Below are positions 1-64,000 of a stretch of 64,000 nucleotides of DNA, in pieces. Source of the DNA: an uncultured Roseivirgaceae bacterium (lineage in GTDB: Bacteria > Bacteroidota > Bacteroidia > Cytophagales > Cyclobacteriaceae); NCBI GenBank assembly GCA_964459925.1, contig CAYWOQ010000003.1, positions 14,304 through 78,303 on the forward strand, read 5' to 3'. The position numbers were made by a program, and so were the translations under genes. The notes under the pieces were generated by a model. That model saw nothing but the letters and a program-made list of their open reading frames with translations, did not search any database and was not told the DNA's origin. Within the stretch, counting starts at the first letter, position 1; every line of letters starts with the position of its first letter.

Positions 1-180
1 TTTTTCATCTTCCAGTACCATCCAGGGTAAGTTGTATCGATTCATGTCTCTTTCCACTCTTCGCTTCTTTTCATCTTCATCAATTGCTGTTAATTCAAAT
101 GTGGAATGTGAATTGGCGATATAATAATTGTAGATATTCACAATAGCTGAAAGATCCTTAAAGTCGATGGTCCTGATCAT
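1..180 (-). CDS. GNAT N-acetyltransferase, phosphinothricin-acetyltransferase/YncA-like (partial, runs off window)
   Basis: Hand translation from ATG at 180: MIRTIDFKDLSAIVNIYNYYIANSHSTFELTAIDEDEKKRRVERDMNRYNLPWMVLEDEK; IYNYYI...STFE is the typical Pat/YncA N-terminus. Confidence 0.8.
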   Translation of the reverse strand, partial: MIRTIDFKDLSAIVNIYNYYIANSHSTFELTAIDEDEKKRRVERDMNRYNLPWMVLEDEK

Positions 181-423
181 GAAATAAATATCACTAATCT
201 ATTCTACTTCCCATCGATACATTAATTGAATTAAGAGAAGCTAAAATTGCATTTTTTATATATTTATCTCGATTTAAATGGATTGAAAGATATCTACTTT
301 GACTTTTCGAAAGAATTGTGTGCTTCATCGATCTTTTGACCAAGTTCACAGATTTCTTCCCGTAATAAAAATCCTGAACCCTACTTTCGGAGTATACAAT
401 TTCAACCAAGCCATATAAACTCC

Positions 424-588
424 ATGATTAGCCTGTTCAAAACATCCAAAATAAACGCACTTCAAAAAAAATACGATAAGCTTATGAAGGAAGCTTACGA
501 ACTTTCGAAAGTAAATCCTGAAGAAAGTTTAAAAAAACAAAAAGAGGCACAAAAAGTACAACTCCAAATCATCTCAAACCCTCTTTAA
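424..588 (+). CDS. Lacal_2735-family small helical protein (54 aa, not in ORF track)
   Basis: Hand translation MISLFKTSKINALQKKYDKLMKEAYELSKVNPEESLKKQKEAQKVQLQIISNPL; LQKKYxKLMxEAYxLS pattern of this Bacteroidota family; TACTTTCG promoter-like element about 35 nt upstream. Confidence 0.75.
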   Translation: MISLFKTSKINALQKKYDKLMKEAYELSKVNPEESLKKQKEAQKVQLQIISNPL

Positions 589-731
589 AGAATCTTATCG
601 CCTGTAGAATAATGGATGGTATTTTCCTAACACTCCCCAAAGTGTATTGGAGAATACCTTCTGTTCTATTATTTATTTCTGGTACACAATCCTAAGGGCA
701 GCGTATCCATATTTGCCTTCACTACAGGTCT

Positions 732-1493
732 ATGAAAAAAATATTCTATCTAAGTTCAATCGTATTTTTTGTTGGATGCACAACAAACAAAGAACACGTG
801 CAGGAAGAAAATTATTCCAGCCCACCACATCATATGGCTAATTTGATCAAGGTCTTTGATGCACATGGTGGTTACGAAAACTGGAATAAACTAAGGTCTT
901 TATCGTATAAAAAAGGAAATGAACTAACAATTACCAACTTAAAAAATCGAAAAATTCTCGTGGCATCTCCTGATCGTACGATTGGGTTTGATGGAAAAAA
1001 TGTTTGGATTGCACCAGATACCCTCGATGCAAGTGGCGCACGATTTTACCACAACTTGTATTTCTATTTTTATGCTATGCCATTTGTCGTAGGAGATCCG
1101 GGTGCTTATTACGAAGCGCTTGAACCTAGAACGATACAAGGCAAAACATATGGAGGAATAAAAGTTTCATACAATGAAGGAGTAGGAGATGCTCCAGATG
1201 ATAATTACATCATCTGGTACGACCCCAAGACCTTTCAAATGGAATGGTTAATGTATACCGTAACGTACAGAAGCGGCCAACCAAATGATCGATATAGTTT
1301 GATCAAATATGAAGAATGGAAGACCTTTGAAAAGGTTCTTCTTCCTCAGAAATTAACATGGTATCACTATCAAAATGATCTAGTTGGTGATATTCGGTCT
1401 GAAGTATTTTTTAAGGATATCAATTTATCTGAGGAAGCCCCGGAATCTGCTTTATTTGAAATGCCTGATGATGCCATGATTGCACCGATCTAA
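732..1493 (+). CDS. Lipoprotein, DUF6503-like (LolA-like fold suspected)
   Basis: Lipobox FFVGC; AHGG..W, FYHNLYFYFYAMPF, GDAPDDxY motifs recalled for this family. Confidence 0.7.
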   Translation: MKKIFYLSSIVFFVGCTTNKEHVQEENYSSPPHHMANLIKVFDAHGGYENWNKLRSLSYKKGNELTITNLKNRKILVASPDRTIGFDGKNVWIAPDTLDASGARFYHNLYFYFYAMPFVVGDPGAYYEALEPRTIQGKTYGGIKVSYNEGVGDAPDDNYIIWYDPKTFQMEWLMYTVTYRSGQPNDRYSLIKYEEWKTFEKVLLPQKLTWYHYQNDLVGDIRSEVFFKDINLSEEAPESALFEMPDDAMIAPI

Positions 1494-1542
1494 ACGTTGA
1501 TGGATTGTTTTTTACATAGTTTTGAGGATTAATCCCCTAACT

Positions 1543-2577
1543 ATGAAAACCTTTTTTTCAATTTTGGCTTTATTTCTTTCTGGAGTGGTCATTGGTCAAT
1601 CAGAAAAATCTCCCTTAGACGATTTGCCGGATTACATTGATCAGCTCACCCAATTTGGACAAAGAGCCGATTGGTCATTGGATGGGAAAAAGATCTTATT
1701 CGTAGAGAAAACTTTCGGCGATGTTTATGAAGTTGAAGTTGAAACGGGAATTATCAGCCCTGTAACTCACCACTTTTTTCACGAAGGATTTGTACGTGCT
1801 TTGTACCTTTCCAATGGTGACATATTACTCTCTGGAGCAAAAGAATTTGACGCAAAAGATCCCTGGAAAAGTAGGGATGCAAGGAACACCGAGCTTTGGG
1901 TTCTTGACAAAACACTAAAATCTCCACCGGTAACATTAGGTGTACATTGTAAAGAAGGACCAGCCGTCTCTAGAAAAAACCTTTCCATCGCCTGGGCACT
2001 TGGCTCTACCGTGTATGCAGGAACTATTGAATACGTTAATGGTAAACCCAAGTTGAAAAAATGGAGACCCCTTTTTTCTTCTGGCGATCTACCCTCTCCA
2101 GCTAAAGGTTGGGATGTCGAAACGCAAAACTTCAATCCATTTAACGAAAATAAACTCTTTTTTTACGCTTTTGGAGGCCAATTTGGCTACCAGGCAGAAG
2201 TGCTCAGTTTTGATATGGAAAGCAAAAAGTTTACGAATTATTCAAACAGTAGAGAAACCTATGATGAGGCGGAGGGCATATTTCCTGACGGCTTAAGTAT
2301 GCTCATTGAAAGCAACAGACATCGAACAAAATACAAAGGCATGAAAGAGTTCCTCACGCTTGATATTTATAAGCTAAACCTGGATGGTCAAGGTGAGGTG
2401 GAACGAATGACTTATTTTAACGATAACCCAAAGTACAAAGCGTCTAACCCCGTAGTAAGTGATGATGGAAAGTACATGGCTTTCCAATATGCCATCTCAA
2501 CGGATGAAGCGGGACAAGGTCGAGGCATTTTAGTGCTTGATATCGATAAATGGGAAAGAAAAAAGGGGGAAAAATAG
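1543..2577 (+). CDS. Secreted TolB-like/PD40 beta-propeller protein
   Basis: Signal peptide MKTFFSILALFLSGVVIG (ATG at 1543 preferred over 1522); WSLDGKKILF, FPDG, NPVVSDDGKYMAF repeats. Confidence 0.7.
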   Translation: MKTFFSILALFLSGVVIGQSEKSPLDDLPDYIDQLTQFGQRADWSLDGKKILFVEKTFGDVYEVEVETGIISPVTHHFFHEGFVRALYLSNGDILLSGAKEFDAKDPWKSRDARNTELWVLDKTLKSPPVTLGVHCKEGPAVSRKNLSIAWALGSTVYAGTIEYVNGKPKLKKWRPLFSSGDLPSPAKGWDVETQNFNPFNENKLFFYAFGGQFGYQAEVLSFDMESKKFTNYSNSRETYDEAEGIFPDGLSMLIESNRHRTKYKGMKEFLTLDIYKLNLDGQGEVERMTYFNDNPKYKASNPVVSDDGKYMAFQYAISTDEAGQGRGILVLDIDKWERKKGEK

Positions 2578-2615
2578 ATAAAAACGTTTTTTCATTTATA
2601 TGGGTCTTAATTTAA

Positions 2616-3827
2616 ATGATAGCTCATTTTGAAATGGATTTACTCTTTAAATATCTTCTCTATGTTGGCTTTGTTGGTGGAGTTCTAGCAACCAAGGCTC
2701 AAACTCAAGATATCGAGGTATGTCTACCGCATGGATTTACCAGCTCAAGTGAGAGATTTACAGAAATTCATTCTAGTGATTTTGTTAAAGTACCTACCGG
2801 AAAAGTCAAAATTCCAGTCGTAATTCACGTTTTTCATGATGGCGATTCAGGGAGAATTTCCATGGAACAAGCAAAATCAGGCCTTGCCATTATTAATAGA
2901 GATTTTAATGGATTAAATGATGATTTTAACAATATCGATCCTCGTTTTGATTCAATTAAATCAAAGATGAATATTGAATTTTCTTTGGCCAGAATAGATC
3001 CCAATGGTAATAAGACCAGTGGAATTATTTATCATGAAGATCGAGTGGCAGCTTTCAATAGAAACTTCAAGATCTATGATTATTCATGGGATAATTTCAA
3101 ATATTTAAACATCTATTTACCGATTTATAGTTACAGCAGGCCGTCCCTCAGAACAGCCTATGCAACATTACCAAGTACAAATGAATCGCTAGTTGGAAGA
3201 GACGGTATTGTACATAGTTCCGTTAGATGGGGGGTGGGTGAAAAATCGGAGTTGGAAGAAGAAAGTGAACTACTGTCTATAGCCACACATGAGGTCGGAC
3301 ATTGGCTCAACTTAAACCATACCTTTAGTTCAAATTGTAATGGAATTGGAGATTCAGTGGACGATACACCTCCAACACTAGGAGATTCCATTACTTTTTC
3401 TGGTTGCAAAAATTTTGACTTTAGCTGTGGTGTTCCTAGCAATGGCTCAAATTACATGAACTATAATCACGGATGTAAAAAAATGTTTACCAAGGGTCAG
3501 GTAAATCGAATGCTGGAATCTTTAGTGCATCCCTCACGAGTACAACACTGGTCATTAGAAAATTTAATTGCTACAGGATTACTAGAAACACAAACCAATG
3601 AGTCATTAGCAGTTTTTTTTGATAACAGAGAGATATTAACATTTCTTTCCAACAAACCAATGTCTCGTTTAGAGCTTTTTGATCATACAGGCCGAAATGT
3701 ATACCAGAAAAATACACTTGAACAAACTATTCTGGCAATAGAAAAGCTAAAGACAAAAGGACTAATTCTCTACAGGGCTTTCTTCGCAGATAACACAATT
3801 GAGTCTGGTAGAATTATCGCTCGCTGA
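2616..3827 (+). CDS. M43 (pappalysin/ulilysin-like) zinc metalloprotease with degenerate T9SS C-terminal domain
   Basis: HEVGHWLNLNH zinc motif, Met-turn NYMNY, FTKGQVNRM; IPVVIHV start of catalytic domain; C-terminal LFDHTGRNV...GLILY resembles a type A CTD. Confidence 0.85.
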   Translation: MIAHFEMDLLFKYLLYVGFVGGVLATKAQTQDIEVCLPHGFTSSSERFTEIHSSDFVKVPTGKVKIPVVIHVFHDGDSGRISMEQAKSGLAIINRDFNGLNDDFNNIDPRFDSIKSKMNIEFSLARIDPNGNKTSGIIYHEDRVAAFNRNFKIYDYSWDNFKYLNIYLPIYSYSRPSLRTAYATLPSTNESLVGRDGIVHSSVRWGVGEKSELEEESELLSIATHEVGHWLNLNHTFSSNCNGIGDSVDDTPPTLGDSITFSGCKNFDFSCGVPSNGSNYMNYNHGCKKMFTKGQVNRMLESLVHPSRVQHWSLENLIATGLLETQTNESLAVFFDNREILTFLSNKPMSRLELFDHTGRNVYQKNTLEQTILAIEKLKTKGLILYRAFFADNTIESGRIIAR

Positions 3828-3832
3828 TAGTT

Positions 3833-6800
3833 TTATTCTCCGATCATCACAAATGCACCCCAATAATACGGTTTTTTGTATTTATCTCTGATTCGTTTTT
3901 GGGCTGAGTTAAATGCTCGCTGTTTATCCCCATGGGATAACCATTCCTCGTAAAAAACGGTCATCAACTCTTGGGTTGCATCGTCATCCACTGTCCACAT
4001 GGACATAATTATCGCATCTGCTCCTGCAATTTGAAACGCTCTTTGTAATCCATAGACCCCTTCTCCATTTTTGATCTCTCCAAGGCCTGTTTCACAAGCA
4101 GACATTACTACAACATCGGTTTTATCCAGATTCATATTCATTGCCTCGTAGGCGGTAAGAATTCCATCATCTCCATTGTGTTCTGCAGTGATCTCTCCTT
4201 GTTGAATATATGTATTGGCCCCTGCCAATATCAACCCAGATCTCAAAAGCGGATTCTCAGCATAAGAATCCTCGCTCTTTTCATCAGGATCTAATTCAAG
4301 AAAAAATCCGTGTGTTGCGATATGTAAGATGTTCGGATTATCCACACTTTTAAGTGTTCCCTCTAACGCATCGTTCAAGAAATATGAATCTGCTTTTTTG
4401 TCCGTTTCCGCGTATAGGCTGTCGATGAGTTCTACTTCCTTTTTAGTACCCGGAAGCATGGCCAAACCGTTGAATGACCTCATGTATCGAACCAGATTCC
4501 CTCTGACTCCTCGGGGTATGGAAGCCCCACGAGCCAATGATCCTTCTCCACCACTTCTTGTGCCTCGAATCCCACGCACGCCTCTAACGCCTCTGTCCTC
4601 TGCTTCTCCGGTTGTCGCTTCATCTGCACCCATACTGTACTCAGGATAGCCAAAAAAGACACTCCTGCCTCCTGGTTCAAAAGCTGGTGACTCTTCTAAC
4701 AAGTCTTTGGTGTTTGTTACCAACGCCAAATCAATTTCATCCAGAAGATAATTCTTGGTTTTGGAGTTTTGCAATGTATAGATACTGATCTGATTATAGA
4801 CACCGTCAGGGGCAAAGTAGATTTTGTCTATGCCATCAAGTCTTCTTGCAATCGGTTCCCAGAAAAGTCGATACGAGTAATTTTCAGAAATTTTAAATCG
4901 TATGGCATTTCGATAATTGGCCAGGAATTTTTTCTCCATTTGCGCACCATTCCGGAGGATGACCATCTCAGGATAATCTTCAGTATCATGACGAACGATC
5001 ATTGCTGCGTAGTGAACTTCATCGGAAAATACACCAGCTGAATCAGTGGAGAAATTTCGGTACCTCACCATTTCTACGGCAGCTTCACCAGGTTTTAATA
5101 CGTCACGAATATCTTTCCATGATAAGCTTTTGTTCGCAAAGTTTTTCCCAAAGGCTTGAGATGATTTGCTCAATTCCTCTTCCAGTGCATTAGAGGTGAT
5201 AGTAAGTGAATCGATTTTTTTATTCCTAAGAACAATATCCATATCGGTTGCACTGAAGAGCTTAGCCATCTGCTCTTTTTGAGATATCCATAATTCAAAC
5301 TTATCAATCAAGGTTTGATCACCGCTAGACAGGATGCTTTCCCTCACTTTTGAAGTAGCATACATGATTAATCCTTTTAACGCTAACTGATAATCATATA
5401 TCTCGCCAAGCAATTCTTTGTCTTCTCTGGAGGTCTCTTCAATAAAAGAAATATACTGCTCAAAACCAGGTCGAAGCTTTGTGTAGTAGAATGTTGCTTT
5501 TTCCTCCTCCGTAAGAACGGGAAAGAAACTATTGATCTGTTTAAAATAATTTTTGAAAGTCTCTTGGTAGTATTTAAGGGCTTCTTTTGAATTGCCTTTC
5601 TTCCAATTAAGAACCGCCATCTGTCTGGTCGTTCTTGCATAAAGTGGATGTGTAGTTCCCAGCGTCTTTTTCCTAATTTGTAATGCTTCAGAAGCTAGCT
5701 GTTCTGCCTTATCCAGTTCATCGTAGATCATGTAGGCATTACTAAGATTATACATGGGTCTAGAGGTTTCCCAGTTAGATTCTCCTAGCACCTCTCTATA
5801 TACAGAAATAGCTTCTTCTCCATTTTTAATCGCTAGATCAGTTTGCCCGTTATTGACATATAACTCAGAAAGTTGACTCTGTGCTCTAGCATAGTCTAGG
5901 TTATTTTTATCTCCGCTTGATTCAATCACACTCAAGGCCGTCTTAAATGCTTTTTCAGCAGGACCGAAGTTTCTTGCATAACTATAAGAACGTCCAAGAT
6001 TAATCAGATCTAGTCCATAGATGAAGGAGTCCTCACCATAATATTCTTTATTCGACTCAGCTACCTCTTTCTGTATTTCGATAGCTTTTTCATAATTACC
6101 AAGATTGAAATAAACTCTTGCAAGATTTCCATTTATTGCAACAATAGCATCTTCATTCTCTCCTTGGGATCTTTCTAGAATACTTATGGCCTCAAGAAAT
6201 AATTCTTCCGCTTCAGGAAGTTTACTTTTATCTTCATAAAGAATTGCCAGACTATTTAAAGTAGAGACGTACTCAAAAGTTGTTTCAAGTCCATTTTCAA
6301 AAGCAATATCTACTGCATTCATGTACGTTTTCTCTGCTTTTCGATAATCACCTTTGATGGCATGGCAATCACCAATTGAGTTGAAGACGCCAATTTTTTC
6401 TGCAGGTGCCGACACATTTTTTTGTAAATCTTTCAGAACAGCTAGTCCTTTTTCTGCATCCTCCGTTAACAGGTACAATTCTGTCAGTGCCATGGAAGAA
6501 TCAAAGAAATCTGCGCTTTTCTTTCCACTTTTTTTAGCGTCAGCTTCTCTCAGTTCCACCAGGATTTTCTCAGCTTTTGTATAATAACCGAGCTCCGTTT
6601 GAATTCCTGCGATACTGAAAAGTGTATTGCTTGCAGTTTCCTCCGGTTGAATCTTCTTTCGAAGATCTAATTCGAGCGTGTAATAATCCAGTGCTTTTTG
6701 TAGCTCCCCAGTTTCCCAGTAGTATGCTTCGGCCAGGAAGGAATATACATTAGCCGCAACCGTATCTTCTTTATTTAAGAAAGTTTCTTGTGCTTTTTCT

Positions 6801-6943
6801 TCGTTATCCAATATCACCTGATAGTCATAATCAAGTACAGCATCATCCAGCTTGTAGTAAAATTTTTCTTCTTTCTTACTGGCAAACTGTGCCATTAGTG
6901 TGGTGGAAATGAGGCAAAGTATCAGCGCTTTTAAATATTTCAT
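3833..6943 (-). CDS. Signal-peptide-bearing TPR + CHAT (caspase-like, clan CD) protease
   Basis: N-terminal signal peptide; many TPR-like repeats; CHAT catalytic His (LHIATHGFF) and Cys (VVMSACETGLG); C-terminal PYYWGAFVMIG. Confidence 0.92.
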   Translation of the reverse strand: MKYLKALILCLISTTLMAQFASKKEEKFYYKLDDAVLDYDYQVILDNEEKAQETFLNKEDTVAANVYSFLAEAYYWETGELQKALDYYTLELDLRKKIQPEETASNTLFSIAGIQTELGYYTKAEKILVELREADAKKSGKKSADFFDSSMALTELYLLTEDAEKGLAVLKDLQKNVSAPAEKIGVFNSIGDCHAIKGDYRKAEKTYMNAVDIAFENGLETTFEYVSTLNSLAILYEDKSKLPEAEELFLEAISILERSQGENEDAIVAINGNLARVYFNLGNYEKAIEIQKEVAESNKEYYGEDSFIYGLDLINLGRSYSYARNFGPAEKAFKTALSVIESSGDKNNLDYARAQSQLSELYVNNGQTDLAIKNGEEAISVYREVLGESNWETSRPMYNLSNAYMIYDELDKAEQLASEALQIRKKTLGTTHPLYARTTRQMAVLNWKKGNSKEALKYYQETFKNYFKQINSFFPVLTEEEKATFYYTKLRPGFEQYISFIEETSREDKELLGEIYDYQLALKGLIMYATSKVRESILSSGDQTLIDKFELWISQKEQMAKLFSATDMDIVLRNKKIDSLTITSNALEEELSKSSQAFGKNFANKSLSWKDIRDVLKPGEAAVEMVRYRNFSTDSAGVFSDEVHYAAMIVRHDTEDYPEMVILRNGAQMEKKFLANYRNAIRFKISENYSYRLFWEPIARRLDGIDKIYFAPDGVYNQISIYTLQNSKTKNYLLDEIDLALVTNTKDLLEESPAFEPGGRSVFFGYPEYSMGADEATTGEAEDRGVRGVRGIRGTRSGGEGSLARGASIPRGVRGNLVRYMRSFNGLAMLPGTKKEVELIDSLYAETDKKADSYFLNDALEGTLKSVDNPNILHIATHGFFLELDPDEKSEDSYAENPLLRSGLILAGANTYIQQGEITAEHNGDDGILTAYEAMNMNLDKTDVVVMSACETGLGEIKNGEGVYGLQRAFQIAGADAIIMSMWTVDDDATQELMTVFYEEWLSHGDKQRAFNSAQKRIRDKYKKPYYWGAFVMIGE

Positions 6944-7200
6944 GGTAGTGTGTAGTTAAGCAGAAACGTAAAAGATTTTGAGAAGCTTAGTAGACAATTT
7001 AACGATTGATAAAATTAATACATTGCTTCTCTTCGATTTTTACAATTAATAGTGGAAATAGTAACATTAGTCGAATTAATGAAATAGTAATGCATATAAT
7101 AAGACTCAGAAAGCTCTTTACAGCGAATACCCAAATTCTGGTATTTCCATTAAGAAATTAGTTCACTAAATTGAAGAATTAAACTACCATCATACTGTCC

Positions 7201-10200
7201 ATGAAGCAATATTTACACCGAAAGACACTTGTCTGCGTTCTTTTCTTTGCCTTTTCTTTCCAAGCTTCCGCTCAATTCATCACGACATGGGCGGCTACTG
7301 GAGGATCAGTGACCATTCCGGTTCGTACCCCAACATATACCTACAATTACACTGTCACCTGGAGTAATCTCACCAATCCCGGAACTCTTGAAGGAACTCA
7401 GTCCAATATAACCGATGCGTTTACTATCACTCCACTCGAAGATGGCAGCATTTATCAAATTGAAATATCTGGCACCTATCCTTCCATTTACTTTAACAAT
7501 ACAGGAGATAAGGATAAGATACTAAGCGTCGAGCAATGGGGAACAAACCTTTGGGCTTCTATGCAGGAAGCCTTTTATGGGTGCACGAATTTAGTTATTA
7601 ATGCCGCTGATGCACCCGACCTTACTGGTGTAATTTCCCTTAGGCAGACCTTTAGAGGTTGTACAAGTTTTAATCAATCGATCGAATCCTGGGATGTAAG
7701 TAATGTGGTGGAGTTTTTCAGAATGTTTCAAGATGCAAGTTCCTTCAATCAACCATTAAATGGATGGAATATTGCCAGTGCCAACGATGTTTCTCATATG
7801 TTCTTAGGAGCCTCTGCATTTAATCAACCTCTTGACAACTGGAATACGACGGGAGTCACGCAGATCAAAGTCATGTTTCAAAATGCAACGAGCTTCAATC
7901 AGAATATCAATAACTGGGATGTGAGTTTGGTGACAGACATGGCTGGGACATTCGAAGGGGCTACCAGCTACAACCAGCCATTGAATAATTGGAATGTGGG
8001 GGATGTAACAACCTTTGGGAACATGTTTTTTGGTGCTTCTTCTTTTGATCAGTCACTGGGAGATTGGGATATGGGCAATGCTTCCAGTATTGGGTTTATG
8101 CTTTTTAATTCTGGCCTTTCTACCACCAATTATAGCAATACACTTATTGGTTGGGCAACTCAATCTGGCAGTTTGCAAAATGGTGTTTCCATGAATGCAA
8201 ACCTGAATTACAACAATGCCGGACAAACAGCCAGAAATATTCTGACCGGGGCACCAAATGATTGGGCAATTAGCAATGATACTTTTGTTGCCGATCTTAC
8301 AGTAACCAACACTAATGATTCTGGTCCCGGCTCACTCAGTGAGGCCATCCTGGACGCGAATGCTATTCCCGGCTCTACTATTTCCTTCAATATTCCTACA
8401 AGTGATGATAACTGGGACGGCACCTATTGGACGATAACACCTACCAATGCGCTCACGATCACAGGAGACGAAACAACCATTGATGGATACACACAGCCCG
8501 GATCATCGGTAGCAACTGAAGGAACCCCTGCTGAATTAAGAATCATTGTCAATGGAAGTGGAAAGCTTGGTTCGACAATGGGAGTAAATGGTAATAACAT
8601 TACTATAAGAGGATTGGTAATACAGGAAGCCCCTAATAATAGTCCTAATTTATTCGTAGCAAATGGCTCTAATATTAAAGTAGAGGGTTGTTACGTTGGG
8701 ACCACACCAGATGGTTTGGATAAGGACGCTAGCACAAGTGTTGGAGTCTCAGTCCAGAATTCCTCGACTAATGTAACAATTGGGGGAACTACACCCACGG
8801 AGCGAAACATTCTGAGCGGAAATAGTGGTGTAGGCTTATCGGAAGACCTGAATAATGTTAAGGTAATTGGAAATTACATTGGGGTTCAGCCTGATGGTCT
8901 GACCTTAATGCCTACTCCAACGAGAGGTGGGGTTGATATCAACTTGAATCCAGGTGCAGATGTTACCATCGGGGGAATCGCTGAAGGGGAGGGAAATATA
9001 ATTGCTGGGAATGGGCTCTTTTCAGAAGACGGGCTAAGCACCTTTGACGCTGAAGGAACAGTGACCATACTTGGTAATTCTTTCTACAATAATTCAGGAT
9101 TAGGTATTGACTTTATTTCAGATGATGTGACTTCCAACGATGGTTTCGAAGAGCCTGATGGAATTCAAAATTTTCCGGTTATAACCAGTGCAAGTCAAGC
9201 TGGTCCTGATTTTAATATTCAGGGGACGTTGATAAGTACACCCGGAACTGATTTCAGACTGGAGTTTTTCAGCAATCTAGCTGCGGATCCATCAGGCTTT
9301 GGCGAGGGAGAAGTTTTCTTAGGCGCAGCTAACGTCACCACAAATGGTTCAGGAGATGCACCATTTGACATTGACCTAACCTCTGTTTCTGTTTCTCCAG
9401 GAGCTTTTATCACAGCAACAGCCACCTCTTTTACCGCCGGGCCTATTTATGGCTCCACTTCTGAGTTTAGTCAGGCCTTTCAAACGCAGCGTTCTTTCAC
9501 CACCACCTGGGAAACAACAACAACTAATGAAACCATTACTATTGGAACCGGGGCTGGCACCTATGATTACACCATCAATTGGGGTGATGGAACCATCCAA
9601 AACTTAATAACTGGTGACCCCACGCACACATATGTTACACCAGGGACTTACACGGTGCAAATCACAGGTACGTTTCCTCATATTCAATTGAATAATAGTG
9701 GCTCTGCACCCAAATTGCAAAGCATCGAACAATGGGGCGATATTGCCTGGACTTCTTTTTCGAATGCCTTCAACGGATGTACCAACCTCACGTACAACGC
9801 AGCGGATGTACCGGATCTGACGGCCGTAACTACCATGTTTAATGCATTCCGCAACGCAACGTCATTCAATGGAGACATTAGCGGATGGGATGTAAGCAGT
9901 GTAGAGGGTTTTGCGTCCATGTTTTTCAACGCAACGTCCTTTGACCAACCCATTGGAAGCTGGAATACCAGCAGTGCTACAAACATGGAGTCGATGTTCC
10001 AGGGAGCTGCTAGCTTCAACCAACCACTAAACACGTGGACGGTATCGAATGTCACAAATATGAGAGATATGTTCAATGATGCCGTCCTGTTCGATCAACC
10101 ATTGAATAGCTGGGATGTTTCCTCTGTGACCGACATGACCGCATTGTTTCAGGATGCAACCGCTTTTAATGGCGCAATTGATCAATGGGATGTTTCCAGC

Positions 10201-13200
10201 GTTAATTCCATGGCTCAGATGTTCCAGAGAGCTACGGGTTTCAACCAGCCCTTGAATAACTGGGCAGGGAATACTGCTTCTGTTACTGACATGTCAATAA
10301 TGTTTTTTGGCGCAGACGCCTTTGATCAGCCCATTGATCAATGGGATGTTTCCAGCGTTACCACGATGGCGCAAATGTTTAGAGAGGCAGACCTTTTTAA
10401 TCAGGACCTAGGTGCCTGGGTACCATCATCATTGGAAAATATCAATGCAATGTTTCAGAATGCCGCAGCCTTCAACGGTGCCCTTGACGGATGGGGAGCG
10501 AACACTGCATCGGTCACCAATATGAGTCAGACTTTCGGTGGAGCCATTGCTTTTAACCAGCCACTAAATAGCTGGAATACATCAAGTGTAACCAATATGA
10601 GTGGAATGTTCCAGGGAGCCAGTATGTTCAATCAGCCCCTAAATGGCTGGAATACCACTTCGGTGACAACCATGAGTAGTATTTTTCAGGATGCAGACAT
10701 GTTCAATGGAGCTATTGATTTATGGGATGTCTCAGCAGTGACTAATATGGACTTAATGTTCTTTAACGCCAGCTCATTCAATCAGTCACTTGGTAGTTGG
10801 AACGTCACATCAGTCACATTAATGGGTGGTATGCTTTCAAATACTGGATTATCTGTGGTGAATTACGATGCAACATTGAATGGGTGGGCATCGCAGACAG
10901 CCTCTCTTCAAAGTGGAGTGAGTCTAGATGTAAATGGACTCGTTTACTCAGCTATTGGAGCACCTGGAAGGTTAGTGCTGACAGGTACTAATCTTTGGAA
11001 CATTGCTGGTGATACTCCTTCATTCCCCACCGATGTAAGTGGTATAATTTCCACCAACACCACCTGGACTTTGTTGGGTAGTCCGTACAATGTCACAGGT
11101 TCAGTTACAGTAGACAACGGCGTAACGTTGACAATTGAGCCTGGCGTAATTGTCCAATTCAACAGTAGCAACACAGACCTTACCATCAATGGGACGTTGC
11201 TCGCAGATGGGCTGCCAGGTGATTCAATTTACTTCCAAAATAACTTTGCCTCCATTTTCTTAACTGCCTCCAGTACTGGTTCCATCGTTGATCACGCCAG
11301 ATTCGACAATATGGGCGTCTTCAACGTAGCAGCACTCAACGTTTCAAGTGATGCAACCATTACCAATGCAAAGTTTGAAGGATGTGAAGTTGGGGTTACA
11401 ATTCTTGATGCAGCCAGTCCAACTATCCAGGATAGTGAAATAGTTACTTCCACTGATTATGGGATCCGAGTAGATAATGGATCTCCAAGTATTTCGGGTG
11501 TGACCATTGATAATGCCGCACTTGGTGGCATTTGGATTCAAGCCGGAAACCCTTCCATTACCAGTAATGCTATTTCCAATGTGGGTAACGATGGGGGAAT
11601 CTGGATCAACACCGCTGATGTACCTACGATTGAGAACAATACTTTTAGCAGCAATGCGCGTGACATACAGGCAGACCCTAGAGTGCTTGACGATGAAAAT
11701 TTTGATACCAATGGACTGAGTATAATTCATATTAGTGGTAGCACAATTGCCGGAAATGTGCTGTGGCAAGCACCTCAGTCGCCAGAAAACTGGATTTATG
11801 AAGTAATTGGTAATATTTTAGTCGATGCGGGCGTATCCCTGACCATAGAACCGGGTGTTACCGTCCAATTCAACAATAGCAACACAGACCTTACCATCAA
11901 TGGGACGTTGCTCGCAGATGGGCTGCCAGGTGATTCAATTTACTTCCAAAATAACTTTGCCTCCATTTTCTTAACTGCCTCCAGTACTGGTTCCATCGTT
12001 GATCACGCCAGATTCGACAATATGGGCGTCTTCAACGTAGCAGCACTCAACGTTTCAAGTGATGCAACCATTACCAATGCAAAGTTTACTAACTGCGAAG
12101 TAGGAGTTACTGTTGATAACGGGGCAACTTCGACTCTGGATCAACTTTGGATCTCGGACGCGACTGATTTTGGAATATTAGTGGAGGGTACCGCGACCGC
12201 TCCAAGCGTTAGTAACTCAACGATCATCAATAATGGACTCGGTTTGACTGATACGGGAATTAACAATACAGGAACTGGTACCGTAGTAGCAATTGACAAC
12301 TGGTGGGGAGATGTAACCGGACCATTTAATAGCACTACCAACGCTTCAGGCCTTGGCAATGGAGTAAGTGATAATGTGACTTTCGTGCCATTCCTAAATA
12401 GTGATCCCTTCGGACCACCTGCAAATCCAACCGCGCTTTTCACCACAGAAGTTTCCTCCACTCAAATCAATCTATCTTGGGCAGACAATTCTGTTAATGA
12501 AACAGACTTTGCCATCTTCCGATCCGATGGAAATAATTCCAGCTACGTGGAGATTGGAACAGTTGAGGCAGATGCGACCAGCTATTCGGACAACACTGTC
12601 ACCGCGGATAATAACTACTTCTACTACATGGTTGCCCGAAATGGCGGAGGTGATTCAGCACCATCCAACGAACGGGCTGCTTCAACATTTGCACCACCGG
12701 GAAATGCATTGACTTTCGATGGAGTAAATGACTACATCTCCATTCCTGACCATTCAGCTTTTCAATTTGGCTCTGGTGATTTTACATTAGAAGCCTGGTT
12801 TTATTTTGATGGAACGGATACGCGAGAAACACTAATTTCTAAACGGAATCCTACTACTCCTTTTGATCAATATTTTATTTCTATTGGAGATGGTCTCATA
12901 AACTCAACCGTCGGGAAAAAAGTCTATGCAGGAGTTCTACCAGACAATAGGATAGGCTCAGGAAATGAGGAATCTGTAGACAGAATAGTAAGTGCATCAA
13001 GTGATCTAGCCGAAGGTTGGCATCACACTGCCTTAGTTCAGGGATACACAAGTGGACTAACACTTTATCTTGATGGCCAATCTGTTTCTACCGATTCAGA
13101 TAGTCATAGCGGAGGAGTTATAAATGCTATTGGCAATGACTTGACATTAGGTTCAAGCTCTGGTACTCTTGGCTTTTTCGATGGCCAAATGGATGAGGTA

Positions 13201-16200
13201 CGGATTTGGAATATGGCTCGAACAGAGGCTGAAATTCAATCCACGATCCTTACAGGTTTAACTGGCAATGAACCCGGTTTAATCGCCTACTACAAATTCG
13301 ACCAAACCGACCCTTTGATCACGGTCCTACCGGATCGTAGCATCAATACCAATGAAGGGGCACTAACAAATTTTGGTGGTGCTGCTACTTGGAGTGCTTC
13401 TGGGGCCTTATCTGACCCTTTTACAGGCGAGGTTATAAACACCAACGATTCAGGACCTGGTTCATTGAGACAGGCTATTTTGAGCGCAAATGCGTCGCCT
13501 GGATCTACCATTACGTTTAACATCGGAAGCGCTGCTCCTTGGAATATTGTCTTGTCAAGTGCCCTGCCGCAAATAACTGGAATAGGTACGATCATCGACG
13601 GATCTACCCAGTCGGGTTGGGATATGGATACCGATCAACTCATTCACCTTGATGGAAGCTCACTGGTGTCATCGGAGGTGGGCATCGATGTAAACACTGA
13701 TAACGTAGAGATTTATGGATTAAAAATCACAGGTTTTCCAAGTCATGGAATCACTACACAGGTTTTTGCCAATGCACTGATAGTTGGTGGACTTGATCGA
13801 GGTAACGTAATTAGTGGTAATGGGTTTGATGGAATGCGTGTAAACGATGTAACAGCTAGGTACAATAGAATCGGAACTACGTCTGACGGACAATCCGCAA
13901 ATGGAAATGCCAACTTTGGAATGACTATTGGAAGTGGATCTATAGTAGAACATAACCTTATCTCCGGTCATAATGGACCTGGGCGTGCAGGTATTTTTTC
14001 AAATGCTTCCGGTGGCCATACAATTGCAAATAATTTTATTGGGATAAATGCAGCAGGTAATGCAGCTATTCCCAATACAAGAGGCATTGTTATCGTAACA
14101 GGTGGATCAAGTACCATCGTGAACAATGTGATTTCTGGTAATACGGAGGCAGGAATATATTCAAATACCGGTTTTAATAATAATGATGTCATCAACAATA
14201 TCATCGGACTGGATGCAGGTGGCACAGTCGCAATCCCTAATGGGGCCGGTATCTCCTTCGTAGGCAGTAATAACCGAATAGGATACAAAGACAATCCCAA
14301 TATCATTGCTGAGAATACGGGTCCTGCCATTCAATTTGGAGGAACAGGAACAAATAATACCTGGGTGACGAACGCTATTTACGGTAATGGCTCAGGAATT
14401 GTAATCAGTGGAGGTGGTAATAATGGAATATTGCCTCCCACAATATCTTCAGCTAGTGCGACGGACGTTTCTGGTTCTGGCCTAGATGGTGATATGATTC
14501 ACCTTTATTTAGGAGATGGAAATGGTCAGGGAGAAAGCTTACTTGACAGTGTACAGGTTACCAGTGGCACATGGGATATTGGTGGGCTTTCCTTAGGAGG
14601 CACAGATCAGGTAGTCGCTACAGCTACCAATGCTAATGGTACATCTGAATTCTCCACAAGCAGGATGGTTGAAGATTTAGCTCCGCCATCCTTCATTTCC
14701 GGTTTCCCAACTATCCCAACGGTTGGTACTGATAATTTTGATATTGAAGTACAATTAGATGAAATAGGTGATTTATATATTATTGTGGCACCTGATGGAG
14801 ATCCTGCACCAACAGTAACCGAAATTGTAAATGAAGAACTTAGTGGCGGAGGAAACCCAATCGGCTCAGGCTTCATCAATGTTCTTAATCCATCTACCAC
14901 TTTTGGGTTAAACATTGCTGGATTGTCCCCAGAAACACCATATGATGTGTATGTTCTAGCACGTGATGCTGTTGGAAATCTTCAAACATCCCCACTGTTA
15001 CTTGAAATCACCACAAATCAACTATTCCCGGACGTCACCTTTACCACTATTGACGTTCCTGGTATTGATATTGATTTGGGGACATTCGATAATTTGGTTT
15101 ATCAATTTTCAGTTACTGCCACAGGAGGTGATGTCACCCAGCAATCCTTTGGCTTTGGATTAGGTGGCGATGCGATTCCTACAAACTTTGCTATCGATGG
15201 TTGGAAGTTGTACGAAAGTGTGAATGTAGATGCTGGAGTTGGAGGGGCTACACTGGTCGGGACAACTAATATCGGAGATGTGCTTGCGGATAGTGTTGGC
15301 TTTACGTTAACGAATCAAATCCTGAATGGAGATACCCACTATTTTTATTTAACAGCCGATATCAGCGACAGTGGTTCAGTAGGATCGACCTTCAATGTAG
15401 GTCTTACAGGACCAGATCCCTTAGAGAGCTTTAGTATTGCGGATCCCAAAAACAAAATTGATGGAGGCTTTGTCAATGGTAACACCTTCACCTTGAGCGG
15501 AGATGTCACCCCTCCAATCATTGCGATAGATACTCCTATCGAAGGGGACGATCTGGTAAATGCTGTCGAAGCACTCGATGTAGCGATCAGTGGAACTACT
15601 GATGCAGAAGACGATCAAATCGTTACTGTAAGCCTTGATGACTCGGTTAACCCTGCTGTACAAGTCTTAGCGACCGTAGCTAGTGGCGTATGGACCGCAG
15701 CAGTAGCAGATATTTCTGGACTGGATGATGGAGTAATTACCATCTCTGCAGATGTGGATGACTTGGCAGGTAACTCGGCTACTTCAGCAGTCGAAATGAT
15801 CACATTGGATAAAGTTGCTCCTTCTGTTACGGTAGCTGATTTACTATCCAATGAAGTTAGTCCAACACTATCCGGAACGGTGGACGATCCTGATGCAACC
15901 ATTGATGTGACAGTAGATGGCAATTCATACCCTGCCACCAATAATGCCGATGGTACCTGGACTCTGGTAGCTGGTACGATCACACCTGATCTTATTGAGG
16001 GAACCTATGAAGTAGCTGTTGAGGCAACGGATTTAGCAGGTAACATGGGAACAGATGCTTCCACCAATGAATTGGTGATTGACCTTACTGCTCCAGCGGT
16101 GACCATTGATGAACTCATCACATCCTTGGCCAGTCCGGGTATCACCGGAACTGTGAATGACACTGATGCCGTGTTGGATTTGATCGTAGATGGTTCCAAC

Positions 16201-18303
16201 TATGCTCCTATCAATAATGGTGATGGGACCTGGTCATTAGCTGCTGGTTTAATCACACCTCTCGCAGAGGGAGTCTATGATCTGGTAATCGATGCTATGG
16301 ATGTGGCCGGCAATGTTGGAACAGACAATTCTGAAAATGAACTTACCATCTCTCAAAACATTATCAGCTTTACTGCTACTGATATCACAGCTACAAGTTT
16401 TACAGCCAGTTGGACGCAAGCTGAAGATGTCTCTAATTACACCCTGGATGTGTCCAGAAGTGCTGACTTCAGTTCGTTCGTCTCCGGTTATGAAGCTCTT
16501 AGTGTACCAGCTGATCAAACATCTATTGAAGTCTCCGGGCTTGACTTCAGTACCAGCTATTTCTACCGGGTCAGGTTTACCAATACCAATGACGTAGCGT
16601 CCGGAAATAGCAACACAATTGCCTTGAAAACAATCATCGATCCTGAAACCGTAGCTGATTCTTTAGCTTTGGTAGAGATCTTTAATGCTGTCAATCCTCA
16701 AGGATTAAACTGGAATTCAGGTGCCCGATTAATCGATTGGGGTGGCGTTACTTTAGATGGGACCAGAACGAGGGTTGCTGGTATTGACATCAGTAGTACC
16801 CAATCAGCAGGTGACTTGCCTAACCCATTCTCTGCGGATGTCACAACTGATGGCGGGCTTTCTGCCCTCACTACCTTCAGCGCTAGTGACAATAACCTGA
16901 CAGGGCTTTTTGACTTTTCTGGTACTAGCATTAATGCGGTGAACGTTGCGAACAACAACCTCACCTTTGAAGATTTAGAGCCTCTTGCAGGAACTGCAAC
17001 CTTCACCTATGCGCCACAGGCAGATCGAACATTTGTTGCTGAGACAAACCCTGACTTCTTGAAAGTAATCCTTAACTCTCAAGAAACCGTACGGATTGTT
17101 CCAGCAAGTGAATCTTATTCCTTGCTTACTAACCTGAGAGGCTTTGCCAATGTCTACAACTGGACAAAAGATGGAGCCAGTATCTCCGGAGACCGATACA
17201 CCTTTGCAAGTTCTTTCCTGACCATCAATGGTATCGCCATTGACAACATGGGGCTCTTTGGATTGACGGTGACCAATACCGATTTACCTGACCTGACGTT
17301 GAACTTCCTGCCCGAGTCAGTATTCGCTACAGCAGACATTGAAATGAGGCTGACTGATTTCAGTAATGTATTATTAGATGCATCAGAGCGTTTTGATGCG
17401 GCACTGCTGGATATCAACTCTGAAGGGGCTAGTTACGATACCCTTGAAGCGATAGATGGTACTACTTCAAGCTTCTTCTTTAATGATGTGATCCTGGGTG
17501 ATTACCTCTGTGGTATAGACCCGCTCAATCGAGAAGAATTTGTGCCTACGTATTTCGGTGATGCCTTTGAATGGATTGAGGCGGATACCGCAGAAATTAG
17601 AGATGATCTGACCTTATCTATCCAGATGACCGAAGACCCTGAACCACCTCAGGGTGGTGAAGGAACACTAGACATAGTGATAGAAGAAGATTTTGGTGAT
17701 GAGGAAGCTCGAGTTGATGCACGTAGGAGAGCCAAGCGAAGAAAATGTGGCTTGAGAAGAAGAAGAACCGGAGGACGTACCGGTCAGAATGATGGTGAGT
17801 TTGAACTCTTTGCTTATGGTGAAACCAACGACAATGGGGAGTTCCAGTTTGGGTTCTTACCGGAAGGTGTTTATCGGTTCTTTGTGGAGTATCCTGGTAT
17901 TCCGTTAGACCCGAATGCTGAAGTGGAATTCGAGGTAGGAGAGCAGGGAATATCGGATACAGAATTCTCACTGGTCGCCTTTGCATCTGAAGATGGCGTT
18001 GAAGTGGAAATTGATCGGATTCTTGGGCTTATTCTGACCTACTTCAAAGATTTGGAAGTGTATCCGAATCCCTCTTCAGATGACCTGAACATCCGATACA
18101 GGCATCTTAAGTCTGCTGATGTTACGGCTGAACTCGTAGATCTAACCGGTCAAATCAAATGGAGCCAGGATCTTCAAAACGGATACAATGGCAACCTAAC
18201 CATTGACGTATCAGAATATCCTGCCGGTATCTATATCCTACGATTCTATGATCGTAATAGTAAAAATGAACATGTGGTGGGTTATCGGGTCTTGAAAAGA
18301 TAA
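7201..18303 (+). CDS. Giant (3700 aa) T9SS-secreted mosaic surface protein: 2 DUF285/BspA-like LRR blocks, 2 CSLREA-like + beta-helix modules, PKD, parallel beta-helix, FN3, LamG, bacterial Ig-like repeats, plant-type LRR, CTD
   Basis: Signal peptide; 25-aa WDVSxVTxMxxMF repeats; TNDSGPGSL(S/R)xAI twice; INWGDG; SWADNS FN3; ALTFDGVNDY LamG; terminal VYPNPSSD...GIYILRF type A CTD. Confidence 0.9.
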   Translation: MKQYLHRKTLVCVLFFAFSFQASAQFITTWAATGGSVTIPVRTPTYTYNYTVTWSNLTNPGTLEGTQSNITDAFTITPLEDGSIYQIEISGTYPSIYFNNTGDKDKILSVEQWGTNLWASMQEAFYGCTNLVINAADAPDLTGVISLRQTFRGCTSFNQSIESWDVSNVVEFFRMFQDASSFNQPLNGWNIASANDVSHMFLGASAFNQPLDNWNTTGVTQIKVMFQNATSFNQNINNWDVSLVTDMAGTFEGATSYNQPLNNWNVGDVTTFGNMFFGASSFDQSLGDWDMGNASSIGFMLFNSGLSTTNYSNTLIGWATQSGSLQNGVSMNANLNYNNAGQTARNILTGAPNDWAISNDTFVADLTVTNTNDSGPGSLSEAILDANAIPGSTISFNIPTSDDNWDGTYWTITPTNALTITGDETTIDGYTQPGSSVATEGTPAELRIIVNGSGKLGSTMGVNGNNITIRGLVIQEAPNNSPNLFVANGSNIKVEGCYVGTTPDGLDKDASTSVGVSVQNSSTNVTIGGTTPTERNILSGNSGVGLSEDLNNVKVIGNYIGVQPDGLTLMPTPTRGGVDINLNPGADVTIGGIAEGEGNIIAGNGLFSEDGLSTFDAEGTVTILGNSFYNNSGLGIDFISDDVTSNDGFEEPDGIQNFPVITSASQAGPDFNIQGTLISTPGTDFRLEFFSNLAADPSGFGEGEVFLGAANVTTNGSGDAPFDIDLTSVSVSPGAFITATATSFTAGPIYGSTSEFSQAFQTQRSFTTTWETTTTNETITIGTGAGTYDYTINWGDGTIQNLITGDPTHTYVTPGTYTVQITGTFPHIQLNNSGSAPKLQSIEQWGDIAWTSFSNAFNGCTNLTYNAADVPDLTAVTTMFNAFRNATSFNGDISGWDVSSVEGFASMFFNATSFDQPIGSWNTSSATNMESMFQGAASFNQPLNTWTVSNVTNMRDMFNDAVLFDQPLNSWDVSSVTDMTALFQDATAFNGAIDQWDVSSVNSMAQMFQRATGFNQPLNNWAGNTASVTDMSIMFFGADAFDQPIDQWDVSSVTTMAQMFREADLFNQDLGAWVPSSLENINAMFQNAAAFNGALDGWGANTASVTNMSQTFGGAIAFNQPLNSWNTSSVTNMSGMFQGASMFNQPLNGWNTTSVTTMSSIFQDADMFNGAIDLWDVSAVTNMDLMFFNASSFNQSLGSWNVTSVTLMGGMLSNTGLSVVNYDATLNGWASQTASLQSGVSLDVNGLVYSAIGAPGRLVLTGTNLWNIAGDTPSFPTDVSGIISTNTTWTLLGSPYNVTGSVTVDNGVTLTIEPGVIVQFNSSNTDLTINGTLLADGLPGDSIYFQNNFASIFLTASSTGSIVDHARFDNMGVFNVAALNVSSDATITNAKFEGCEVGVTILDAASPTIQDSEIVTSTDYGIRVDNGSPSISGVTIDNAALGGIWIQAGNPSITSNAISNVGNDGGIWINTADVPTIENNTFSSNARDIQADPRVLDDENFDTNGLSIIHISGSTIAGNVLWQAPQSPENWIYEVIGNILVDAGVSLTIEPGVTVQFNNSNTDLTINGTLLADGLPGDSIYFQNNFASIFLTASSTGSIVDHARFDNMGVFNVAALNVSSDATITNAKFTNCEVGVTVDNGATSTLDQLWISDATDFGILVEGTATAPSVSNSTIINNGLGLTDTGINNTGTGTVVAIDNWWGDVTGPFNSTTNASGLGNGVSDNVTFVPFLNSDPFGPPANPTALFTTEVSSTQINLSWADNSVNETDFAIFRSDGNNSSYVEIGTVEADATSYSDNTVTADNNYFYYMVARNGGGDSAPSNERAASTFAPPGNALTFDGVNDYISIPDHSAFQFGSGDFTLEAWFYFDGTDTRETLISKRNPTTPFDQYFISIGDGLINSTVGKKVYAGVLPDNRIGSGNEESVDRIVSASSDLAEGWHHTALVQGYTSGLTLYLDGQSVSTDSDSHSGGVINAIGNDLTLGSSSGTLGFFDGQMDEVRIWNMARTEAEIQSTILTGLTGNEPGLIAYYKFDQTDPLITVLPDRSINTNEGALTNFGGAATWSASGALSDPFTGEVINTNDSGPGSLRQAILSANASPGSTITFNIGSAAPWNIVLSSALPQITGIGTIIDGSTQSGWDMDTDQLIHLDGSSLVSSEVGIDVNTDNVEIYGLKITGFPSHGITTQVFANALIVGGLDRGNVISGNGFDGMRVNDVTARYNRIGTTSDGQSANGNANFGMTIGSGSIVEHNLISGHNGPGRAGIFSNASGGHTIANNFIGINAAGNAAIPNTRGIVIVTGGSSTIVNNVISGNTEAGIYSNTGFNNNDVINNIIGLDAGGTVAIPNGAGISFVGSNNRIGYKDNPNIIAENTGPAIQFGGTGTNNTWVTNAIYGNGSGIVISGGGNNGILPPTISSASATDVSGSGLDGDMIHLYLGDGNGQGESLLDSVQVTSGTWDIGGLSLGGTDQVVATATNANGTSEFSTSRMVEDLAPPSFISGFPTIPTVGTDNFDIEVQLDEIGDLYIIVAPDGDPAPTVTEIVNEELSGGGNPIGSGFINVLNPSTTFGLNIAGLSPETPYDVYVLARDAVGNLQTSPLLLEITTNQLFPDVTFTTIDVPGIDIDLGTFDNLVYQFSVTATGGDVTQQSFGFGLGGDAIPTNFAIDGWKLYESVNVDAGVGGATLVGTTNIGDVLADSVGFTLTNQILNGDTHYFYLTADISDSGSVGSTFNVGLTGPDPLESFSIADPKNKIDGGFVNGNTFTLSGDVTPPIIAIDTPIEGDDLVNAVEALDVAISGTTDAEDDQIVTVSLDDSVNPAVQVLATVASGVWTAAVADISGLDDGVITISADVDDLAGNSATSAVEMITLDKVAPSVTVADLLSNEVSPTLSGTVDDPDATIDVTVDGNSYPATNNADGTWTLVAGTITPDLIEGTYEVAVEATDLAGNMGTDASTNELVIDLTAPAVTIDELITSLASPGITGTVNDTDAVLDLIVDGSNYAPINNGDGTWSLAAGLITPLAEGVYDLVIDAMDVAGNVGTDNSENELTISQNIISFTATDITATSFTASWTQAEDVSNYTLDVSRSADFSSFVSGYEALSVPADQTSIEVSGLDFSTSYFYRVRFTNTNDVASGNSNTIALKTIIDPETVADSLALVEIFNAVNPQGLNWNSGARLIDWGGVTLDGTRTRVAGIDISSTQSAGDLPNPFSADVTTDGGLSALTTFSASDNNLTGLFDFSGTSINAVNVANNNLTFEDLEPLAGTATFTYAPQADRTFVAETNPDFLKVILNSQETVRIVPASESYSLLTNLRGFANVYNWTKDGASISGDRYTFASSFLTINGIAIDNMGLFGLTVTNTDLPDLTLNFLPESVFATADIEMRLTDFSNVLLDASERFDAALLDINSEGASYDTLEAIDGTTSSFFFNDVILGDYLCGIDPLNREEFVPTYFGDAFEWIEADTAEIRDDLTLSIQMTEDPEPPQGGEGTLDIVIEEDFGDEEARVDARRRAKRRKCGLRRRRTGGRTGQNDGEFELFAYGETNDNGEFQFGFLPEGVYRFFVEYPGIPLDPNAEVEFEVGEQGISDTEFSLVAFASEDGVEVEIDRILGLILTYFKDLEVYPNPSSDDLNIRYRHLKSADVTAELVDLTGQIKWSQDLQNGYNGNLTIDVSEYPAGIYILRFYDRNSKNEHVVGYRVLKR
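11166..11376 (+). repeat. 211-bp direct repeat copy 1 within giant gene
   Basis: Identical by eye to 11877-12087 (offset 711 nt = 237 codons). Confidence 0.9.
11877..12087 (+). repeat. 211-bp direct repeat copy 2 within giant gene
   Basis: Identical by eye to 11166-11376. Confidence 0.9.
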
Positions 18304-18332
18304 AAATTACACTCAAGAATGGAGAGTGTTAC

Positions 18333-19607
18333 TTAAATCTGTCTTTTTAGGTAGAACTTCTTTTTCAGCTTTTCACCATCACGATAGAGCTTGACTTTTA
18401 TTTTTCTGCCGTTTTTAGAGCGAAGTAAGCGATATATATCCGAAAGCTTGATGGTTCTTAAACTCTTTCCGTTGATTGATTGAATTATGTCTCCTCTTCT
18501 TATGTCAGCCTTAGCAGCAGGACTGTTAGCTTCAACCGCTACGACTTGAATACTGTCCAAATTAAATCCAACAGCATTTACAGTCATTCCACTCATGTCA
18601 TGCTCAAAGCGGTCTTTGTATTCATTTCCTTTCTTTAAATAAACTTTTTTGTTTCTATAATCAAGAGTTACCTTAAAGCGTGTGAGCAAATCCCCTCCAA
18701 AAGTTCCGACTCTCGTACCCCTTTTGATGACTTTATTATAGGCACCCTCAAACGGAGCAGAGACCAGCATCTCATTGAAACTGAAACAATCAATTTTTAC
18801 AGAATCCATTCTTCCTACATATCCAGGTATTTCGCCGGCTATTCCCCGACCAAGCCGGGTGATAATTCGTTCTTCTGGCAGACTTATTCCCTCGACATTT
18901 TGGTAATCAAGAAGTGCTGCATGACTTGCCCCGGTATCTATCATAAGATCAAGGTTGGCTTTCTTGTCTTCTTGTTTAATCGTAGCGGTGATAAATGGCT
19001 TACCTTTTTCTATAGAAATTGGAACCGCAACATCTTTTTTAAATTTTTTAAATTTTTTAGGATCATGTAATGTGAGCAAATTGTTGTCGTAATCAATCTC
19101 TACAACGAATCGACTAAAAATATCATAGCCGATAATACCATGTACATCCTCCCCAATATTCTCTGAAAGCTTCAGGTAATCTTCTTTTAAGACCAGCATA
19201 TTCATGTTGTAGCCCACTATTCCTCCTGGAAGTGTAAAAGTTGCCCGATTAGCTACAAAGGCTTGTACTGAATCAATAATCCCAGGCCCGGCAATGGTAA
19301 TCTCTCTCAAGTAATTGATATCCAATACATCTGCATACATCTTTTCTGTGAGAATAGCTGTTTCTACACCGGTATCAAGAATAAATTTCAATGTCAAAAA
19401 TCTATTGATCGTGATAGGTATTACAATCAGGTTGTTGTGTTGTTCAAATGGGATATCAATGCGCTTTCGGCCGTCAGGCATTCTAAAACCAAATTCTCTC
19501 TGACCATTTGCTGTAGAGCAAAGGCACGTATTGATCATGAGTATAAATAGTATCAGGCTTACGACCGGATTTCTCATAAATGATTTGAAGGAATTGGTTG
19601 TACCCAT
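18333..19607 (-). CDS. Double retropepsin-like aspartyl protease with C-terminal PDZ domain
   Basis: Two catalytic motifs FILDTG and LMIDTG, GIIGYD flap motif, PDZ (VEANSPAAKADIRRGDII); probable start ATG near 19577 followed by a signal peptide. Confidence 0.88.
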   Translation of the reverse strand: MGTTNSFKSFMRNPVVSLILFILMINTCLCSTANGQREFGFRMPDGRKRIDIPFEQHNNLIVIPITINRFLTLKFILDTGVETAILTEKMYADVLDINYLREITIAGPGIIDSVQAFVANRATFTLPGGIVGYNMNMLVLKEDYLKLSENIGEDVHGIIGYDIFSRFVVEIDYDNNLLTLHDPKKFKKFKKDVAVPISIEKGKPFITATIKQEDKKANLDLMIDTGASHAALLDYQNVEGISLPEERIITRLGRGIAGEIPGYVGRMDSVKIDCFSFNEMLVSAPFEGAYNKVIKRGTRVGTFGGDLLTRFKVTLDYRNKKVYLKKGNEYKDRFEHDMSGMTVNAVGFNLDSIQVVAVEANSPAAKADIRRGDIIQSINGKSLRTIKLSDIYRLLRSKNGRKIKVKLYRDGEKLKKKFYLKRQI

Positions 19608-19652
19608 TTTAACAACAAGAATAAAATCCTACCCTTACTAAAGGAATAAATT

Positions 19653-22568
19653 TTAATCAAATAGCTCTTGTATATCGTTCGTAGAAAGTCCTTTTACAAA
19701 ACTTTCTTCTACAGTGATAAGATCAGATGCAAGTTTTTGTTTGTGTTCTTGGAGCTTAATGATTTTTTCTTCGATGGTATCCTTTGTTACAAACTTATAA
19801 GCAAAGACTTTTCTGGTTTGACCAATACGATGAGCTCTGTCAATGGCCTGTGCCTCAACTGCAGGATTCCACCATGGATCTAAAAGGAAGACATAGTCAG
19901 CCTTAGTTAAGTTTAACCCTGTTCCTCCTGCCTTCAGGGAAATCAGAAAAATAGAAACCTTACGATCATTTTGGAATTTCTCTACCTGACCCTGTCGATC
20001 TTTTGTCGTTCCATCCAGATATGAAAACTGCAATTTTTGATCGGTTAGATATTCTGCTACTATTTTAAGATGCTTTACAAACTGACTAAAAATGAGTACC
20101 TTATGTCCTTTTGAAATAGAGTTTTCCATCATATAGATAACTTCTTCTAGTTTCCCAGAGAGTCCAACATAATCCGGATTTACCATTTTTGGATGATTGG
20201 CAATTTGTCGAAGTTGCGTCAAACCTTGTAAAAGGATCATATGTGATTTAGCTACCCCATCCGTTTCTATTACATCCATGATCTTACTTCGGAAGGCATT
20301 TTTCTCATCTTCGTATAGCTTTCTTTGATCATCGCTCATAGTACAATAACGAATATTTACCATCTTTTCAGGAAGGTCCTCCGCTACTTGACCCTTCTCT
20401 CTGCGCAATAGAAATGGTTTAATGATCGCATTCAGCTTATTGGTTTTAACCTCGTCTCTCTTCTTCTCGATCGGAATTAGGTACTCCTTTTTGAAATACG
20501 TTTCATTACCCAAAAGACCGGGATTTAAAAAACTCATTTGAGACCACAGATCAAGCGTGCTATTTTCAATAGGAGTACCCGTAAGTACTAGCTTTCTTCT
20601 CGATTTTAATTGCCGAACCTTTTTAGAAATTAAAGAATCAGGGTTCTTGATGGCTTGCGATTCGTCTAAGATGATATAATTGAAGTAAAAAGCAGAAAGT
20701 ATTTCAGTGTCTACTCTCGTAGTTCCATAGCTTGTCAGAATTAAATCGTACTTCGCAAATAAATTGCTATTCTTATTCCTGGTAATCCCAGTGTAATTAA
20801 GAATCTTCAGTTTAGGAGTGAATTTTTTAGCTTCCATCTCCCAGTTGTAGAGAAGGGAAGTAGGCATGATTAATAAACTGGTTGCGTCTGGACTTTCTAT
20901 TTTTTGATGCTGTAATAGTGCAAGAGCCTGGATTGTTTTTCCAAGACCCATATCATCTGCCAGACAACCACCAAAATTGTATTGATCAAGAAAACGAAGC
21001 CAATTATAACCAGCAAGTTGATAAGGCCTAAGCCTTCCTTTAAACTCTTTAGGGGTGGAGTATTCTTCGATCTTATCAAATGACAAAAGCCTTTCAAGCT
21101 TTCTATCCATTGTTACTTTAGCTAGCTCACCCTCTTTTAGTTCTTGTACTAAGGAAACATGTATTTTATTGAGAAGGATTCCATCATCTGTTTGATTTGA
21201 AAAAGCAAATAAGTCCTTGTATCTAGTGATCCAGGATTCTGGGATTACTCCTATTTCACCATTTGGTAGTGTTATTTCTGTTTTAGCTTTTAAAATACAT
21301 TTTCTTATTTCTGAAAATGGTATTTCAAAACCTCCAAATTTTATTCTTGCTTTTAGGTCAAACCAGTCTACACCTTCAGTAACCTCCAGGTCTATGGTTG
21401 ATTCTCCGAGAAAGAACTTTTTGTCTTTTTGATTTTGATGAATCACAAAACCTTCCAAAAGTTCATGATTTCTTCCAATCCAGTCAAACGCTGTAACCTT
21501 TGGTAAGGTAATCCTAGAATTTCTTAATGGAAGTCCTTTCTCAGAGAGCTTATGAATAATATTTTTTTCTCGCTCATGATCACGTGTGATCCGATGAAAA
21601 ATATATTTGCTGTCATTCTGTTCCAGGGAAACACTTACGCGACTAAGCTTGTCAGCATTAAAATTGTGTTTACCATAATCGAAAGATAGTTCCATTAATA
21701 GCTTTTCACTTTTGACTCCATTGGAATTGTTACCATTTTGGTCAAATAAGGATGCCGATTCCACCGATTGAAGTTCACTTACCGTAATCTTGGGTGTAGG
21801 TTTTGGCTTGTGCGTTACAATATCAAAACCCTTAGCGTATACATCAAACTCTGAGATTAGTGGAGCGACAAACTTGCGATAGTAGGTTTCCTCAATATCT
21901 TTTGGAATCAGTATAAATTTCTTTTTTAAGAAAGGCTTGAGTTTTCCCCCGCTTATTGGCTTCTGAAAAGTAAAAAGCTTATCATCTGATACCATCCATG
22001 CTGGATCTTTGCAAAGAAGGTAACTGTCGTTATTTAAAAAATCGACCTTTTCTCCTCTAAGCTTTATGGTAGGAAAATAATGGGTATTATCCTCATTTTT
22101 TCTGAAATGAAATAATATGGTTGCTTTTTCTTCTACTACCTCTAACTCCTTCCAGGTCGGTTCTCCGTCTTTGCCCATTTCAAATAGACGTTTACCGTGA
22201 ATTAAATCGAGTATCTGAGACCTGCGACGTTCTACGTAACTTATTATTTCTTTTTGAAGTATTTCATCTCCAATCTTCTTATCGAAGGTTTTCAAGTAAA
22301 ATTCCTCAGGTTTCTGCTGTTTTTTCTGAAACTTAATGGTTACCTGATCCTGCTGAATTTCATCCATCAACTTAATTATTCGGTAATCATCTTCATCTAA
22401 ACCAGCAGCAAATTCTTTGGCATTCTTTGATGATATATTTTGATGAGAAAATGTGAGCTTACCTTTCTCGTTAAGTTGCACTACATATGACTCAAAAAGA
22501 TAGCCAAGGTACTCATGTTCATACAATGAATAGATTAATTCAAACGGCTGATCTGGGGCTACTTTCAA
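19653..22568 (-). CDS. SNF2-family (DEAD/DEAH-like) helicase
   Basis: LADDMGLGKT, LDESQAIKN, LTGTPIEN, SLKAGGTGLNLT, QAIDRAHRIGQ motifs; TTG start. Confidence 0.93.
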   Translation of the reverse strand: MKVAPDQPFELIYSLYEHEYLGYLFESYVVQLNEKGKLTFSHQNISSKNAKEFAAGLDEDDYRIIKLMDEIQQDQVTIKFQKKQQKPEEFYLKTFDKKIGDEILQKEIISYVERRRSQILDLIHGKRLFEMGKDGEPTWKELEVVEEKATILFHFRKNEDNTHYFPTIKLRGEKVDFLNNDSYLLCKDPAWMVSDDKLFTFQKPISGGKLKPFLKKKFILIPKDIEETYYRKFVAPLISEFDVYAKGFDIVTHKPKPTPKITVSELQSVESASLFDQNGNNSNGVKSEKLLMELSFDYGKHNFNADKLSRVSVSLEQNDSKYIFHRITRDHEREKNIIHKLSEKGLPLRNSRITLPKVTAFDWIGRNHELLEGFVIHQNQKDKKFFLGESTIDLEVTEGVDWFDLKARIKFGGFEIPFSEIRKCILKAKTEITLPNGEIGVIPESWITRYKDLFAFSNQTDDGILLNKIHVSLVQELKEGELAKVTMDRKLERLLSFDKIEEYSTPKEFKGRLRPYQLAGYNWLRFLDQYNFGGCLADDMGLGKTIQALALLQHQKIESPDATSLLIMPTSLLYNWEMEAKKFTPKLKILNYTGITRNKNSNLFAKYDLILTSYGTTRVDTEILSAFYFNYIILDESQAIKNPDSLISKKVRQLKSRRKLVLTGTPIENSTLDLWSQMSFLNPGLLGNETYFKKEYLIPIEKKRDEVKTNKLNAIIKPFLLRREKGQVAEDLPEKMVNIRYCTMSDDQRKLYEDEKNAFRSKIMDVIETDGVAKSHMILLQGLTQLRQIANHPKMVNPDYVGLSGKLEEVIYMMENSISKGHKVLIFSQFVKHLKIVAEYLTDQKLQFSYLDGTTKDRQGQVEKFQNDRKVSIFLISLKAGGTGLNLTKADYVFLLDPWWNPAVEAQAIDRAHRIGQTRKVFAYKFVTKDTIEEKIIKLQEHKQKLASDLITVEESFVKGLSTNDIQELFD

Positions 22569-22648
22569 AAAAAATCAAATTAGATAAACTTCGAAACTAC
22601 TAAATTTTCGAGGAATCTCAATAAGCTTTCAGTGAAGTAGGTGTTGTT

Positions 22649-23875
22649 TTATTGTAACATTTTCATGGAGAATGATTTACCAGCCTTAATTGCAGGTTGA
22701 ATTGATACAAGTACTGTTATACTAATAATCGCAAGTACTGTAACTACAACATCTTTGAACTCGATTTTAACGGGATAGCTATTGACTACAGCAGACTGCA
22801 TGCCCATACCGATTAAACCAAATTCCTGCTGCAACCAACTAATGCCCAATCCCAAAAGGAGGCCGAGACCAGCTCCGGTAAAAGCAACGATACATCCCTC
22901 ATAGAGAAAGATGGTCCTAATAAGACGCTGCGATGCTCCTTGGGAGATAAGGACTGAAATATCTTTCCTTTTTTCAATAACTAACATTGTAAGTGAGAAG
23001 AAGATGTTGATAGATGCAATCGCAATGATGGAGGTGAGGATTAAAAATATAAACAATTTTTCTATTTGTAAAACCTTAAACAGATCACTATGCAATTCCT
23101 CTCCTGTTTTAACCGAATAAGAGGAGCCTAATGTAGCTGCAAGTACCTCTTTCACTGAGGTAATGTCGGTATCAGGATCGAGGTATAACTCGTATGATGA
23201 TAGTCGGTTTTCATAGCCTAGAAGCTGTCTGGCAAATTCGATGGGAACAAAAACGTAGTTCTCATCATAGTACTTTTCAATGGCAAAGACTCCACCTGGG
23301 ATGATGTTCAGGACATTGTACATCTTATCAGGATTAATCACTGATGGACCAATTTTCCTGGGATAATAAATCTGTAGTGTATAGAAATCATTCTGCAAAT
23401 TGATTGAAAGATCGTATTGAATTCCTCTACCGATCAATGCGTACCCTACACTATCCTTTACCAATGGAAACTCCCCAGCGACAAGTACATTTTTAATCCC
23501 GCTATGATGATCAAAAGATCTACTAACTCCTTTCATTCTCACCACTCTTTGTGACTCTTTGTATCTAAGCAATACATTATCTTCTATGACTTCAGTAATA
23601 GCCATCACTCCAGGCACCTCTTCTATTTTATCAAAAGTTGATTCATCACTTTGAAAAGATTTACCAAGAGATGCGGTCACAACAATGTCAGGATCAAAAT
23701 TTCCATACATTGCTTTTAGTAGACCGCCTAACCCATTAAATACCGAGAGGGCAATTATTAAACAGGCAGTACCTATTGCTACCACAAGCATAGAAATGAT
23801 AGCAATCACATTAATGAAGTTCTTCTTCTTTTTGGAAAGAAAGTATCTTCTAGCTATAAAAAAAGAGAGATTCAT
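22649..23875 (-). CDS. LolC/LolE-like ABC transporter permease (MacB/FtsX family)
   Basis: FIARRYFLSKK start, SVFNG, periplasmic domain, EKRKDISVLISQGA, YPV motif. Confidence 0.88.
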   Translation of the reverse strand: MNLSFFIARRYFLSKKKKNFINVIAIISMLVVAIGTACLIIALSVFNGLGGLLKAMYGNFDPDIVVTASLGKSFQSDESTFDKIEEVPGVMAITEVIEDNVLLRYKESQRVVRMKGVSRSFDHHSGIKNVLVAGEFPLVKDSVGYALIGRGIQYDLSINLQNDFYTLQIYYPRKIGPSVINPDKMYNVLNIIPGGVFAIEKYYDENYVFVPIEFARQLLGYENRLSSYELYLDPDTDITSVKEVLAATLGSSYSVKTGEELHSDLFKVLQIEKLFIFLILTSIIAIASINIFFSLTMLVIEKRKDISVLISQGASQRLIRTIFLYEGCIVAFTGAGLGLLLGLGISWLQQEFGLIGMGMQSAVVNSYPVKIEFKDVVVTVLAIISITVLVSIQPAIKAGKSFSMKMLQ

Positions 23876-24237
23876 TCTTCTTCAGACGGGGGAATTTCTA
23901 AGTTGTCAATCAACTTATCAAGATGCTGAGCTTTTTCTTCTGTGTCATCATGAAAAAAGGCTAATTCGGGAACAATTCTGACACTGTTCTTAATTTTCTT
24001 TCCCAAAGAATATCTAATCTCACTTTTGATTTCATCCAAATGATCAAATATATCTCTGGCCATTCGAATGGGAAAAACACTAATATAAACTCTAACTAAC
24101 CCTAAATCAGGAGAAACATTTACATGAACAATCGTTCCTAAGGCAGATTTAAAATAGTAATTGGGATCTTTTTGAAAGATTTCAGCTAAGTCTTTCTTTA
24201 TCTGTTTTGCGAATTTTATTTGTCTTTGACTTTCCAT
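23872..24237 (-). CDS. rbfA: Ribosome-binding factor A
   Basis: MESQRQIKFAKQIKKDLAEIF, VSPDLGLVRVY, RIVPELAFFHD. Confidence 0.9.
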   Translation of the reverse strand: MESQRQIKFAKQIKKDLAEIFQKDPNYYFKSALGTIVHVNVSPDLGLVRVYISVFPIRMARDIFDHLDEIKSEIRYSLGKKIKNSVRIVPELAFFHDDTEEKAQHLDKLIDNLEIPPSEEE

Positions 24238-24326
24238 AAAAGCTACAAATATCTGTATAATATGACGAAGTGGTTTGTGGTATTATCTAATTTCGAATAA
24301 TCAAAAAGGCATAACTACATAACTCA

Positions 24327-25700
24327 TTGCTTCGATTTTTTAGAATTAACGACCCCTACAGGCTTATTTTTATTTTTCTTGTCCTGGTGATTGTAAGATT
24401 AGCACAGGGTTATATTATTACCGGCACTTCCTACTACGAACTTAAATGGTTATTGCTCGGGGAGTGGCTTGGTAAGGGTCATTTGATGTATTCAGAAACT
24501 TTTGATTACACAGGACCAATTGCAGCAGCTATTTATAAATACTTCAATTTAGCTTTTGGTAGGGATAGACTATCATTAGTTGTTTTCAGCACGCTTCTTG
24601 TTATTCTACAGGCAAGCATATTAAATGCCTTATTATTGAAAAATAAGGTTTACAATGAGAATAGCTACCTCCCAGCTTTTTTATATGTGATAATAGTTGT
24701 GAGCATTCCAGATTTCATGACGTTATCTCCTCAGCTCATGAGTCTTACTTTTATTCTTCTTACCCTAAGGAATGTTTTAAGGAGGATTGATAATCAGGTA
24801 ACCGATGAGCTTTTTTTAAGTAGTGGAATATTCATTGGGATTGCAACAATGATTTATTTGCCTGCAGTTGTTTTCTTCCTGATTTTTCTATTCTCGCTGA
24901 TACTATTTTCAACGGCGATCATAAGGAGATTAGCACTTTATTTCTTTGGATTTATCTTGATCTTCTCATCTTGTTGGGTTTATTTCTACCTAAATAACTC
25001 TGCTCTTCTTTTTATCGAACGATTCTTCGTTGATGGTTTATTTACCAGCATCAAAAAGTCAGCTTCTATGGTTGACCTAATGATAATCTCTGCGCCATTA
25101 GCATTTGTTTTTTTGGTAACAGTTTATAAAACACTGAGTGCGGCCAGACTCACTAACTTTCAACAAAAGGTTCAGCAGGTATTCTGGTTGCTACTTGTAG
25201 GTGGGGGAACTACCTTTCTTCTATCAAAAGAACAAGCGGGATTTGAGCTTCTATTTCTGGCTCCTGTGATCGCATATTTTTCGACTCACTATTTTATACT
25301 CATCAAAAAGAAACTGATAGTAGCGGTTATGCCAGGTCTGCTCATCATTGGTCTTTTGGTCTATTCGGGATATGCTTATCTGTACCGGGTAAGTCCGCTT
25401 ACAGTAGACGATACAGACATGTCCAAAGAAAAGACTTTTGTGCTTGGAGAAAAGCTGGAATTGTACAACAGGGCAGAAATGATCACTCCATGTTTTAATG
25501 AATATATTTCAGAAAGAGCCCTTGCTCGCATTAATTACTACACTGATGCTTCCATCATCTATGACATTTTAGTCGAATCAGATCCACAGATTATCATAGA
25601 CGAGATTGAAGCAATGCCTGAACTTATGTTCAGGTTTCCATATTTGGAGGAAAACTATTTGCAAGTTAATTCCGAACGCTACACAAAAATCAGCAATTAA
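24327..25700 (+). CDS. Polytopic membrane protein, DUF6427-like (GT-C-like topology possible)
   Basis: About 10 hydrophobic segments; NxYLPAFLY motif; soluble C-terminal domain. Confidence 0.55.
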   Translation: MLRFFRINDPYRLIFIFLVLVIVRLAQGYIITGTSYYELKWLLLGEWLGKGHLMYSETFDYTGPIAAAIYKYFNLAFGRDRLSLVVFSTLLVILQASILNALLLKNKVYNENSYLPAFLYVIIVVSIPDFMTLSPQLMSLTFILLTLRNVLRRIDNQVTDELFLSSGIFIGIATMIYLPAVVFFLIFLFSLILFSTAIIRRLALYFFGFILIFSSCWVYFYLNNSALLFIERFFVDGLFTSIKKSASMVDLMIISAPLAFVFLVTVYKTLSAARLTNFQQKVQQVFWLLLVGGGTTFLLSKEQAGFELLFLAPVIAYFSTHYFILIKKKLIVAVMPGLLIIGLLVYSGYAYLYRVSPLTVDDTDMSKEKTFVLGEKLELYNRAEMITPCFNEYISERALARINYYTDASIIYDILVESDPQIIIDEIEAMPELMFRFPYLEENYLQVNSERYTKISN

Positions 25701-26118
25701 TTTTATCTACCCTTCTACCGTGCCTCCCTCCCTCAAAATCAGTATCTAAAAAGGTCTTAACAAGCATTTCTGCATATTCATAAGCGATGAATCTTGCCGG
25801 GATACATATGATATTTGCGTTATTATGTTTTCTTGCAAGTGACGCAATCTCATCAACCCAACACAAAGCAGCACGCACATTTTCATGCTTATTAGCTGTT
25901 ATGGCAACCCCATTTCCACTTCCGCAAATTAAAATACCGAAATCATTATCCTCAGAAGCGATTGAGGAAGCAAGTGGGTGCACATGATCAGGATAATCTA
26001 CAGAGGCATCGGATCCTGGTCCAAAATCTTCCACACTGTATCCTATTCCCTCAAGGAAAGAAATAAGTCTTTTTTTATAGTGAAATCCAGCGTGATCGCC
26101 ACCAATTGCTATTCTCAT
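25690..26118 (-). CDS. rpiB: Ribose-5-phosphate isomerase B
   Basis: IGGDHAG, DYPD, CGSGNG, ARKHNNAN, FEGGRHGRRV. Confidence 0.95.
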   Translation of the reverse strand: MRIAIGGDHAGFHYKKRLISFLEGIGYSVEDFGPGSDASVDYPDHVHPLASSIASEDNDFGILICGSGNGVAITANKHENVRAALCWVDEIASLARKHNNANIICIPARFIAYEYAEMLVKTFLDTDFEGGRHGRRVDKINC

Positions 26119-26948
26119 TTTGTAAGTGCTTTCTCAGGTTTTAATTCTTTTTTTTCTATTCTTCTAGCGATGAAGATACTTAATTGATATAACGTCATCA
26201 AGGGCAATGCAATCAAGACCTGACTGAACGGGTCTGGGGGTGTGATCATTGCTCCTAAAACTAAAATTACAATAATCGCATGCTTACGATATTTTCTCAT
26301 CAGACTGGAACTAACTAAACCAGCCTTGGTAAGAAAAAATACTACCACTGGAAGTTGAAAAAGAAGGCCACTCCCCAAGACTATCATTGTAACCGTTGTA
26401 ATGTAAGAGGAAAGATCAAATAGGTTTTCGAGCGATTCTGAGATTTGATAAGTAGCAAAAAAGCGAACCGAAATAGGTGAAATGATAAAATATCCAAAAA
26501 GAACACCTATAAGAAACAAAAGACTTACAGAAAAGGTGGCTCCTCTTGATGCTCTTCTTTCCTGAGGATGTAAACCTGGCTTTATAAACCTCCAGATTTC
26601 CCAGAAAAGATAGGGAAAGCCAATAATCAACCCAACCACAAAAGAAACGGTAATATGAGTCATGAATTGACTACTTAATTTTCTACTTACCAGTTCAAAA
26701 TCAAGCTTATCAATACAAAGAGCTGGTGTATTTATTATTTCTGCTAGTTCACATAGTTTCTCATACGTCCAAAAATCCGTTCTGGATGGACCTAAAATAA
26801 CCGTATCAATTACGATGCTTTTTGCTACAAATGCTGCAATCGTAAAAACGACAATAGCAATCAAGGAGCGGATGATATGCCATCTAAGTTCTTCAAGATG
26901 ATCCAGAAATGACATTTCCCTTTCCTCAGGTATCTGATCTAGTGGCAT
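26115..26948 (-). CDS. tatC: Twin-arginine translocase subunit TatC
   Basis: EMSFLDHLEELR, EIWRFIKPGL, YRKHAII, ITPPDPFSQ. Confidence 0.95.
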   Translation of the reverse strand: MPLDQIPEEREMSFLDHLEELRWHIIRSLIAIVVFTIAAFVAKSIVIDTVILGPSRTDFWTYEKLCELAEIINTPALCIDKLDFELVSRKLSSQFMTHITVSFVVGLIIGFPYLFWEIWRFIKPGLHPQERRASRGATFSVSLLFLIGVLFGYFIISPISVRFFATYQISESLENLFDLSSYITTVTMIVLGSGLLFQLPVVVFFLTKAGLVSSSLMRKYRKHAIIVILVLGAMITPPDPFSQVLIALPLMTLYQLSIFIARRIEKKELKPEKALTK

Positions 26949-26950
26949 TA

Positions 26951-28225
26951 TTAACCTTTAAACAATGGAAATCCTGACATCCATTGATTCACTTCCGACT
27001 TGATCTCTGCTATTTTCTCTTCACTCTCATGGTTGGTAATAACCTGATCGATAAGCTCAACAATTTTCAACATATCAGATTCAACCAAGCCCCTTGTGGT
27101 AATTGCAGGAGTCCCTATTCGCATTCCTGAAGTAACAAATGGACTTTTATCATCAAATGGAACCATATTTTTATTCACGGTTATGTCAGCATTAATCAAA
27201 GCATTTTCCGCATCCTTTCCAGAAATCTCTTTGCTTCTCAGGTCAATAAGCATCAGGTGATTATCTGTTCCTTTAGAAATTACATCATAGCCTTTGGCGA
27301 CAAACTCCTGTGCCATTACTTCTGCATTCTTCTTTACCTGAAGAATATATGTCATGTAATCATCGGATAGCGCTTCACCAAAAGCAATGGCTTTAGCAGC
27401 AATAATGTGTTCCAATGGCCCTCCTTGAGTTCCAGGAAAAACGCCGGAATCTAACAAAGAACTAAGTTTTCTGACCACTCCCTTGGGTGTTGTAACTCCC
27501 CAAGGATTCTCAATATCATTTCTTACAAGAATTAACCCTCCTCTCGGTCCACGAAGTGTCTTATGTGTAGTGGTAGTTACAATATGGCAATACTCTAACG
27601 GATCATTTAATAGTCCTCTGGCGATTAAACCAGAAGGATGTGATATGTCTGCCAGAAGAATGGCTCCAACTTCATCCGCAATTATTCTGAACCTTTCATA
27701 ATCCCAATCCCTACTGTACGCTGAAGCCCCACATATAATCAGTTTGGGCTTTTTCTCCTTTGCTGTTTTCTCTAATTGATCATAATCAATCAAACCTGTT
27801 TCCTTATCTACACCATAAAAATTCGGTCGATATAATTTTCCAGAAAGATTGACTTTTGCCCCATGTGATAGGTGGCCCCCATGAGACAGGTCAAAACCAA
27901 GTATTTCGTCTCCGGCATTTAGACAAGCTAACATCACAGCAGCATTTGCCTGAGCACCAGAATGGGGCTGCACATTGGCCCAACTTGCCCCAAACAACTC
28001 CTTTACTCTTTCTCTTGCTAGATCCTCAATCTGATCTACAACTTCACACCCTCCATAATACCTTTTTCCAGGTAATCCTTCCGCGTATTTATTTGTAAGA
28101 ACACTTCCTGCCGCTTCCTGCACTTGAGGTGAGACGATATTTTCTGAAGCTATCAACTCAATTCCCTCAACTTGTCGCTTTCTTTCAGCTTCAATTAACT
28201 CGAATACTTTTTGATCTCTGTTCAT
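26951..28225 (-). CDS. glyA: Serine hydroxymethyltransferase
   Basis: [45 protein letters not shown]. Confidence 0.97.
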
Positions 28226-28230
28226 GATCG

Positions 28231-28238
28231 CAAAAATA
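28231..28238 (-). promoter_or_regulatory. Bacteroidota -7 element (TATTTTTG) 5 nt upstream of the glyA ATG; leaderless or very short leader
   Basis: Exact match to TAnnTTTG on the minus strand. Confidence 0.6.
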
Positions 28239-28326
28239 AACGGAATAATCCATGTGATGGAAGAATTTATATTCGATTCAGTAAGAGAGAAATAGAGTGA
28301 ATAATTTCGCTAAATTTCCGTGATTC

Positions 28327-29685
28327 ATGGCGAAAACCAAGACCGTTTTCTTTTGTCAAAACTGCGGAGCAGAATCCGCAAAATGGGTTGGAAAATGCCC
28401 ATCATGCAACGAATGGAACACCTATGTAGAAGAGGTTGTAACTAAGTCCACAATCAATTCCACTAGTGACTTCACCGCCATAAAAAGTGAGCCTGTAAAT
28501 CTTAACAAAGCAAGTAATACCAGTGCCACAGAACGAATTTCGACTCAAATTCAAGAATTAGATAGGGTTCTTGGTGGGGGCATTGTGATGGGTTCTCTTG
28601 TATTAGTTGGCGGCGAACCCGGAATTGGCAAATCCACCATTATGCTACAGACTGCCATTCAACTTGACAGAAAGACACTATATGTGTCCGGCGAGGAAAG
28701 TACAGAGCAGATCAAAATGAGAGCAGAAAGGATTGGTTCCAAGTCAGAGCATTGCTATCTATATGCAGAAACTAATTTGTCAGAAGTTATTAGGCAGGCT
28801 GAGAAGCTACAACCTGAGATCTTAATTATTGATTCCATCCAAACATTACATTCAGATAGGGTAGAGTCTGCCGTTGGATCTATTTCTCAGGTAAAAGAGT
28901 GTACGGGTCAATTGATGAAGTTTGCCAAACAAAAGAATATTCCTGTTTTTCTTATAGGCCATGTGAATAAAGATGGGGCAATTGCCGGACCCAAAGTACT
29001 TGAACATATGGTTGATACTGTGCTACAGTTTGAAGGTGATCGTCACTTGTCCTACCGGATTTTGAGGACTATCAAAAATCGGTTTGGATCTACTTCAGAA
29101 TTAGGGATGTTTGAGATGAACGCTAATGGTTTAAGGGAAGTTACCAACCCTTCTGAAGTTTTAATTTCTCCGAGAGAGCCTGGTCTGAGTGGCATCGCTC
29201 TAGGGGCTACATTAGAAGGTAATAGACCTTTAATCCTGGAAGCACAAGCTTTAGTGAGTCCAACCAGTTATGGCAATCCTCAAAGAAGTACCACAGGCTA
29301 TGATTACAAAAGATTAAACATGCTTTTAGCAGTTGTTGAAAAACGATTGGGTGTGCGCTTGAGTAGTCAAGATGTATTTCTCAATATTGCAGGTGGTCTG
29401 AAAGTTCAAGATACCGCATTAGATTTAGCCATTTGCACGGCTATTTTTTCCTCTTTTGAGGATATCCCAATAGGGGATAATATCTGCTTTTCTGCGGAAG
29501 TGGGTTTGGGAGGTGAAATTCGTCCCATTAATCGGATTGAAAACAGAATCAATGAAGCGGAAAAGTTGGGGTTTAAAGAAATGTATATTTCAAAACATAA
29601 TTTGAAGTCTCAGGATGCAAAAAGCTTTGAAATTGAAGTAAGATCGTTTGCTAAGCTAAGCGATGTGTTTTCACATCTGTTCTAG
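28327..29685 (+). CDS. radA: DNA repair protein RadA/Sms
   Basis: CxxC..CxxC zinc finger, GEPGIGKS Walker A, KNRFG motif, Lon-like C-terminus. Confidence 0.97.
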   Translation: MAKTKTVFFCQNCGAESAKWVGKCPSCNEWNTYVEEVVTKSTINSTSDFTAIKSEPVNLNKASNTSATERISTQIQELDRVLGGGIVMGSLVLVGGEPGIGKSTIMLQTAIQLDRKTLYVSGEESTEQIKMRAERIGSKSEHCYLYAETNLSEVIRQAEKLQPEILIIDSIQTLHSDRVESAVGSISQVKECTGQLMKFAKQKNIPVFLIGHVNKDGAIAGPKVLEHMVDTVLQFEGDRHLSYRILRTIKNRFGSTSELGMFEMNANGLREVTNPSEVLISPREPGLSGIALGATLEGNRPLILEAQALVSPTSYGNPQRSTTGYDYKRLNMLLAVVEKRLGVRLSSQDVFLNIAGGLKVQDTALDLAICTAIFSSFEDIPIGDNICFSAEVGLGGEIRPINRIENRINEAEKLGFKEMYISKHNLKSQDAKSFEIEVRSFAKLSDVFSHLF

Positions 29686-29687
29686 CA

Positions 29688-31226
29688 TTATTCATAGGTG
29701 TTTTTTCTACCTCTATGGCCGTTAAGGCTTTTATCGATAACCTTCTTGTCGCGTTGAGTTCTCTTATTCTTTATTTCCCTCTTCTTCTGTTTTTTAATGA
29801 TAGAATATATCCCTTCTCTCTTTTTAGTCCTTACTTTCTTACCTAAGAATACGTTTGTGTCAAGTCCTTTCGCCTTCGGTTTTCTAGTCCTGTTGCTTAG
29901 ACCCCTACCATTTCCGGAATCTTCATTTCTATTCAAGACGAAATTTATACCGAAACGAAAATCAACAGCCTTTGCATCCGGTACAGAAAAATTTATAACC
30001 TGATCCGCTGCCATATAGAGCTCTACAGGACCTCCATTTACCGCAAGTGCAGCACCTGCATTGAAAAATTGTTGCGGCAATTTTGTCCCAGTAAGGGACG
30101 CAGTTAAAACATTCCCAAATCGGTGGGTCACACCTAATCCATAAATCATTTTTAATTCCCTTTGGATATACCTTGCTCCACCGGAAATATAAAAATCCGT
30201 GTTTTGACTGTAATGATAAATCCAACTTCCATAGGCTCTTGTAGGTAGCCAAGATCTATAAGCCTCAAAATTATCTCTAGGCTCAAACTTGTCTAAGAGT
30301 GAATCTTCTATAGTCTCTCTGATTGAGCCAAGATCATCTAATCTAACTCCATCGTAAGTGAATGTAGTGTCATTAAGTGTTTGATTGTCAATATCTTCTT
30401 TCCATCCAATAAAGCCAAAGTCTAAAATTGAACCAGTAATTGTGTAATACCTGTTTAGGTGGTAGGTGGCACCAATATCCAGTGCAGCTCCAAGATTCTT
30501 ATTCATCAGTAGATGTGTTCCTATATTGCCCACATCCCCTTCATAGATATTAAACCCTGATCTTCGAAGTGCAAAATTTTCCCATTCAGCGTCTAATTGA
30601 AATGCTTCTCCATTTGAATTCAAGGTTGATTTGAAGTTGTTTGGTGTACTTATATCAACAAAACCTATCAAAAATTTCCCTCTTAATCCAACTGTCAATT
30701 GCTCATTAACAGGAGCAGCATACCCTAAACCAAACTCTCTATAGTGGGTAGCTCTAAGTCCAGCTTTTGATACACCGATATCTTGATTGGTGAATTGTTC
30801 ATTCCCATTCCATACGAAATCCACTAATTGTTTGGAATACAAAACATCTGTCTCTATTCTTTCATTTGCATTAAAGCTGACTAGGGCTCCATTCTTAAGT
30901 TTGAAGCCTAAATGCAAGAGATTAATGTTTGCCTGTACCGCTGCAAAATTTTGATTTTGGAGGTTGGAGAGGATTTTATCAATATCTACAAGTGTGGTAC
31001 CTCCTTCGTTTGTAAAAGTCTCGTTGTAGCTTGTTTTGGTATTAACATTAAAATGTACACCAGACATGACTGGTAAACCGATGAAAGTTTTTCCTCGCGG
31101 AATAAGAGAAGGATTAAGCAGATTGTTTTGAAAAGTCGCATCTCCCAGATGCAAAAAGGAAACACTTGTTTGAGCAGTTAAGCCAAAACTGAGTAATAAT
31201 ATTATGGTGACTAGGGCATGTTTCAT
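29688..31226 (-). CDS. DUF5723-like outer-membrane beta-barrel protein with an 80-aa basic C-terminal tail
   Basis: Signal peptide; Q..LLNP hatch-like motif; HYREFGLGYA, GAALDIGATY, DFGFIGW motifs; barrel ends FGINF. Confidence 0.75.
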   Translation of the reverse strand: MKHALVTIILLLSFGLTAQTSVSFLHLGDATFQNNLLNPSLIPRGKTFIGLPVMSGVHFNVNTKTSYNETFTNEGGTTLVDIDKILSNLQNQNFAAVQANINLLHLGFKLKNGALVSFNANERIETDVLYSKQLVDFVWNGNEQFTNQDIGVSKAGLRATHYREFGLGYAAPVNEQLTVGLRGKFLIGFVDISTPNNFKSTLNSNGEAFQLDAEWENFALRRSGFNIYEGDVGNIGTHLLMNKNLGAALDIGATYHLNRYYTITGSILDFGFIGWKEDIDNQTLNDTTFTYDGVRLDDLGSIRETIEDSLLDKFEPRDNFEAYRSWLPTRAYGSWIYHYSQNTDFYISGGARYIQRELKMIYGLGVTHRFGNVLTASLTGTKLPQQFFNAGAALAVNGGPVELYMAADQVINFSVPDAKAVDFRFGINFVLNRNEDSGNGRGLSNRTRKPKAKGLDTNVFLGKKVRTKKREGIYSIIKKQKKREIKNKRTQRDKKVIDKSLNGHRGRKNTYE

Positions 31227-32836
31227 TAAATATCTATGATCACAGTACCTGCTACTCCCACTTTAATTTCTAGTTTATAATCTGCTAAAATTTTGACTAA
31301 AATATCACGGGAAGTCTGTGAAACTGGTGTGTTTAGGGTGACGATCATTTCTATTCTAGCTCCATTGCTGAGCGCATCTATTGCATCTTTTGGTAAAGGT
31401 ATATCGGCAGATGCCCCACTTGGGTCCGTAACTAACCCGTTTCTGTCAATAAACGGAGCGGAAAAAACCAAAACTTCTGGCACTGCATACAAGACTGCTT
31501 CTATACTATCCTGAATTTCCATGGAAAGGCTTCCAGAAAACGGTAATTCATTGATTGTCAGGATTCTTAAAGCTGCGGAATCAATATTATCCGTGTCCAA
31601 TCCTTCATTCAAGTCGTATCCAAATGATTGCTGATAATTTTCTAATCGAATTTCTAGTGGTATTTCAACCTCAATAAATGCCGATATTTCATTTCCCGGT
31701 TGAACAAAATTCGATTGCGTCTGATCGTAATAGTTAGAAATTGCATCAACATTGAACACCAGCCTGGTCGGGGAATTAGATAATAACTGCGATATCGTCG
31801 AGTTACTTCTATTGATTTCAATCACCGTATTTTTTATAGTACCTGGCTCATCTGCTGCAAGTACTTCAGGAAGCTGGTTAGGTAAGGTAATATCCCCTTC
31901 AAGGAAAATCCGGCTTCCACTTTCATCCTCACTAAAAATTCCTGAAAAATCGGTCGCTACTGGTACCCCAAAACTATTTTCGAAGTTGAAACGAAAGACT
32001 GGAGCGCCAAAAAAGAATCCCTCATCTCCAGAGTTTTCAAAAAAATCAATATTAATGGCTTCATTTCCTACTGCAACACTATCCTGTCCCAATTTCCCAT
32101 AGATTAAATGAAATGTTTGGTCTTGATAAATGAAATCAAAGCTTATGATTTCGTCTCCGGTAAATGTTTGTCCATTTTGCACATCTAGGTCACCATCAAA
32201 CGTTAAGGTGAAAATGTTATCATCCCCAAGTAATCTTGTATAGTATCCAGTAAGGTTTTGTGCTTGCGTGTCGGATCCCGCACCATTAATGGTTCCGTTA
32301 AAAACAACTGGCTCTCTTGTATTCTGATTTAGCGTATTTTGAAAAGTGATTTCATAGTTAAGCGTAGACTCTGCATTGGAATTTACAGTCAATACTAGCT
32401 CTCCCCCAGAGTAATATACTGAGTCTAATTCTTCTTCAATATCCTCATTTTCATAGGCAATTGAGAAATTCTCTGTAGGGATAATTAAGACCTGAGGACC
32501 TGCCACCGGATTCCCACCATTTACTCGAGTAATATCAAGTGTATCTCCACCATCTATATCTGTTATATCGACAAAATCATTTTGAGCATTATAGGTAATA
32601 GAGTCTGTATAATATAAGCTCAGAAATGATGTGCTATCCTCGACTAAACCATCAACACTATCACTTTGCTCTTCGATTAGTTCTCTAATGGTATAAGAGA
32701 TATCTCCCAGCGGAACTGCAAAGGTCCCTGCAATCGGCTGAACTTCGATATTGTCGAATTCAAGATCACCTGTATTGCAAGCAATCAATCCAAAGCCAAT
32801 CAAGACTTCTAACACATATTTTTTCACCTTTGACAA
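31226..32836 (-). CDS. Uncharacterised beta-rich lipoprotein, partner of the DUF5723-like barrel
   Basis: Lipobox LIAC followed by acidic NTGDLEFD; stop overlaps start of the barrel gene at 31226; start may be GTG at 32827. Confidence 0.75.
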   Translation of the reverse strand: MSKVKKYVLEVLIGFGLIACNTGDLEFDNIEVQPIAGTFAVPLGDISYTIRELIEEQSDSVDGLVEDSTSFLSLYYTDSITYNAQNDFVDITDIDGGDTLDITRVNGGNPVAGPQVLIIPTENFSIAYENEDIEEELDSVYYSGGELVLTVNSNAESTLNYEITFQNTLNQNTREPVVFNGTINGAGSDTQAQNLTGYYTRLLGDDNIFTLTFDGDLDVQNGQTFTGDEIISFDFIYQDQTFHLIYGKLGQDSVAVGNEAINIDFFENSGDEGFFFGAPVFRFNFENSFGVPVATDFSGIFSEDESGSRIFLEGDITLPNQLPEVLAADEPGTIKNTVIEINRSNSTISQLLSNSPTRLVFNVDAISNYYDQTQSNFVQPGNEISAFIEVEIPLEIRLENYQQSFGYDLNEGLDTDNIDSAALRILTINELPFSGSLSMEIQDSIEAVLYAVPEVLVFSAPFIDRNGLVTDPSGASADIPLPKDAIDALSNGARIEMIVTLNTPVSQTSRDILVKILADYKLEIKVGVAGTVIIDI

Positions 32837-32855
32837 ATCGTTCTAAAGTTAAATC

Positions 32856-33758
32856 TTATTGAATAATATTTTGATTTTTTCGATTAAAGCCTTCAATGCC
32901 TTGAAGTCCACCTGTATGCAATAGTACTATTCTAAGATTTTCTTCAAATTTATCCCTTTTAATCATATCCCAAACGCTAAAAAAGGACTTTCCAGTATAA
33001 ACAGGGTCCAATTGGATGTGAAAGGTTTCCTTAAAAAAATTGATAAAGTCAATAAGATCTTGGTTTGTCTTTCCATATCCACCAAAGTGATAGGTCAAAT
33101 TGAACTCATAATTCTTTTTTTTTAACCTGTACTTATCGAGTAAGTTTTCTACCTCCTTTATGATAAAATCACCTATAAGTGCGCTAATTCCGAGAGCTTT
33201 TTGTTGTAGTTCGAGAGCATCGATAAGCCCACATAGCGTCCCTCCAGTTCCAATGGGACATACAATCCAATCAAAGTCTATGTCGATTTCAGGAATAATT
33301 TCTTTACATCCCTTAATGGCTAATTCATTAGTCCCGCCTTCTGGAAGAAAGTAGGCATTTTTAAAATCCTGTAGATAATTTGAAGGATTCTTCCTTAATG
33401 TCCTGTAAAATTCACGATCGACAAAATCGAAAATCATTCCCTTGGTTTGAGCAAATTGTAATGTTGGATTATCACTTGGACCGAGTTCTTCCCCACGAAT
33501 TATACCTAAACTGCTAAACCCAAATGCGCTGGCTGCTGCAGCGGTAGCTGCGATGTGATTGCTATAGGCACCCCCCATGGTGATAAGTTGATCACAGCCT
33601 AATTTTTTGGCTTCTTCAAGATTGTATTTCAACTTTCTCCACTTATTGCCCATGATATCAGGATCGGTTAAATCATCTCGCTTTACATATAATTCAATCT
33701 TTTTTTGGGTGAGGAGTGGATGAGATAACTTTTGAAGTGGTGTCGGTACTTTAATCAT
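32856..33758 (-). CDS. D-cysteine desulfhydrase-like PLP enzyme (ACC deaminase family)
   Basis: KRDD...GNKWRKL, GGAYSNH, PEGG, LDPVYTGK, LHTGG; ATG at 33758. Confidence 0.88.
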   Translation of the reverse strand: MIKVPTPLQKLSHPLLTQKKIELYVKRDDLTDPDIMGNKWRKLKYNLEEAKKLGCDQLITMGGAYSNHIAATAAAASAFGFSSLGIIRGEELGPSDNPTLQFAQTKGMIFDFVDREFYRTLRKNPSNYLQDFKNAYFLPEGGTNELAIKGCKEIIPEIDIDFDWIVCPIGTGGTLCGLIDALELQQKALGISALIGDFIIKEVENLLDKYRLKKKNYEFNLTYHFGGYGKTNQDLIDFINFFKETFHIQLDPVYTGKSFFSVWDMIKRDKFEENLRIVLLHTGGLQGIEGFNRKNQNIIQ

Positions 33759-33762
33759 CACT

Positions 33763-33770
33763 TAAATTTA
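33763..33770. promoter_or_regulatory. Palindromic TAAATTTA, candidate shared -7 element of a bidirectional promoter
   Basis: Perfect palindrome 4 nt from the ATG at 33758 (minus) and 5 nt from the ATG at 33776 (plus); 7/8 match to TAnnTTTG on each strand. Confidence 0.45.
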
Positions 33771-33775
33771 CACTT

Positions 33776-34801
33776 ATGACAGACGATTCTTTGGAGCCTG
33801 AGGATGAGCTTTACGAACATCACCATTTACTAGTGGATGCTGGTCAAGATCTCCTACGAATAGATAAATTCTTAATGGATCGATTACCCAATGTCACAAG
33901 AACCAAGGTACAACAAGGCATCAAAGAAGGGTTCGTTAAAGTGAATGGCAATCAAGTAAAAGCAAATTACAAAGTTCATCCCATGGATGAAATATCCATT
34001 CTGTTCCCTGAGCCGCCAAGGGACGAGGAAGTCATTCCTGAGAATATTCCATTAGATATTATAATCGAAGATGATCACCTCCTCATCGTGAATAAACCAG
34101 CCGGAATGGTTGTTCACCCTGCCTATCAAAATTGGTCTGGCACGTTGGTTAATGCACTAACCTTTCATTTTCAAAACCTACCAGAAATGAAAGGAAATGA
34201 CGGTCGGCCCGGGCTTGTGCATCGCATTGATAAAAACACCTCTGGTTTGCTGGTTATTGCGAAAACAGAACAAGCAATGAATGGATTAGCTAAGCAATTT
34301 TTTGATCATTCCATTGAACGAACGTACTGTGCATTGGTTTGGGGAACTCCAGTGGATGAAAAGGGAACCATTAATGTAAATGTTGGTCGCAGTTTAAAAG
34401 ATAGGCGCATTACGACTGCATTTCCTAAAGGAGACTTTGGAAAACATGCGGTTACACATTACGAGGTGATTAAAGACCTGCGATATGTTTCGCTACTGCA
34501 GTGTAACCTTGAAACAGGAAGAACCCATCAGATTAGGGCCCATATGAAATATATTGGACATCCTTTATTTAATGATGAAACCTATGGAGGTCATGAAATT
34601 CTTAAGGGAACGGTATTCACGAAATACAAACAGTTTGTCCAGAACTGTTTTAAAATCATGCCACGACAGGCATTACATGCAAAAACTTTAGGGTTTATTC
34701 ATCCAATCACAAAAGAGAAGATTTATGTCGATTCCGACCTACCAGATGACTTTAAATCTGTGCTAGATAAATGGGAGAAATATATCGATCACACTGACTA
34801 G
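33776..34801 (+). CDS. rluD: RluA/RluD-family 23S rRNA pseudouridine synthase with S4 domain
   Basis: RIDKFL S4 domain, VNKPAGMVVHP, VHRIDKNTSG catalytic Asp, LETGRTHQIRAH. Confidence 0.9.
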   Translation: MTDDSLEPEDELYEHHHLLVDAGQDLLRIDKFLMDRLPNVTRTKVQQGIKEGFVKVNGNQVKANYKVHPMDEISILFPEPPRDEEVIPENIPLDIIIEDDHLLIVNKPAGMVVHPAYQNWSGTLVNALTFHFQNLPEMKGNDGRPGLVHRIDKNTSGLLVIAKTEQAMNGLAKQFFDHSIERTYCALVWGTPVDEKGTINVNVGRSLKDRRITTAFPKGDFGKHAVTHYEVIKDLRYVSLLQCNLETGRTHQIRAHMKYIGHPLFNDETYGGHEILKGTVFTKYKQFVQNCFKIMPRQALHAKTLGFIHPITKEKIYVDSDLPDDFKSVLDKWEKYIDHTD

Positions 34802-34807
34802 ATGGTA

Positions 34808-36403
34808 CTATATCTCCTTAGCAATCTTCTTCAATTCTTTTACTTGATTTTCTGTTCCGATATCATCAAATCCTTTCATTTCCAATGCAATATTTCTGTA
34901 TTCGGCATTCATTTTAAAATCCTCAATAATTTCGATGATATCCGGATGAATGTAATGAGACCTGGTCGCATCAATTAGTACACTTGCATTGTCGGGAATA
35001 TGTGCGACAGTGTCAATCATACTTGCTTTGCTAAGAAATGTAAGGTTTTCGGAAAGTTCCAAGTGAATTATATTCTCACCGTTTTCAGAAGTTGCTTTTA
35101 CCTCGTACGGCTTTTTGAAGTTGTTATACAACACCTGGAAAACACCTACAACCAACCCGAGGATAATTCCGATTAGTAAATCGGTAAAAATGATTCCAAC
35201 AAGTGTGATTAAAAATGGAAGATAAACATCTCTTCCTGCACTTAACATCTGCTTGAAGATAGATGGTTTTGCTAGTTTGTATCCCACCACTATTAATATG
35301 GCGGCAAGACATGATAGAGGTATAAGATTAAGGATTTTAGGAATAAAAATAACGCTGATTAATAGGAGTAATCCATGAACAATGGCAGATAATTTGGTTC
35401 TTCCTCCGGATTGAATATTAGCAGAACTACGAACAATCACTTGTGTAACTGGAAGCCCGCCAACTATACCTGAAACTGCATTACCAACTCCCTGAGCTAT
35501 CAATTCTTGGTTGGTTGGGGTTATTCTTTTTAACGGGTCTAATTTATCGGTGGCTTCTACACAAAGGAGTGTTTCCAATGAACCCACCACTGCAATGGTT
35601 GCTCCGATGATAAGAACATCTTTTCGAAAAATTGCTGAAAAATCAAATAGTGTAAATTGATTAAAGAACTCTGTCATCGATCCCGCTACAGGTAAGCTGA
35701 CCATGTGAGACGCATCTACATGAAGGCTTGTGCCAATAAAAGAGAGATTGACTAATATTCCGGCAATAACCGCCACCAGTGGTCCTTGAATGACCTGAAA
35801 TAATTTGATCCTTTTCATGAATCGCTGTTCCCATATGATCAAAATCAACATGGAAATGGAAAATATGATCAAGGCGCCTTCACTGATGAAGTTCAACATG
35901 TTATACAGTTCAGAGAACGTGTTCTCACCATCAGGTTGGAAAAATTCTAAGTCTCCTTCAGGGTCTGCATCGTATCCGAAGGCATGTGGTATTTGTTTTA
36001 AAATTATGATGATACCAATCGCTGATAGCATCCCTTTAATAACGGAAGACGGGAAATAGTACCCAACAATTCCAGCCCTGGCTATCCCTAAAAGAACCTG
36101 AATGATGCCACTCACAACCACTGCAGCCAGGAAGATTGGATAACTTTGCAGATCTTGAATGGCTCCTAGTACAATTACTGTTAGGCCAGCCGCTGGACCA
36201 CTTACTCCTACTTGAGACCCACTAATGAGTCCAACAATGACACCTCCTACTATACCCGATATGACTCCGGCAAAGAGTGGTGCACCAGAAGCAAGTGCAA
36301 TTCCCAGACATAGCGGAACAGCAACTAAAAAGACAACTAAAGACGCGGAAAGATCTGTTTTAAAATTTTTAGATATGCTTATATTATTGCTTCTATTTTC
36401 CAT
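34808..36403 (-). CDS. SulP/SLC26 anion transporter with STAS domain
   Basis: VAVPLCLGIALASG, VSGPAAG, ELIAQGVGN, VIVRSSAN, C-terminal STAS-like domain. Confidence 0.92.
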   Translation of the reverse strand: MENRSNNISISKNFKTDLSASLVVFLVAVPLCLGIALASGAPLFAGVISGIVGGVIVGLISGSQVGVSGPAAGLTVIVLGAIQDLQSYPIFLAAVVVSGIIQVLLGIARAGIVGYYFPSSVIKGMLSAIGIIIILKQIPHAFGYDADPEGDLEFFQPDGENTFSELYNMLNFISEGALIIFSISMLILIIWEQRFMKRIKLFQVIQGPLVAVIAGILVNLSFIGTSLHVDASHMVSLPVAGSMTEFFNQFTLFDFSAIFRKDVLIIGATIAVVGSLETLLCVEATDKLDPLKRITPTNQELIAQGVGNAVSGIVGGLPVTQVIVRSSANIQSGGRTKLSAIVHGLLLLISVIFIPKILNLIPLSCLAAILIVVGYKLAKPSIFKQMLSAGRDVYLPFLITLVGIIFTDLLIGIILGLVVGVFQVLYNNFKKPYEVKATSENGENIIHLELSENLTFLSKASMIDTVAHIPDNASVLIDATRSHYIHPDIIEIIEDFKMNAEYRNIALEMKGFDDIGTENQVKELKKIAKEI

Positions 36404-36430
36404 TGATTGATCTGACCAAGCGAGCAGTTT

Positions 36431-37951
36431 TTAATGCTGTGAAGTAAAACTAAGTAGTTCATCCAGATATTCCCTATTATTCGCCAATCGAGGTACTTTA
36501 TGCTGACCGCCTAATTTTCCTCTAGACTTCATCCAGTTATAAAATGACCGCTGTGGCACACTATGGATAATGGGTTCCGTCAAAGCAATATCCTTATATC
36601 TCTTCGCATCATAATCTGAATTGATCTTACGTAGTCTCTCATCTAAGAGTTTAGTGAATCTGTCCATGTCATTTGGTACCGCTGTAAACTCTATAATCCA
36701 TTCATGTCCACCTTTCCCTTCATCAAAGTATCTGGGTCCTGCTGTGAAGTTATCGATACTTGCTTCTGTTTTTATACAGGCCTCTGCAATGGCTTCCTCT
36801 GCATTGTCAATAATTAGCTCTTCACCGAAGGCATTAATAAAATGCTTCGTTCTTCCAGAAATCTTAATTCTATAAGGGTCTGTGCTGGTGAATTTTACGG
36901 TGTCTCCAATTTTATATCTCCAGAGTCCGGCATTCGTTGTAATAACGACAGCATAATTTTTTCCCACTTCTACTTGCTCTAAGCCGACTGTTTTGGGGTG
37001 ATCCATGTCAATCTCATCAAAAGGAATGAATTCATAGAATATGCCATAATCAAGCATCAATAACATCTCATTTCGATCCGTAAGATCCTGTATCCCAAAA
37101 AATCCCTCAGAAGCATTATAGGTTTCCATATAACGCATATTTTCATGGGGGATGAGTTTTTGGAAAAGATCTCGATAAGGAGTGAAGGAAACCGCCCCAT
37201 GAAAAAATACTTCAAGATTAGGCCAGACTTCTAAGATGTTTGTGGCCCCCTTGTATTCTAAAATTTTTTCCAAGAGAACAATCATCCACGTTGGCACGCC
37301 TGAAATATTTGTAACATTTTCTACAGAGGTCACTTCCACCATACGGTTGATTTTTTCCTCCCATTCATCCATCAATGCAATATCTAGGCTCGGTGTTCGA
37401 ACCATCTGTGCCCACCATGGTAGATTTTTTAGGAGTACTGCAGATACATCACCATAATAGGATTTCGAATTTTCATCAAATTGATTGAGTTGATGACTTC
37501 CTCCGATCACGAGTCCCTTCCCCGCAAACATCCGGGCGTCAGGGTGATTATTAAAATAGATCGACAATAGATCTTTACCCCCTTTATAATGACAATCTTC
37601 CAATGCTTCGTTGGAGACAGGAATGAATTTACTACGTGAATTCGTTGTTCCAGACGATTTAGCAAACCTCCGAATCTCTGACGGCCACAAAACATTCTGC
37701 TCTCCTTTCATCAACCTTTCGATGAAAGGAAATAAATCTTCATAAGAAACGATAGGAACTTTAGCCTGGAAATGATCAAAATTCTCTATCGTATCAAATC
37801 CAAACTTCTTGCCGTATTCAGTTTTCCGTGCTTTTCTAATGAGGTCTTCCAATAATTCATTCTGAACTTCAAATGGGTACTTCATAAAAAGCTCAATCTG
37901 ATGAATGCGCTTCTTCATGACCCAAGACAAAATGGAGTTCAAAATTTCCAT
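36431..37951 (-). CDS. GH3-family acyl-adenylate-forming enzyme
   Basis: AKSSGTT, YNASEGFFG, TNAGLWRYKIGD, KLGGQHKVPRL. Confidence 0.9.
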   Translation of the reverse strand: MEILNSILSWVMKKRIHQIELFMKYPFEVQNELLEDLIRKARKTEYGKKFGFDTIENFDHFQAKVPIVSYEDLFPFIERLMKGEQNVLWPSEIRRFAKSSGTTNSRSKFIPVSNEALEDCHYKGGKDLLSIYFNNHPDARMFAGKGLVIGGSHQLNQFDENSKSYYGDVSAVLLKNLPWWAQMVRTPSLDIALMDEWEEKINRMVEVTSVENVTNISGVPTWMIVLLEKILEYKGATNILEVWPNLEVFFHGAVSFTPYRDLFQKLIPHENMRYMETYNASEGFFGIQDLTDRNEMLLMLDYGIFYEFIPFDEIDMDHPKTVGLEQVEVGKNYAVVITTNAGLWRYKIGDTVKFTSTDPYRIKISGRTKHFINAFGEELIIDNAEEAIAEACIKTEASIDNFTAGPRYFDEGKGGHEWIIEFTAVPNDMDRFTKLLDERLRKINSDYDAKRYKDIALTEPIIHSVPQRSFYNWMKSRGKLGGQHKVPRLANNREYLDELLSFTSQH

Positions 37952-37999
37952 AGAATTAAATTAATAAAGATTCAGAAAATTCAGTGATTGGACGGGTTA

Positions 38000-38731
38000 T
38001 TAAATCTTTCTTTTGAGTTCAAAATGTTTTCCAAGGTATACTTTTCTTACCTGCTCATCGCTAGCCAACTCTTCAGCTGAGCCCGCCTTTAGTAATCTAC
38101 CTTCAAACATTAGGTACGCTCGATCGGTGATGGAAAGTGTTTCATTTACATTGTGGTCGGTGATGAGAATACCTATATTTTTATTTTTTAATTGCGCTAC
38201 AATCGTTTGAATTTCCTCCACTGCAATGGGATCAACCCCAGCAAACGGTTCATCCAATAACACAAACTTTGGATCAACCGCTAACACCCTCGCTATCTCT
38301 GTCCTTCTCCGCTCACCTCCGGACAATACTTGTCCATAATTCTTCCTTACGTGTGTAAGGCTGAATTCTTCCAGCAAACTCTCCATTTTCTTTTTCTGCT
38401 CCTTTTTTGGCATTTTGGTCATTTCTAAAACAGAAAGAATGTTATCCTCAACACTCAATTTTCTGAAAACAGAGGCTTCCTGAGCTAAATATCCAACACC
38501 TTTTTGAGCCCTTCGATACATCGGTAAATCTGTAATGTCTTCGTCATCCAGATAGATATTACCCTCATTTGGTTTGATCAAGCCCACAATCATGTAGAAA
38601 GAGGTGGTTTTCCCGGCACCATTCGGTCCTAATAAACCCACAATTTCCCCTTGGTTTACCTTGACAGATATATCATTAACTACTTTCCTTTTCTTGTACT
38701 TTTTTACAAGGTGTTCTGCGCAGAGTTCCAT
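38000..38731 (-). CDS. lptB: LPS export ABC ATPase
   Basis: [51 protein letters not shown]. Confidence 0.96.
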
Positions 38732-38746
38732 AAATCGAAGTGCAAG

Positions 38747-40444
38747 TTATGCATCAAAACGAATATCCTTCAAGTTTAATACCAAGGTTCGATTACCCAT
38801 GTAATTATTTTCCTCCAGGTGATAAGCGATATCAAAAGGTTGTCCAATTTTGATTTCATTAAATTTTTCTGATAGACCAAAACCAATGAATTCACAATAC
38901 TTGGATTCCCCCTTCTCATGCAAGAATCCCTTTATGTGTTTTTCCTTCAAGATTGTAGGTTGGGAATCCATTATAACACCATTAGTAGCAAAAACCGGAG
39001 ATAGGTTCTGAGGACCAAATGGTGCCATTTGATTCATCACATTAAAAGTTTTAAAATTGATGTAAGAAAGCGGAATTTCTGTATCGATCAATACTTTTGG
39101 AATAAGTTGATCTGGTAGAATGCTTTCTGAAACCACTTCTTCAAATCGATCGCTGAACTTTTCAACGTTATCAATTGCAAGGGTTAATCCTGCAGCGTGT
39201 GTATGTCCCCCATATTGATCAAGCAGATCACCACATTTTGAAATGGCCTCATATAGATCGAATCCATCCACTGACCTGGCTGATCCAGTGGCTTTGCCAT
39301 TAGACTCGGTTAAAATAACGGTAGGCTTGTAGTGATGTTCAATGCAACGAGAAGCAACGATACCGATCACCCCTTTGTGCCAGTCTTCTTTAAAGAGTAC
39401 TGTTGACTTGCGCTCTTCTTTGATTTCATCGATCATCTCCAATGCTTCTGAAGTGATGCTTTGGTCAAATGCTCTCCGCTCATTATTTTTCGTATTCAGA
39501 TCAACAGCATAGTCTTCTGTCCTTTCCCCATCATTGATCAATAATTTTACAGACTCTTTTGCGTGAGATAACCTTCCAGCAGCATTAATCCTTGGGCCGA
39601 TGGAAAAAACAACATCTGAGACGTTAAACTTATTTTTTTTACCACTTATTTCAATGAGTGACTTTAATCCTGCCGTTGGAGAATCGTTCAACTTTTTTAG
39701 ACCATAGTATGCAAGAATTCGATTCTCACCAACCATTGGAACAATATCACTTGCTATGCTAACTGCAACTAAATCCAGGTATTGATATAGTTTCTCTTTC
39801 TCAATTGTATTTTGCTGACAAAAACCCTCCAGAAGTTTAAAACCAACCCCACATCCAGAAAGCTCCTGAAATGGATAATCACAATCCTTTCTTTTCGGAT
39901 CCAGCACAGCCAAGGCATCTGGTAACTTATCTCCCGGTAAGTGGTGATCACAGATAATCACGTCGACTTGCCCATCCTTTGCCTGTTTGACTCTATCCAC
40001 GGCGCGAATTCCGCAATCCAAGGCAATAACCAACCCGTAACCATTTTCAATGGCATAATCGATTCCCTGGGCGGATATACCATATCCTTCAGTGTAGCGA
40101 TCTGGGATATAATAATCGACTTTATCGGAAAAGTGGCTCAAAAAAAGGTAAAGAAGGCTCACAGATGTAGTTCCATCCACATCATAGTCTCCATAGAGTA
40201 AAATTTTATCGTCATTGAAAACTGCTTCTGTTAGTTTGTTGACTGCATCATCCATGTCCTTCATAAGGAATGGATCATGTAGGTGGTTGAGTGACGGCCG
40301 AAAGAAGTCTTTGGCTTTATCGAACGTATCGACTCCTCTTTGCACCAAAATCTTGGCTAAGTAAGAATTTACATTTATTGAGCTGCTTAATTCATCAACT
40401 TTTCTTGAATCCGGAGATTCTTTTATGACCCATTTTCTTTCCAC
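38747..40444 (-). CDS. recJ: ssDNA-specific exonuclease RecJ
   Basis: YGDYDVDG, YIPDRYTEGYG, CDHH (DHH), PRINAAGR, GGHTHAAG. Confidence 0.96.
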   Translation of the reverse strand: MERKWVIKESPDSRKVDELSSSINVNSYLAKILVQRGVDTFDKAKDFFRPSLNHLHDPFLMKDMDDAVNKLTEAVFNDDKILLYGDYDVDGTTSVSLLYLFLSHFSDKVDYYIPDRYTEGYGISAQGIDYAIENGYGLVIALDCGIRAVDRVKQAKDGQVDVIICDHHLPGDKLPDALAVLDPKRKDCDYPFQELSGCGVGFKLLEGFCQQNTIEKEKLYQYLDLVAVSIASDIVPMVGENRILAYYGLKKLNDSPTAGLKSLIEISGKKNKFNVSDVVFSIGPRINAAGRLSHAKESVKLLINDGERTEDYAVDLNTKNNERRAFDQSITSEALEMIDEIKEERKSTVLFKEDWHKGVIGIVASRCIEHHYKPTVILTESNGKATGSARSVDGFDLYEAISKCGDLLDQYGGHTHAAGLTLAIDNVEKFSDRFEEVVSESILPDQLIPKVLIDTEIPLSYINFKTFNVMNQMAPFGPQNLSPVFATNGVIMDSQPTILKEKHIKGFLHEKGESKYCEFIGFGLSEKFNEIKIGQPFDIAYHLEENNYMGNRTLVLNLKDIRFDA

Positions 40445-40515
40445 AGGATGAAGTTAGGAAAAGTGAATATCGTGAAGTGTGAATCATTGTATTATTTTGA
40501 CAATGCTTAAGTAAA

Positions 40516-41151
40516 ATGAAAATAGCACTTACAGAAATATGGAATTTTCTTTCTCTGATTGAAAATCCGGAGAAAGACCGTTGGAATTACTCGTTGATGG
40601 CTGGAGATGTCATGATTAATAATATCCATACAGATATTATGCTTCAATTAGAGAAAGATACCAGCTTTGATACAGAATTGCTCCCATCTATTTTCACTTT
40701 TAGAGAAATTTTATGGCAACCTGATGTTTTCACTGAAGTTTCCATGAGTTTGCCTTCATTAAGAGTCCTCAGAGCCTATTGTGCCGATTTAATCGTAGAA
40801 CTTGAGGATAATGAAACGGCCACAACGACTATTTATATCCCTTTACTGAAGGGACTTGGTAAGTGTACAATAAAAGCAATAAATGAGCTTGACGCAGATA
40901 AGCCTGATGTCAGAAAAGTGCTGGGAACGTTTAGAACCAGTACATTCCCAATCATTAAGTTTTTTATCTTCCACCCCATGAATCGCCCTGATTACTTGGC
41001 GGATGCAATTAACCGGCTCAACTATGCGGTAAAGATCATGCTAACTGAGTTCAATGGAAAATACACCTCACTTGAAGATCCTTACTGGCTTGTAAATTAT
41101 GAGGAGGTCAAAACATTAAAAAAATTAGAAAACCAGGAAAGCGAACAATAA
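40516..41151 (+). CDS. Hypothetical cytoplasmic protein
   Basis: 211-aa ORF with ATG start, first of three co-oriented genes ending in hemH; no motif recognised. Confidence 0.6.
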   Translation: MKIALTEIWNFLSLIENPEKDRWNYSLMAGDVMINNIHTDIMLQLEKDTSFDTELLPSIFTFREILWQPDVFTEVSMSLPSLRVLRAYCADLIVELEDNETATTTIYIPLLKGLGKCTIKAINELDADKPDVRKVLGTFRTSTFPIIKFFIFHPMNRPDYLADAINRLNYAVKIMLTEFNGKYTSLEDPYWLVNYEEVKTLKKLENQESEQ

Positions 41152-41177
41152 TTTAGCAAATTCTGTTTACCACTTCC

Positions 41178-41768
41178 ATGGCCAAAAAAGAGCAAAAACC
41201 GCTACCTGATCGTAATAGATTTCTAATAAGAAACCTATTAAAAGGTCTTCTTTGGCTTACTGTTATTGTTGCGGGGTACCTGTACTTAAGGAAGAATCAT
41301 GACTTTACGCTTGAAACAGTCTTAGGACCTTTCTATAATGTTCCTTCTGTTATCTACTTCATCTTTCTTTCTTCAGAAGTGATCTTCGGTATTATACCTC
41401 CGGAATTTTTTATGATCTGGTCTTTACGCAGCGAAATTATTTGGAATTATGTCAACAATATCATCGCGCTTTCTGTCATTTCATACATCGCTGGGGTCAT
41501 TGGGTTTGGCATTGGTGCTTACTTAAAAAACACCCGTTTTTACCGGATCATGAAGATTCGTGTTTTTGGAAAATTCGAAAAACATTTGAATTACTACGGT
41601 GGTTTTTTGGTGGTTGTAGCTGCTCTTACTCCGCTTCCTTTTTCCGGGATAGCCATGCTGGTGGGTTCAGTACATTATTCATTTAGAAAGTATTTATGGT
41701 TTTCACTTTTTCGATTTGTCCGCTTTATCGCTTATGGGATCGTGATCTGGGAAGCACATATTTTGTGA
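41178..41768 (+). CDS. DedA/VTT (SNARE-associated)-like membrane protein
   Basis: Hydrophobic helices; YYGGFLVVVAALTPLPFS..FRFVRF motif. Confidence 0.7.
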   Translation: MAKKEQKPLPDRNRFLIRNLLKGLLWLTVIVAGYLYLRKNHDFTLETVLGPFYNVPSVIYFIFLSSEVIFGIIPPEFFMIWSLRSEIIWNYVNNIIALSVISYIAGVIGFGIGAYLKNTRFYRIMKIRVFGKFEKHLNYYGGFLVVVAALTPLPFSGIAMLVGSVHYSFRKYLWFSLFRFVRFIAYGIVIWEAHIL

Positions 41769-41778
41769 TTAATCAATA

Positions 41779-42792
41779 ATGAAAAAAAAAGGCGTACTAC
41801 TTGTCAATCTGGGTACACCAGATTCAACCAAAACTTCTGACGTTAGGAAATATCTAAGAGAGTTTTTGATGGATAAACGGGTTGTAGATATCCCGTCTTT
41901 TCCCAGGTGGTTGTTAGTTAATGGAATAATTGCCCCGTTCAGAGCACCAAAATCAGCAGCAGAGTATCGAAAACTTTTTGACGAGAGAGGGTCTCCACTA
42001 AAATACTACACAGAGGACATTACTCATTTATTGAGAGAAAAATTGAGTGATAAATACGTCGTAAAATATGCTATGCGCTATCAAAGTCCTTCACTTGAGT
42101 CGGTACTTGATGAGTTTAAAGAACAAGTGGCGAGCATTCATGTCATCCCCTTATTTCCTCAATATGCCTCCGCAACCACAGGTTCTGTCATAGATAAAGT
42201 GATGGAGATTACTAAAAAATGGCAGGTAATCCCCGATATTCAGTTTACTGCACAATTTCTAGAAGAGGAGCTATTTATTGATACGATAGTTGATCAAGGA
42301 AAGAGATTGATGAAAAATGGTGATTATGAGCATTTTGTGTTCAGCTACCACGGGTTGCCAGAAAGACAAATAAGAAAAGCTTCATACGGCAAATACTGTC
42401 AACTTGGAAAATGCTGTGGAAGCTTAAATGAAAAAAATCGCTACTGCTACCGAGCACAATGTTTTGAGACTACTCGGTTGGTCGTAAAAAAGCTTGGAAT
42501 AAAAGAGGAAGATTACACCGTGTGCTTCCAATCAAGGTTGGGTAAAGACCCGTGGGTAAAACCCTATACAGAAGATGTATTAAAAGAGCTAGCTCATAAG
42601 GGTGTCAAAAAAGTCCTGGCATTTTCTCCGGCGTTTGTTTCTGACTGTTTAGAGACAACCATTGAGGTCGGTCAAGAATACCAGGAGGAATTTTTAGAAG
42701 AAGGGGGTGAAAAATGGGATTTAGTGCCTAGCTTAAACAAAGAAGATAAGTGGGTAGAGTGTCTGAGGAGCCTTGTTGAAAAAAATAGTTAG
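41779..42792 (+). CDS. hemH: Ferrochelatase
   Basis: LLVNLGTP, FSYHGLP, FQSRLG, FVSDCLET. Confidence 0.95.
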   Translation: MKKKGVLLVNLGTPDSTKTSDVRKYLREFLMDKRVVDIPSFPRWLLVNGIIAPFRAPKSAAEYRKLFDERGSPLKYYTEDITHLLREKLSDKYVVKYAMRYQSPSLESVLDEFKEQVASIHVIPLFPQYASATTGSVIDKVMEITKKWQVIPDIQFTAQFLEEELFIDTIVDQGKRLMKNGDYEHFVFSYHGLPERQIRKASYGKYCQLGKCCGSLNEKNRYCYRAQCFETTRLVVKKLGIKEEDYTVCFQSRLGKDPWVKPYTEDVLKELAHKGVKKVLAFSPAFVSDCLETTIEVGQEYQEEFLEEGGEKWDLVPSLNKEDKWVECLRSLVEKNS

Positions 42793-42928
42793 TCATAAGT
42801 TACGCCCACTTTAGGCATTTAAAACCTTGTCTTCCCCTAAAGCAATTGACTTTATTTACACATTTTGTTCTTTTCATTAGGGGCATCGCTGTAAGGTATT
42901 TCCATATTCTCAACTAACTAATACCTAC

Positions 42929-43870
42929 ATGCGAACCATATTTACGCTACTTGCTGTCTCTGTCTCGTACATTACTTTTAGTCAAAACACCGTCTATTTT
43001 CCGGGCTTTGAAATGATTAATGTAGAAGGCAGCGAGGGTCTTCAATACTCTGTCTCTAAATTGATCAAAGCCTATATCGAAGACAATCATGACTTCACAA
43101 TTATCTTGGAACCATCCATTGGATCGACTGGCTATGATGTAAAGCGTGTATTACCCAATAGCTCTAAAAAGGCATTGGAGTTAAATGCTCGATATGTCAT
43201 GCAAGGGGAAATTCATTTTTTAGAAGGAGTTTACATTGTCGCTTTGGGCGTTTACGAGTCAAGAAGTAACGAACGAGTATGGCATGATATGGCAAAGGGG
43301 GTGGTAGAACAAGACCTGGATGCACTGCTCTCCAGACTGGGTAGGTCATTTTTAACGAACAAAACCGCAAAAGCGGACATCAATATTGATGAGGTGACTG
43401 AATACGATCAACAAGGAGTGGAATTGGCACAAATCAAGGTCAATCAATTCTTTGGGGTAATGTTGGGAGGCAAGTATGTTCCAAATGAGACTGTTCTTTC
43501 GGGTATTGGAATTGCATACACGTATGATGCTAGCACTGTTCTTTTCAATTTTGACTTTGAACTGTATCCTTCTTCTAACTTATTGTCATCCACAAACTCA
43601 GAAACTCGAAAAATTCAAAATGGAACGATCAACCTGGGTGTGACTTATCCATTTACCAGGAAAAGATCCACTGTCTATATAAACGGAGGAATGGAATATG
43701 GATACACACGGGCAGGCATAGGTGCATTTGTAGGTGCTGGAGTCTTGATCAACAGAAACTCTACGGTGAACCTGCGACTATTTACAGCCCTATCAATGCC
43801 ATTCTATGAAGCAGACTATACCAATCTAACCGGAATCAAATTTGGAATAGTAACGTCTTTTGCCAGGTAA
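42929..43870 (+). CDS. Exported protein: CsgG/TolB-N-like alpha/beta domain + small OM beta-barrel
   Basis: Signal peptide; N-half alpha/beta pattern; C-half alternating strands ending FGIVTSF. Confidence 0.5.
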   Translation: MRTIFTLLAVSVSYITFSQNTVYFPGFEMINVEGSEGLQYSVSKLIKAYIEDNHDFTIILEPSIGSTGYDVKRVLPNSSKKALELNARYVMQGEIHFLEGVYIVALGVYESRSNERVWHDMAKGVVEQDLDALLSRLGRSFLTNKTAKADINIDEVTEYDQQGVELAQIKVNQFFGVMLGGKYVPNETVLSGIGIAYTYDASTVLFNFDFELYPSSNLLSSTNSETRKIQNGTINLGVTYPFTRKRSTVYINGGMEYGYTRAGIGAFVGAGVLINRNSTVNLRLFTALSMPFYEADYTNLTGIKFGIVTSFAR

Positions 43871-43890
43871 TTCCAAATTCGAATATTGAG

Positions 43891-44325
43891 TCAATTACTT
43901 TTTATTGATTGCCAGTTTTTATCCGCTTGATCAATGAATGCTTCACGATTATTATCCCACTTTTTCTGAATGGATTTATTGTAATTCAAAAAGAGACGAT
44001 CATCCACAATTGACCATGCGGTTGGGTCTGTTTTGGCGGTGTATCCATTTGCCACAGCATATGCACAATATCCTCCATATTGAGGAGTATACTTTTCTGG
44101 ATTTACTTCAAACCTTTCTTTGTTCTCTTCTGAGGCAAAATACCATACGGCACCTTCCCATACTAAACTATATTTTTCATTTCCTTTAACAGGTGCTTGC
44201 TCTACAAAATAAGCAACCGGATCATAGCCATGGATAGCTCCATCTTTGGTGGAAAATATTGCTCCCTTTTGAGCGATGGAACAGAGGTTAAGCAGAATCA
44301 GATTAACTATAAATAGTGTTCGCAC
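43891..44325 (-). CDS. YHS domain protein (Cys form of the YHS (seleno)protein family)
   Basis: AIHGYDPVAYF, WYFASEENK, PQYGGYCAY; signal peptide; GTG start. Confidence 0.88.
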   Translation of the reverse strand: MRTLFIVNLILLNLCSIAQKGAIFSTKDGAIHGYDPVAYFVEQAPVKGNEKYSLVWEGAVWYFASEENKERFEVNPEKYTPQYGGYCAYAVANGYTAKTDPTAWSIVDDRLFLNYNKSIQKKWDNNREAFIDQADKNWQSIKSN

Positions 44326-44467
44326 GATGGTAATTTACTTTTCTGCCTAAGATGAAAGAATTGAATCGATTGACCAAGAGGGAGGCAAGTTTCTAAGAAG
44401 CTTTGTCAAGCAGTTGTCATTAAAATTCTAACTTTAAGAGTTATTACACCACTATTAGATTCTTAAT

Positions 44468-44827
44468 ATGTCCATTAGCCACTTTGCACATAAAACTGTA
44501 CCTATCATGTTTGCAGACTATCGAGAATGCAAAACACCTGAGCAACAATTGGCTTTACTTGAGGAGGTTGCCAAAACCATGAAATCACATCCAGAGGTTA
44601 GGTTATTAGTGGATTATACAGGTATTACAGCAGGACCCAATTATATGTCCAAGCTAAAGGAGTACGGAAACACGGTATTTAAAAAGCACATGAAATGTTC
44701 GGCAGTTCTTGGCGTAACCGGTCTGAAAAAAATTCTCTTCAATGGCTATCAATTAGCAACAGGGGCAAAAAACATAAAAGCTTTTGGAAGCAAAGATGAA
44801 GCATTGGATTGGCTGGTGAATTATTAG
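44468..44827 (+). CDS. Stand-alone STAS/SpoIIAA-like small protein
   Basis: 119 aa; LLVDYT, AVLG, terminal AFGSKDEALDWL motif. Confidence 0.6.
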   Translation: MSISHFAHKTVPIMFADYRECKTPEQQLALLEEVAKTMKSHPEVRLLVDYTGITAGPNYMSKLKEYGNTVFKKHMKCSAVLGVTGLKKILFNGYQLATGAKNIKAFGSKDEALDWLVNY

Positions 44828-44832
44828 AAAAG

Positions 44833-45015
44833 TCACCTAAGAACTCTGGATGGTAACAAAAACAACGCTTTGATGAATTGAAGAACACCTTCCACAGCAA
44901 AACCTAAAATTCGGAAGGGAAGCAAAATCAGCCAGATAAAAGGATATAGGAACAAAATGGCTAGAGCAAGTGGCCAGCAAAACACTAAAAGAATTAACCA
45001 AAGTAATAATCTCAT
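44833..45015 (-). CDS. Conserved small membrane protein (60 aa)
   Basis: CWPLALA.L.LYP..WLILLPFR..G.AVEGV pattern recalled from diverse bacteria. Confidence 0.7.
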   Translation of the reverse strand: MRLLLWLILLVFCWPLALAILFLYPFIWLILLPFRILGFAVEGVLQFIKALFLLPSRVLR

Positions 45016-45157
45016 AAGTACTGATACGCCCTAGCCAATAGGTTGGTTATCTGGTCATAATCGGACATAGTAATGGAACTTATCCCATATTTTAATTCTT
45101 AGGTAGAAACAAAATATTCTTTTAACACATATTACTTTTTGATTTCGTTAATTCGTA

Positions 45158-46072
45158 TTGTTTTTAAACCGATGCCGCCAATTGCTGATGAAGATTGCAG
45201 AAAAAATTGCCGCTTTTTCAACAAACCTTAAACAAGAGTATGATCTTTCTTATGCTATGCGTATTCGAAAGAATGCGATAGTTTTTTCCACTATTCTTCT
45301 ATTTTTATTTTTGATATTGGAATTTACAGTAGACCTTTCGTCGACTACTTTTCCCTTACTGATCTCTTTTTTTGTTGCCAATCTTTTTCTAGCAGTACTT
45401 TCAAAAAGAGCTCAGAATACTTATTGGCATGGTCATATACAGGTCTTCTTATTCTTCTTACTGATCGAGGCTCATATTCTTTTCAACCCACAATTATTTC
45501 ATACACTGGTATTCTGGACGCCATTCGTACCAATGTTGAGTATTTTTTTAATAAGCTTCCGAGCTTCTATCGTTTGGTTGATTATCACATTACTATCAAT
45601 AATTGTCAATGGATTTTATGGCTATCTAGTGGTTGGTCCTGAATACTTACTAGAAGCTAGATACGTTTCCTTCGCTTCAGGAGGTTTGATTTTCGTTGTG
45701 GGTTTTTATATAACGTACGTTCTCATGTATAACCTAATTGGTCATTACTACTTATTTCAACAGGAAAAAAAAGAAGAAATAAGTAGGCTTAACGATAGGT
45801 TAAATGATCTCAATGTCAACCTGGAGAAAAAAGTGGAAGAGAAGGTTGCTGATATACAATCTAAGAATAAGCGTTTAGAGAAATATTCATTCATGAATGC
45901 ACATATCGTAAGAGCTCCCTTGGCAAACATTATGGGAGCCATGGATTTGTATTACCAAACCGAGGACCTCAGCAAAAAAGAGGATTTATTGGAAATGGTA
46001 GAGGAGAGTGCACACAAGTTAGACCAGGCAGTCCGTGAAGTTGCGCAAGATCTCCACTATAAGCCTGAATAA
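45158..46072 (+). CDS. Membrane sensor with HisKA-like helix pair but no HATPase domain
   Basis: About 5 TM helices, coiled coil, FMNAHIVRAPLANIMG H-box, stop about 45 aa later; start may be ATG at 45188. Confidence 0.7.
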   Translation: MFLNRCRQLLMKIAEKIAAFSTNLKQEYDLSYAMRIRKNAIVFSTILLFLFLILEFTVDLSSTTFPLLISFFVANLFLAVLSKRAQNTYWHGHIQVFLFFLLIEAHILFNPQLFHTLVFWTPFVPMLSIFLISFRASIVWLIITLLSIIVNGFYGYLVVGPEYLLEARYVSFASGGLIFVVGFYITYVLMYNLIGHYYLFQQEKKEEISRLNDRLNDLNVNLEKKVEEKVADIQSKNKRLEKYSFMNAHIVRAPLANIMGAMDLYYQTEDLSKKEDLLEMVEESAHKLDQAVREVAQDLHYKPE

Positions 46073-46075
46073 AAC

Positions 46076-46174
46076 CTATTTTTTCTGTTTCACTTTCTTT
46101 TCACTGCCATCGCTACCTAAGATGAAATAAAGGAGCAATAGTATCCACCAAAATTCTGCAAAGAAATCTCCCAT
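46076..46174 (-). CDS. Candidate 32-aa single-pass membrane microprotein (not in ORF track)
   Basis: Hand translation MGDFFAEFWWILLLLYFILGSDGSEKKVKQKK; fills an otherwise empty gap; AT-rich leader. Confidence 0.5.
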   Translation of the reverse strand: MGDFFAEFWWILLLLYFILGSDGSEKKVKQKK

Positions 46175-46228
46175 GCTTCTTAAATGTTTACTTAATTAGT
46201 ATTCAAATCGCTTATTTTCTTACAGTTT

Positions 46229-47017
46229 ATGAAATTACCCATCTACCAGGTTGATGCTTTTACAGATCATCTTTTTGCTGGTAATCCGGCTGCAGTAGTT
46301 CCTATTGGAGATAAGTGGCCTATTGATGATGTGCTGCAAAAAATTGCCATAGAAAATAATCTTGCTGAAACGGCCTTTTTTCAGAATCAAGGAAATCACT
46401 TCCAATTGAGATGGTTCACACCTGAGTTTGAAATCGATCTTTGTGGACATGCCACGCTAGCTTCAGCACATATCATCTTTAACTACCTACATTATCCAGG
46501 TGATACGATTATTTTTCACAGCATTAGTGGAGAGCTTGTTGTGACTAAAGTGGATGGGCTGCTTCAATTGGACTTTCCATCCAGAAAACCGGAAGTATCA
46601 AGCATGGATCCAAAGCACCTAAAGGCTTTCAACATACAACCATCAGAAATTCTTAAGTCAAGAGATTACTTTTTGGTTTTCAACTCAGAAGCTGAAGTGA
46701 GATCTCTGAAGGTTAACAGCGGACTGCTTGATCCGACAGATTTCCATAAAGGGGGTATCATTTGTACAGCTAAAGGTGATAATGTGGATTTTGTGTCCCG
46801 TTTCTTTTTACCCGGTGCATCAGTATTTGAAGATCCGGTTACAGGATCCGCTCATTGCTCATTGATCCCATACTGGTCTGAGAAATTAGACAAGGATGAA
46901 ATGATCGCGTTTCAGCTTTCGGATCGAAAGGGTTACCTGACCTGTACCGACAATGGAGATCGTGTATTAATCGCCGGAAACGCAGTAACTTATTTAAAAG
47001 GAGAAATAGAGGTTTAG
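46229..47017 (+). CDS. PhzF-family isomerase
   Basis: QVDAF, NNLAETAF, EIDLCGHATLA, EDPVTGSAH. Confidence 0.92.
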   Translation: MKLPIYQVDAFTDHLFAGNPAAVVPIGDKWPIDDVLQKIAIENNLAETAFFQNQGNHFQLRWFTPEFEIDLCGHATLASAHIIFNYLHYPGDTIIFHSISGELVVTKVDGLLQLDFPSRKPEVSSMDPKHLKAFNIQPSEILKSRDYFLVFNSEAEVRSLKVNSGLLDPTDFHKGGIICTAKGDNVDFVSRFFLPGASVFEDPVTGSAHCSLIPYWSEKLDKDEMIAFQLSDRKGYLTCTDNGDRVLIAGNAVTYLKGEIEV

Positions 47018-49875
47018 AGTATCTCTACAATATGCTTTGCCACTTTTCCTGTTCCGTCTAAAATCTGATGACGGCAAGAAGTACCTGATGCCAATATGAC
47101 GGTTTCATGGTCGGCCTTTCGCACTTTTGGAAAAAGGACTAATTCTCCAACGTTCATAGATACTTCATAGTGATCCTTTTCATATCCAAATGAACCAGCC
47201 ATCCCGCAACAACCACTTGGTATCATTTGCACTTCGTACCCAGCTGCATTTAGCAATCGCTTCGTTGGAACCATAGAGCTGAGTGCTTTCTGATGGCAAT
47301 GCCCATGAACCATGACTTTCTTCTTACCTTGGTTGAAGTCTCCGGGTGTCAATCTTTCGGACAGCAACTCTTTCTCCAGAAACTCTTCAATTGTAAACGT
47401 GAACCTACTTATCTTCTTCGCATCTTTTTGAAGGTCTCCTCTCAACAGATCTGGATACTCATCTCGGAAAGTCAGTATTGCAGAAGGCTCAACTCCTATC
47501 AAAGAGATGTCTTCTGCAAGTAAATCTTTAAAAATGGATACATTTTTTTCTGCATAAGCTTTCGCTTCATTCAGAAATCCTTTAGACAAATACGCTCTGC
47601 CACTTGGCGCATGATCAACGGCAATTACCTCATATTCCAACCTATCCAACAACATGATGGCTTTCTTCCCAACCTCAACATCCAGGTAGTTGGTAAATTC
47701 ATCAAAAAAGAAATAGACTTTGCCCTTAGTTTCCCTATGTAACGAGTGAAACTTTTTGTTGAACCACCTGCGCAGGGTGATTGTACTCATTTTCGGAATG
47801 GATCGCTTGCCAGCAAAGCCTAATACAGGTTTTGATAAATTTCTGGTAAGGTTATAAATCCAAGGTATAGCTTCAAATGCTGCCATACTCTTCGTATAAT
47901 TTGCAATCATACACGTTCTAAACGATGGTTTGCGCTCCTTATACGATTGGAATTGCCACTCCGATTTGAGCTTGCCCATGTCCACATTAGAAGGACATTC
48001 CTTTTTGCATCCTTTACACGAAAGGCACAGATCCATCACTTCCCTTATTTCGGGATGAGCGAATGGGTTTTCCTTGTCAGACCTGGTGAGCATTTCTCTA
48101 AGAATATTCGCCCTTGCTCTGGTGGTATCTTTCTCATCTCGGGTTGCCTGATAGCTTGGACACATCGTGCCTCCTGTTAAGGCTGATTTTCTACAATCTC
48201 CGGACCCGTTACACAGTTCAGCAGATCGAAGAATGCCTTGATCTTTTGAAAAATCCAGCGCCGTTTCGAACTCCCTGGTTTTTTGATTTTCCTCGTAGCG
48301 CAGTGAAGTATCCATGGGAGCAGTATCCACGATCTTACCCGGATTAAAGATGTTGTTAGGATCCCAACTCTCTTTGATCTTTTTCAAAAAATGATAGTTT
48401 CTTTCTCCTACCATTTTGGGAATAAATTCACCTCTTAGCCTTCCATCACCATGCTCACCAGATAGGGAGCCATCGTATTTTTTTACCAAATCAGCGATCT
48501 CTTCCGCAATCACTCTGAAAAGTCTTCTGCCTTCTTTTGTCTTTAAATCTAAATACGGCCTTAGGTGTAATTCTCCGGAACCAGCATGTGCATAGTGAAC
48601 ACAATAAAGGTCGTGTTTTTGGAGAATTTTATTGAAGTCCGCTATGTAATCTGGTAGCTGATTTACATCCACTGCTGTATCTTCAATTACGGGTGCAGGC
48701 TTGGAATCTCCAGGTATATTTGAAAGCAACCCTAATCCTGCTTTTCTTAAAGACCACACTTTCTGTATGTCCTCTCCTCTCACGACTGGATAGGAATACC
48801 CTAAGCGTTCTTTTTTCAACTCTCCCTTAAGTTCATTGACTTTTGAATCAACCTGTTCCTCTGAATGATCGATAAGCTCAACAACCAAAATAGCTTGAGG
48901 ATCACCCTCAACAAAAAAACGGTTTTCTACCTGTGCTAAATTTCGTTTTGTGGCATCCAGGATGTAATGATCCATTAGCTCAGATGCATGGGGGTTATAT
49001 TGTAATGCTATTAAGTTTGCTTTAAGTGCTTCATCGACACTATTACAATGGATACATACCAGCCGCTTGTGTCGACCTGGTAGTTTCGTGAGCTTTAGTT
49101 TCGCGGCTGTAACAAATGCTAGTGTGCCTTCAGACCCTGCAATCAAAGAACACAAATTAAATTTCTGACCGATGGGGTTAAATGGCCGCATGTTGCTGAG
49201 AAGATCTAGTGCATACCCGGTATTTCTTCTGGGAATATTAGGTTTTGGAAATCCTTCCCTGATTTCCTTAAGATTTTCATCATTTGATAGGATCTCCGAA
49301 ATAGTTGAATAAATCGATTGCTCCAATTCATTGGTATCTTCAAGGATTTCCTGTTCCTTAAAATGCACTTTAGTCCCATCAGACAAGAATGCTGTGACTT
49401 CTTTTAAGTGTTCCCTGGTGCTCCCGTAAACCACAGAATTAGCACCACACGAATTGTTACCGATCATTCCTCCAATCATGGCTCGATTGGCTGTGGATGT
49501 TTCCGGTGCAAAGAAATATCCGTGTTTTGATAGCTCCCGATTTAATTCATCTCTCACGACACCCGGTTGAACCCAGACATATTCCTCCTCTGTATTGATT
49601 TCAAGGATCTGATTGAAGTACTTTGAAACGTCCACTATCATTCCGTTTCCCACCACCTGACCTGCAAGTGATGTTCCTGCTGTTCTGGGAATAAGGGATA
49701 TTTCGTTTTTGTCAGCAAAAACGATGAGTTTTTTTATGTCGGATTCATCAACTGGGATAGCTACAGCTAGAGGAATCTCACGATACGCTGAAGCATCTGT
49801 AGCATAGATGCGTTTAACTGCTTCATCCGTATAAAATTCTCCAGAAAGTGATTTTTTTAACCCCTCCAAATCCAT
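47014..49875 (-). CDS. FAD-linked oxidase with fused 4Fe-4S/CCG domains (D-lactate/glycolate dehydrogenase-like)
   Basis: PRTAGTSLAGQ, GSEGTL, HAGSGELH, GEHGDG, CNGSGDC, CLSCKGCKKEC, CHQ, CCGMAG. Confidence 0.9.
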   Translation of the reverse strand: MDLEGLKKSLSGEFYTDEAVKRIYATDASAYREIPLAVAIPVDESDIKKLIVFADKNEISLIPRTAGTSLAGQVVGNGMIVDVSKYFNQILEINTEEEYVWVQPGVVRDELNRELSKHGYFFAPETSTANRAMIGGMIGNNSCGANSVVYGSTREHLKEVTAFLSDGTKVHFKEQEILEDTNELEQSIYSTISEILSNDENLKEIREGFPKPNIPRRNTGYALDLLSNMRPFNPIGQKFNLCSLIAGSEGTLAFVTAAKLKLTKLPGRHKRLVCIHCNSVDEALKANLIALQYNPHASELMDHYILDATKRNLAQVENRFFVEGDPQAILVVELIDHSEEQVDSKVNELKGELKKERLGYSYPVVRGEDIQKVWSLRKAGLGLLSNIPGDSKPAPVIEDTAVDVNQLPDYIADFNKILQKHDLYCVHYAHAGSGELHLRPYLDLKTKEGRRLFRVIAEEIADLVKKYDGSLSGEHGDGRLRGEFIPKMVGERNYHFLKKIKESWDPNNIFNPGKIVDTAPMDTSLRYEENQKTREFETALDFSKDQGILRSAELCNGSGDCRKSALTGGTMCPSYQATRDEKDTTRARANILREMLTRSDKENPFAHPEIREVMDLCLSCKGCKKECPSNVDMGKLKSEWQFQSYKERKPSFRTCMIANYTKSMAAFEAIPWIYNLTRNLSKPVLGFAGKRSIPKMSTITLRRWFNKKFHSLHRETKGKVYFFFDEFTNYLDVEVGKKAIMLLDRLEYEVIAVDHAPSGRAYLSKGFLNEAKAYAEKNVSIFKDLLAEDISLIGVEPSAILTFRDEYPDLLRGDLQKDAKKISRFTFTIEEFLEKELLSERLTPGDFNQGKKKVMVHGHCHQKALSSMVPTKRLLNAAGYEVQMIPSGCCGMAGSFGYEKDHYEVSMNVGELVLFPKVRKADHETVILASGTSCRHQILDGTGKVAKHIVEIL

Positions 49876-49937
49876 CCCTCAAACCTACGTGAGATTCATA
49901 TTATAAGAAGGAGAAAACCTGTAAAGTTTAGAAGTGT

Positions 49938-50798
49938 TTAACCCTTGATATTTTTCTTGTTAATAGTTAATACTGGAATCGTGGATTTTTTTGTCAGTTT
50001 AGTCGCAAATGAATTTCGGAAAAACCGATATAAACCACCTTGTGCCTCTGAAATTACCACGATTAAACCTGCATCTGTTCCTTCTGCATAATCCAGCAGT
50101 GCTTCACTTTTCTTGTTGTCCTCAACTACATCAATCAGGTAATTAGAAAGGCCGGAGAACTTGGCGATTTCATCAAGCTTATTGACCAATTCTGTTTGAT
50201 AGGTCTTCGTTATATCTATGATGTGAAGTCTTGCTTCTAAAGGTTGCACGATATCCTTCACGATATTGAAAACAGATTTTGTATACTCCTGATCCTCCAC
50301 ATCAAGTCCAAGAACAATGTCTTCAATTTTGTGATACTGTTGGTCCTGCAATGAAATCACTGGGACACTTAAATTTTCTATCAACTGCTCTGTATGATTT
50401 CCACTAAACAATTCTTGGATACTTTCCTCACCAGTTGTTCCTATTACGACTAGATCTGTCCCGTTTTTTTCAATATAATGCTGTATTCCATTTAAAAAAC
50501 CACCTCCAAATTGTCTTCCAGTTATCTCCACTTCATCTGAGGAGAACTCTTCTACCAGATCCTTGATCTTTCGATTATTTGCCCTGAACAATTGAGCATT
50601 GAACAATGAATCATCTGTTATTGAAAACTGACTTCCAGAAGCATCTCCTGACAGGTGCAGCGAAAGATCTCCTAATGGGACTTCTTCTAAATGAAGCAAC
50701 GTGACCTGTGCGCCGAGTGGCTTAGCTATCTGAACTGCAAAATCAAGTGCATGATGCGACAATTTAGAAAAATCGGTTGGGACTAATATCTTTTTCAT
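49938..50798 (-). CDS. Tandem universal stress protein
   Basis: KKILVPTDFS, DLVVIGTTG, two Usp domains. Confidence 0.88.
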   Translation of the reverse strand: MKKILVPTDFSKLSHHALDFAVQIAKPLGAQVTLLHLEEVPLGDLSLHLSGDASGSQFSITDDSLFNAQLFRANNRKIKDLVEEFSSDEVEITGRQFGGGFLNGIQHYIEKNGTDLVVIGTTGEESIQELFSGNHTEQLIENLSVPVISLQDQQYHKIEDIVLGLDVEDQEYTKSVFNIVKDIVQPLEARLHIIDITKTYQTELVNKLDEIAKFSGLSNYLIDVVEDNKKSEALLDYAEGTDAGLIVVISEAQGGLYRFFRNSFATKLTKKSTIPVLTINKKNIKG

Positions 50799-51178
50799 GA
50801 CAATACAATTTGTGATGGAAAGCCAAGGTAAGCACTTATAAATCTGTGATTAAGGACAATTATCAGGAATTGGAATGCTTTAGATCAGTTATTTCTCGTC
50901 TAGAAATAAGGATTTAATGTAACCTCCCGAACTCACCTAAGTTTCGCCGACAGAATTCACCAAATGGACCAACTGGAAGATCACTACTTAATGCTAAAAG
51001 TGAAAGATGTAAAGATGACTTATCGTCACATACCATATAAAATACCGATGAGTGTGGCTTTTCTATGCTTAACACCTCGAATTTTAGCATATTCTTAAAA
51101 ATAATTGATTAAAACACCTCACATTATTATTCCGTGTAATCAACAGCTTAATAATTGTTAATTTTATAAATTAATCAA

Positions 51179-51199
51179 GGTTATTTTAAAAAAATAACC
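51179..51199. promoter_or_regulatory. Inverted repeat GGTTATTTT-N3-AAAATAACC, candidate operator upstream of amt
   Basis: Perfect 9-bp arms with 3-nt spacer, about 105 nt upstream of the amt ATG. Confidence 0.4.
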
Positions 51200-51304
51200 A
51201 AAAATTAACGTTTTTCTGATAATACGTACACATTTGCTTTCTGTTAAAATAGAAGGGCTCTTGTCCCATCCCAGAGTCTTTCATATTTAGCCAATTTAAT
51301 CGAT

Positions 51305-52645
51305 ATGAAAGCAACCGAATTATCCCCTACCTTAACTCAAAATCTTGATTCAGCAGCTATCGATAGTTCTCAGGTAGTTAATACAGAGCAAATAAATGCA
51401 GACCTCTTGGCACAAATGGGAGAAACACTACTAACTGTCAATAACCTTTGGATGATGGTGGCAACGGCCTTGGTTTTCATCATGCACCTTGGGTTCGCTG
51501 GGGTAGAAGCAGGATTTGGTCAATCCAAAAATACAGTCAACATTCTTTTCAAAAACACCTTGACCCCAATCATTGGGATTCTCACGTACGCTTTCATTGG
51601 TTTCAACCTAATGTATCCAGGATTCGCTGAAGGTGTGGGTGGGGAATGGTTTGGATTTGCAGGATTTGGCCTTGAATCCATTGGAACCGCAGATAATTCC
51701 ATTGGATATGCTGGAGGTAATTATGCCTATTGGACAGATTTTTTGTTTCAGGCCATGTTTGCAGCAACAGCAGCAACGATTGTGTCTGGAGCCGTGGCAG
51801 AACGCATTAAACTGACAGCCTATCTTGCATTTACCATTTTATTTGTTGGGGTGGTCTATCCCATTATTGGGAGTTGGAAATGGGGCTATGGATTTTTGGA
51901 TGATTGGGGTTTTTATGATTTTGCTGGATCAACCCTTGTGCACTCAGTAGGTGGATGGGGTGCACTCGCTGGAGTTATGATCATCGGACCAAGAATTGGA
52001 AAATATGTTGATGGCAAAGTGATTGATAAGCCAGGTTCTAGTGTTCCACTGGCGGTAATTGGTGTATTTCTTCTTTGGCTCGGATGGTTTGGTTTTAATG
52101 GTGGATCTGTCCTTTCTGCTGATCCTGGAGTTGTTTCCTATGTATTAGTAACCACCTCGCTTTCAGCTTGCGCAGGTGGGCTTGGAGGTTTCATCACAGC
52201 ATACATAACATTCCGAAGATTGGATCTAGGCATGGTGCTCAACGGAATTTTAGCTGGACTCGTTGGTATTACTGCAGGAGCAGATGTTATTGAACCTGGT
52301 AATAGTATTCTGGTCGGAGCTATATCCGGGATACTGGTTGTCATCTCAGCTGTTTCTTTAGATAAGCTCAAGCTTGATGATGTTGTTGGTGCTATCTCCG
52401 TTCACCTTACATGTGGTATTTGGGGGACACTTGCAGTGGGCCTATTTTCTATCAATCCAGAACATACCTTCGCAATTCAATTGAAATCAGTGCTGATTAT
52501 CGGTGCAACTGCATTTACTGCGGCTACTGTTATTTTTCTAGCACTCAAATACACCATCGGAATTAGAGTGACGGAAGAGCATGAAAGAGAGGGATTAGAC
52601 AGTCATGAACATGGTATTAGAGGTTACACTATCACAACAGAATAA
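51305..52645 (+). CDS. amt: Ammonium transporter
   Basis: FQAMFAAT..IVSGAVAER, DFAGSTLVH and SVH twin His, WFGFNGGS, DDVVGA. Confidence 0.96.
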   Translation: MKATELSPTLTQNLDSAAIDSSQVVNTEQINADLLAQMGETLLTVNNLWMMVATALVFIMHLGFAGVEAGFGQSKNTVNILFKNTLTPIIGILTYAFIGFNLMYPGFAEGVGGEWFGFAGFGLESIGTADNSIGYAGGNYAYWTDFLFQAMFAATAATIVSGAVAERIKLTAYLAFTILFVGVVYPIIGSWKWGYGFLDDWGFYDFAGSTLVHSVGGWGALAGVMIIGPRIGKYVDGKVIDKPGSSVPLAVIGVFLLWLGWFGFNGGSVLSADPGVVSYVLVTTSLSACAGGLGGFITAYITFRRLDLGMVLNGILAGLVGITAGADVIEPGNSILVGAISGILVVISAVSLDKLKLDDVVGAISVHLTCGIWGTLAVGLFSINPEHTFAIQLKSVLIIGATAFTAATVIFLALKYTIGIRVTEEHEREGLDSHEHGIRGYTITTE

Positions 52646-52726
52646 TATTTAACATCAAAATCGATTTATCTGGGTCAATCCACAGATCGTTTGTATTTTT
52701 AAAAGTTTAATAATCATAGGCAGTAA

Positions 52727-53737
52727 ATGACAAAAAGTAAATTAGAGTACATCTGGCTTGATGGGAACAAACCAACCCAAATGCTAAGAAGTAAAACCTT
52801 AATTGTAAATGATTTTAGTGGTAACGTAGAGGACGCACCTAACTGGTCTTTCGACGGTTCATCAACAGAACAAGCTACTGGAGATAATTCAGACTGTGTG
52901 TTGAAACCCGTTAAATCAGTAGTTGATCCGGGAAGACGGGATGGCTGGTTAATTATGTGTGAAGTAATGAATGCAGATGGTACACCACATGAATCCAATG
53001 GAAGAGCAACGATTGAAGATGATGGGGATTTCTGGTTCGGGTTTGAGCAAGAGTATGTTCTAACAGATTTAGAACACATGCGACCACTTGGATTTCCAGC
53101 AGCCGGTTATTATCCACCACCACAAGGACCATTCTACTGTTCAGTAGGTGCTGAGTTTGCGGTCGGGAGAGATATTGTAGAAAGACATATGGACTACTGT
53201 ATTGATGCTGGACTTAACATTGAAGGGATCAATGCAGAGGTAATGAAAGGCCAATGGGAATACCAGATTTTTGCAAAAGGAGCAAAAGAAGCAGGAGATC
53301 AAATTTGGCTGGCCAGATATCTATGTGAAAGGGTTGGAGAAGAATATGGTGTAAGAATCAATCTAGAACCAAAACCAGTGAAAGGTGATTGGAATGGATC
53401 TGGTATGCACGCCAACTTCTCGAATGAAATCATGAGAACATGTGGTGATGAAAAAATTTTTACTGCTATTTGTGAGGAATTTGGTAAACACGTTCCAGAT
53501 CATATTGCGGTTTACGGTGAAAAAAATGACGAGCGGCTGACTGGAGAGCACGAAACACAGTCAATTGATAGATTTTCATACGGAGCTTCTGACAGAGGTG
53601 CTTCCATAAGAATTCCAATCAGTACGTTAGAAAATGGCTGGAAGGGAAGACTTGAGGATAGAAGGCCAGCTTCCAATGCAGATCCATATAAAGTGGCTGC
53701 TGTTATCATCAAATCTGTGAAAGCAGCCGGATATTAA
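52727..53737 (+). CDS. glnII: Glutamine synthetase type II
   Basis: 336 aa; EYIWLDG, FDGSST, GFEQEY, NAEVMKGQWEYQ, DWNGSGMH, RGASIRIP, EDRRPASNADPY. Confidence 0.93.
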   Translation: MTKSKLEYIWLDGNKPTQMLRSKTLIVNDFSGNVEDAPNWSFDGSSTEQATGDNSDCVLKPVKSVVDPGRRDGWLIMCEVMNADGTPHESNGRATIEDDGDFWFGFEQEYVLTDLEHMRPLGFPAAGYYPPPQGPFYCSVGAEFAVGRDIVERHMDYCIDAGLNIEGINAEVMKGQWEYQIFAKGAKEAGDQIWLARYLCERVGEEYGVRINLEPKPVKGDWNGSGMHANFSNEIMRTCGDEKIFTAICEEFGKHVPDHIAVYGEKNDERLTGEHETQSIDRFSYGASDRGASIRIPISTLENGWKGRLEDRRPASNADPYKVAAVIIKSVKAAGY

Positions 53738-53764
53738 AATTTTAAATGATAGCTAATTCTACAG

Positions 53765-53796
53765 TAGGTCAGCCTTTTTAGGTTGACCTATTTTTT
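53765..53796 (+). terminator. Intrinsic terminator after amt-glnII
   Basis: taggtcagcct-tttt-aggttgaccta 11-bp stem (one G-U) followed by T6. Confidence 0.8.
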
Positions 53797-53814
53797 CTTC
53801 ATTATCTTGGTCTA

Positions 53815-54735
53815 ATGGACACTATTGATCAGGCGGTATTAAATTTTAGTGAAGAAAATCTCTTTCTTTTAAACCTAAGCCTTGGGTTTATCATGTTTGG
53901 AGTTGCGATCAATTTACGAATCTCCGATTTCTTGTTAGTACTCAAAAACCCCAAGTCAGCTTTTACTGGCTTACTCTCTCAATTTATTATACTACCAGCA
54001 CTCACTTATGTTTTGATACTTATTTTACAACCTAAGGCAAGTTTTGCCCTGGGAATGATGTTGGTTGCCGCTTGCCCTGGGGGTAATATTTCCAACTTTA
54101 TGTCAGCAATGGCAAAAGGTAATGCCGCACTTTCGGTAAGCCTTACGGCTGTTTCAAGTTCCTTGTCTATCGTTATGACTCCCCTGAATTTGACTTTTTG
54201 GGCTAGTATCTACCCGCCAACATCAAGTATTCTAACTGAGGTAAGCCTCGACTTTTTATCCATGCTGAAAACGATTTCACTGTTGCTGATTGTTCCAATT
54301 ATTTTAGGAATGTTGGTCAGAAAGCATAGACCTAAAGTAGCTGACAAGCTACATCCCTTCATGCACTATTCGTCCATTCTTGTCTTTGCGGCCATCATAT
54401 TAATGGCTTTCATGGCAAATTTTGACCTGTTTATTGAATACATTCAATTAGTCATATTTTTAGTGCTCATTCATAATGCGGTAGCGATTACTGCGGGTTA
54501 CCAGTTAGCAAGATTTTTTAAACTGGGTTGGTCAGACAGTAGGTCTATTGCGATTGAGACAGGTATTCAAAACTCAGGGCTTGGGCTAATCCTTATCTTC
54601 TCTTTTTTCAATGGCCTTGGAGGCATGGCTATTGTCGCAGCCTGGTGGGGAATCTGGCATATTCTATCTGGTCTCAGTCTCGCATATTTCTGGAGCAGAA
54701 ATACCAGCGTACAGCCGGTAAAAGTTTCTAATTAG
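53815..54735 (+). CDS. Bile acid:sodium symporter family transporter
   Basis: IMFGVAINL, ACPGGNISN, ETGIQNSGL. Confidence 0.92.
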   Translation: MDTIDQAVLNFSEENLFLLNLSLGFIMFGVAINLRISDFLLVLKNPKSAFTGLLSQFIILPALTYVLILILQPKASFALGMMLVAACPGGNISNFMSAMAKGNAALSVSLTAVSSSLSIVMTPLNLTFWASIYPPTSSILTEVSLDFLSMLKTISLLLIVPIILGMLVRKHRPKVADKLHPFMHYSSILVFAAIILMAFMANFDLFIEYIQLVIFLVLIHNAVAITAGYQLARFFKLGWSDSRSIAIETGIQNSGLGLILIFSFFNGLGGMAIVAAWWGIWHILSGLSLAYFWSRNTSVQPVKVSN

Positions 54736-54776
54736 AAATCTGTAAATCCCTAATAGTCAATAGAGAATAAATTACT

Positions 54777-54784
54777 TATTTTTG
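54777..54784 (+). promoter_or_regulatory. Bacteroidota -7 element TATTTTTG upstream of ppiD
   Basis: Exact TAnnTTTG match 31 nt before the ATG. Confidence 0.55.
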
Positions 54785-54815
54785 CCGACCTTAAAAAAGG
54801 AGTATTAATACAGAC

Positions 54816-56654
54816 ATGGCATTAATAGGTATACTTAGGAATAAGATGGGTAAGATAGTGGTCGGAGCTATTATGGTTACTATGGTAGCGTTCATTGGCA
54901 CTGATCTTATTGGAAATTCAACACTATTTGGTGGTGGTCCAGATCAGGATATTGCTGAAATAGCCGGGACAACAATCACCAATACACAATTTCAGAATAA
55001 AGTTGACGAGCTATCCTACAACTTTGCATTAAATGCCGGAAGAAATCCACTTCAGCAAGAAATTGACCAAATTAGAAATCAAGCCTGGAATGCATTGATT
55101 TTTGATGAGGCTTACCAAGGTCAATTCGACGATCTTGGACTTGTCGTAACAAATGACGAATTGGTGGACATGGTCCAAGGAGCAAACATCAGCCCACAGA
55201 TCAAGCAGTTTTTCGGCAATCCCAATACAGGAGAATTTGACAAAGCGAACGTAACCAACTTCCTTGCCTCGCTTCAGCAAGCACCTCCACAGCAAAGAAA
55301 TTCATGGATCACATTTGAGCAGTCCTTGGTGCCAAACAGATTGGTTGAGAAATACAGCAATCTAATATCCAAAACAAATTATGTAACCAAGTATGAGGCA
55401 AAAGATGAATACACCAATCAAAACGCTAACGCGACAATAGAGTATGTGTTTGTTCCTTTTTTAAGTGTTTCAGATTCGTTGGTATCAGTTTCTGATAGCG
55501 AGCTGGAAGATTACATAAATGACAATAAATCAGAGTTTCAGCGAGAGGAAACAAGAAGTTTAGAGTATGTGTCTTTTGCAATTACGCCATCAGCTAGTGA
55601 CTCTGCTGTAGTTGAGCAAGAAATCTACGATTTAAAAGATGAAATGGCACAAGCTACCAATGATTCTTCCTTTGTTAGCATCAATTCGGATGATCCCTAT
55701 TCATTCATTACCTACAATGAGGACAATCTTCCTGATTCATTACGAGGAAAAGAAGCTGGCTACATTACCCAACCGACCATTATCAATGGAGCCTACGAAT
55801 TTTCCAAACTATCAAGAATTGATGCAGACAATCCTGACAGCTTACTCTACAGAGTTGGGAAGGTTAGAAAAAATATAAACCTCTATATTTCAGATGAAAC
55901 CATCAATGAAGTTTACCGAAGTGCTGATCTTTTTGCTGCGTCTGCTGGCAACCTTGAAGAATTCAGAAGATTAGCTGGTGAGCAAAACCTGAACATTATC
56001 AAGGGTACACGAATTGGTCAAAATGCTCAACGAGTTGGAAGACTTGCAGATGCTCGTTCTTTGGTCCTTTGGCTTTACAATGAAGGAGAGGTTGGTGCAG
56101 TGTCTGATGTTAAAGAAATTGAGGATCAATACATTGTCGCAGCTATGACTACCCTTCAGGAAAAAGGGATAGCTAACCTTGATGATGTAAGAAATCAGGT
56201 GGAAAGAAAAGTCAAGAATGAGAAGAAAGCAGAAGTCATTTTGTCAAAACTGAATGGGCTTGATACAGAAGATATGGAATCCTTGGTTGTAGCATACGGT
56301 GATGGTGCTAAAAGTGGAACCGCTGACTTACAATTGTTTTCAAATAACATTTCTGGAATCGGGTATGCACCTGAAGCTATAGGCCTTTCATTTGCCTTAG
56401 ATGAAGAAGAAACCACACGTGCCTTCACCGTGCAAGATGGTGTTGTGGTCGTAAAACTAACCGCTAAGGCCATGCCAGAAGATTTAGATGATTATTCTTC
56501 TTTCGCTTTGCAGGTTTCAAGTCAACGTTTAGGTCCAAATGCTTTATTGGCCGACTTCCCGCTATCCTATTTTAGAGTATTCATCGCTCGAAAAGTGGAC
56601 GATGCGGTGAAAGAATTTGCAGATATCGAAGATATGCGATACAAGTTCTTTTAG
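54816..56654 (+). CDS. ppiD: PpiD-like periplasmic chaperone (SurA_N domains), apparently lacking the central parvulin domain
   Basis: LIGILRNK + TM anchor, SurA_N region, C-terminal PpiD domain; no ARHIL/GGDLG rotamase motifs; 612 aa. Confidence 0.8.
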   Translation: MALIGILRNKMGKIVVGAIMVTMVAFIGTDLIGNSTLFGGGPDQDIAEIAGTTITNTQFQNKVDELSYNFALNAGRNPLQQEIDQIRNQAWNALIFDEAYQGQFDDLGLVVTNDELVDMVQGANISPQIKQFFGNPNTGEFDKANVTNFLASLQQAPPQQRNSWITFEQSLVPNRLVEKYSNLISKTNYVTKYEAKDEYTNQNANATIEYVFVPFLSVSDSLVSVSDSELEDYINDNKSEFQREETRSLEYVSFAITPSASDSAVVEQEIYDLKDEMAQATNDSSFVSINSDDPYSFITYNEDNLPDSLRGKEAGYITQPTIINGAYEFSKLSRIDADNPDSLLYRVGKVRKNINLYISDETINEVYRSADLFAASAGNLEEFRRLAGEQNLNIIKGTRIGQNAQRVGRLADARSLVLWLYNEGEVGAVSDVKEIEDQYIVAAMTTLQEKGIANLDDVRNQVERKVKNEKKAEVILSKLNGLDTEDMESLVVAYGDGAKSGTADLQLFSNNISGIGYAPEAIGLSFALDEEETTRAFTVQDGVVVVKLTAKAMPEDLDDYSSFALQVSSQRLGPNALLADFPLSYFRVFIARKVDDAVKEFADIEDMRYKFF

Positions 56655-56675
56655 GGAACAATTGTAGATAAAACC

Positions 56676-56708
56676 AAAACCCATCCTAGATCAAGGATGG
56701 GTTTTTTT
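56676..56708. terminator. Bidirectional intrinsic terminator between convergent ppiD and mazG
   Basis: aaaacccatcct-agatca-aggatgggtttt 12-bp stem flanked by A and T tracts. Confidence 0.85.
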
Positions 56709-56710
56709 AT

Positions 56711-57502
56711 TTAGAGGAGTTTAGCTCGTTCCCAATATTCATCCATCTCCTCCAGAGTCATCTCACCCATTTCTTTCCCATCTTTCTTTGACTCAGACTC
56801 CAGATAATTAAAGCGCTTGATAAATTTTTTGTTGGTTCGCTCAAGAGCCTCTTCAGGGTTGATGTCTACAAACCGAGCAAAATTTATCAGCGAAAACAAT
56901 AGGTCTCCAAATTCACCGGCCTGTTTTTCCTTATCCGTCTCGCTTTGAAACTCGTTGATCTCCTCCTGTACCTTATTCCAAACCTGATCTTGATTATCCC
57001 AGTCAAAGCCCACCCCTCTTGCCTTTTCTTGGATACGCATTGCTTTTACCAATGCTGGCAATGATTTTGGAACACCGCCTAAGACCGATTGATGGCCTTT
57101 TTCTTTAAGCTTGATTTTTTCCCAATTGGCTTTCACTGCCTCTTCATCCTCAGCATTTACATCTCCATAAATGTGTGGATGTCTTCTGATCAATTTAGCA
57201 CAAACCTGATTTAGCACATCTGCTACATCAAATGCATTCTTCTCACTTCCTATTCTTGCATAAAAAACCATATGCAGCATCAGATCACCAAGCTCTTTCT
57301 TGACCTCTTCTAGATCTTCTTCGATTATAGCATCTGAAAGCTCATAGGTTTCCTCGATGGTAAGGTGTCGTAGACTTTCCATCGTCTGTTTTTTATCCCA
57401 TGGACAGTTTTCCCTCAGTTCATCCATAATGGTCAGCAAACGATCAAAAGCTTCAATTTTTGCTTCACGATTGGTATCTGGTTTTGCTAGTGGTTTATTC
57501 AT
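56711..57502 (-). CDS. mazG: Nucleoside triphosphate pyrophosphohydrolase MazG
   Basis: CPWDKKQT, EETYEL, ELGDL, RRHPHIYG, second EFGDLLF domain; ATG at 57502 preferred over 57523. Confidence 0.93.
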   Translation of the reverse strand: MNKPLAKPDTNREAKIEAFDRLLTIMDELRENCPWDKKQTMESLRHLTIEETYELSDAIIEEDLEEVKKELGDLMLHMVFYARIGSEKNAFDVADVLNQVCAKLIRRHPHIYGDVNAEDEEAVKANWEKIKLKEKGHQSVLGGVPKSLPALVKAMRIQEKARGVGFDWDNQDQVWNKVQEEINEFQSETDKEKQAGEFGDLLFSLINFARFVDINPEEALERTNKKFIKRFNYLESESKKDGKEMGEMTLEEMDEYWERAKLL

Positions 57503-57623
57503 AAGTGTAATGATAGCATTCACTATTCCGGGTTCAAAGCTTCCAGAACAACAGAAATAAATTATTTAATGAAAATGAATCATAAGAGTCCTCCAAGCGT
57601 TAACTCAATACTTGTTTATTAGC

Positions 57624-57631
57624 TAATTTTG
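57624..57631 (+). promoter_or_regulatory. Bacteroidota -7 element TAATTTTG
   Basis: Exact match 17 nt before the ATG at 57649. Confidence 0.5.
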
Positions 57632-57648
57632 AAGTTAAAAATATCGAG

Positions 57649-57876
57649 ATGCAGGTAGTTTTATTAGGAATCGGAATTTTTGCCTTGTTTTTTGTTGGAC
57701 TTTCTGTTCGAATTCTTTTAAAGAAGAATGGTGAATTCAAGGGCACATGTGCATCTCAAAACCCTTACCTAAACAAAGAAGGTGCATCTTGCGGGTTTTG
57801 TGGAAAAACAGTAAAACCAGGAGAAAACTGCGCGAACCCAGAATCAGAAGTAAATAAAGTATTAGCTAAGTACTAA
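57649..57876 (+). CDS. Small membrane-anchored 4-Cys protein (conserved Bacteroidota 'membrane or secreted protein')
   Basis: N-terminal TM helix then GEFKGTCASQNPYLN..GASCGFCG...NC. Confidence 0.75.
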   Translation: MQVVLLGIGIFALFFVGLSVRILLKKNGEFKGTCASQNPYLNKEGASCGFCGKTVKPGENCANPESEVNKVLAKY

Positions 57877-57905
57877 AAAAGCATTTTTTGCCTCGCATCG
57901 ATACG

Positions 57906-57913
57906 TATCTTTG
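57906..57913 (+). promoter_or_regulatory. Bacteroidota -7 element TATCTTTG for glmM operon
   Basis: Exact match; TTTG (-33-like) at 57887-57890. Confidence 0.55.
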
Positions 57914-57935
57914 CAATCATTAAATCCTAATCGCC

Positions 57936-59315
57936 TTGACACTTATTAAATCAATTTCAGGTCTCCGCGGAACCATCGGCGGAAAGTCCGGAGAAAATTT
58001 ATCTCCCATAGATGTAGTTAAGTTCGCTGCTGGTTATGGCACCTGGATTCTAGAGGAGCATGAAGCTGCAACTGTAGTGATCGGAAGAGATGCCCGACCT
58101 TCAGGCCAGTCATTCTCCCAGCTGGTAGGGAACACGCTTATAAACCTAGGCATCAATGTTATTGACCTGGGTCTAAGTACAACTCCAACAGTTGAAATGG
58201 CAGTTATCGCAGAAAATGCACAAGGAGGAATTATCCTGACTGCCAGTCACAATCCTGCAGGATGGAATGCGCTGAAATTGCTGAACGACAAAGGAGAGTT
58301 CATATCTTCTTCCAATGGTAAAAGAGTATTGGAATTGTCAGAAATATCGGTATCGTTTGCTCCGAATAGTAAGTTTGGTACCTATAAACAGGATGACACC
58401 TATATTCAATATCACATCGATCAAATTCTAACGCATGAATTGGTGGATAAAAAAGCCATCAAAGAGGCTAAACTCAGTGTAGTTGTTGATGCTGTAAATA
58501 GCACGGGTGGAATCTCCATTGTTCCTTTGTTGAAACAATTAGGCGTGGAGGTGAAAGAGCTTTACTGTGAGCCGAGCGGAAATTTTCCTCACAATCCAGA
58601 GCCACTGCCTGAAAACCTGCAACAAATTAGCACAGAGATGAAAAATGGTCAATATCATCTGGGGATTGTTGTTGACCCTGATGTAGATCGCCTGGCTTTG
58701 ATCACTGAAGATGGTGAAATGTTTGGTGAAGAATATACGCTAGTTGCAGTGGCAGATTATGTATTACAACATAAGAAAGGAAATACGGTTTCTAATCTTT
58801 CTTCCAGTAGAGCCCTAAGAGACATCACAGAAAAACATGGCTGTGAATACAATAGTTCTGCGGTAGGTGAGGTGCACGTGGTTGCAAAAATGAAAGAAAC
58901 CAGTGCTGTCATTGGTGGTGAAGGAAATGGGGGTGTAATTGTTCCTGAGCTTCACTATGGAAGAGATGCTTTAGCAGGAGTAGCATTGTTTCTAACTCAT
59001 CTGGTCAAGTTTGGCAAAAGTGCCTCAGTGCTTCGGGCAAAGTATCCCAATTACTATATTTCAAAAAATAAAATTGAGCTTACTCCGGATATCGATGTTG
59101 ATAGCGTCTTGGATGCCATCAAAGAAAAATATAAGACCAATCCCATCAACACACTCGACGGTGTTAAGATTGAATTTGATAAGGAATGGGTACAGCTGAG
59201 AAAGTCTAATACAGAACCAATAATTCGTATCTTTGCTGAATCAGAAAGTCAGAATACTGCCGAACATTTGGCGAAAAAGCTGATATCTGATATCAAAGAA
59301 GTAATCTCAGGTTAA
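57936..59315 (+). CDS. glmM: Phosphoglucosamine mutase (alpha-D-phosphohexomutase)
   Basis: SISGLRG, GRDAR, TASHNP phosphoserine, DPDVDR metal loop, GGEGNGG, LRKSNTEP. Confidence 0.88.
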   Translation: MTLIKSISGLRGTIGGKSGENLSPIDVVKFAAGYGTWILEEHEAATVVIGRDARPSGQSFSQLVGNTLINLGINVIDLGLSTTPTVEMAVIAENAQGGIILTASHNPAGWNALKLLNDKGEFISSSNGKRVLELSEISVSFAPNSKFGTYKQDDTYIQYHIDQILTHELVDKKAIKEAKLSVVVDAVNSTGGISIVPLLKQLGVEVKELYCEPSGNFPHNPEPLPENLQQISTEMKNGQYHLGIVVDPDVDRLALITEDGEMFGEEYTLVAVADYVLQHKKGNTVSNLSSSRALRDITEKHGCEYNSSAVGEVHVVAKMKETSAVIGGEGNGGVIVPELHYGRDALAGVALFLTHLVKFGKSASVLRAKYPNYYISKNKIELTPDIDVDSVLDAIKEKYKTNPINTLDGVKIEFDKEWVQLRKSNTEPIIRIFAESESQNTAEHLAKKLISDIKEVISG

Positions 59316-59324
59316 CCCAAAGCC

Positions 59325-60464
59325 ATGAATGTTTATTTTGACAATGCCGCTACTACCCCATTGGATGAGGAAGTGTTTGAGGCGATGAGGCCTTACATGA
59401 CCGAGCATTTTGGTAATCCCTCCTCCATCCACTCACACGGAAGGCAAGTAAGAACAGCCATTGAAAGATCCAGAAAAAAGGTAGCGGAACTATTAAATGT
59501 CTCTCCGGCAGAAATTTTCTTTACCTCCGGAGGCACAGAGGCAGATAACACCGCTATTCGATGCACCATCAGCGAAAAAGAAATTAAGCACATCATTACG
59601 ACCAAGATCGAGCATCATGCGGTGCTTCATACGGTAGAATCACTTGAAAAGCGAGGAATAAAAATTACCTATTTAACGCTAAGCGACGATGGGCAAGTCG
59701 ACTACAGCCATTTAGAGGAAACACTCAAAGCAAATCCTAACTCGCTTGTAACTTTAATGCATGGTAATAATGAAATTGGAAACCTACTTGACCTTGAAAA
59801 AGTAGGTGCCTTGTGTGAGGAGTATGGAGGGGTGTTTCACTCTGATACGGTGCAAACCATGGCTCATTATGCACATGATTTGGAAAGCCTTAATCTTGAT
59901 TTTGCGGTAGGTTCTGCACATAAATTCCACGGACCAAAAGGTATCGGCTTCTTATATATCAACCACAAAAACAAAATCCATCCATTCATTCATGGGGGAG
60001 CACAAGAGCGAAATATGAGAGGGGGCACAGAAAATGTATATGGAATCGTAGGGCTGGCAAAAGCCATGGAGATTGCTTACCTAGGCATGGAAAATCATCG
60101 AAAACACATTGAAAGCCTGAAGTGCCGCATGATCAATAAACTGCAAGAAAATATTGAAGGAATTGCCTTTAATGGGGTATCTGATCAACTGGATCAAAGC
60201 CTTTATACCGTACTAAATGCCTGTATCCCTGCCGCAGACGATAATGATATGCTCCTTTTCAATTTAGACATTGAGGGAATTTCTGTTTCGGGTGGTAGCG
60301 CTTGTTCCAGTGGTTCAAGTATTGGTTCACATGTCTTGGCGGAGCTAAAAAGGGATCAAAACCGAGGTGCTATTCGTTTTTCTTTTAGTAAAAACAATAC
60401 CTTAGAGGAAATTGATTATGCCGTTGAAAAACTAGCTAGTTTACTTCACCCTCAAACTGCTTAA
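59325..60464 (+). CDS. Group I cysteine desulfurase (IscS/NifS family)
   Basis: YFDNAATTP, FGNPSS, SAHKFHGPKG (PLP Lys), SGGSACSSGS catalytic Cys. Confidence 0.93.
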   Translation: MNVYFDNAATTPLDEEVFEAMRPYMTEHFGNPSSIHSHGRQVRTAIERSRKKVAELLNVSPAEIFFTSGGTEADNTAIRCTISEKEIKHIITTKIEHHAVLHTVESLEKRGIKITYLTLSDDGQVDYSHLEETLKANPNSLVTLMHGNNEIGNLLDLEKVGALCEEYGGVFHSDTVQTMAHYAHDLESLNLDFAVGSAHKFHGPKGIGFLYINHKNKIHPFIHGGAQERNMRGGTENVYGIVGLAKAMEIAYLGMENHRKHIESLKCRMINKLQENIEGIAFNGVSDQLDQSLYTVLNACIPAADDNDMLLFNLDIEGISVSGGSACSSGSSIGSHVLAELKRDQNRGAIRFSFSKNNTLEEIDYAVEKLASLLHPQTA

Positions 60465-60465
60465 C

Positions 60466-60897
60466 ATGAAAATTTTAGGTCAAACCATTCGGGTTAAAGA
60501 TCTTACACACATCATCCCAAGATTAATTATTGTTTTTATTATCGCTCAGACACTCCCATTCAAATTTTCTGGTCATCAGGACAGTGTCTGGATTTTTACT
60601 CAAATGGGTTGGGAGCCCTGGGGTAGATACATGATAGCAACCATTGAAACACTAGCGATTATACTACTGCTCAGTCCAAGATATATTTTAGGTGCTATCA
60701 TTACTCTTAGTCTCATTAGTGGTGCCAACTTTATGCACTTTACCCGATTAGGTTTTGATGTAAATGGAGACGGTGGATATCTATTCACCATGAGCATTGT
60801 TGTCATACTTAGCTCCCTTGCTGTGGTTATTCAGTGGAACAGTGCGAGGAGTCAAACGGGAACTGCCAAATTCGATTTTGAGGTAAAACTCGAATAA
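60466..60897 (+). CDS. DoxX-family membrane protein
   Basis: QTLPFKFSG, GWEPWGRY, HFTRLG...DGGYLF; 4 TM helices. Confidence 0.8.
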   Translation: MKILGQTIRVKDLTHIIPRLIIVFIIAQTLPFKFSGHQDSVWIFTQMGWEPWGRYMIATIETLAIILLLSPRYILGAIITLSLISGANFMHFTRLGFDVNGDGGYLFTMSIVVILSSLAVVIQWNSARSQTGTAKFDFEVKLE

Positions 60898-60966
60898 GAG
60901 GAAGAAGCCTAATTCCTTCATTTTCACAACCTTATTTCGTTTTCTACGTCCGATAGGTAAGATCAG

Positions 60967-61380
60967 GTGACAAAAATGAGTAATCAAAACCTAACGTGTA
61001 TTGCTATTGATGATGATCCTCTGTTTCTTCTTGAGATAGAACATTTCATCAAACAAATAGGTTGGCTAAAACTTCTAGCATCAGTTGCTAGTCCTGTAAA
61101 AGCTACGACTGAAATCGTCGTTCAAAAACCGGATATCGTTTTCCTGGATATAGAAATGCCTTACATAGATGGTTATGAATTGATTGATTGGATTGAACCG
61201 TGCTTGAATGAAATTGAGCCCAGACCGAAAGTTTTCATTGTTACAGCTAACAAGCAACTAATTAAGGAAAACGATGGAAAATCGATCCATAAAAAAATAT
61301 TCAAATCAGATTTAAAGAGTTCCAATGATCTGGAACTTGCGGTATTAGATGGTCTTGAAATGGATTACAGGTATTCTTAA
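60967..61380 (+). CDS. Single-domain response regulator (LytR-type receiver, no output domain)
   Basis: IAIDDD, VFLDIEMP phospho-acceptor, VTA; ends at 137 aa. Confidence 0.85.
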   Translation: MTKMSNQNLTCIAIDDDPLFLLEIEHFIKQIGWLKLLASVASPVKATTEIVVQKPDIVFLDIEMPYIDGYELIDWIEPCLNEIEPRPKVFIVTANKQLIKENDGKSIHKKIFKSDLKSSNDLELAVLDGLEMDYRYS

Positions 61381-63278
61381 GCAACTGGTTGCAAACGCTT
61401 TTCCGGATTTGTTTTTCGTATTTTGACCGTGGGAAGACTAACCGTAAATTGAGTGCCTACCCCCTCTTCACTCTCCACAAAAACGCTTCCATTGTTTAGC
61501 GCAACAAACTCCTGAACAAGTTGAAGACCCAATCCAAGTCCTTTTTCCCCTTTCGTGCCATACGTAGATTTTTTTGCGTGGAGTTCAAATAGGTTATTTA
61601 CCATTTCTTTGGTCATACCAACACCTGTGTCTTTAACTGTGATTTGAACTACATCATCAACTTGTTTGGAAGAAATCGTAATAGTACCCCCGCTTTCTGT
61701 ATACTTAAACGCATTGCCAACCAGGTTGCGAAATATTGTAAGCACAGTGTTTTTATCGCCTCTGCAATACACCTCATCTACAACGTCGTTAATAATTGTT
61801 ACCTCTTTGGCGATGGCAATAGAGTCAAAAACTTCTATCGTCGTATCAATAACCTCAGACATATGAAGCGGTTCAGGGTTATATGGAACTTGCCCTTGCT
61901 GCTGTACTGACCAGTTTAGCAAATTGTCGAGTAGAGCTGAAAGTGAGTGAGCAGATTTGTCAATTAAATCAGTCATTTCTTCCAGTTCATCATATGCTTT
62001 CTTCTTCAAGTATCCTTTGATGATGCTACTTATCCCGTTAAATGCATTGATAGGTCCTCGTAAATCATGAGAAATAATGGAGAAGAATTTATCCTTTGTG
62101 GCATCAAGCTCTTGAAGTTTCTTGTATAGTCGCTTTCTTCTTTGACTTCCTATATAAACATACACAAAGAAAACAGTGGAAAGAAAAAGAATAGCTCCTA
62201 AAGCAATCGCTAAGTTCTGTCGATTGCTTTTTTGTTGATTAGCAAGATCTAATTCCACTTGTTTTTGACCCACTTCATACTCCGTTCTTAAGTCTGCCAA
62301 TTGTTTAGTGGTTTCGCTATCCTGTATACTGTCTTTGTATGCTAAGTACTGTGTTTGATATTCCAGTGCTTTCTTGTATTGCTCCTGTTTTGCAAATAAT
62401 TGGCTTAAAAGAAGAGAGGCATCTTTGATTTGTTCTTTCAAGTCCTCGGACATGGCAATATCAAGCGCATTGAACGAATAATTAATAGCCTCTTCAATGT
62501 CTCCCTCATCACTAAAAACATTTCCTAGTTGAATGTAAAAATCAGATAATCCAAAAAGGTCACCATATGGCTGCAGCATTTCGATCGCTTGAAAAAGATC
62601 TTTCTTAGCTTCCGATAGCAGACCTTTCTTCCTCAAAATCAATGCTCGGTTACCAATCGTGTAAGCAGTGCCTAAGTCAAATCCAAGCTCTTCAAAAATA
62701 GGTTCAGCTTCATCATAATACATGAGTGCTGTATCCATTTCATTGATGGTATAGTACTCATACCCTACGTTCATCAACGTGATCGCTAACCTCTCCTTCT
62801 TACCATTTTCTCTGAAAATAGCAATGGCCTTATTACTATACCTATGTGAATTGTTAAAATCATTATTGGACGAATAATTCGTAGAAATTTCGCTGTATGC
62901 ACTACCCAGTAAATCCAAATACCCTTTTGTTTCAGCAATTTTTGCACTTGCTATCAGGTTTTCTAAGGATCTCTGAAGCTCACCTCGAAATCTGTAGCTT
63001 ACTCCCAAATGGAGATAAGCGAAGCTTTCATAATAGGATGAATTGAGTTTCTTTGACAGAACGAGCAATTCATTGCTGTATTTATACACAGAATCCTGAT
63101 CAGGCAAGTTGGTTGCCAATCCATTCAAGAGCTTTAACCTTGTTGTATCCTCTTTTTTATGATTTTTATACAAAACATAAATGCTATCTGCCATCTCCTG
63201 ATTCTGAGAAAACATCATGGCGGATACGAACAGGAATACAGTAAACTGAAAGAATCTTATTTTATCACCCACCTCCAT
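61377..63278 (-). CDS. TPR-sensor histidine kinase
   Basis: Signal peptide, periplasmic TPRs, one TM helix, SIISHDLRGP H-box, NLVGNAFKY, DTGVG, GLGL, GTQF. Confidence 0.93.
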   Translation of the reverse strand: MEVGDKIRFFQFTVFLFVSAMMFSQNQEMADSIYVLYKNHKKEDTTRLKLLNGLATNLPDQDSVYKYSNELLVLSKKLNSSYYESFAYLHLGVSYRFRGELQRSLENLIASAKIAETKGYLDLLGSAYSEISTNYSSNNDFNNSHRYSNKAIAIFRENGKKERLAITLMNVGYEYYTINEMDTALMYYDEAEPIFEELGFDLGTAYTIGNRALILRKKGLLSEAKKDLFQAIEMLQPYGDLFGLSDFYIQLGNVFSDEGDIEEAINYSFNALDIAMSEDLKEQIKDASLLLSQLFAKQEQYKKALEYQTQYLAYKDSIQDSETTKQLADLRTEYEVGQKQVELDLANQQKSNRQNLAIALGAILFLSTVFFVYVYIGSQRRKRLYKKLQELDATKDKFFSIISHDLRGPINAFNGISSIIKGYLKKKAYDELEEMTDLIDKSAHSLSALLDNLLNWSVQQQGQVPYNPEPLHMSEVIDTTIEVFDSIAIAKEVTIINDVVDEVYCRGDKNTVLTIFRNLVGNAFKYTESGGTITISSKQVDDVVQITVKDTGVGMTKEMVNNLFELHAKKSTYGTKGEKGLGLGLQLVQEFVALNNGSVFVESEEGVGTQFTVSLPTVKIRKTNPEKRLQPVA

Positions 63279-63627
63279 GAACTACCTTAAGCCTGGGATC
63301 AACTGGAGCTACAGGATCTCCATTTGATTCAAAACTGATGGTGTACTTAGGTTCGTCATCGATCACGGCATCTGGTTTAATTCTCCCAAACCAAAGTCTT
63401 CCACCAAATTTGGATGTAGGGATTTTATCAAAGTCAGAAGTATCTTCAAAATCTATTGCAGTAATCTTATCAATTCCTGGTCCTGCAAACCAGATCACCA
63501 TTTCATTTGGTTTAGGATAACCTGTTATCGTTTCTTCATGTATTTCGTTCCATGTTTCATCATCATCAGAATAGTATAGTTTTCCATTCCGGTATGCAAG
63601 GATATTTACGACTGAATATTGCGCCAT
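63265..63627 (-). CDS. Hypothetical 120-aa beta-sandwich protein (DP-EP/PixA-like C-terminus)
   Basis: No signal peptide; ends KYTISF...VDPRLKVVHGGG; 14-nt overlap with the kinase start. Confidence 0.6.
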   Translation of the reverse strand: MAQYSVVNILAYRNGKLYYSDDDETWNEIHEETITGYPKPNEMVIWFAGPGIDKITAIDFEDTSDFDKIPTSKFGGRLWFGRIKPDAVIDDEPKYTISFESNGDPVAPVDPRLKVVHGGG

Positions 63628-63831
63628 AACATTTATATTGGTTAGTGATAGATGGGTTTATACCCTAAGATAACTTATTAAATCAATTTGAAATGGCATT
63701 TTTCTTCTTCTATCCTTAGAATTGAAATTCTGTGATGACCTTGACCATCTTATTTAGATTATTATTTTCATTTTATTCCGTACGGTTGTCATGAGTATTT
63801 ATTTAAATTGGTGCTGTTGATTAGTTAAGCC

Positions 63832-64000
63832 ATGATATTCTATACCATTTATACAAGCACACCAACAGGAGAAGTAACCAAAGAAGTTGTTGATCAAATC
63901 ACAGATGAGTCCATCAAGTGGAACAGTGTACATGGTATCACAGGTATGCTTTTATGCTTGGAAAACAAGTATTTTCAATTTTTAGAAGGAGCTGAGGAAG
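63832..64000 (+). CDS. BLUF (blue-light FAD sensor) domain protein, partial
   Basis: Hand translation MIFYTIYTSTPTGEVTKEVVDQITDESIKWNSVHGITGMLLCLENKYFQFLEGAEE; conserved Y-x-S, N, GITGML, Q-x-LEG. Confidence 0.88.
   Translation, partial: MIFYTIYTSTPTGEVTKEVVDQITDESIKWNSVHGITGMLLCLENKYFQFLEGAEE

Follow-up and report, generated by a model that had tools for sequence, protein, structure and literature searches.

A TPR-CHAT protease gene and a divergent giant T9SS surface protein gene inherited as a pair in marine Cytophagales

Two divergent genes and their products

The window analysed here, a 64,000-nucleotide stretch of a Roseivirgaceae contig, carries a gene for a TPR-CHAT cysteine protease head-to-head with a gene for a giant T9SS surface protein (Table 1). 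The ORF coordinates agree with the 257-bp separation reported by the first-pass annotation. The CHAT gene's other neighbours encode a PD40-repeat protein, an M43 peptidase, a PDZ/Asp protease and SNF2; elsewhere the window holds housekeeping genes.

Table 1. Coordinates of the genes, domains and sequence elements of the divergent pair (window positions)
Feature	Position	Strand	Basis or remark
TPR-CHAT cysteine protease gene, Sec-exported (predicted)	3833..6943	-	ORF, 1036 aa; Pfam TPR_12 and related repeats, CHAT
CHAT signal peptide, aa 1-18, MKYLKALILCLISTTLMA followed by QF	6890..6943	-	n-h-c layout, Gln at +1
TPR/helical-repeat array, about aa 23-600	5144..6877	-	Pfam TPR_12 (6 stretches), TPR_10, TPR_MalT
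CHAT protease domain, aa 691-1036	3836..4873	-	Pfam PF12770
His878 codon	4310-4312	-	within CHAT domain
Cys950 codon	4094-4096	-	within CHAT domain
Arg/Gly-rich insertion, aa 769-827, ..GEAEDRGVRGVRGIRGTRSGG..IPRGVRGNLVRYMRSFNGL	4463..4639	-	clade-specific
Shared divergent intergenic region, 257 bp	6944..7200	.	conserved blocks, alignment of 9 orthologous intergenic regions
Palindrome ATACC-N8-GGTAT, candidate operator	7127..7144	.	about 22 nt upstream of TAAATTG
-7-like box TAAATTG of giant gene	7167-7173		
Giant T9SS type-A surface protein gene, 3700 aa	7201..18303	+	ORF
Signal peptide of giant, aa 1-24	7201-7272	+	MKQY..QASA/QF
Conserved C-terminal module, aa 2942-3700	16024..18300	+	Big/fn3, LRR-like region, beta-sandwiches, CTD
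Acidic-to-polybasic-Cys cassette EEDFGDEEARVDARRRAKRRKCGLRRRRTGG, aa 3495-3525	17683..17775	+	
Proposed EEAR/V site	17710-17715	+	
Cassette core ARRRAKRRKCGLRRRRTGG	17719-17775	+	
T9SS type-A C-terminal sorting domain (CTD), aa 3620-3688	18058..18264	+	PF18962, TIGR04183

The protease domain matched the clan CD family PF12770 with 194.4 bits against a cutoff of 24 (E 3.6e-57). Its catalytic dyad, described as intact in the first-pass annotation, consists of H878 in HIATHG and C950 in SACETG, both invariant in 65/65 aligned homologues and also in a further alignment (A2). The Sec signal peptide claimed for the protein was likewise recovered: an 18-residue cleavable peptide, with its predicted cut at ..LMA/QF, leads directly into the TPR helices, and every full-length CHAT homologue also carries a signal peptide. 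The Gln at +1 corresponds to the Bacteroidetes Q-rule (PMC5837995). A lipoprotein reading was rejected, as Cys10 is neither in a lipobox nor conserved. The Pfam matches were confined to TPR families and CHAT, with no SAVED domain, no Por_Secre_tail (the T9SS sorting domain) and no transmembrane or anti-sigma domain. Because it has no T9SS sorting domain, the protease is expected to stay in the periplasm, a location predicted from the conserved signal peptide together with the absence of a CTD or lipobox.

The AF2 model of the CHAT protein (pLDDT 82.9) is all-helical over residues 23-615, and its best Foldseek matches were separase, DdvA (8rot/8rw5) and Csx29 (8eey_B), with E values from 3e-12 to 1e-9. 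Model and matches agree on a caspase-like domain after helical repeats, as in separase and craspase; a PDB search by sequence returned TPR proteins as the sole matches. The Arg/Gly insertion occurs only in the giant-paired clade (P0001-P0050) and is missing from homologues of 40% identity or less. Its residues 773-808 are disordered in the model (pLDDT <50), and it shows an acidic-then-Arg pattern ending R-S-G-G, so that it could be an autoprocessing site.

The 3700-residue product of the opposite gene had been proposed as a T9SS substrate, and the domain searches bear this out. It combines an N-terminal Sec signal peptide (..ASA/QF, with Gln at +1, in agreement with the Q-rule) with a type-A CTD recognised by both Por_Secre_tail PF18962 (E 3e-12) and NCBIfam TIGR04183 (39.2 bits against a cutoff of 23). 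Its Pfam domains are DUF285 (six copies), Beta_helix, Laminin_G_3, Big_13, fn3 and Por_Secre_tail. The C-terminal module is 51-52% identical to the C-termini of the giants at loci L062 and L063 and 45-49% identical to the second T9SS proteins there; it is common to other CHAT-paired giants and to unpaired T9SS proteins. The AF2 model of this module (pLDDT 84.3) is a chain of Ig-like sandwiches, and a Foldseek search with the cassette module matched only generic Ig/fn3 chains. The presence of T9SS machinery in the genome is likely, given the phylum and the many CTD proteins; among the genes in the window, we recognised no core T9SS genes.

Between the two genes, the canonical Bacteroidota -7 motif TAnnTTTG is missing, and only the TAAATTG-like box is conserved. 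The palindrome ATACC-N8-GGTAT matched 13 times in the 1.32 Mb searched compared with 1.5 expected, and other spacings of the same half-sites matched 0-3 times. Five of the 13 matches lie in CHAT-giant intergenic regions and three lie upstream of operons encoding other proteins with the polybasic-Cys cassette. The palindrome, a candidate operator, ties the giant to other cassette operons and not to the CHAT gene, which counts against a coupling of the two genes.

Joint inheritance, loss and relocation of the pair

The head-to-head pair was found in 14 loci (L001-L009, L011, L016, L058, L065 and the window), in which CHAT identity ranges from 84% down to 47% and the divergent ORF of the giant, with its signal peptide, begins about 250-340 bp from the CHAT gene. 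As the layout recurs in 14 loci, it is beyond chance. The CHAT protein stays conserved, and the paired giants vary in size (596+3278, 3700, 4443, 5469 and 8819 aa) and in domain mix; all five with readable C-termini carry the C-terminal module. The RG-rich loop coincides exactly with the giant-paired CHATs.

Both genes are missing from three related genomes (L064, L075 and L076) that keep the outer flank RadA-SHMT-TatC-RpiB-RbfA-FtsX-SNF2-PDZ/Asp, two of which (L064 and L075) also retain the PD40-DUF4440 flank. In four other loci (L007-L009 and L016), the pair is relocated and adjoins PolA. No case of one gene without its partner was seen at the sites examined. Co-occurrence across genomes, on which the proposed link had been staked beforehand, was therefore observed, with the pair conserved, lost and relocated as a unit. 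The CHAT and giant genes are inherited, deleted and relocated jointly in marine Cytophagales.

Neither of two further neighbours belongs to the module: the M43 peptidase gene is found only in the window, L003 and L011, and the PDZ/Asp protease gene is kept in genomes that have no pair. The pairing is not a hallmark of exported CHATs either: many TPR-CHATs with a signal peptide occur across Cytophagales, and the majority, including more distant ones, have no giant neighbour. Three sequencing runs covering the locus were found, all of microbial-mat DNA and none of RNA. A literature search on CHAT in connection with T9SS, two-partner secretion, adhesins or Bacteroidota found nothing relevant.

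Could the protease act on the giant encoded next to it? Functional coupling of the two is plausible, on a basis of only two or three independent evolutionary events, and we tentatively favour a two-gene module in which the protease acts on the giant in the periplasm during secretion. A TPR-CHAT resembling separase and DdvA would be exported by Sec and retained in the periplasm, while the divergent gene would supply a giant for secretion by T9SS, a hypervariable surface protein with many LamG and DUF285 domains. The protease would then act on the giant as a secretion intermediate, for processing, quality control or the clearance of stalled cargo. Its TPR array might be the binding platform for the giant, and the Arg/Gly loop a possible autoinhibitory or autoprocessing segment.

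The main alternative, which we consider somewhat unlikely, is that the two proteins function independently as neighbours on one variable genomic island, travelling together by descent and by shared insertion and deletion. No more than two or three independent events may lie behind the conservation, for instance a single insertion in the Ekhidna lineage and a single relocation, and since the events are so few, phylogenetic inertia may account for it. The PD40-to-PDZ/Asp site is indeed variable, with an M43 peptidase, additional T9SS genes and small beta-helix genes among its other gains, and distant signal-peptide TPR-CHATs occur in unrelated gene contexts. On the other hand, adjacency and divergent orientation are kept down to 47% CHAT identity, and the pairing persists although the size of the giant has changed more than two-fold and the flank on the other side has been replaced. 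The match between the clade-specific RG loop and the pairing, and the lack of any locus holding one gene alone, also argue against independent functions.

Relation to known TPR-CHAT and T9SS systems

The first-pass annotation had taken all characterised bacterial CHATs to be cytoplasmic, a view that is now out of date, since DdvA of Myxococcus xanthus is a known periplasmic TPR-CHAT (PMC11506125). DdvA is a top structural match of the window protein, and its TPR array, too, lies outside the cytoplasm and leads into a CHAT domain bearing the canonical His-Cys dyad. Could the window protein, then, be a sentinel of the same kind, sensing damage to or occupation of the giant by phage, a competitor or surface stress and cleaving another periplasmic target? 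DdvA (8rot, 8rw5) has been proposed as a sensor of a protein signal (PMC11506125), and hypervariable giants are typical conflict targets. However, DdvA carries a zinc anti-sigma domain at its N-terminus as well as a transmembrane helix, is partnered by the ECF sigma factor DdvS and controls a CBASS/CRISPR island, whereas the window CHAT has only a cleavable signal peptide and pairs with a T9SS giant. A periplasmic TPR-CHAT is thus predicted here, but it has no anti-sigma domain or transmembrane helix, no ECF sigma gene lies nearby, and no output component was found. The PADLOC match of the CHAT protein is weak and generic to TPR, and the defence-system reading was dropped for this reason. Overall, we regard the sentinel role as quite unlikely.

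Csx29, the craspase subunit of type III-E CRISPR-Cas (8eey, 7y84), shares the TPR-CHAT architecture and gives the best target-normalised TM-scores in Foldseek (0.55-0.57), but it is cytoplasmic, bound to Cas7-11/gRAMP and RNA-activated, and it cleaves Csx30. The window CHAT has a signal peptide, the window holds no cas genes, and no Cas7-11/gRAMP or Csx30/31 gene adjoins the CHAT gene. Nor does the protein have the SAVED domain of the SAVED-CHAT effectors of CBASS and type III CRISPR. Separase (9hn0, 7nj1), the top Foldseek match, also has helical repeats followed by a caspase-like domain, but it is eukaryotic, cytoplasmic or nuclear and securin-regulated, and the sequence identity is only about 10%. 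Separase cuts behind the Arg of acidic (S/D/E)xExxR motifs, and one of its own loops is a site of self-cleavage; the acidic-then-Arg loops of the window proteins resemble these sites and this loop. The specificity of CHAT proteases varies, with Arg for separase and Met or Leu for craspases (PMC11506125).

Two T9SS systems also invite comparison. PorU and the gingipains (C25, clan CD) are likewise cysteine proteases, directed at T9SS cargo, from which PorU removes the CTD. They are C25 rather than CHAT enzymes, have CTDs of their own and act at the cell surface, whereas the window CHAT has no CTD. The SprB-type adhesins of gliding Bacteroidota resemble the window giant in being repetitive, strain-variable, T9SS-exported proteins of several thousand residues, but they have a type-B CTD and SprF/PorP-like partner genes; the CTD of the window giant is type A and is preceded by a polybasic-Cys domain, and the giant has the CHAT protease as its conserved partner.

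The polybasic-Cys cassette of T9SS cargo

The acidic-to-basic stretch that drew attention to the giant is present, but its distance to the C-terminus is 205 aa, and the CTD starts only about 95 aa after it, not the claimed 200 or so. The cassette is near-invariant in 55/57 homologues, at 194-200 aa from the C-terminus, and recurs in dozens of Ekhidna T9SS proteins at a fixed C-terminal distance. A polybasic-Cys loop of this kind in a pre-CTD beta-sandwich was found in at least 421 protein clusters, with the cassette itself present in 116 of the 150 best cluster representatives. These clusters far outnumber the members of the CHAT clade. Most of the cassette proteins examined have no CHAT within 10 kb, and a tandem array of cassette-type giants was also found, with no CHAT gene seen near it. 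In the AF2 model, the KCGLRRRR part forms a predicted beta-strand of a folded sandwich (pLDDT about 88), and the preceding RVDARRRAKRR is helix or loop (pLDDT 56-64). A reading as a low-complexity linker was rejected because the cassette is near-invariant and predicted to form a strand.

Judged from these sequences, the acidic-to-basic 'switch' is a local version of a general polybasic-Cys loop and not a dedicated CHAT site. Its fixed place, some 95 aa ahead of the CTD, points to a general function in secretion or in anchoring to the surface; contact between the polybasic loop and anionic LPS would be one example.

In the original proposal, the CHAT protease would release or mature an adhesin, the giant encoded next to it, by cutting behind the Arg of the EEAR site. 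Conservation of the (D/E)xxR Arg that immediately precedes the polybasic block is 90% or higher, acidic residues occupy P3-P5, and the segment, modelled with low confidence, may be exposed. All five CHAT-paired giants with readable C-termini carry the module, and the RG loop of the CHAT shows a similar acidic-then-Arg pattern with its R-S-G-G end. On the other hand, the cassette is common in cargo with no CHAT nearby, which removes its specificity for this adhesin; it is degenerate and has lost its Cys in the giant of the 48%-identity CHAT clade; and part of it is a structured strand. As the CHAT has no CTD and should stay periplasmic, the shedding of a surface-anchored adhesin is topologically unlikely, and we consider cleavage at this site very unlikely.

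In a stronger form of the reading that we favour, in which the protease acts on the giant in the periplasm, the TPR-CHAT would be dedicated to giant T9SS cargo, recognising the polybasic-Cys loop or the C-terminal module on its way through the periplasm and either licensing secretion or destroying stalled giants; this form we hold to be decidedly improbable. A more speculative form has the TPR-CHAT freeing the 19-residue cationic core.

At one locus (L003), the 19-residue core also occurs as a free peptide with a double-glycine leader. A metagenome scan for the junction of GG leader and core gave zero matches, and a scan for the core gave nine, all of them chance matches in GC-rich DNA; consequently, the stand-alone peptide remains a single observation.

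The polybasic-Cys pre-CTD loop recurs in hundreds of T9SS cargo families; it seems to be a conserved feature not described before, and it may bear on the anchoring, recognition or processing of cargo. To our knowledge, little is understood of how surface proteins with 3,000-9,000 residues cross the periplasm and pass the T9SS, and we know of no extracytoplasmic CHAT protease with a known substrate. The pair occurs in cultivable Ekhidna strains and offers a concrete candidate, open to genetic tests, for a periplasmic protease or chaperone specific to its cargo. If the TPR-CHAT is indeed dedicated to giant T9SS cargo, the improbable stronger form above, it would be the first caspase-like protease built into the handling of T9SS cargo.

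Joint inheritance of the protease and giant genes

In the window, from an Ekhidna/Roseivirgaceae-like member of the Cytophagales in a microbial mat, the genes for the TPR-CHAT protease (CHAT) and the giant T9SS surface protein lie head-to-head across 257 bp, exactly where the first-pass annotation had placed them. The intact catalytic dyad and Sec signal peptide that it ascribed to CHAT were also confirmed: all 65 homologues compared keep His878 and Cys950, and CHAT and the giant both carry Sec signal peptides exposing Gln at +1, the Bacteroidetes Q-rule (PMC5837995). The giant exceeds the NCBIfam TIGR04183 cutoff.

Does the pairing recur elsewhere? Genomes scanned with CHAT as the query gave 57 loci (L numbers). 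At L001–L009, L011 and L016, with CHAT identities of 84–47%, a signal-peptide giant ORF on the strand opposite CHAT begins ~250–340 bp upstream of it and extends past the 10-kb flank examined. The arrangement is the same in Ekhidna sp. To15 (L058; giant of 5469 aa) and in another Ekhidna genome, of 3.92 Mb (L065; 596 + 3278 aa). The giant loci were also approached from the far side, via the PDZ/Asp-protease gene; in Ekhidna OY829375.1, the L005 and L062 coordinates merge into a single giant of 8819 aa. Farther out, the flanks share synteny with the window, with DUF6503 and PD40 on one side and PDZ/Asp, SNF2, FtsX, RbfA, RpiB, TatC, SHMT and RadA on the other. Both CHAT and the giant are missing from three related genomes that retain these flanks (L064, L075, L076); at L064, PD40 directly adjoins PDZ/Asp. 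In the clade with 47–48% CHAT identity (L007–L009, L016), the pair sits at a different site, adjoining PolA. At the loci examined, neither gene occurred without the other. By contrast, signal-peptide TPR-CHAT homologues of 40% identity or less lie in unrelated contexts without giants.

These results show that CHAT and the giant are passed on, deleted and moved as a unit, the co-occurrence that a synteny check had been proposed to detect. The giants meanwhile differ in domain composition and cover a more than two-fold range of sizes, while CHAT is conserved. That the two are neighbors by descent without a functional link is rather unlikely.

The two gene calls for the L065 giant are 4 nt apart; the gene could be truly split, frameshifted or affected by a sequencing error. 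Separately, the two tandem CHAT paralogues at L010 and at L012 (1074 and 1077 aa, ~46% identity to the window CHAT) adjoin a divergent signal-peptide protein that is incomplete at a contig end or run of N; their status as pairs is ambiguous.

Coordinates of features in the window and at related loci
Feature	Location	Strand	Details
TPR-CHAT ORF, 1036 aa	window 3833–6943	−	Pfam: long TPR array, CHAT domain (E 3.6e-57)
Giant ORF, 3700 aa	window 7201–18303	+	Pfam: DUF285 x6, Beta_helix, Laminin_G_3, Big_13, fn3, Por_Secre_tail
Sorting domain (CTD)	giant aa 3620–3688		Pfam Por_Secre_tail
Acidic-to-basic stretch	giant aa 3495–3525; window 17683–17775		EEDFGDEEARVDARRRAKRRKCGLRRRRTGG
Palindrome ATACC-N8-GGTAT	window 7127–7144		~22 nt upstream of TAAATTG-like −7 box of giant
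Other palindrome sites	L004/L005 9728; L058 9782; L065 9730; L059 8438; L062 18466; L063 17355
M43 metallopeptidase	window 2616–3827	+	just downstream of CHAT
SNF2-family helicase	window 19653–22568	−	PADLOC DpdE/ZorD models (E 5e-140)
Two-gene giant	L065:1–9671	−	596 aa + 3278 aa
Tandem CHAT paralogues	L010:4286–10757; L012:2535–9006
34-aa ORF	L003:14392–14496	−	MKKLLKEQLKEVKGG/ARRRAKKRKCGLRKRRTGG, stop; perfect terminator hairpin after
Beta-helix-like secreted proteins	L062:16425–18411; L063:15303–17284; L060:7842–8936; L061:19667–20824		~300–385 aa

The protease and its possible action on the giant

The AF2 model of CHAT (pLDDT 82.9) shows a caspase-like domain C-terminal to a helical array. 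Structurally it is closest to human separase, DdvA (8rot, 8rw5) and the Csx29/craspase TPR-CHAT, and the predicted fold is separase/DdvA-like. CHAT has neither a CTD nor a lipobox and, once exported, should therefore stay periplasmic. One periplasmic TPR-CHAT, DdvA, has already been described; its activity is putative, and autoproteolysis has been proposed for it (PMC11506125). Periplasmic TPR-CHATs are not a new type, and the Cytophagales have many TPR-CHATs with signal peptides. No CRISPR, CBASS, SAVED or sigma/anti-sigma context surrounds CHAT by PADLOC, Pfam or neighborhood, and our literature search found no paper connecting CHAT with T9SS or adhesins. A 55–60-aa insertion ahead of the LPGT helix is limited to the giant-paired clade. 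It has an acidic start, RG(V/M)RG repeats, R-S-G-G and then a conserved IPRG(V/I)RGNLVRYMRSFNGL; residues 773–808 are disordered in the model.

Could the protease act on its neighbor? We tentatively favor, as possible, a functional coupling in which CHAT would act on the giant as a periplasmic secretion intermediate, in processing or quality control, with the TPR array as a binding platform; the RG loop, as in the self-cleavage of separase, would have an autoinhibitory or autoprocessing role. That CHAT is instead a DdvA-like sentinel seems improbable.

The pre-CTD cassette

The acidic-to-basic switch is present in the giant as first described, but it lies 205 aa from the C-terminus and only ~95 aa, not about 200 aa, before the CTD. 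A search with the C-terminal 556 aa of the giant gave 57 homologues, 55 of which carry a near-invariant cassette, EEDF..(D/E)..R(I/V)xARRRAxxRKCGLRRxRxGGR...ELIAYGETNxNGEF, at a constant 194–200 aa from the C-terminus. The homologues include stand-alone T9SS proteins of ~390 aa and LRR/FG-GAP proteins, and CHAT is absent within 10 kb of the cassette proteins at L059 (n = 2), L060 and L061 (n = 3). An exhaustive HMMER search with the cassette-bearing sandwich alone matched at least 421 cluster representatives (E ≤ 1e-10 for 228). In the top 150 of the 421, a polybasic-Cys motif occurs in 116, at a median distance of 188 aa from the C-terminus, and 49 reach 2000 aa or more; second-tier matches carry RR(K/R)VK(K/R)AGC(S)(L/M)RR. 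That second-tier motif occurs in tandem T9SS giants of 3037, 2189 and 3561 aa at L077/L078 (7.08-Mb genome, ERZ26052130 ctg19894c), 4.5 kb from a PDZ/Asp-SNF2 pair and with no CHAT in the stretch examined, which suggests that giant-adhesin islands recur at this landmark.

In the AF2 model of the C-terminal module (pLDDT 84.3), KCGLRRRR forms a confident strand in an Ig-like sandwich, flanked by two less confident segments, RVDARRRAKRR on its N-terminal side and the TGGRTGQNDG loop on its C-terminal side. Foldseek returned only generic Ig/fn3 chains. All five CHAT-paired giants with readable C-termini have the module (those of the window, L062, L065 [P0310] and L058 [P0306], and P0404). P0404 shares 95% and 93% identity with the L007 and L016 giants, respectively, and its motif is degenerate, with no Cys. 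Across the C-termini of P0298–P0436, the module offers no conserved second Cys with which the loop's one conserved Cys could pair. We found no description of this motif.

The cassette occurs in many cargo proteins without a nearby CHAT and is therefore a general cargo-family feature, not a dedicated CHAT site as first supposed. The release of the adhesin by CHAT cleavage at EEAR is weakened by this generality, by topology and by cassette degeneration in the 48% CHAT clade, and is very improbable.

At L060–L063, secreted proteins of beta-helix-like look (mutual identity 26–66%, no Pfam match) adjoin cassette-bearing T9SS genes; they are absent from the window.

Intergenic palindrome and nearby genes

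The CHAT-giant intergenic alignment contains conserved blocks. ATACC-N8-GGTAT has 13 matches in the 1.32 Mb of DNA examined versus 1.5 expected (other spacings, 0–3); five lie between a CHAT and its giant and three precede other operons for cassette proteins, ~22–25 nt upstream of −7-like boxes. This enrichment and placement make the palindrome a candidate operator for a shared regulon, which possibly connects the giant to other cassette genes; the palindrome says nothing clear about CHAT regulation.

The M43 metallopeptidase, with a weak T9SS type-C tail match, was rejected as a member of the pair; it is limited to the window, L003 and L011, missing from the remaining orthologous loci, and therefore a variable passenger. 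At L003, the 34-aa ORF precedes the M43 homologue by ~60 nt and is two genes away from CHAT; its neighbors include an HlyD-like remnant and a fragment resembling Uma2. Its leader resembles a double-glycine bacteriocin leader (weak NCBIfam leader_Chryseo match, E 0.009), and its core exactly matches the most conserved block of the cassette. Despite its very strong match to PADLOC DpdE/ZorD models, the SNF2 helicase probably lies outside any defense system because its housekeeping block (FtsX, RbfA, RpiB, TatC, SHMT, RadA) is kept in all related genomes.

What is new here is the conserved, co-inherited pairing of CHAT with a giant T9SS protein, together with an RG loop specific to the giant-paired clade and, as a by-product, a widespread polybasic-Cys pre-CTD loop.
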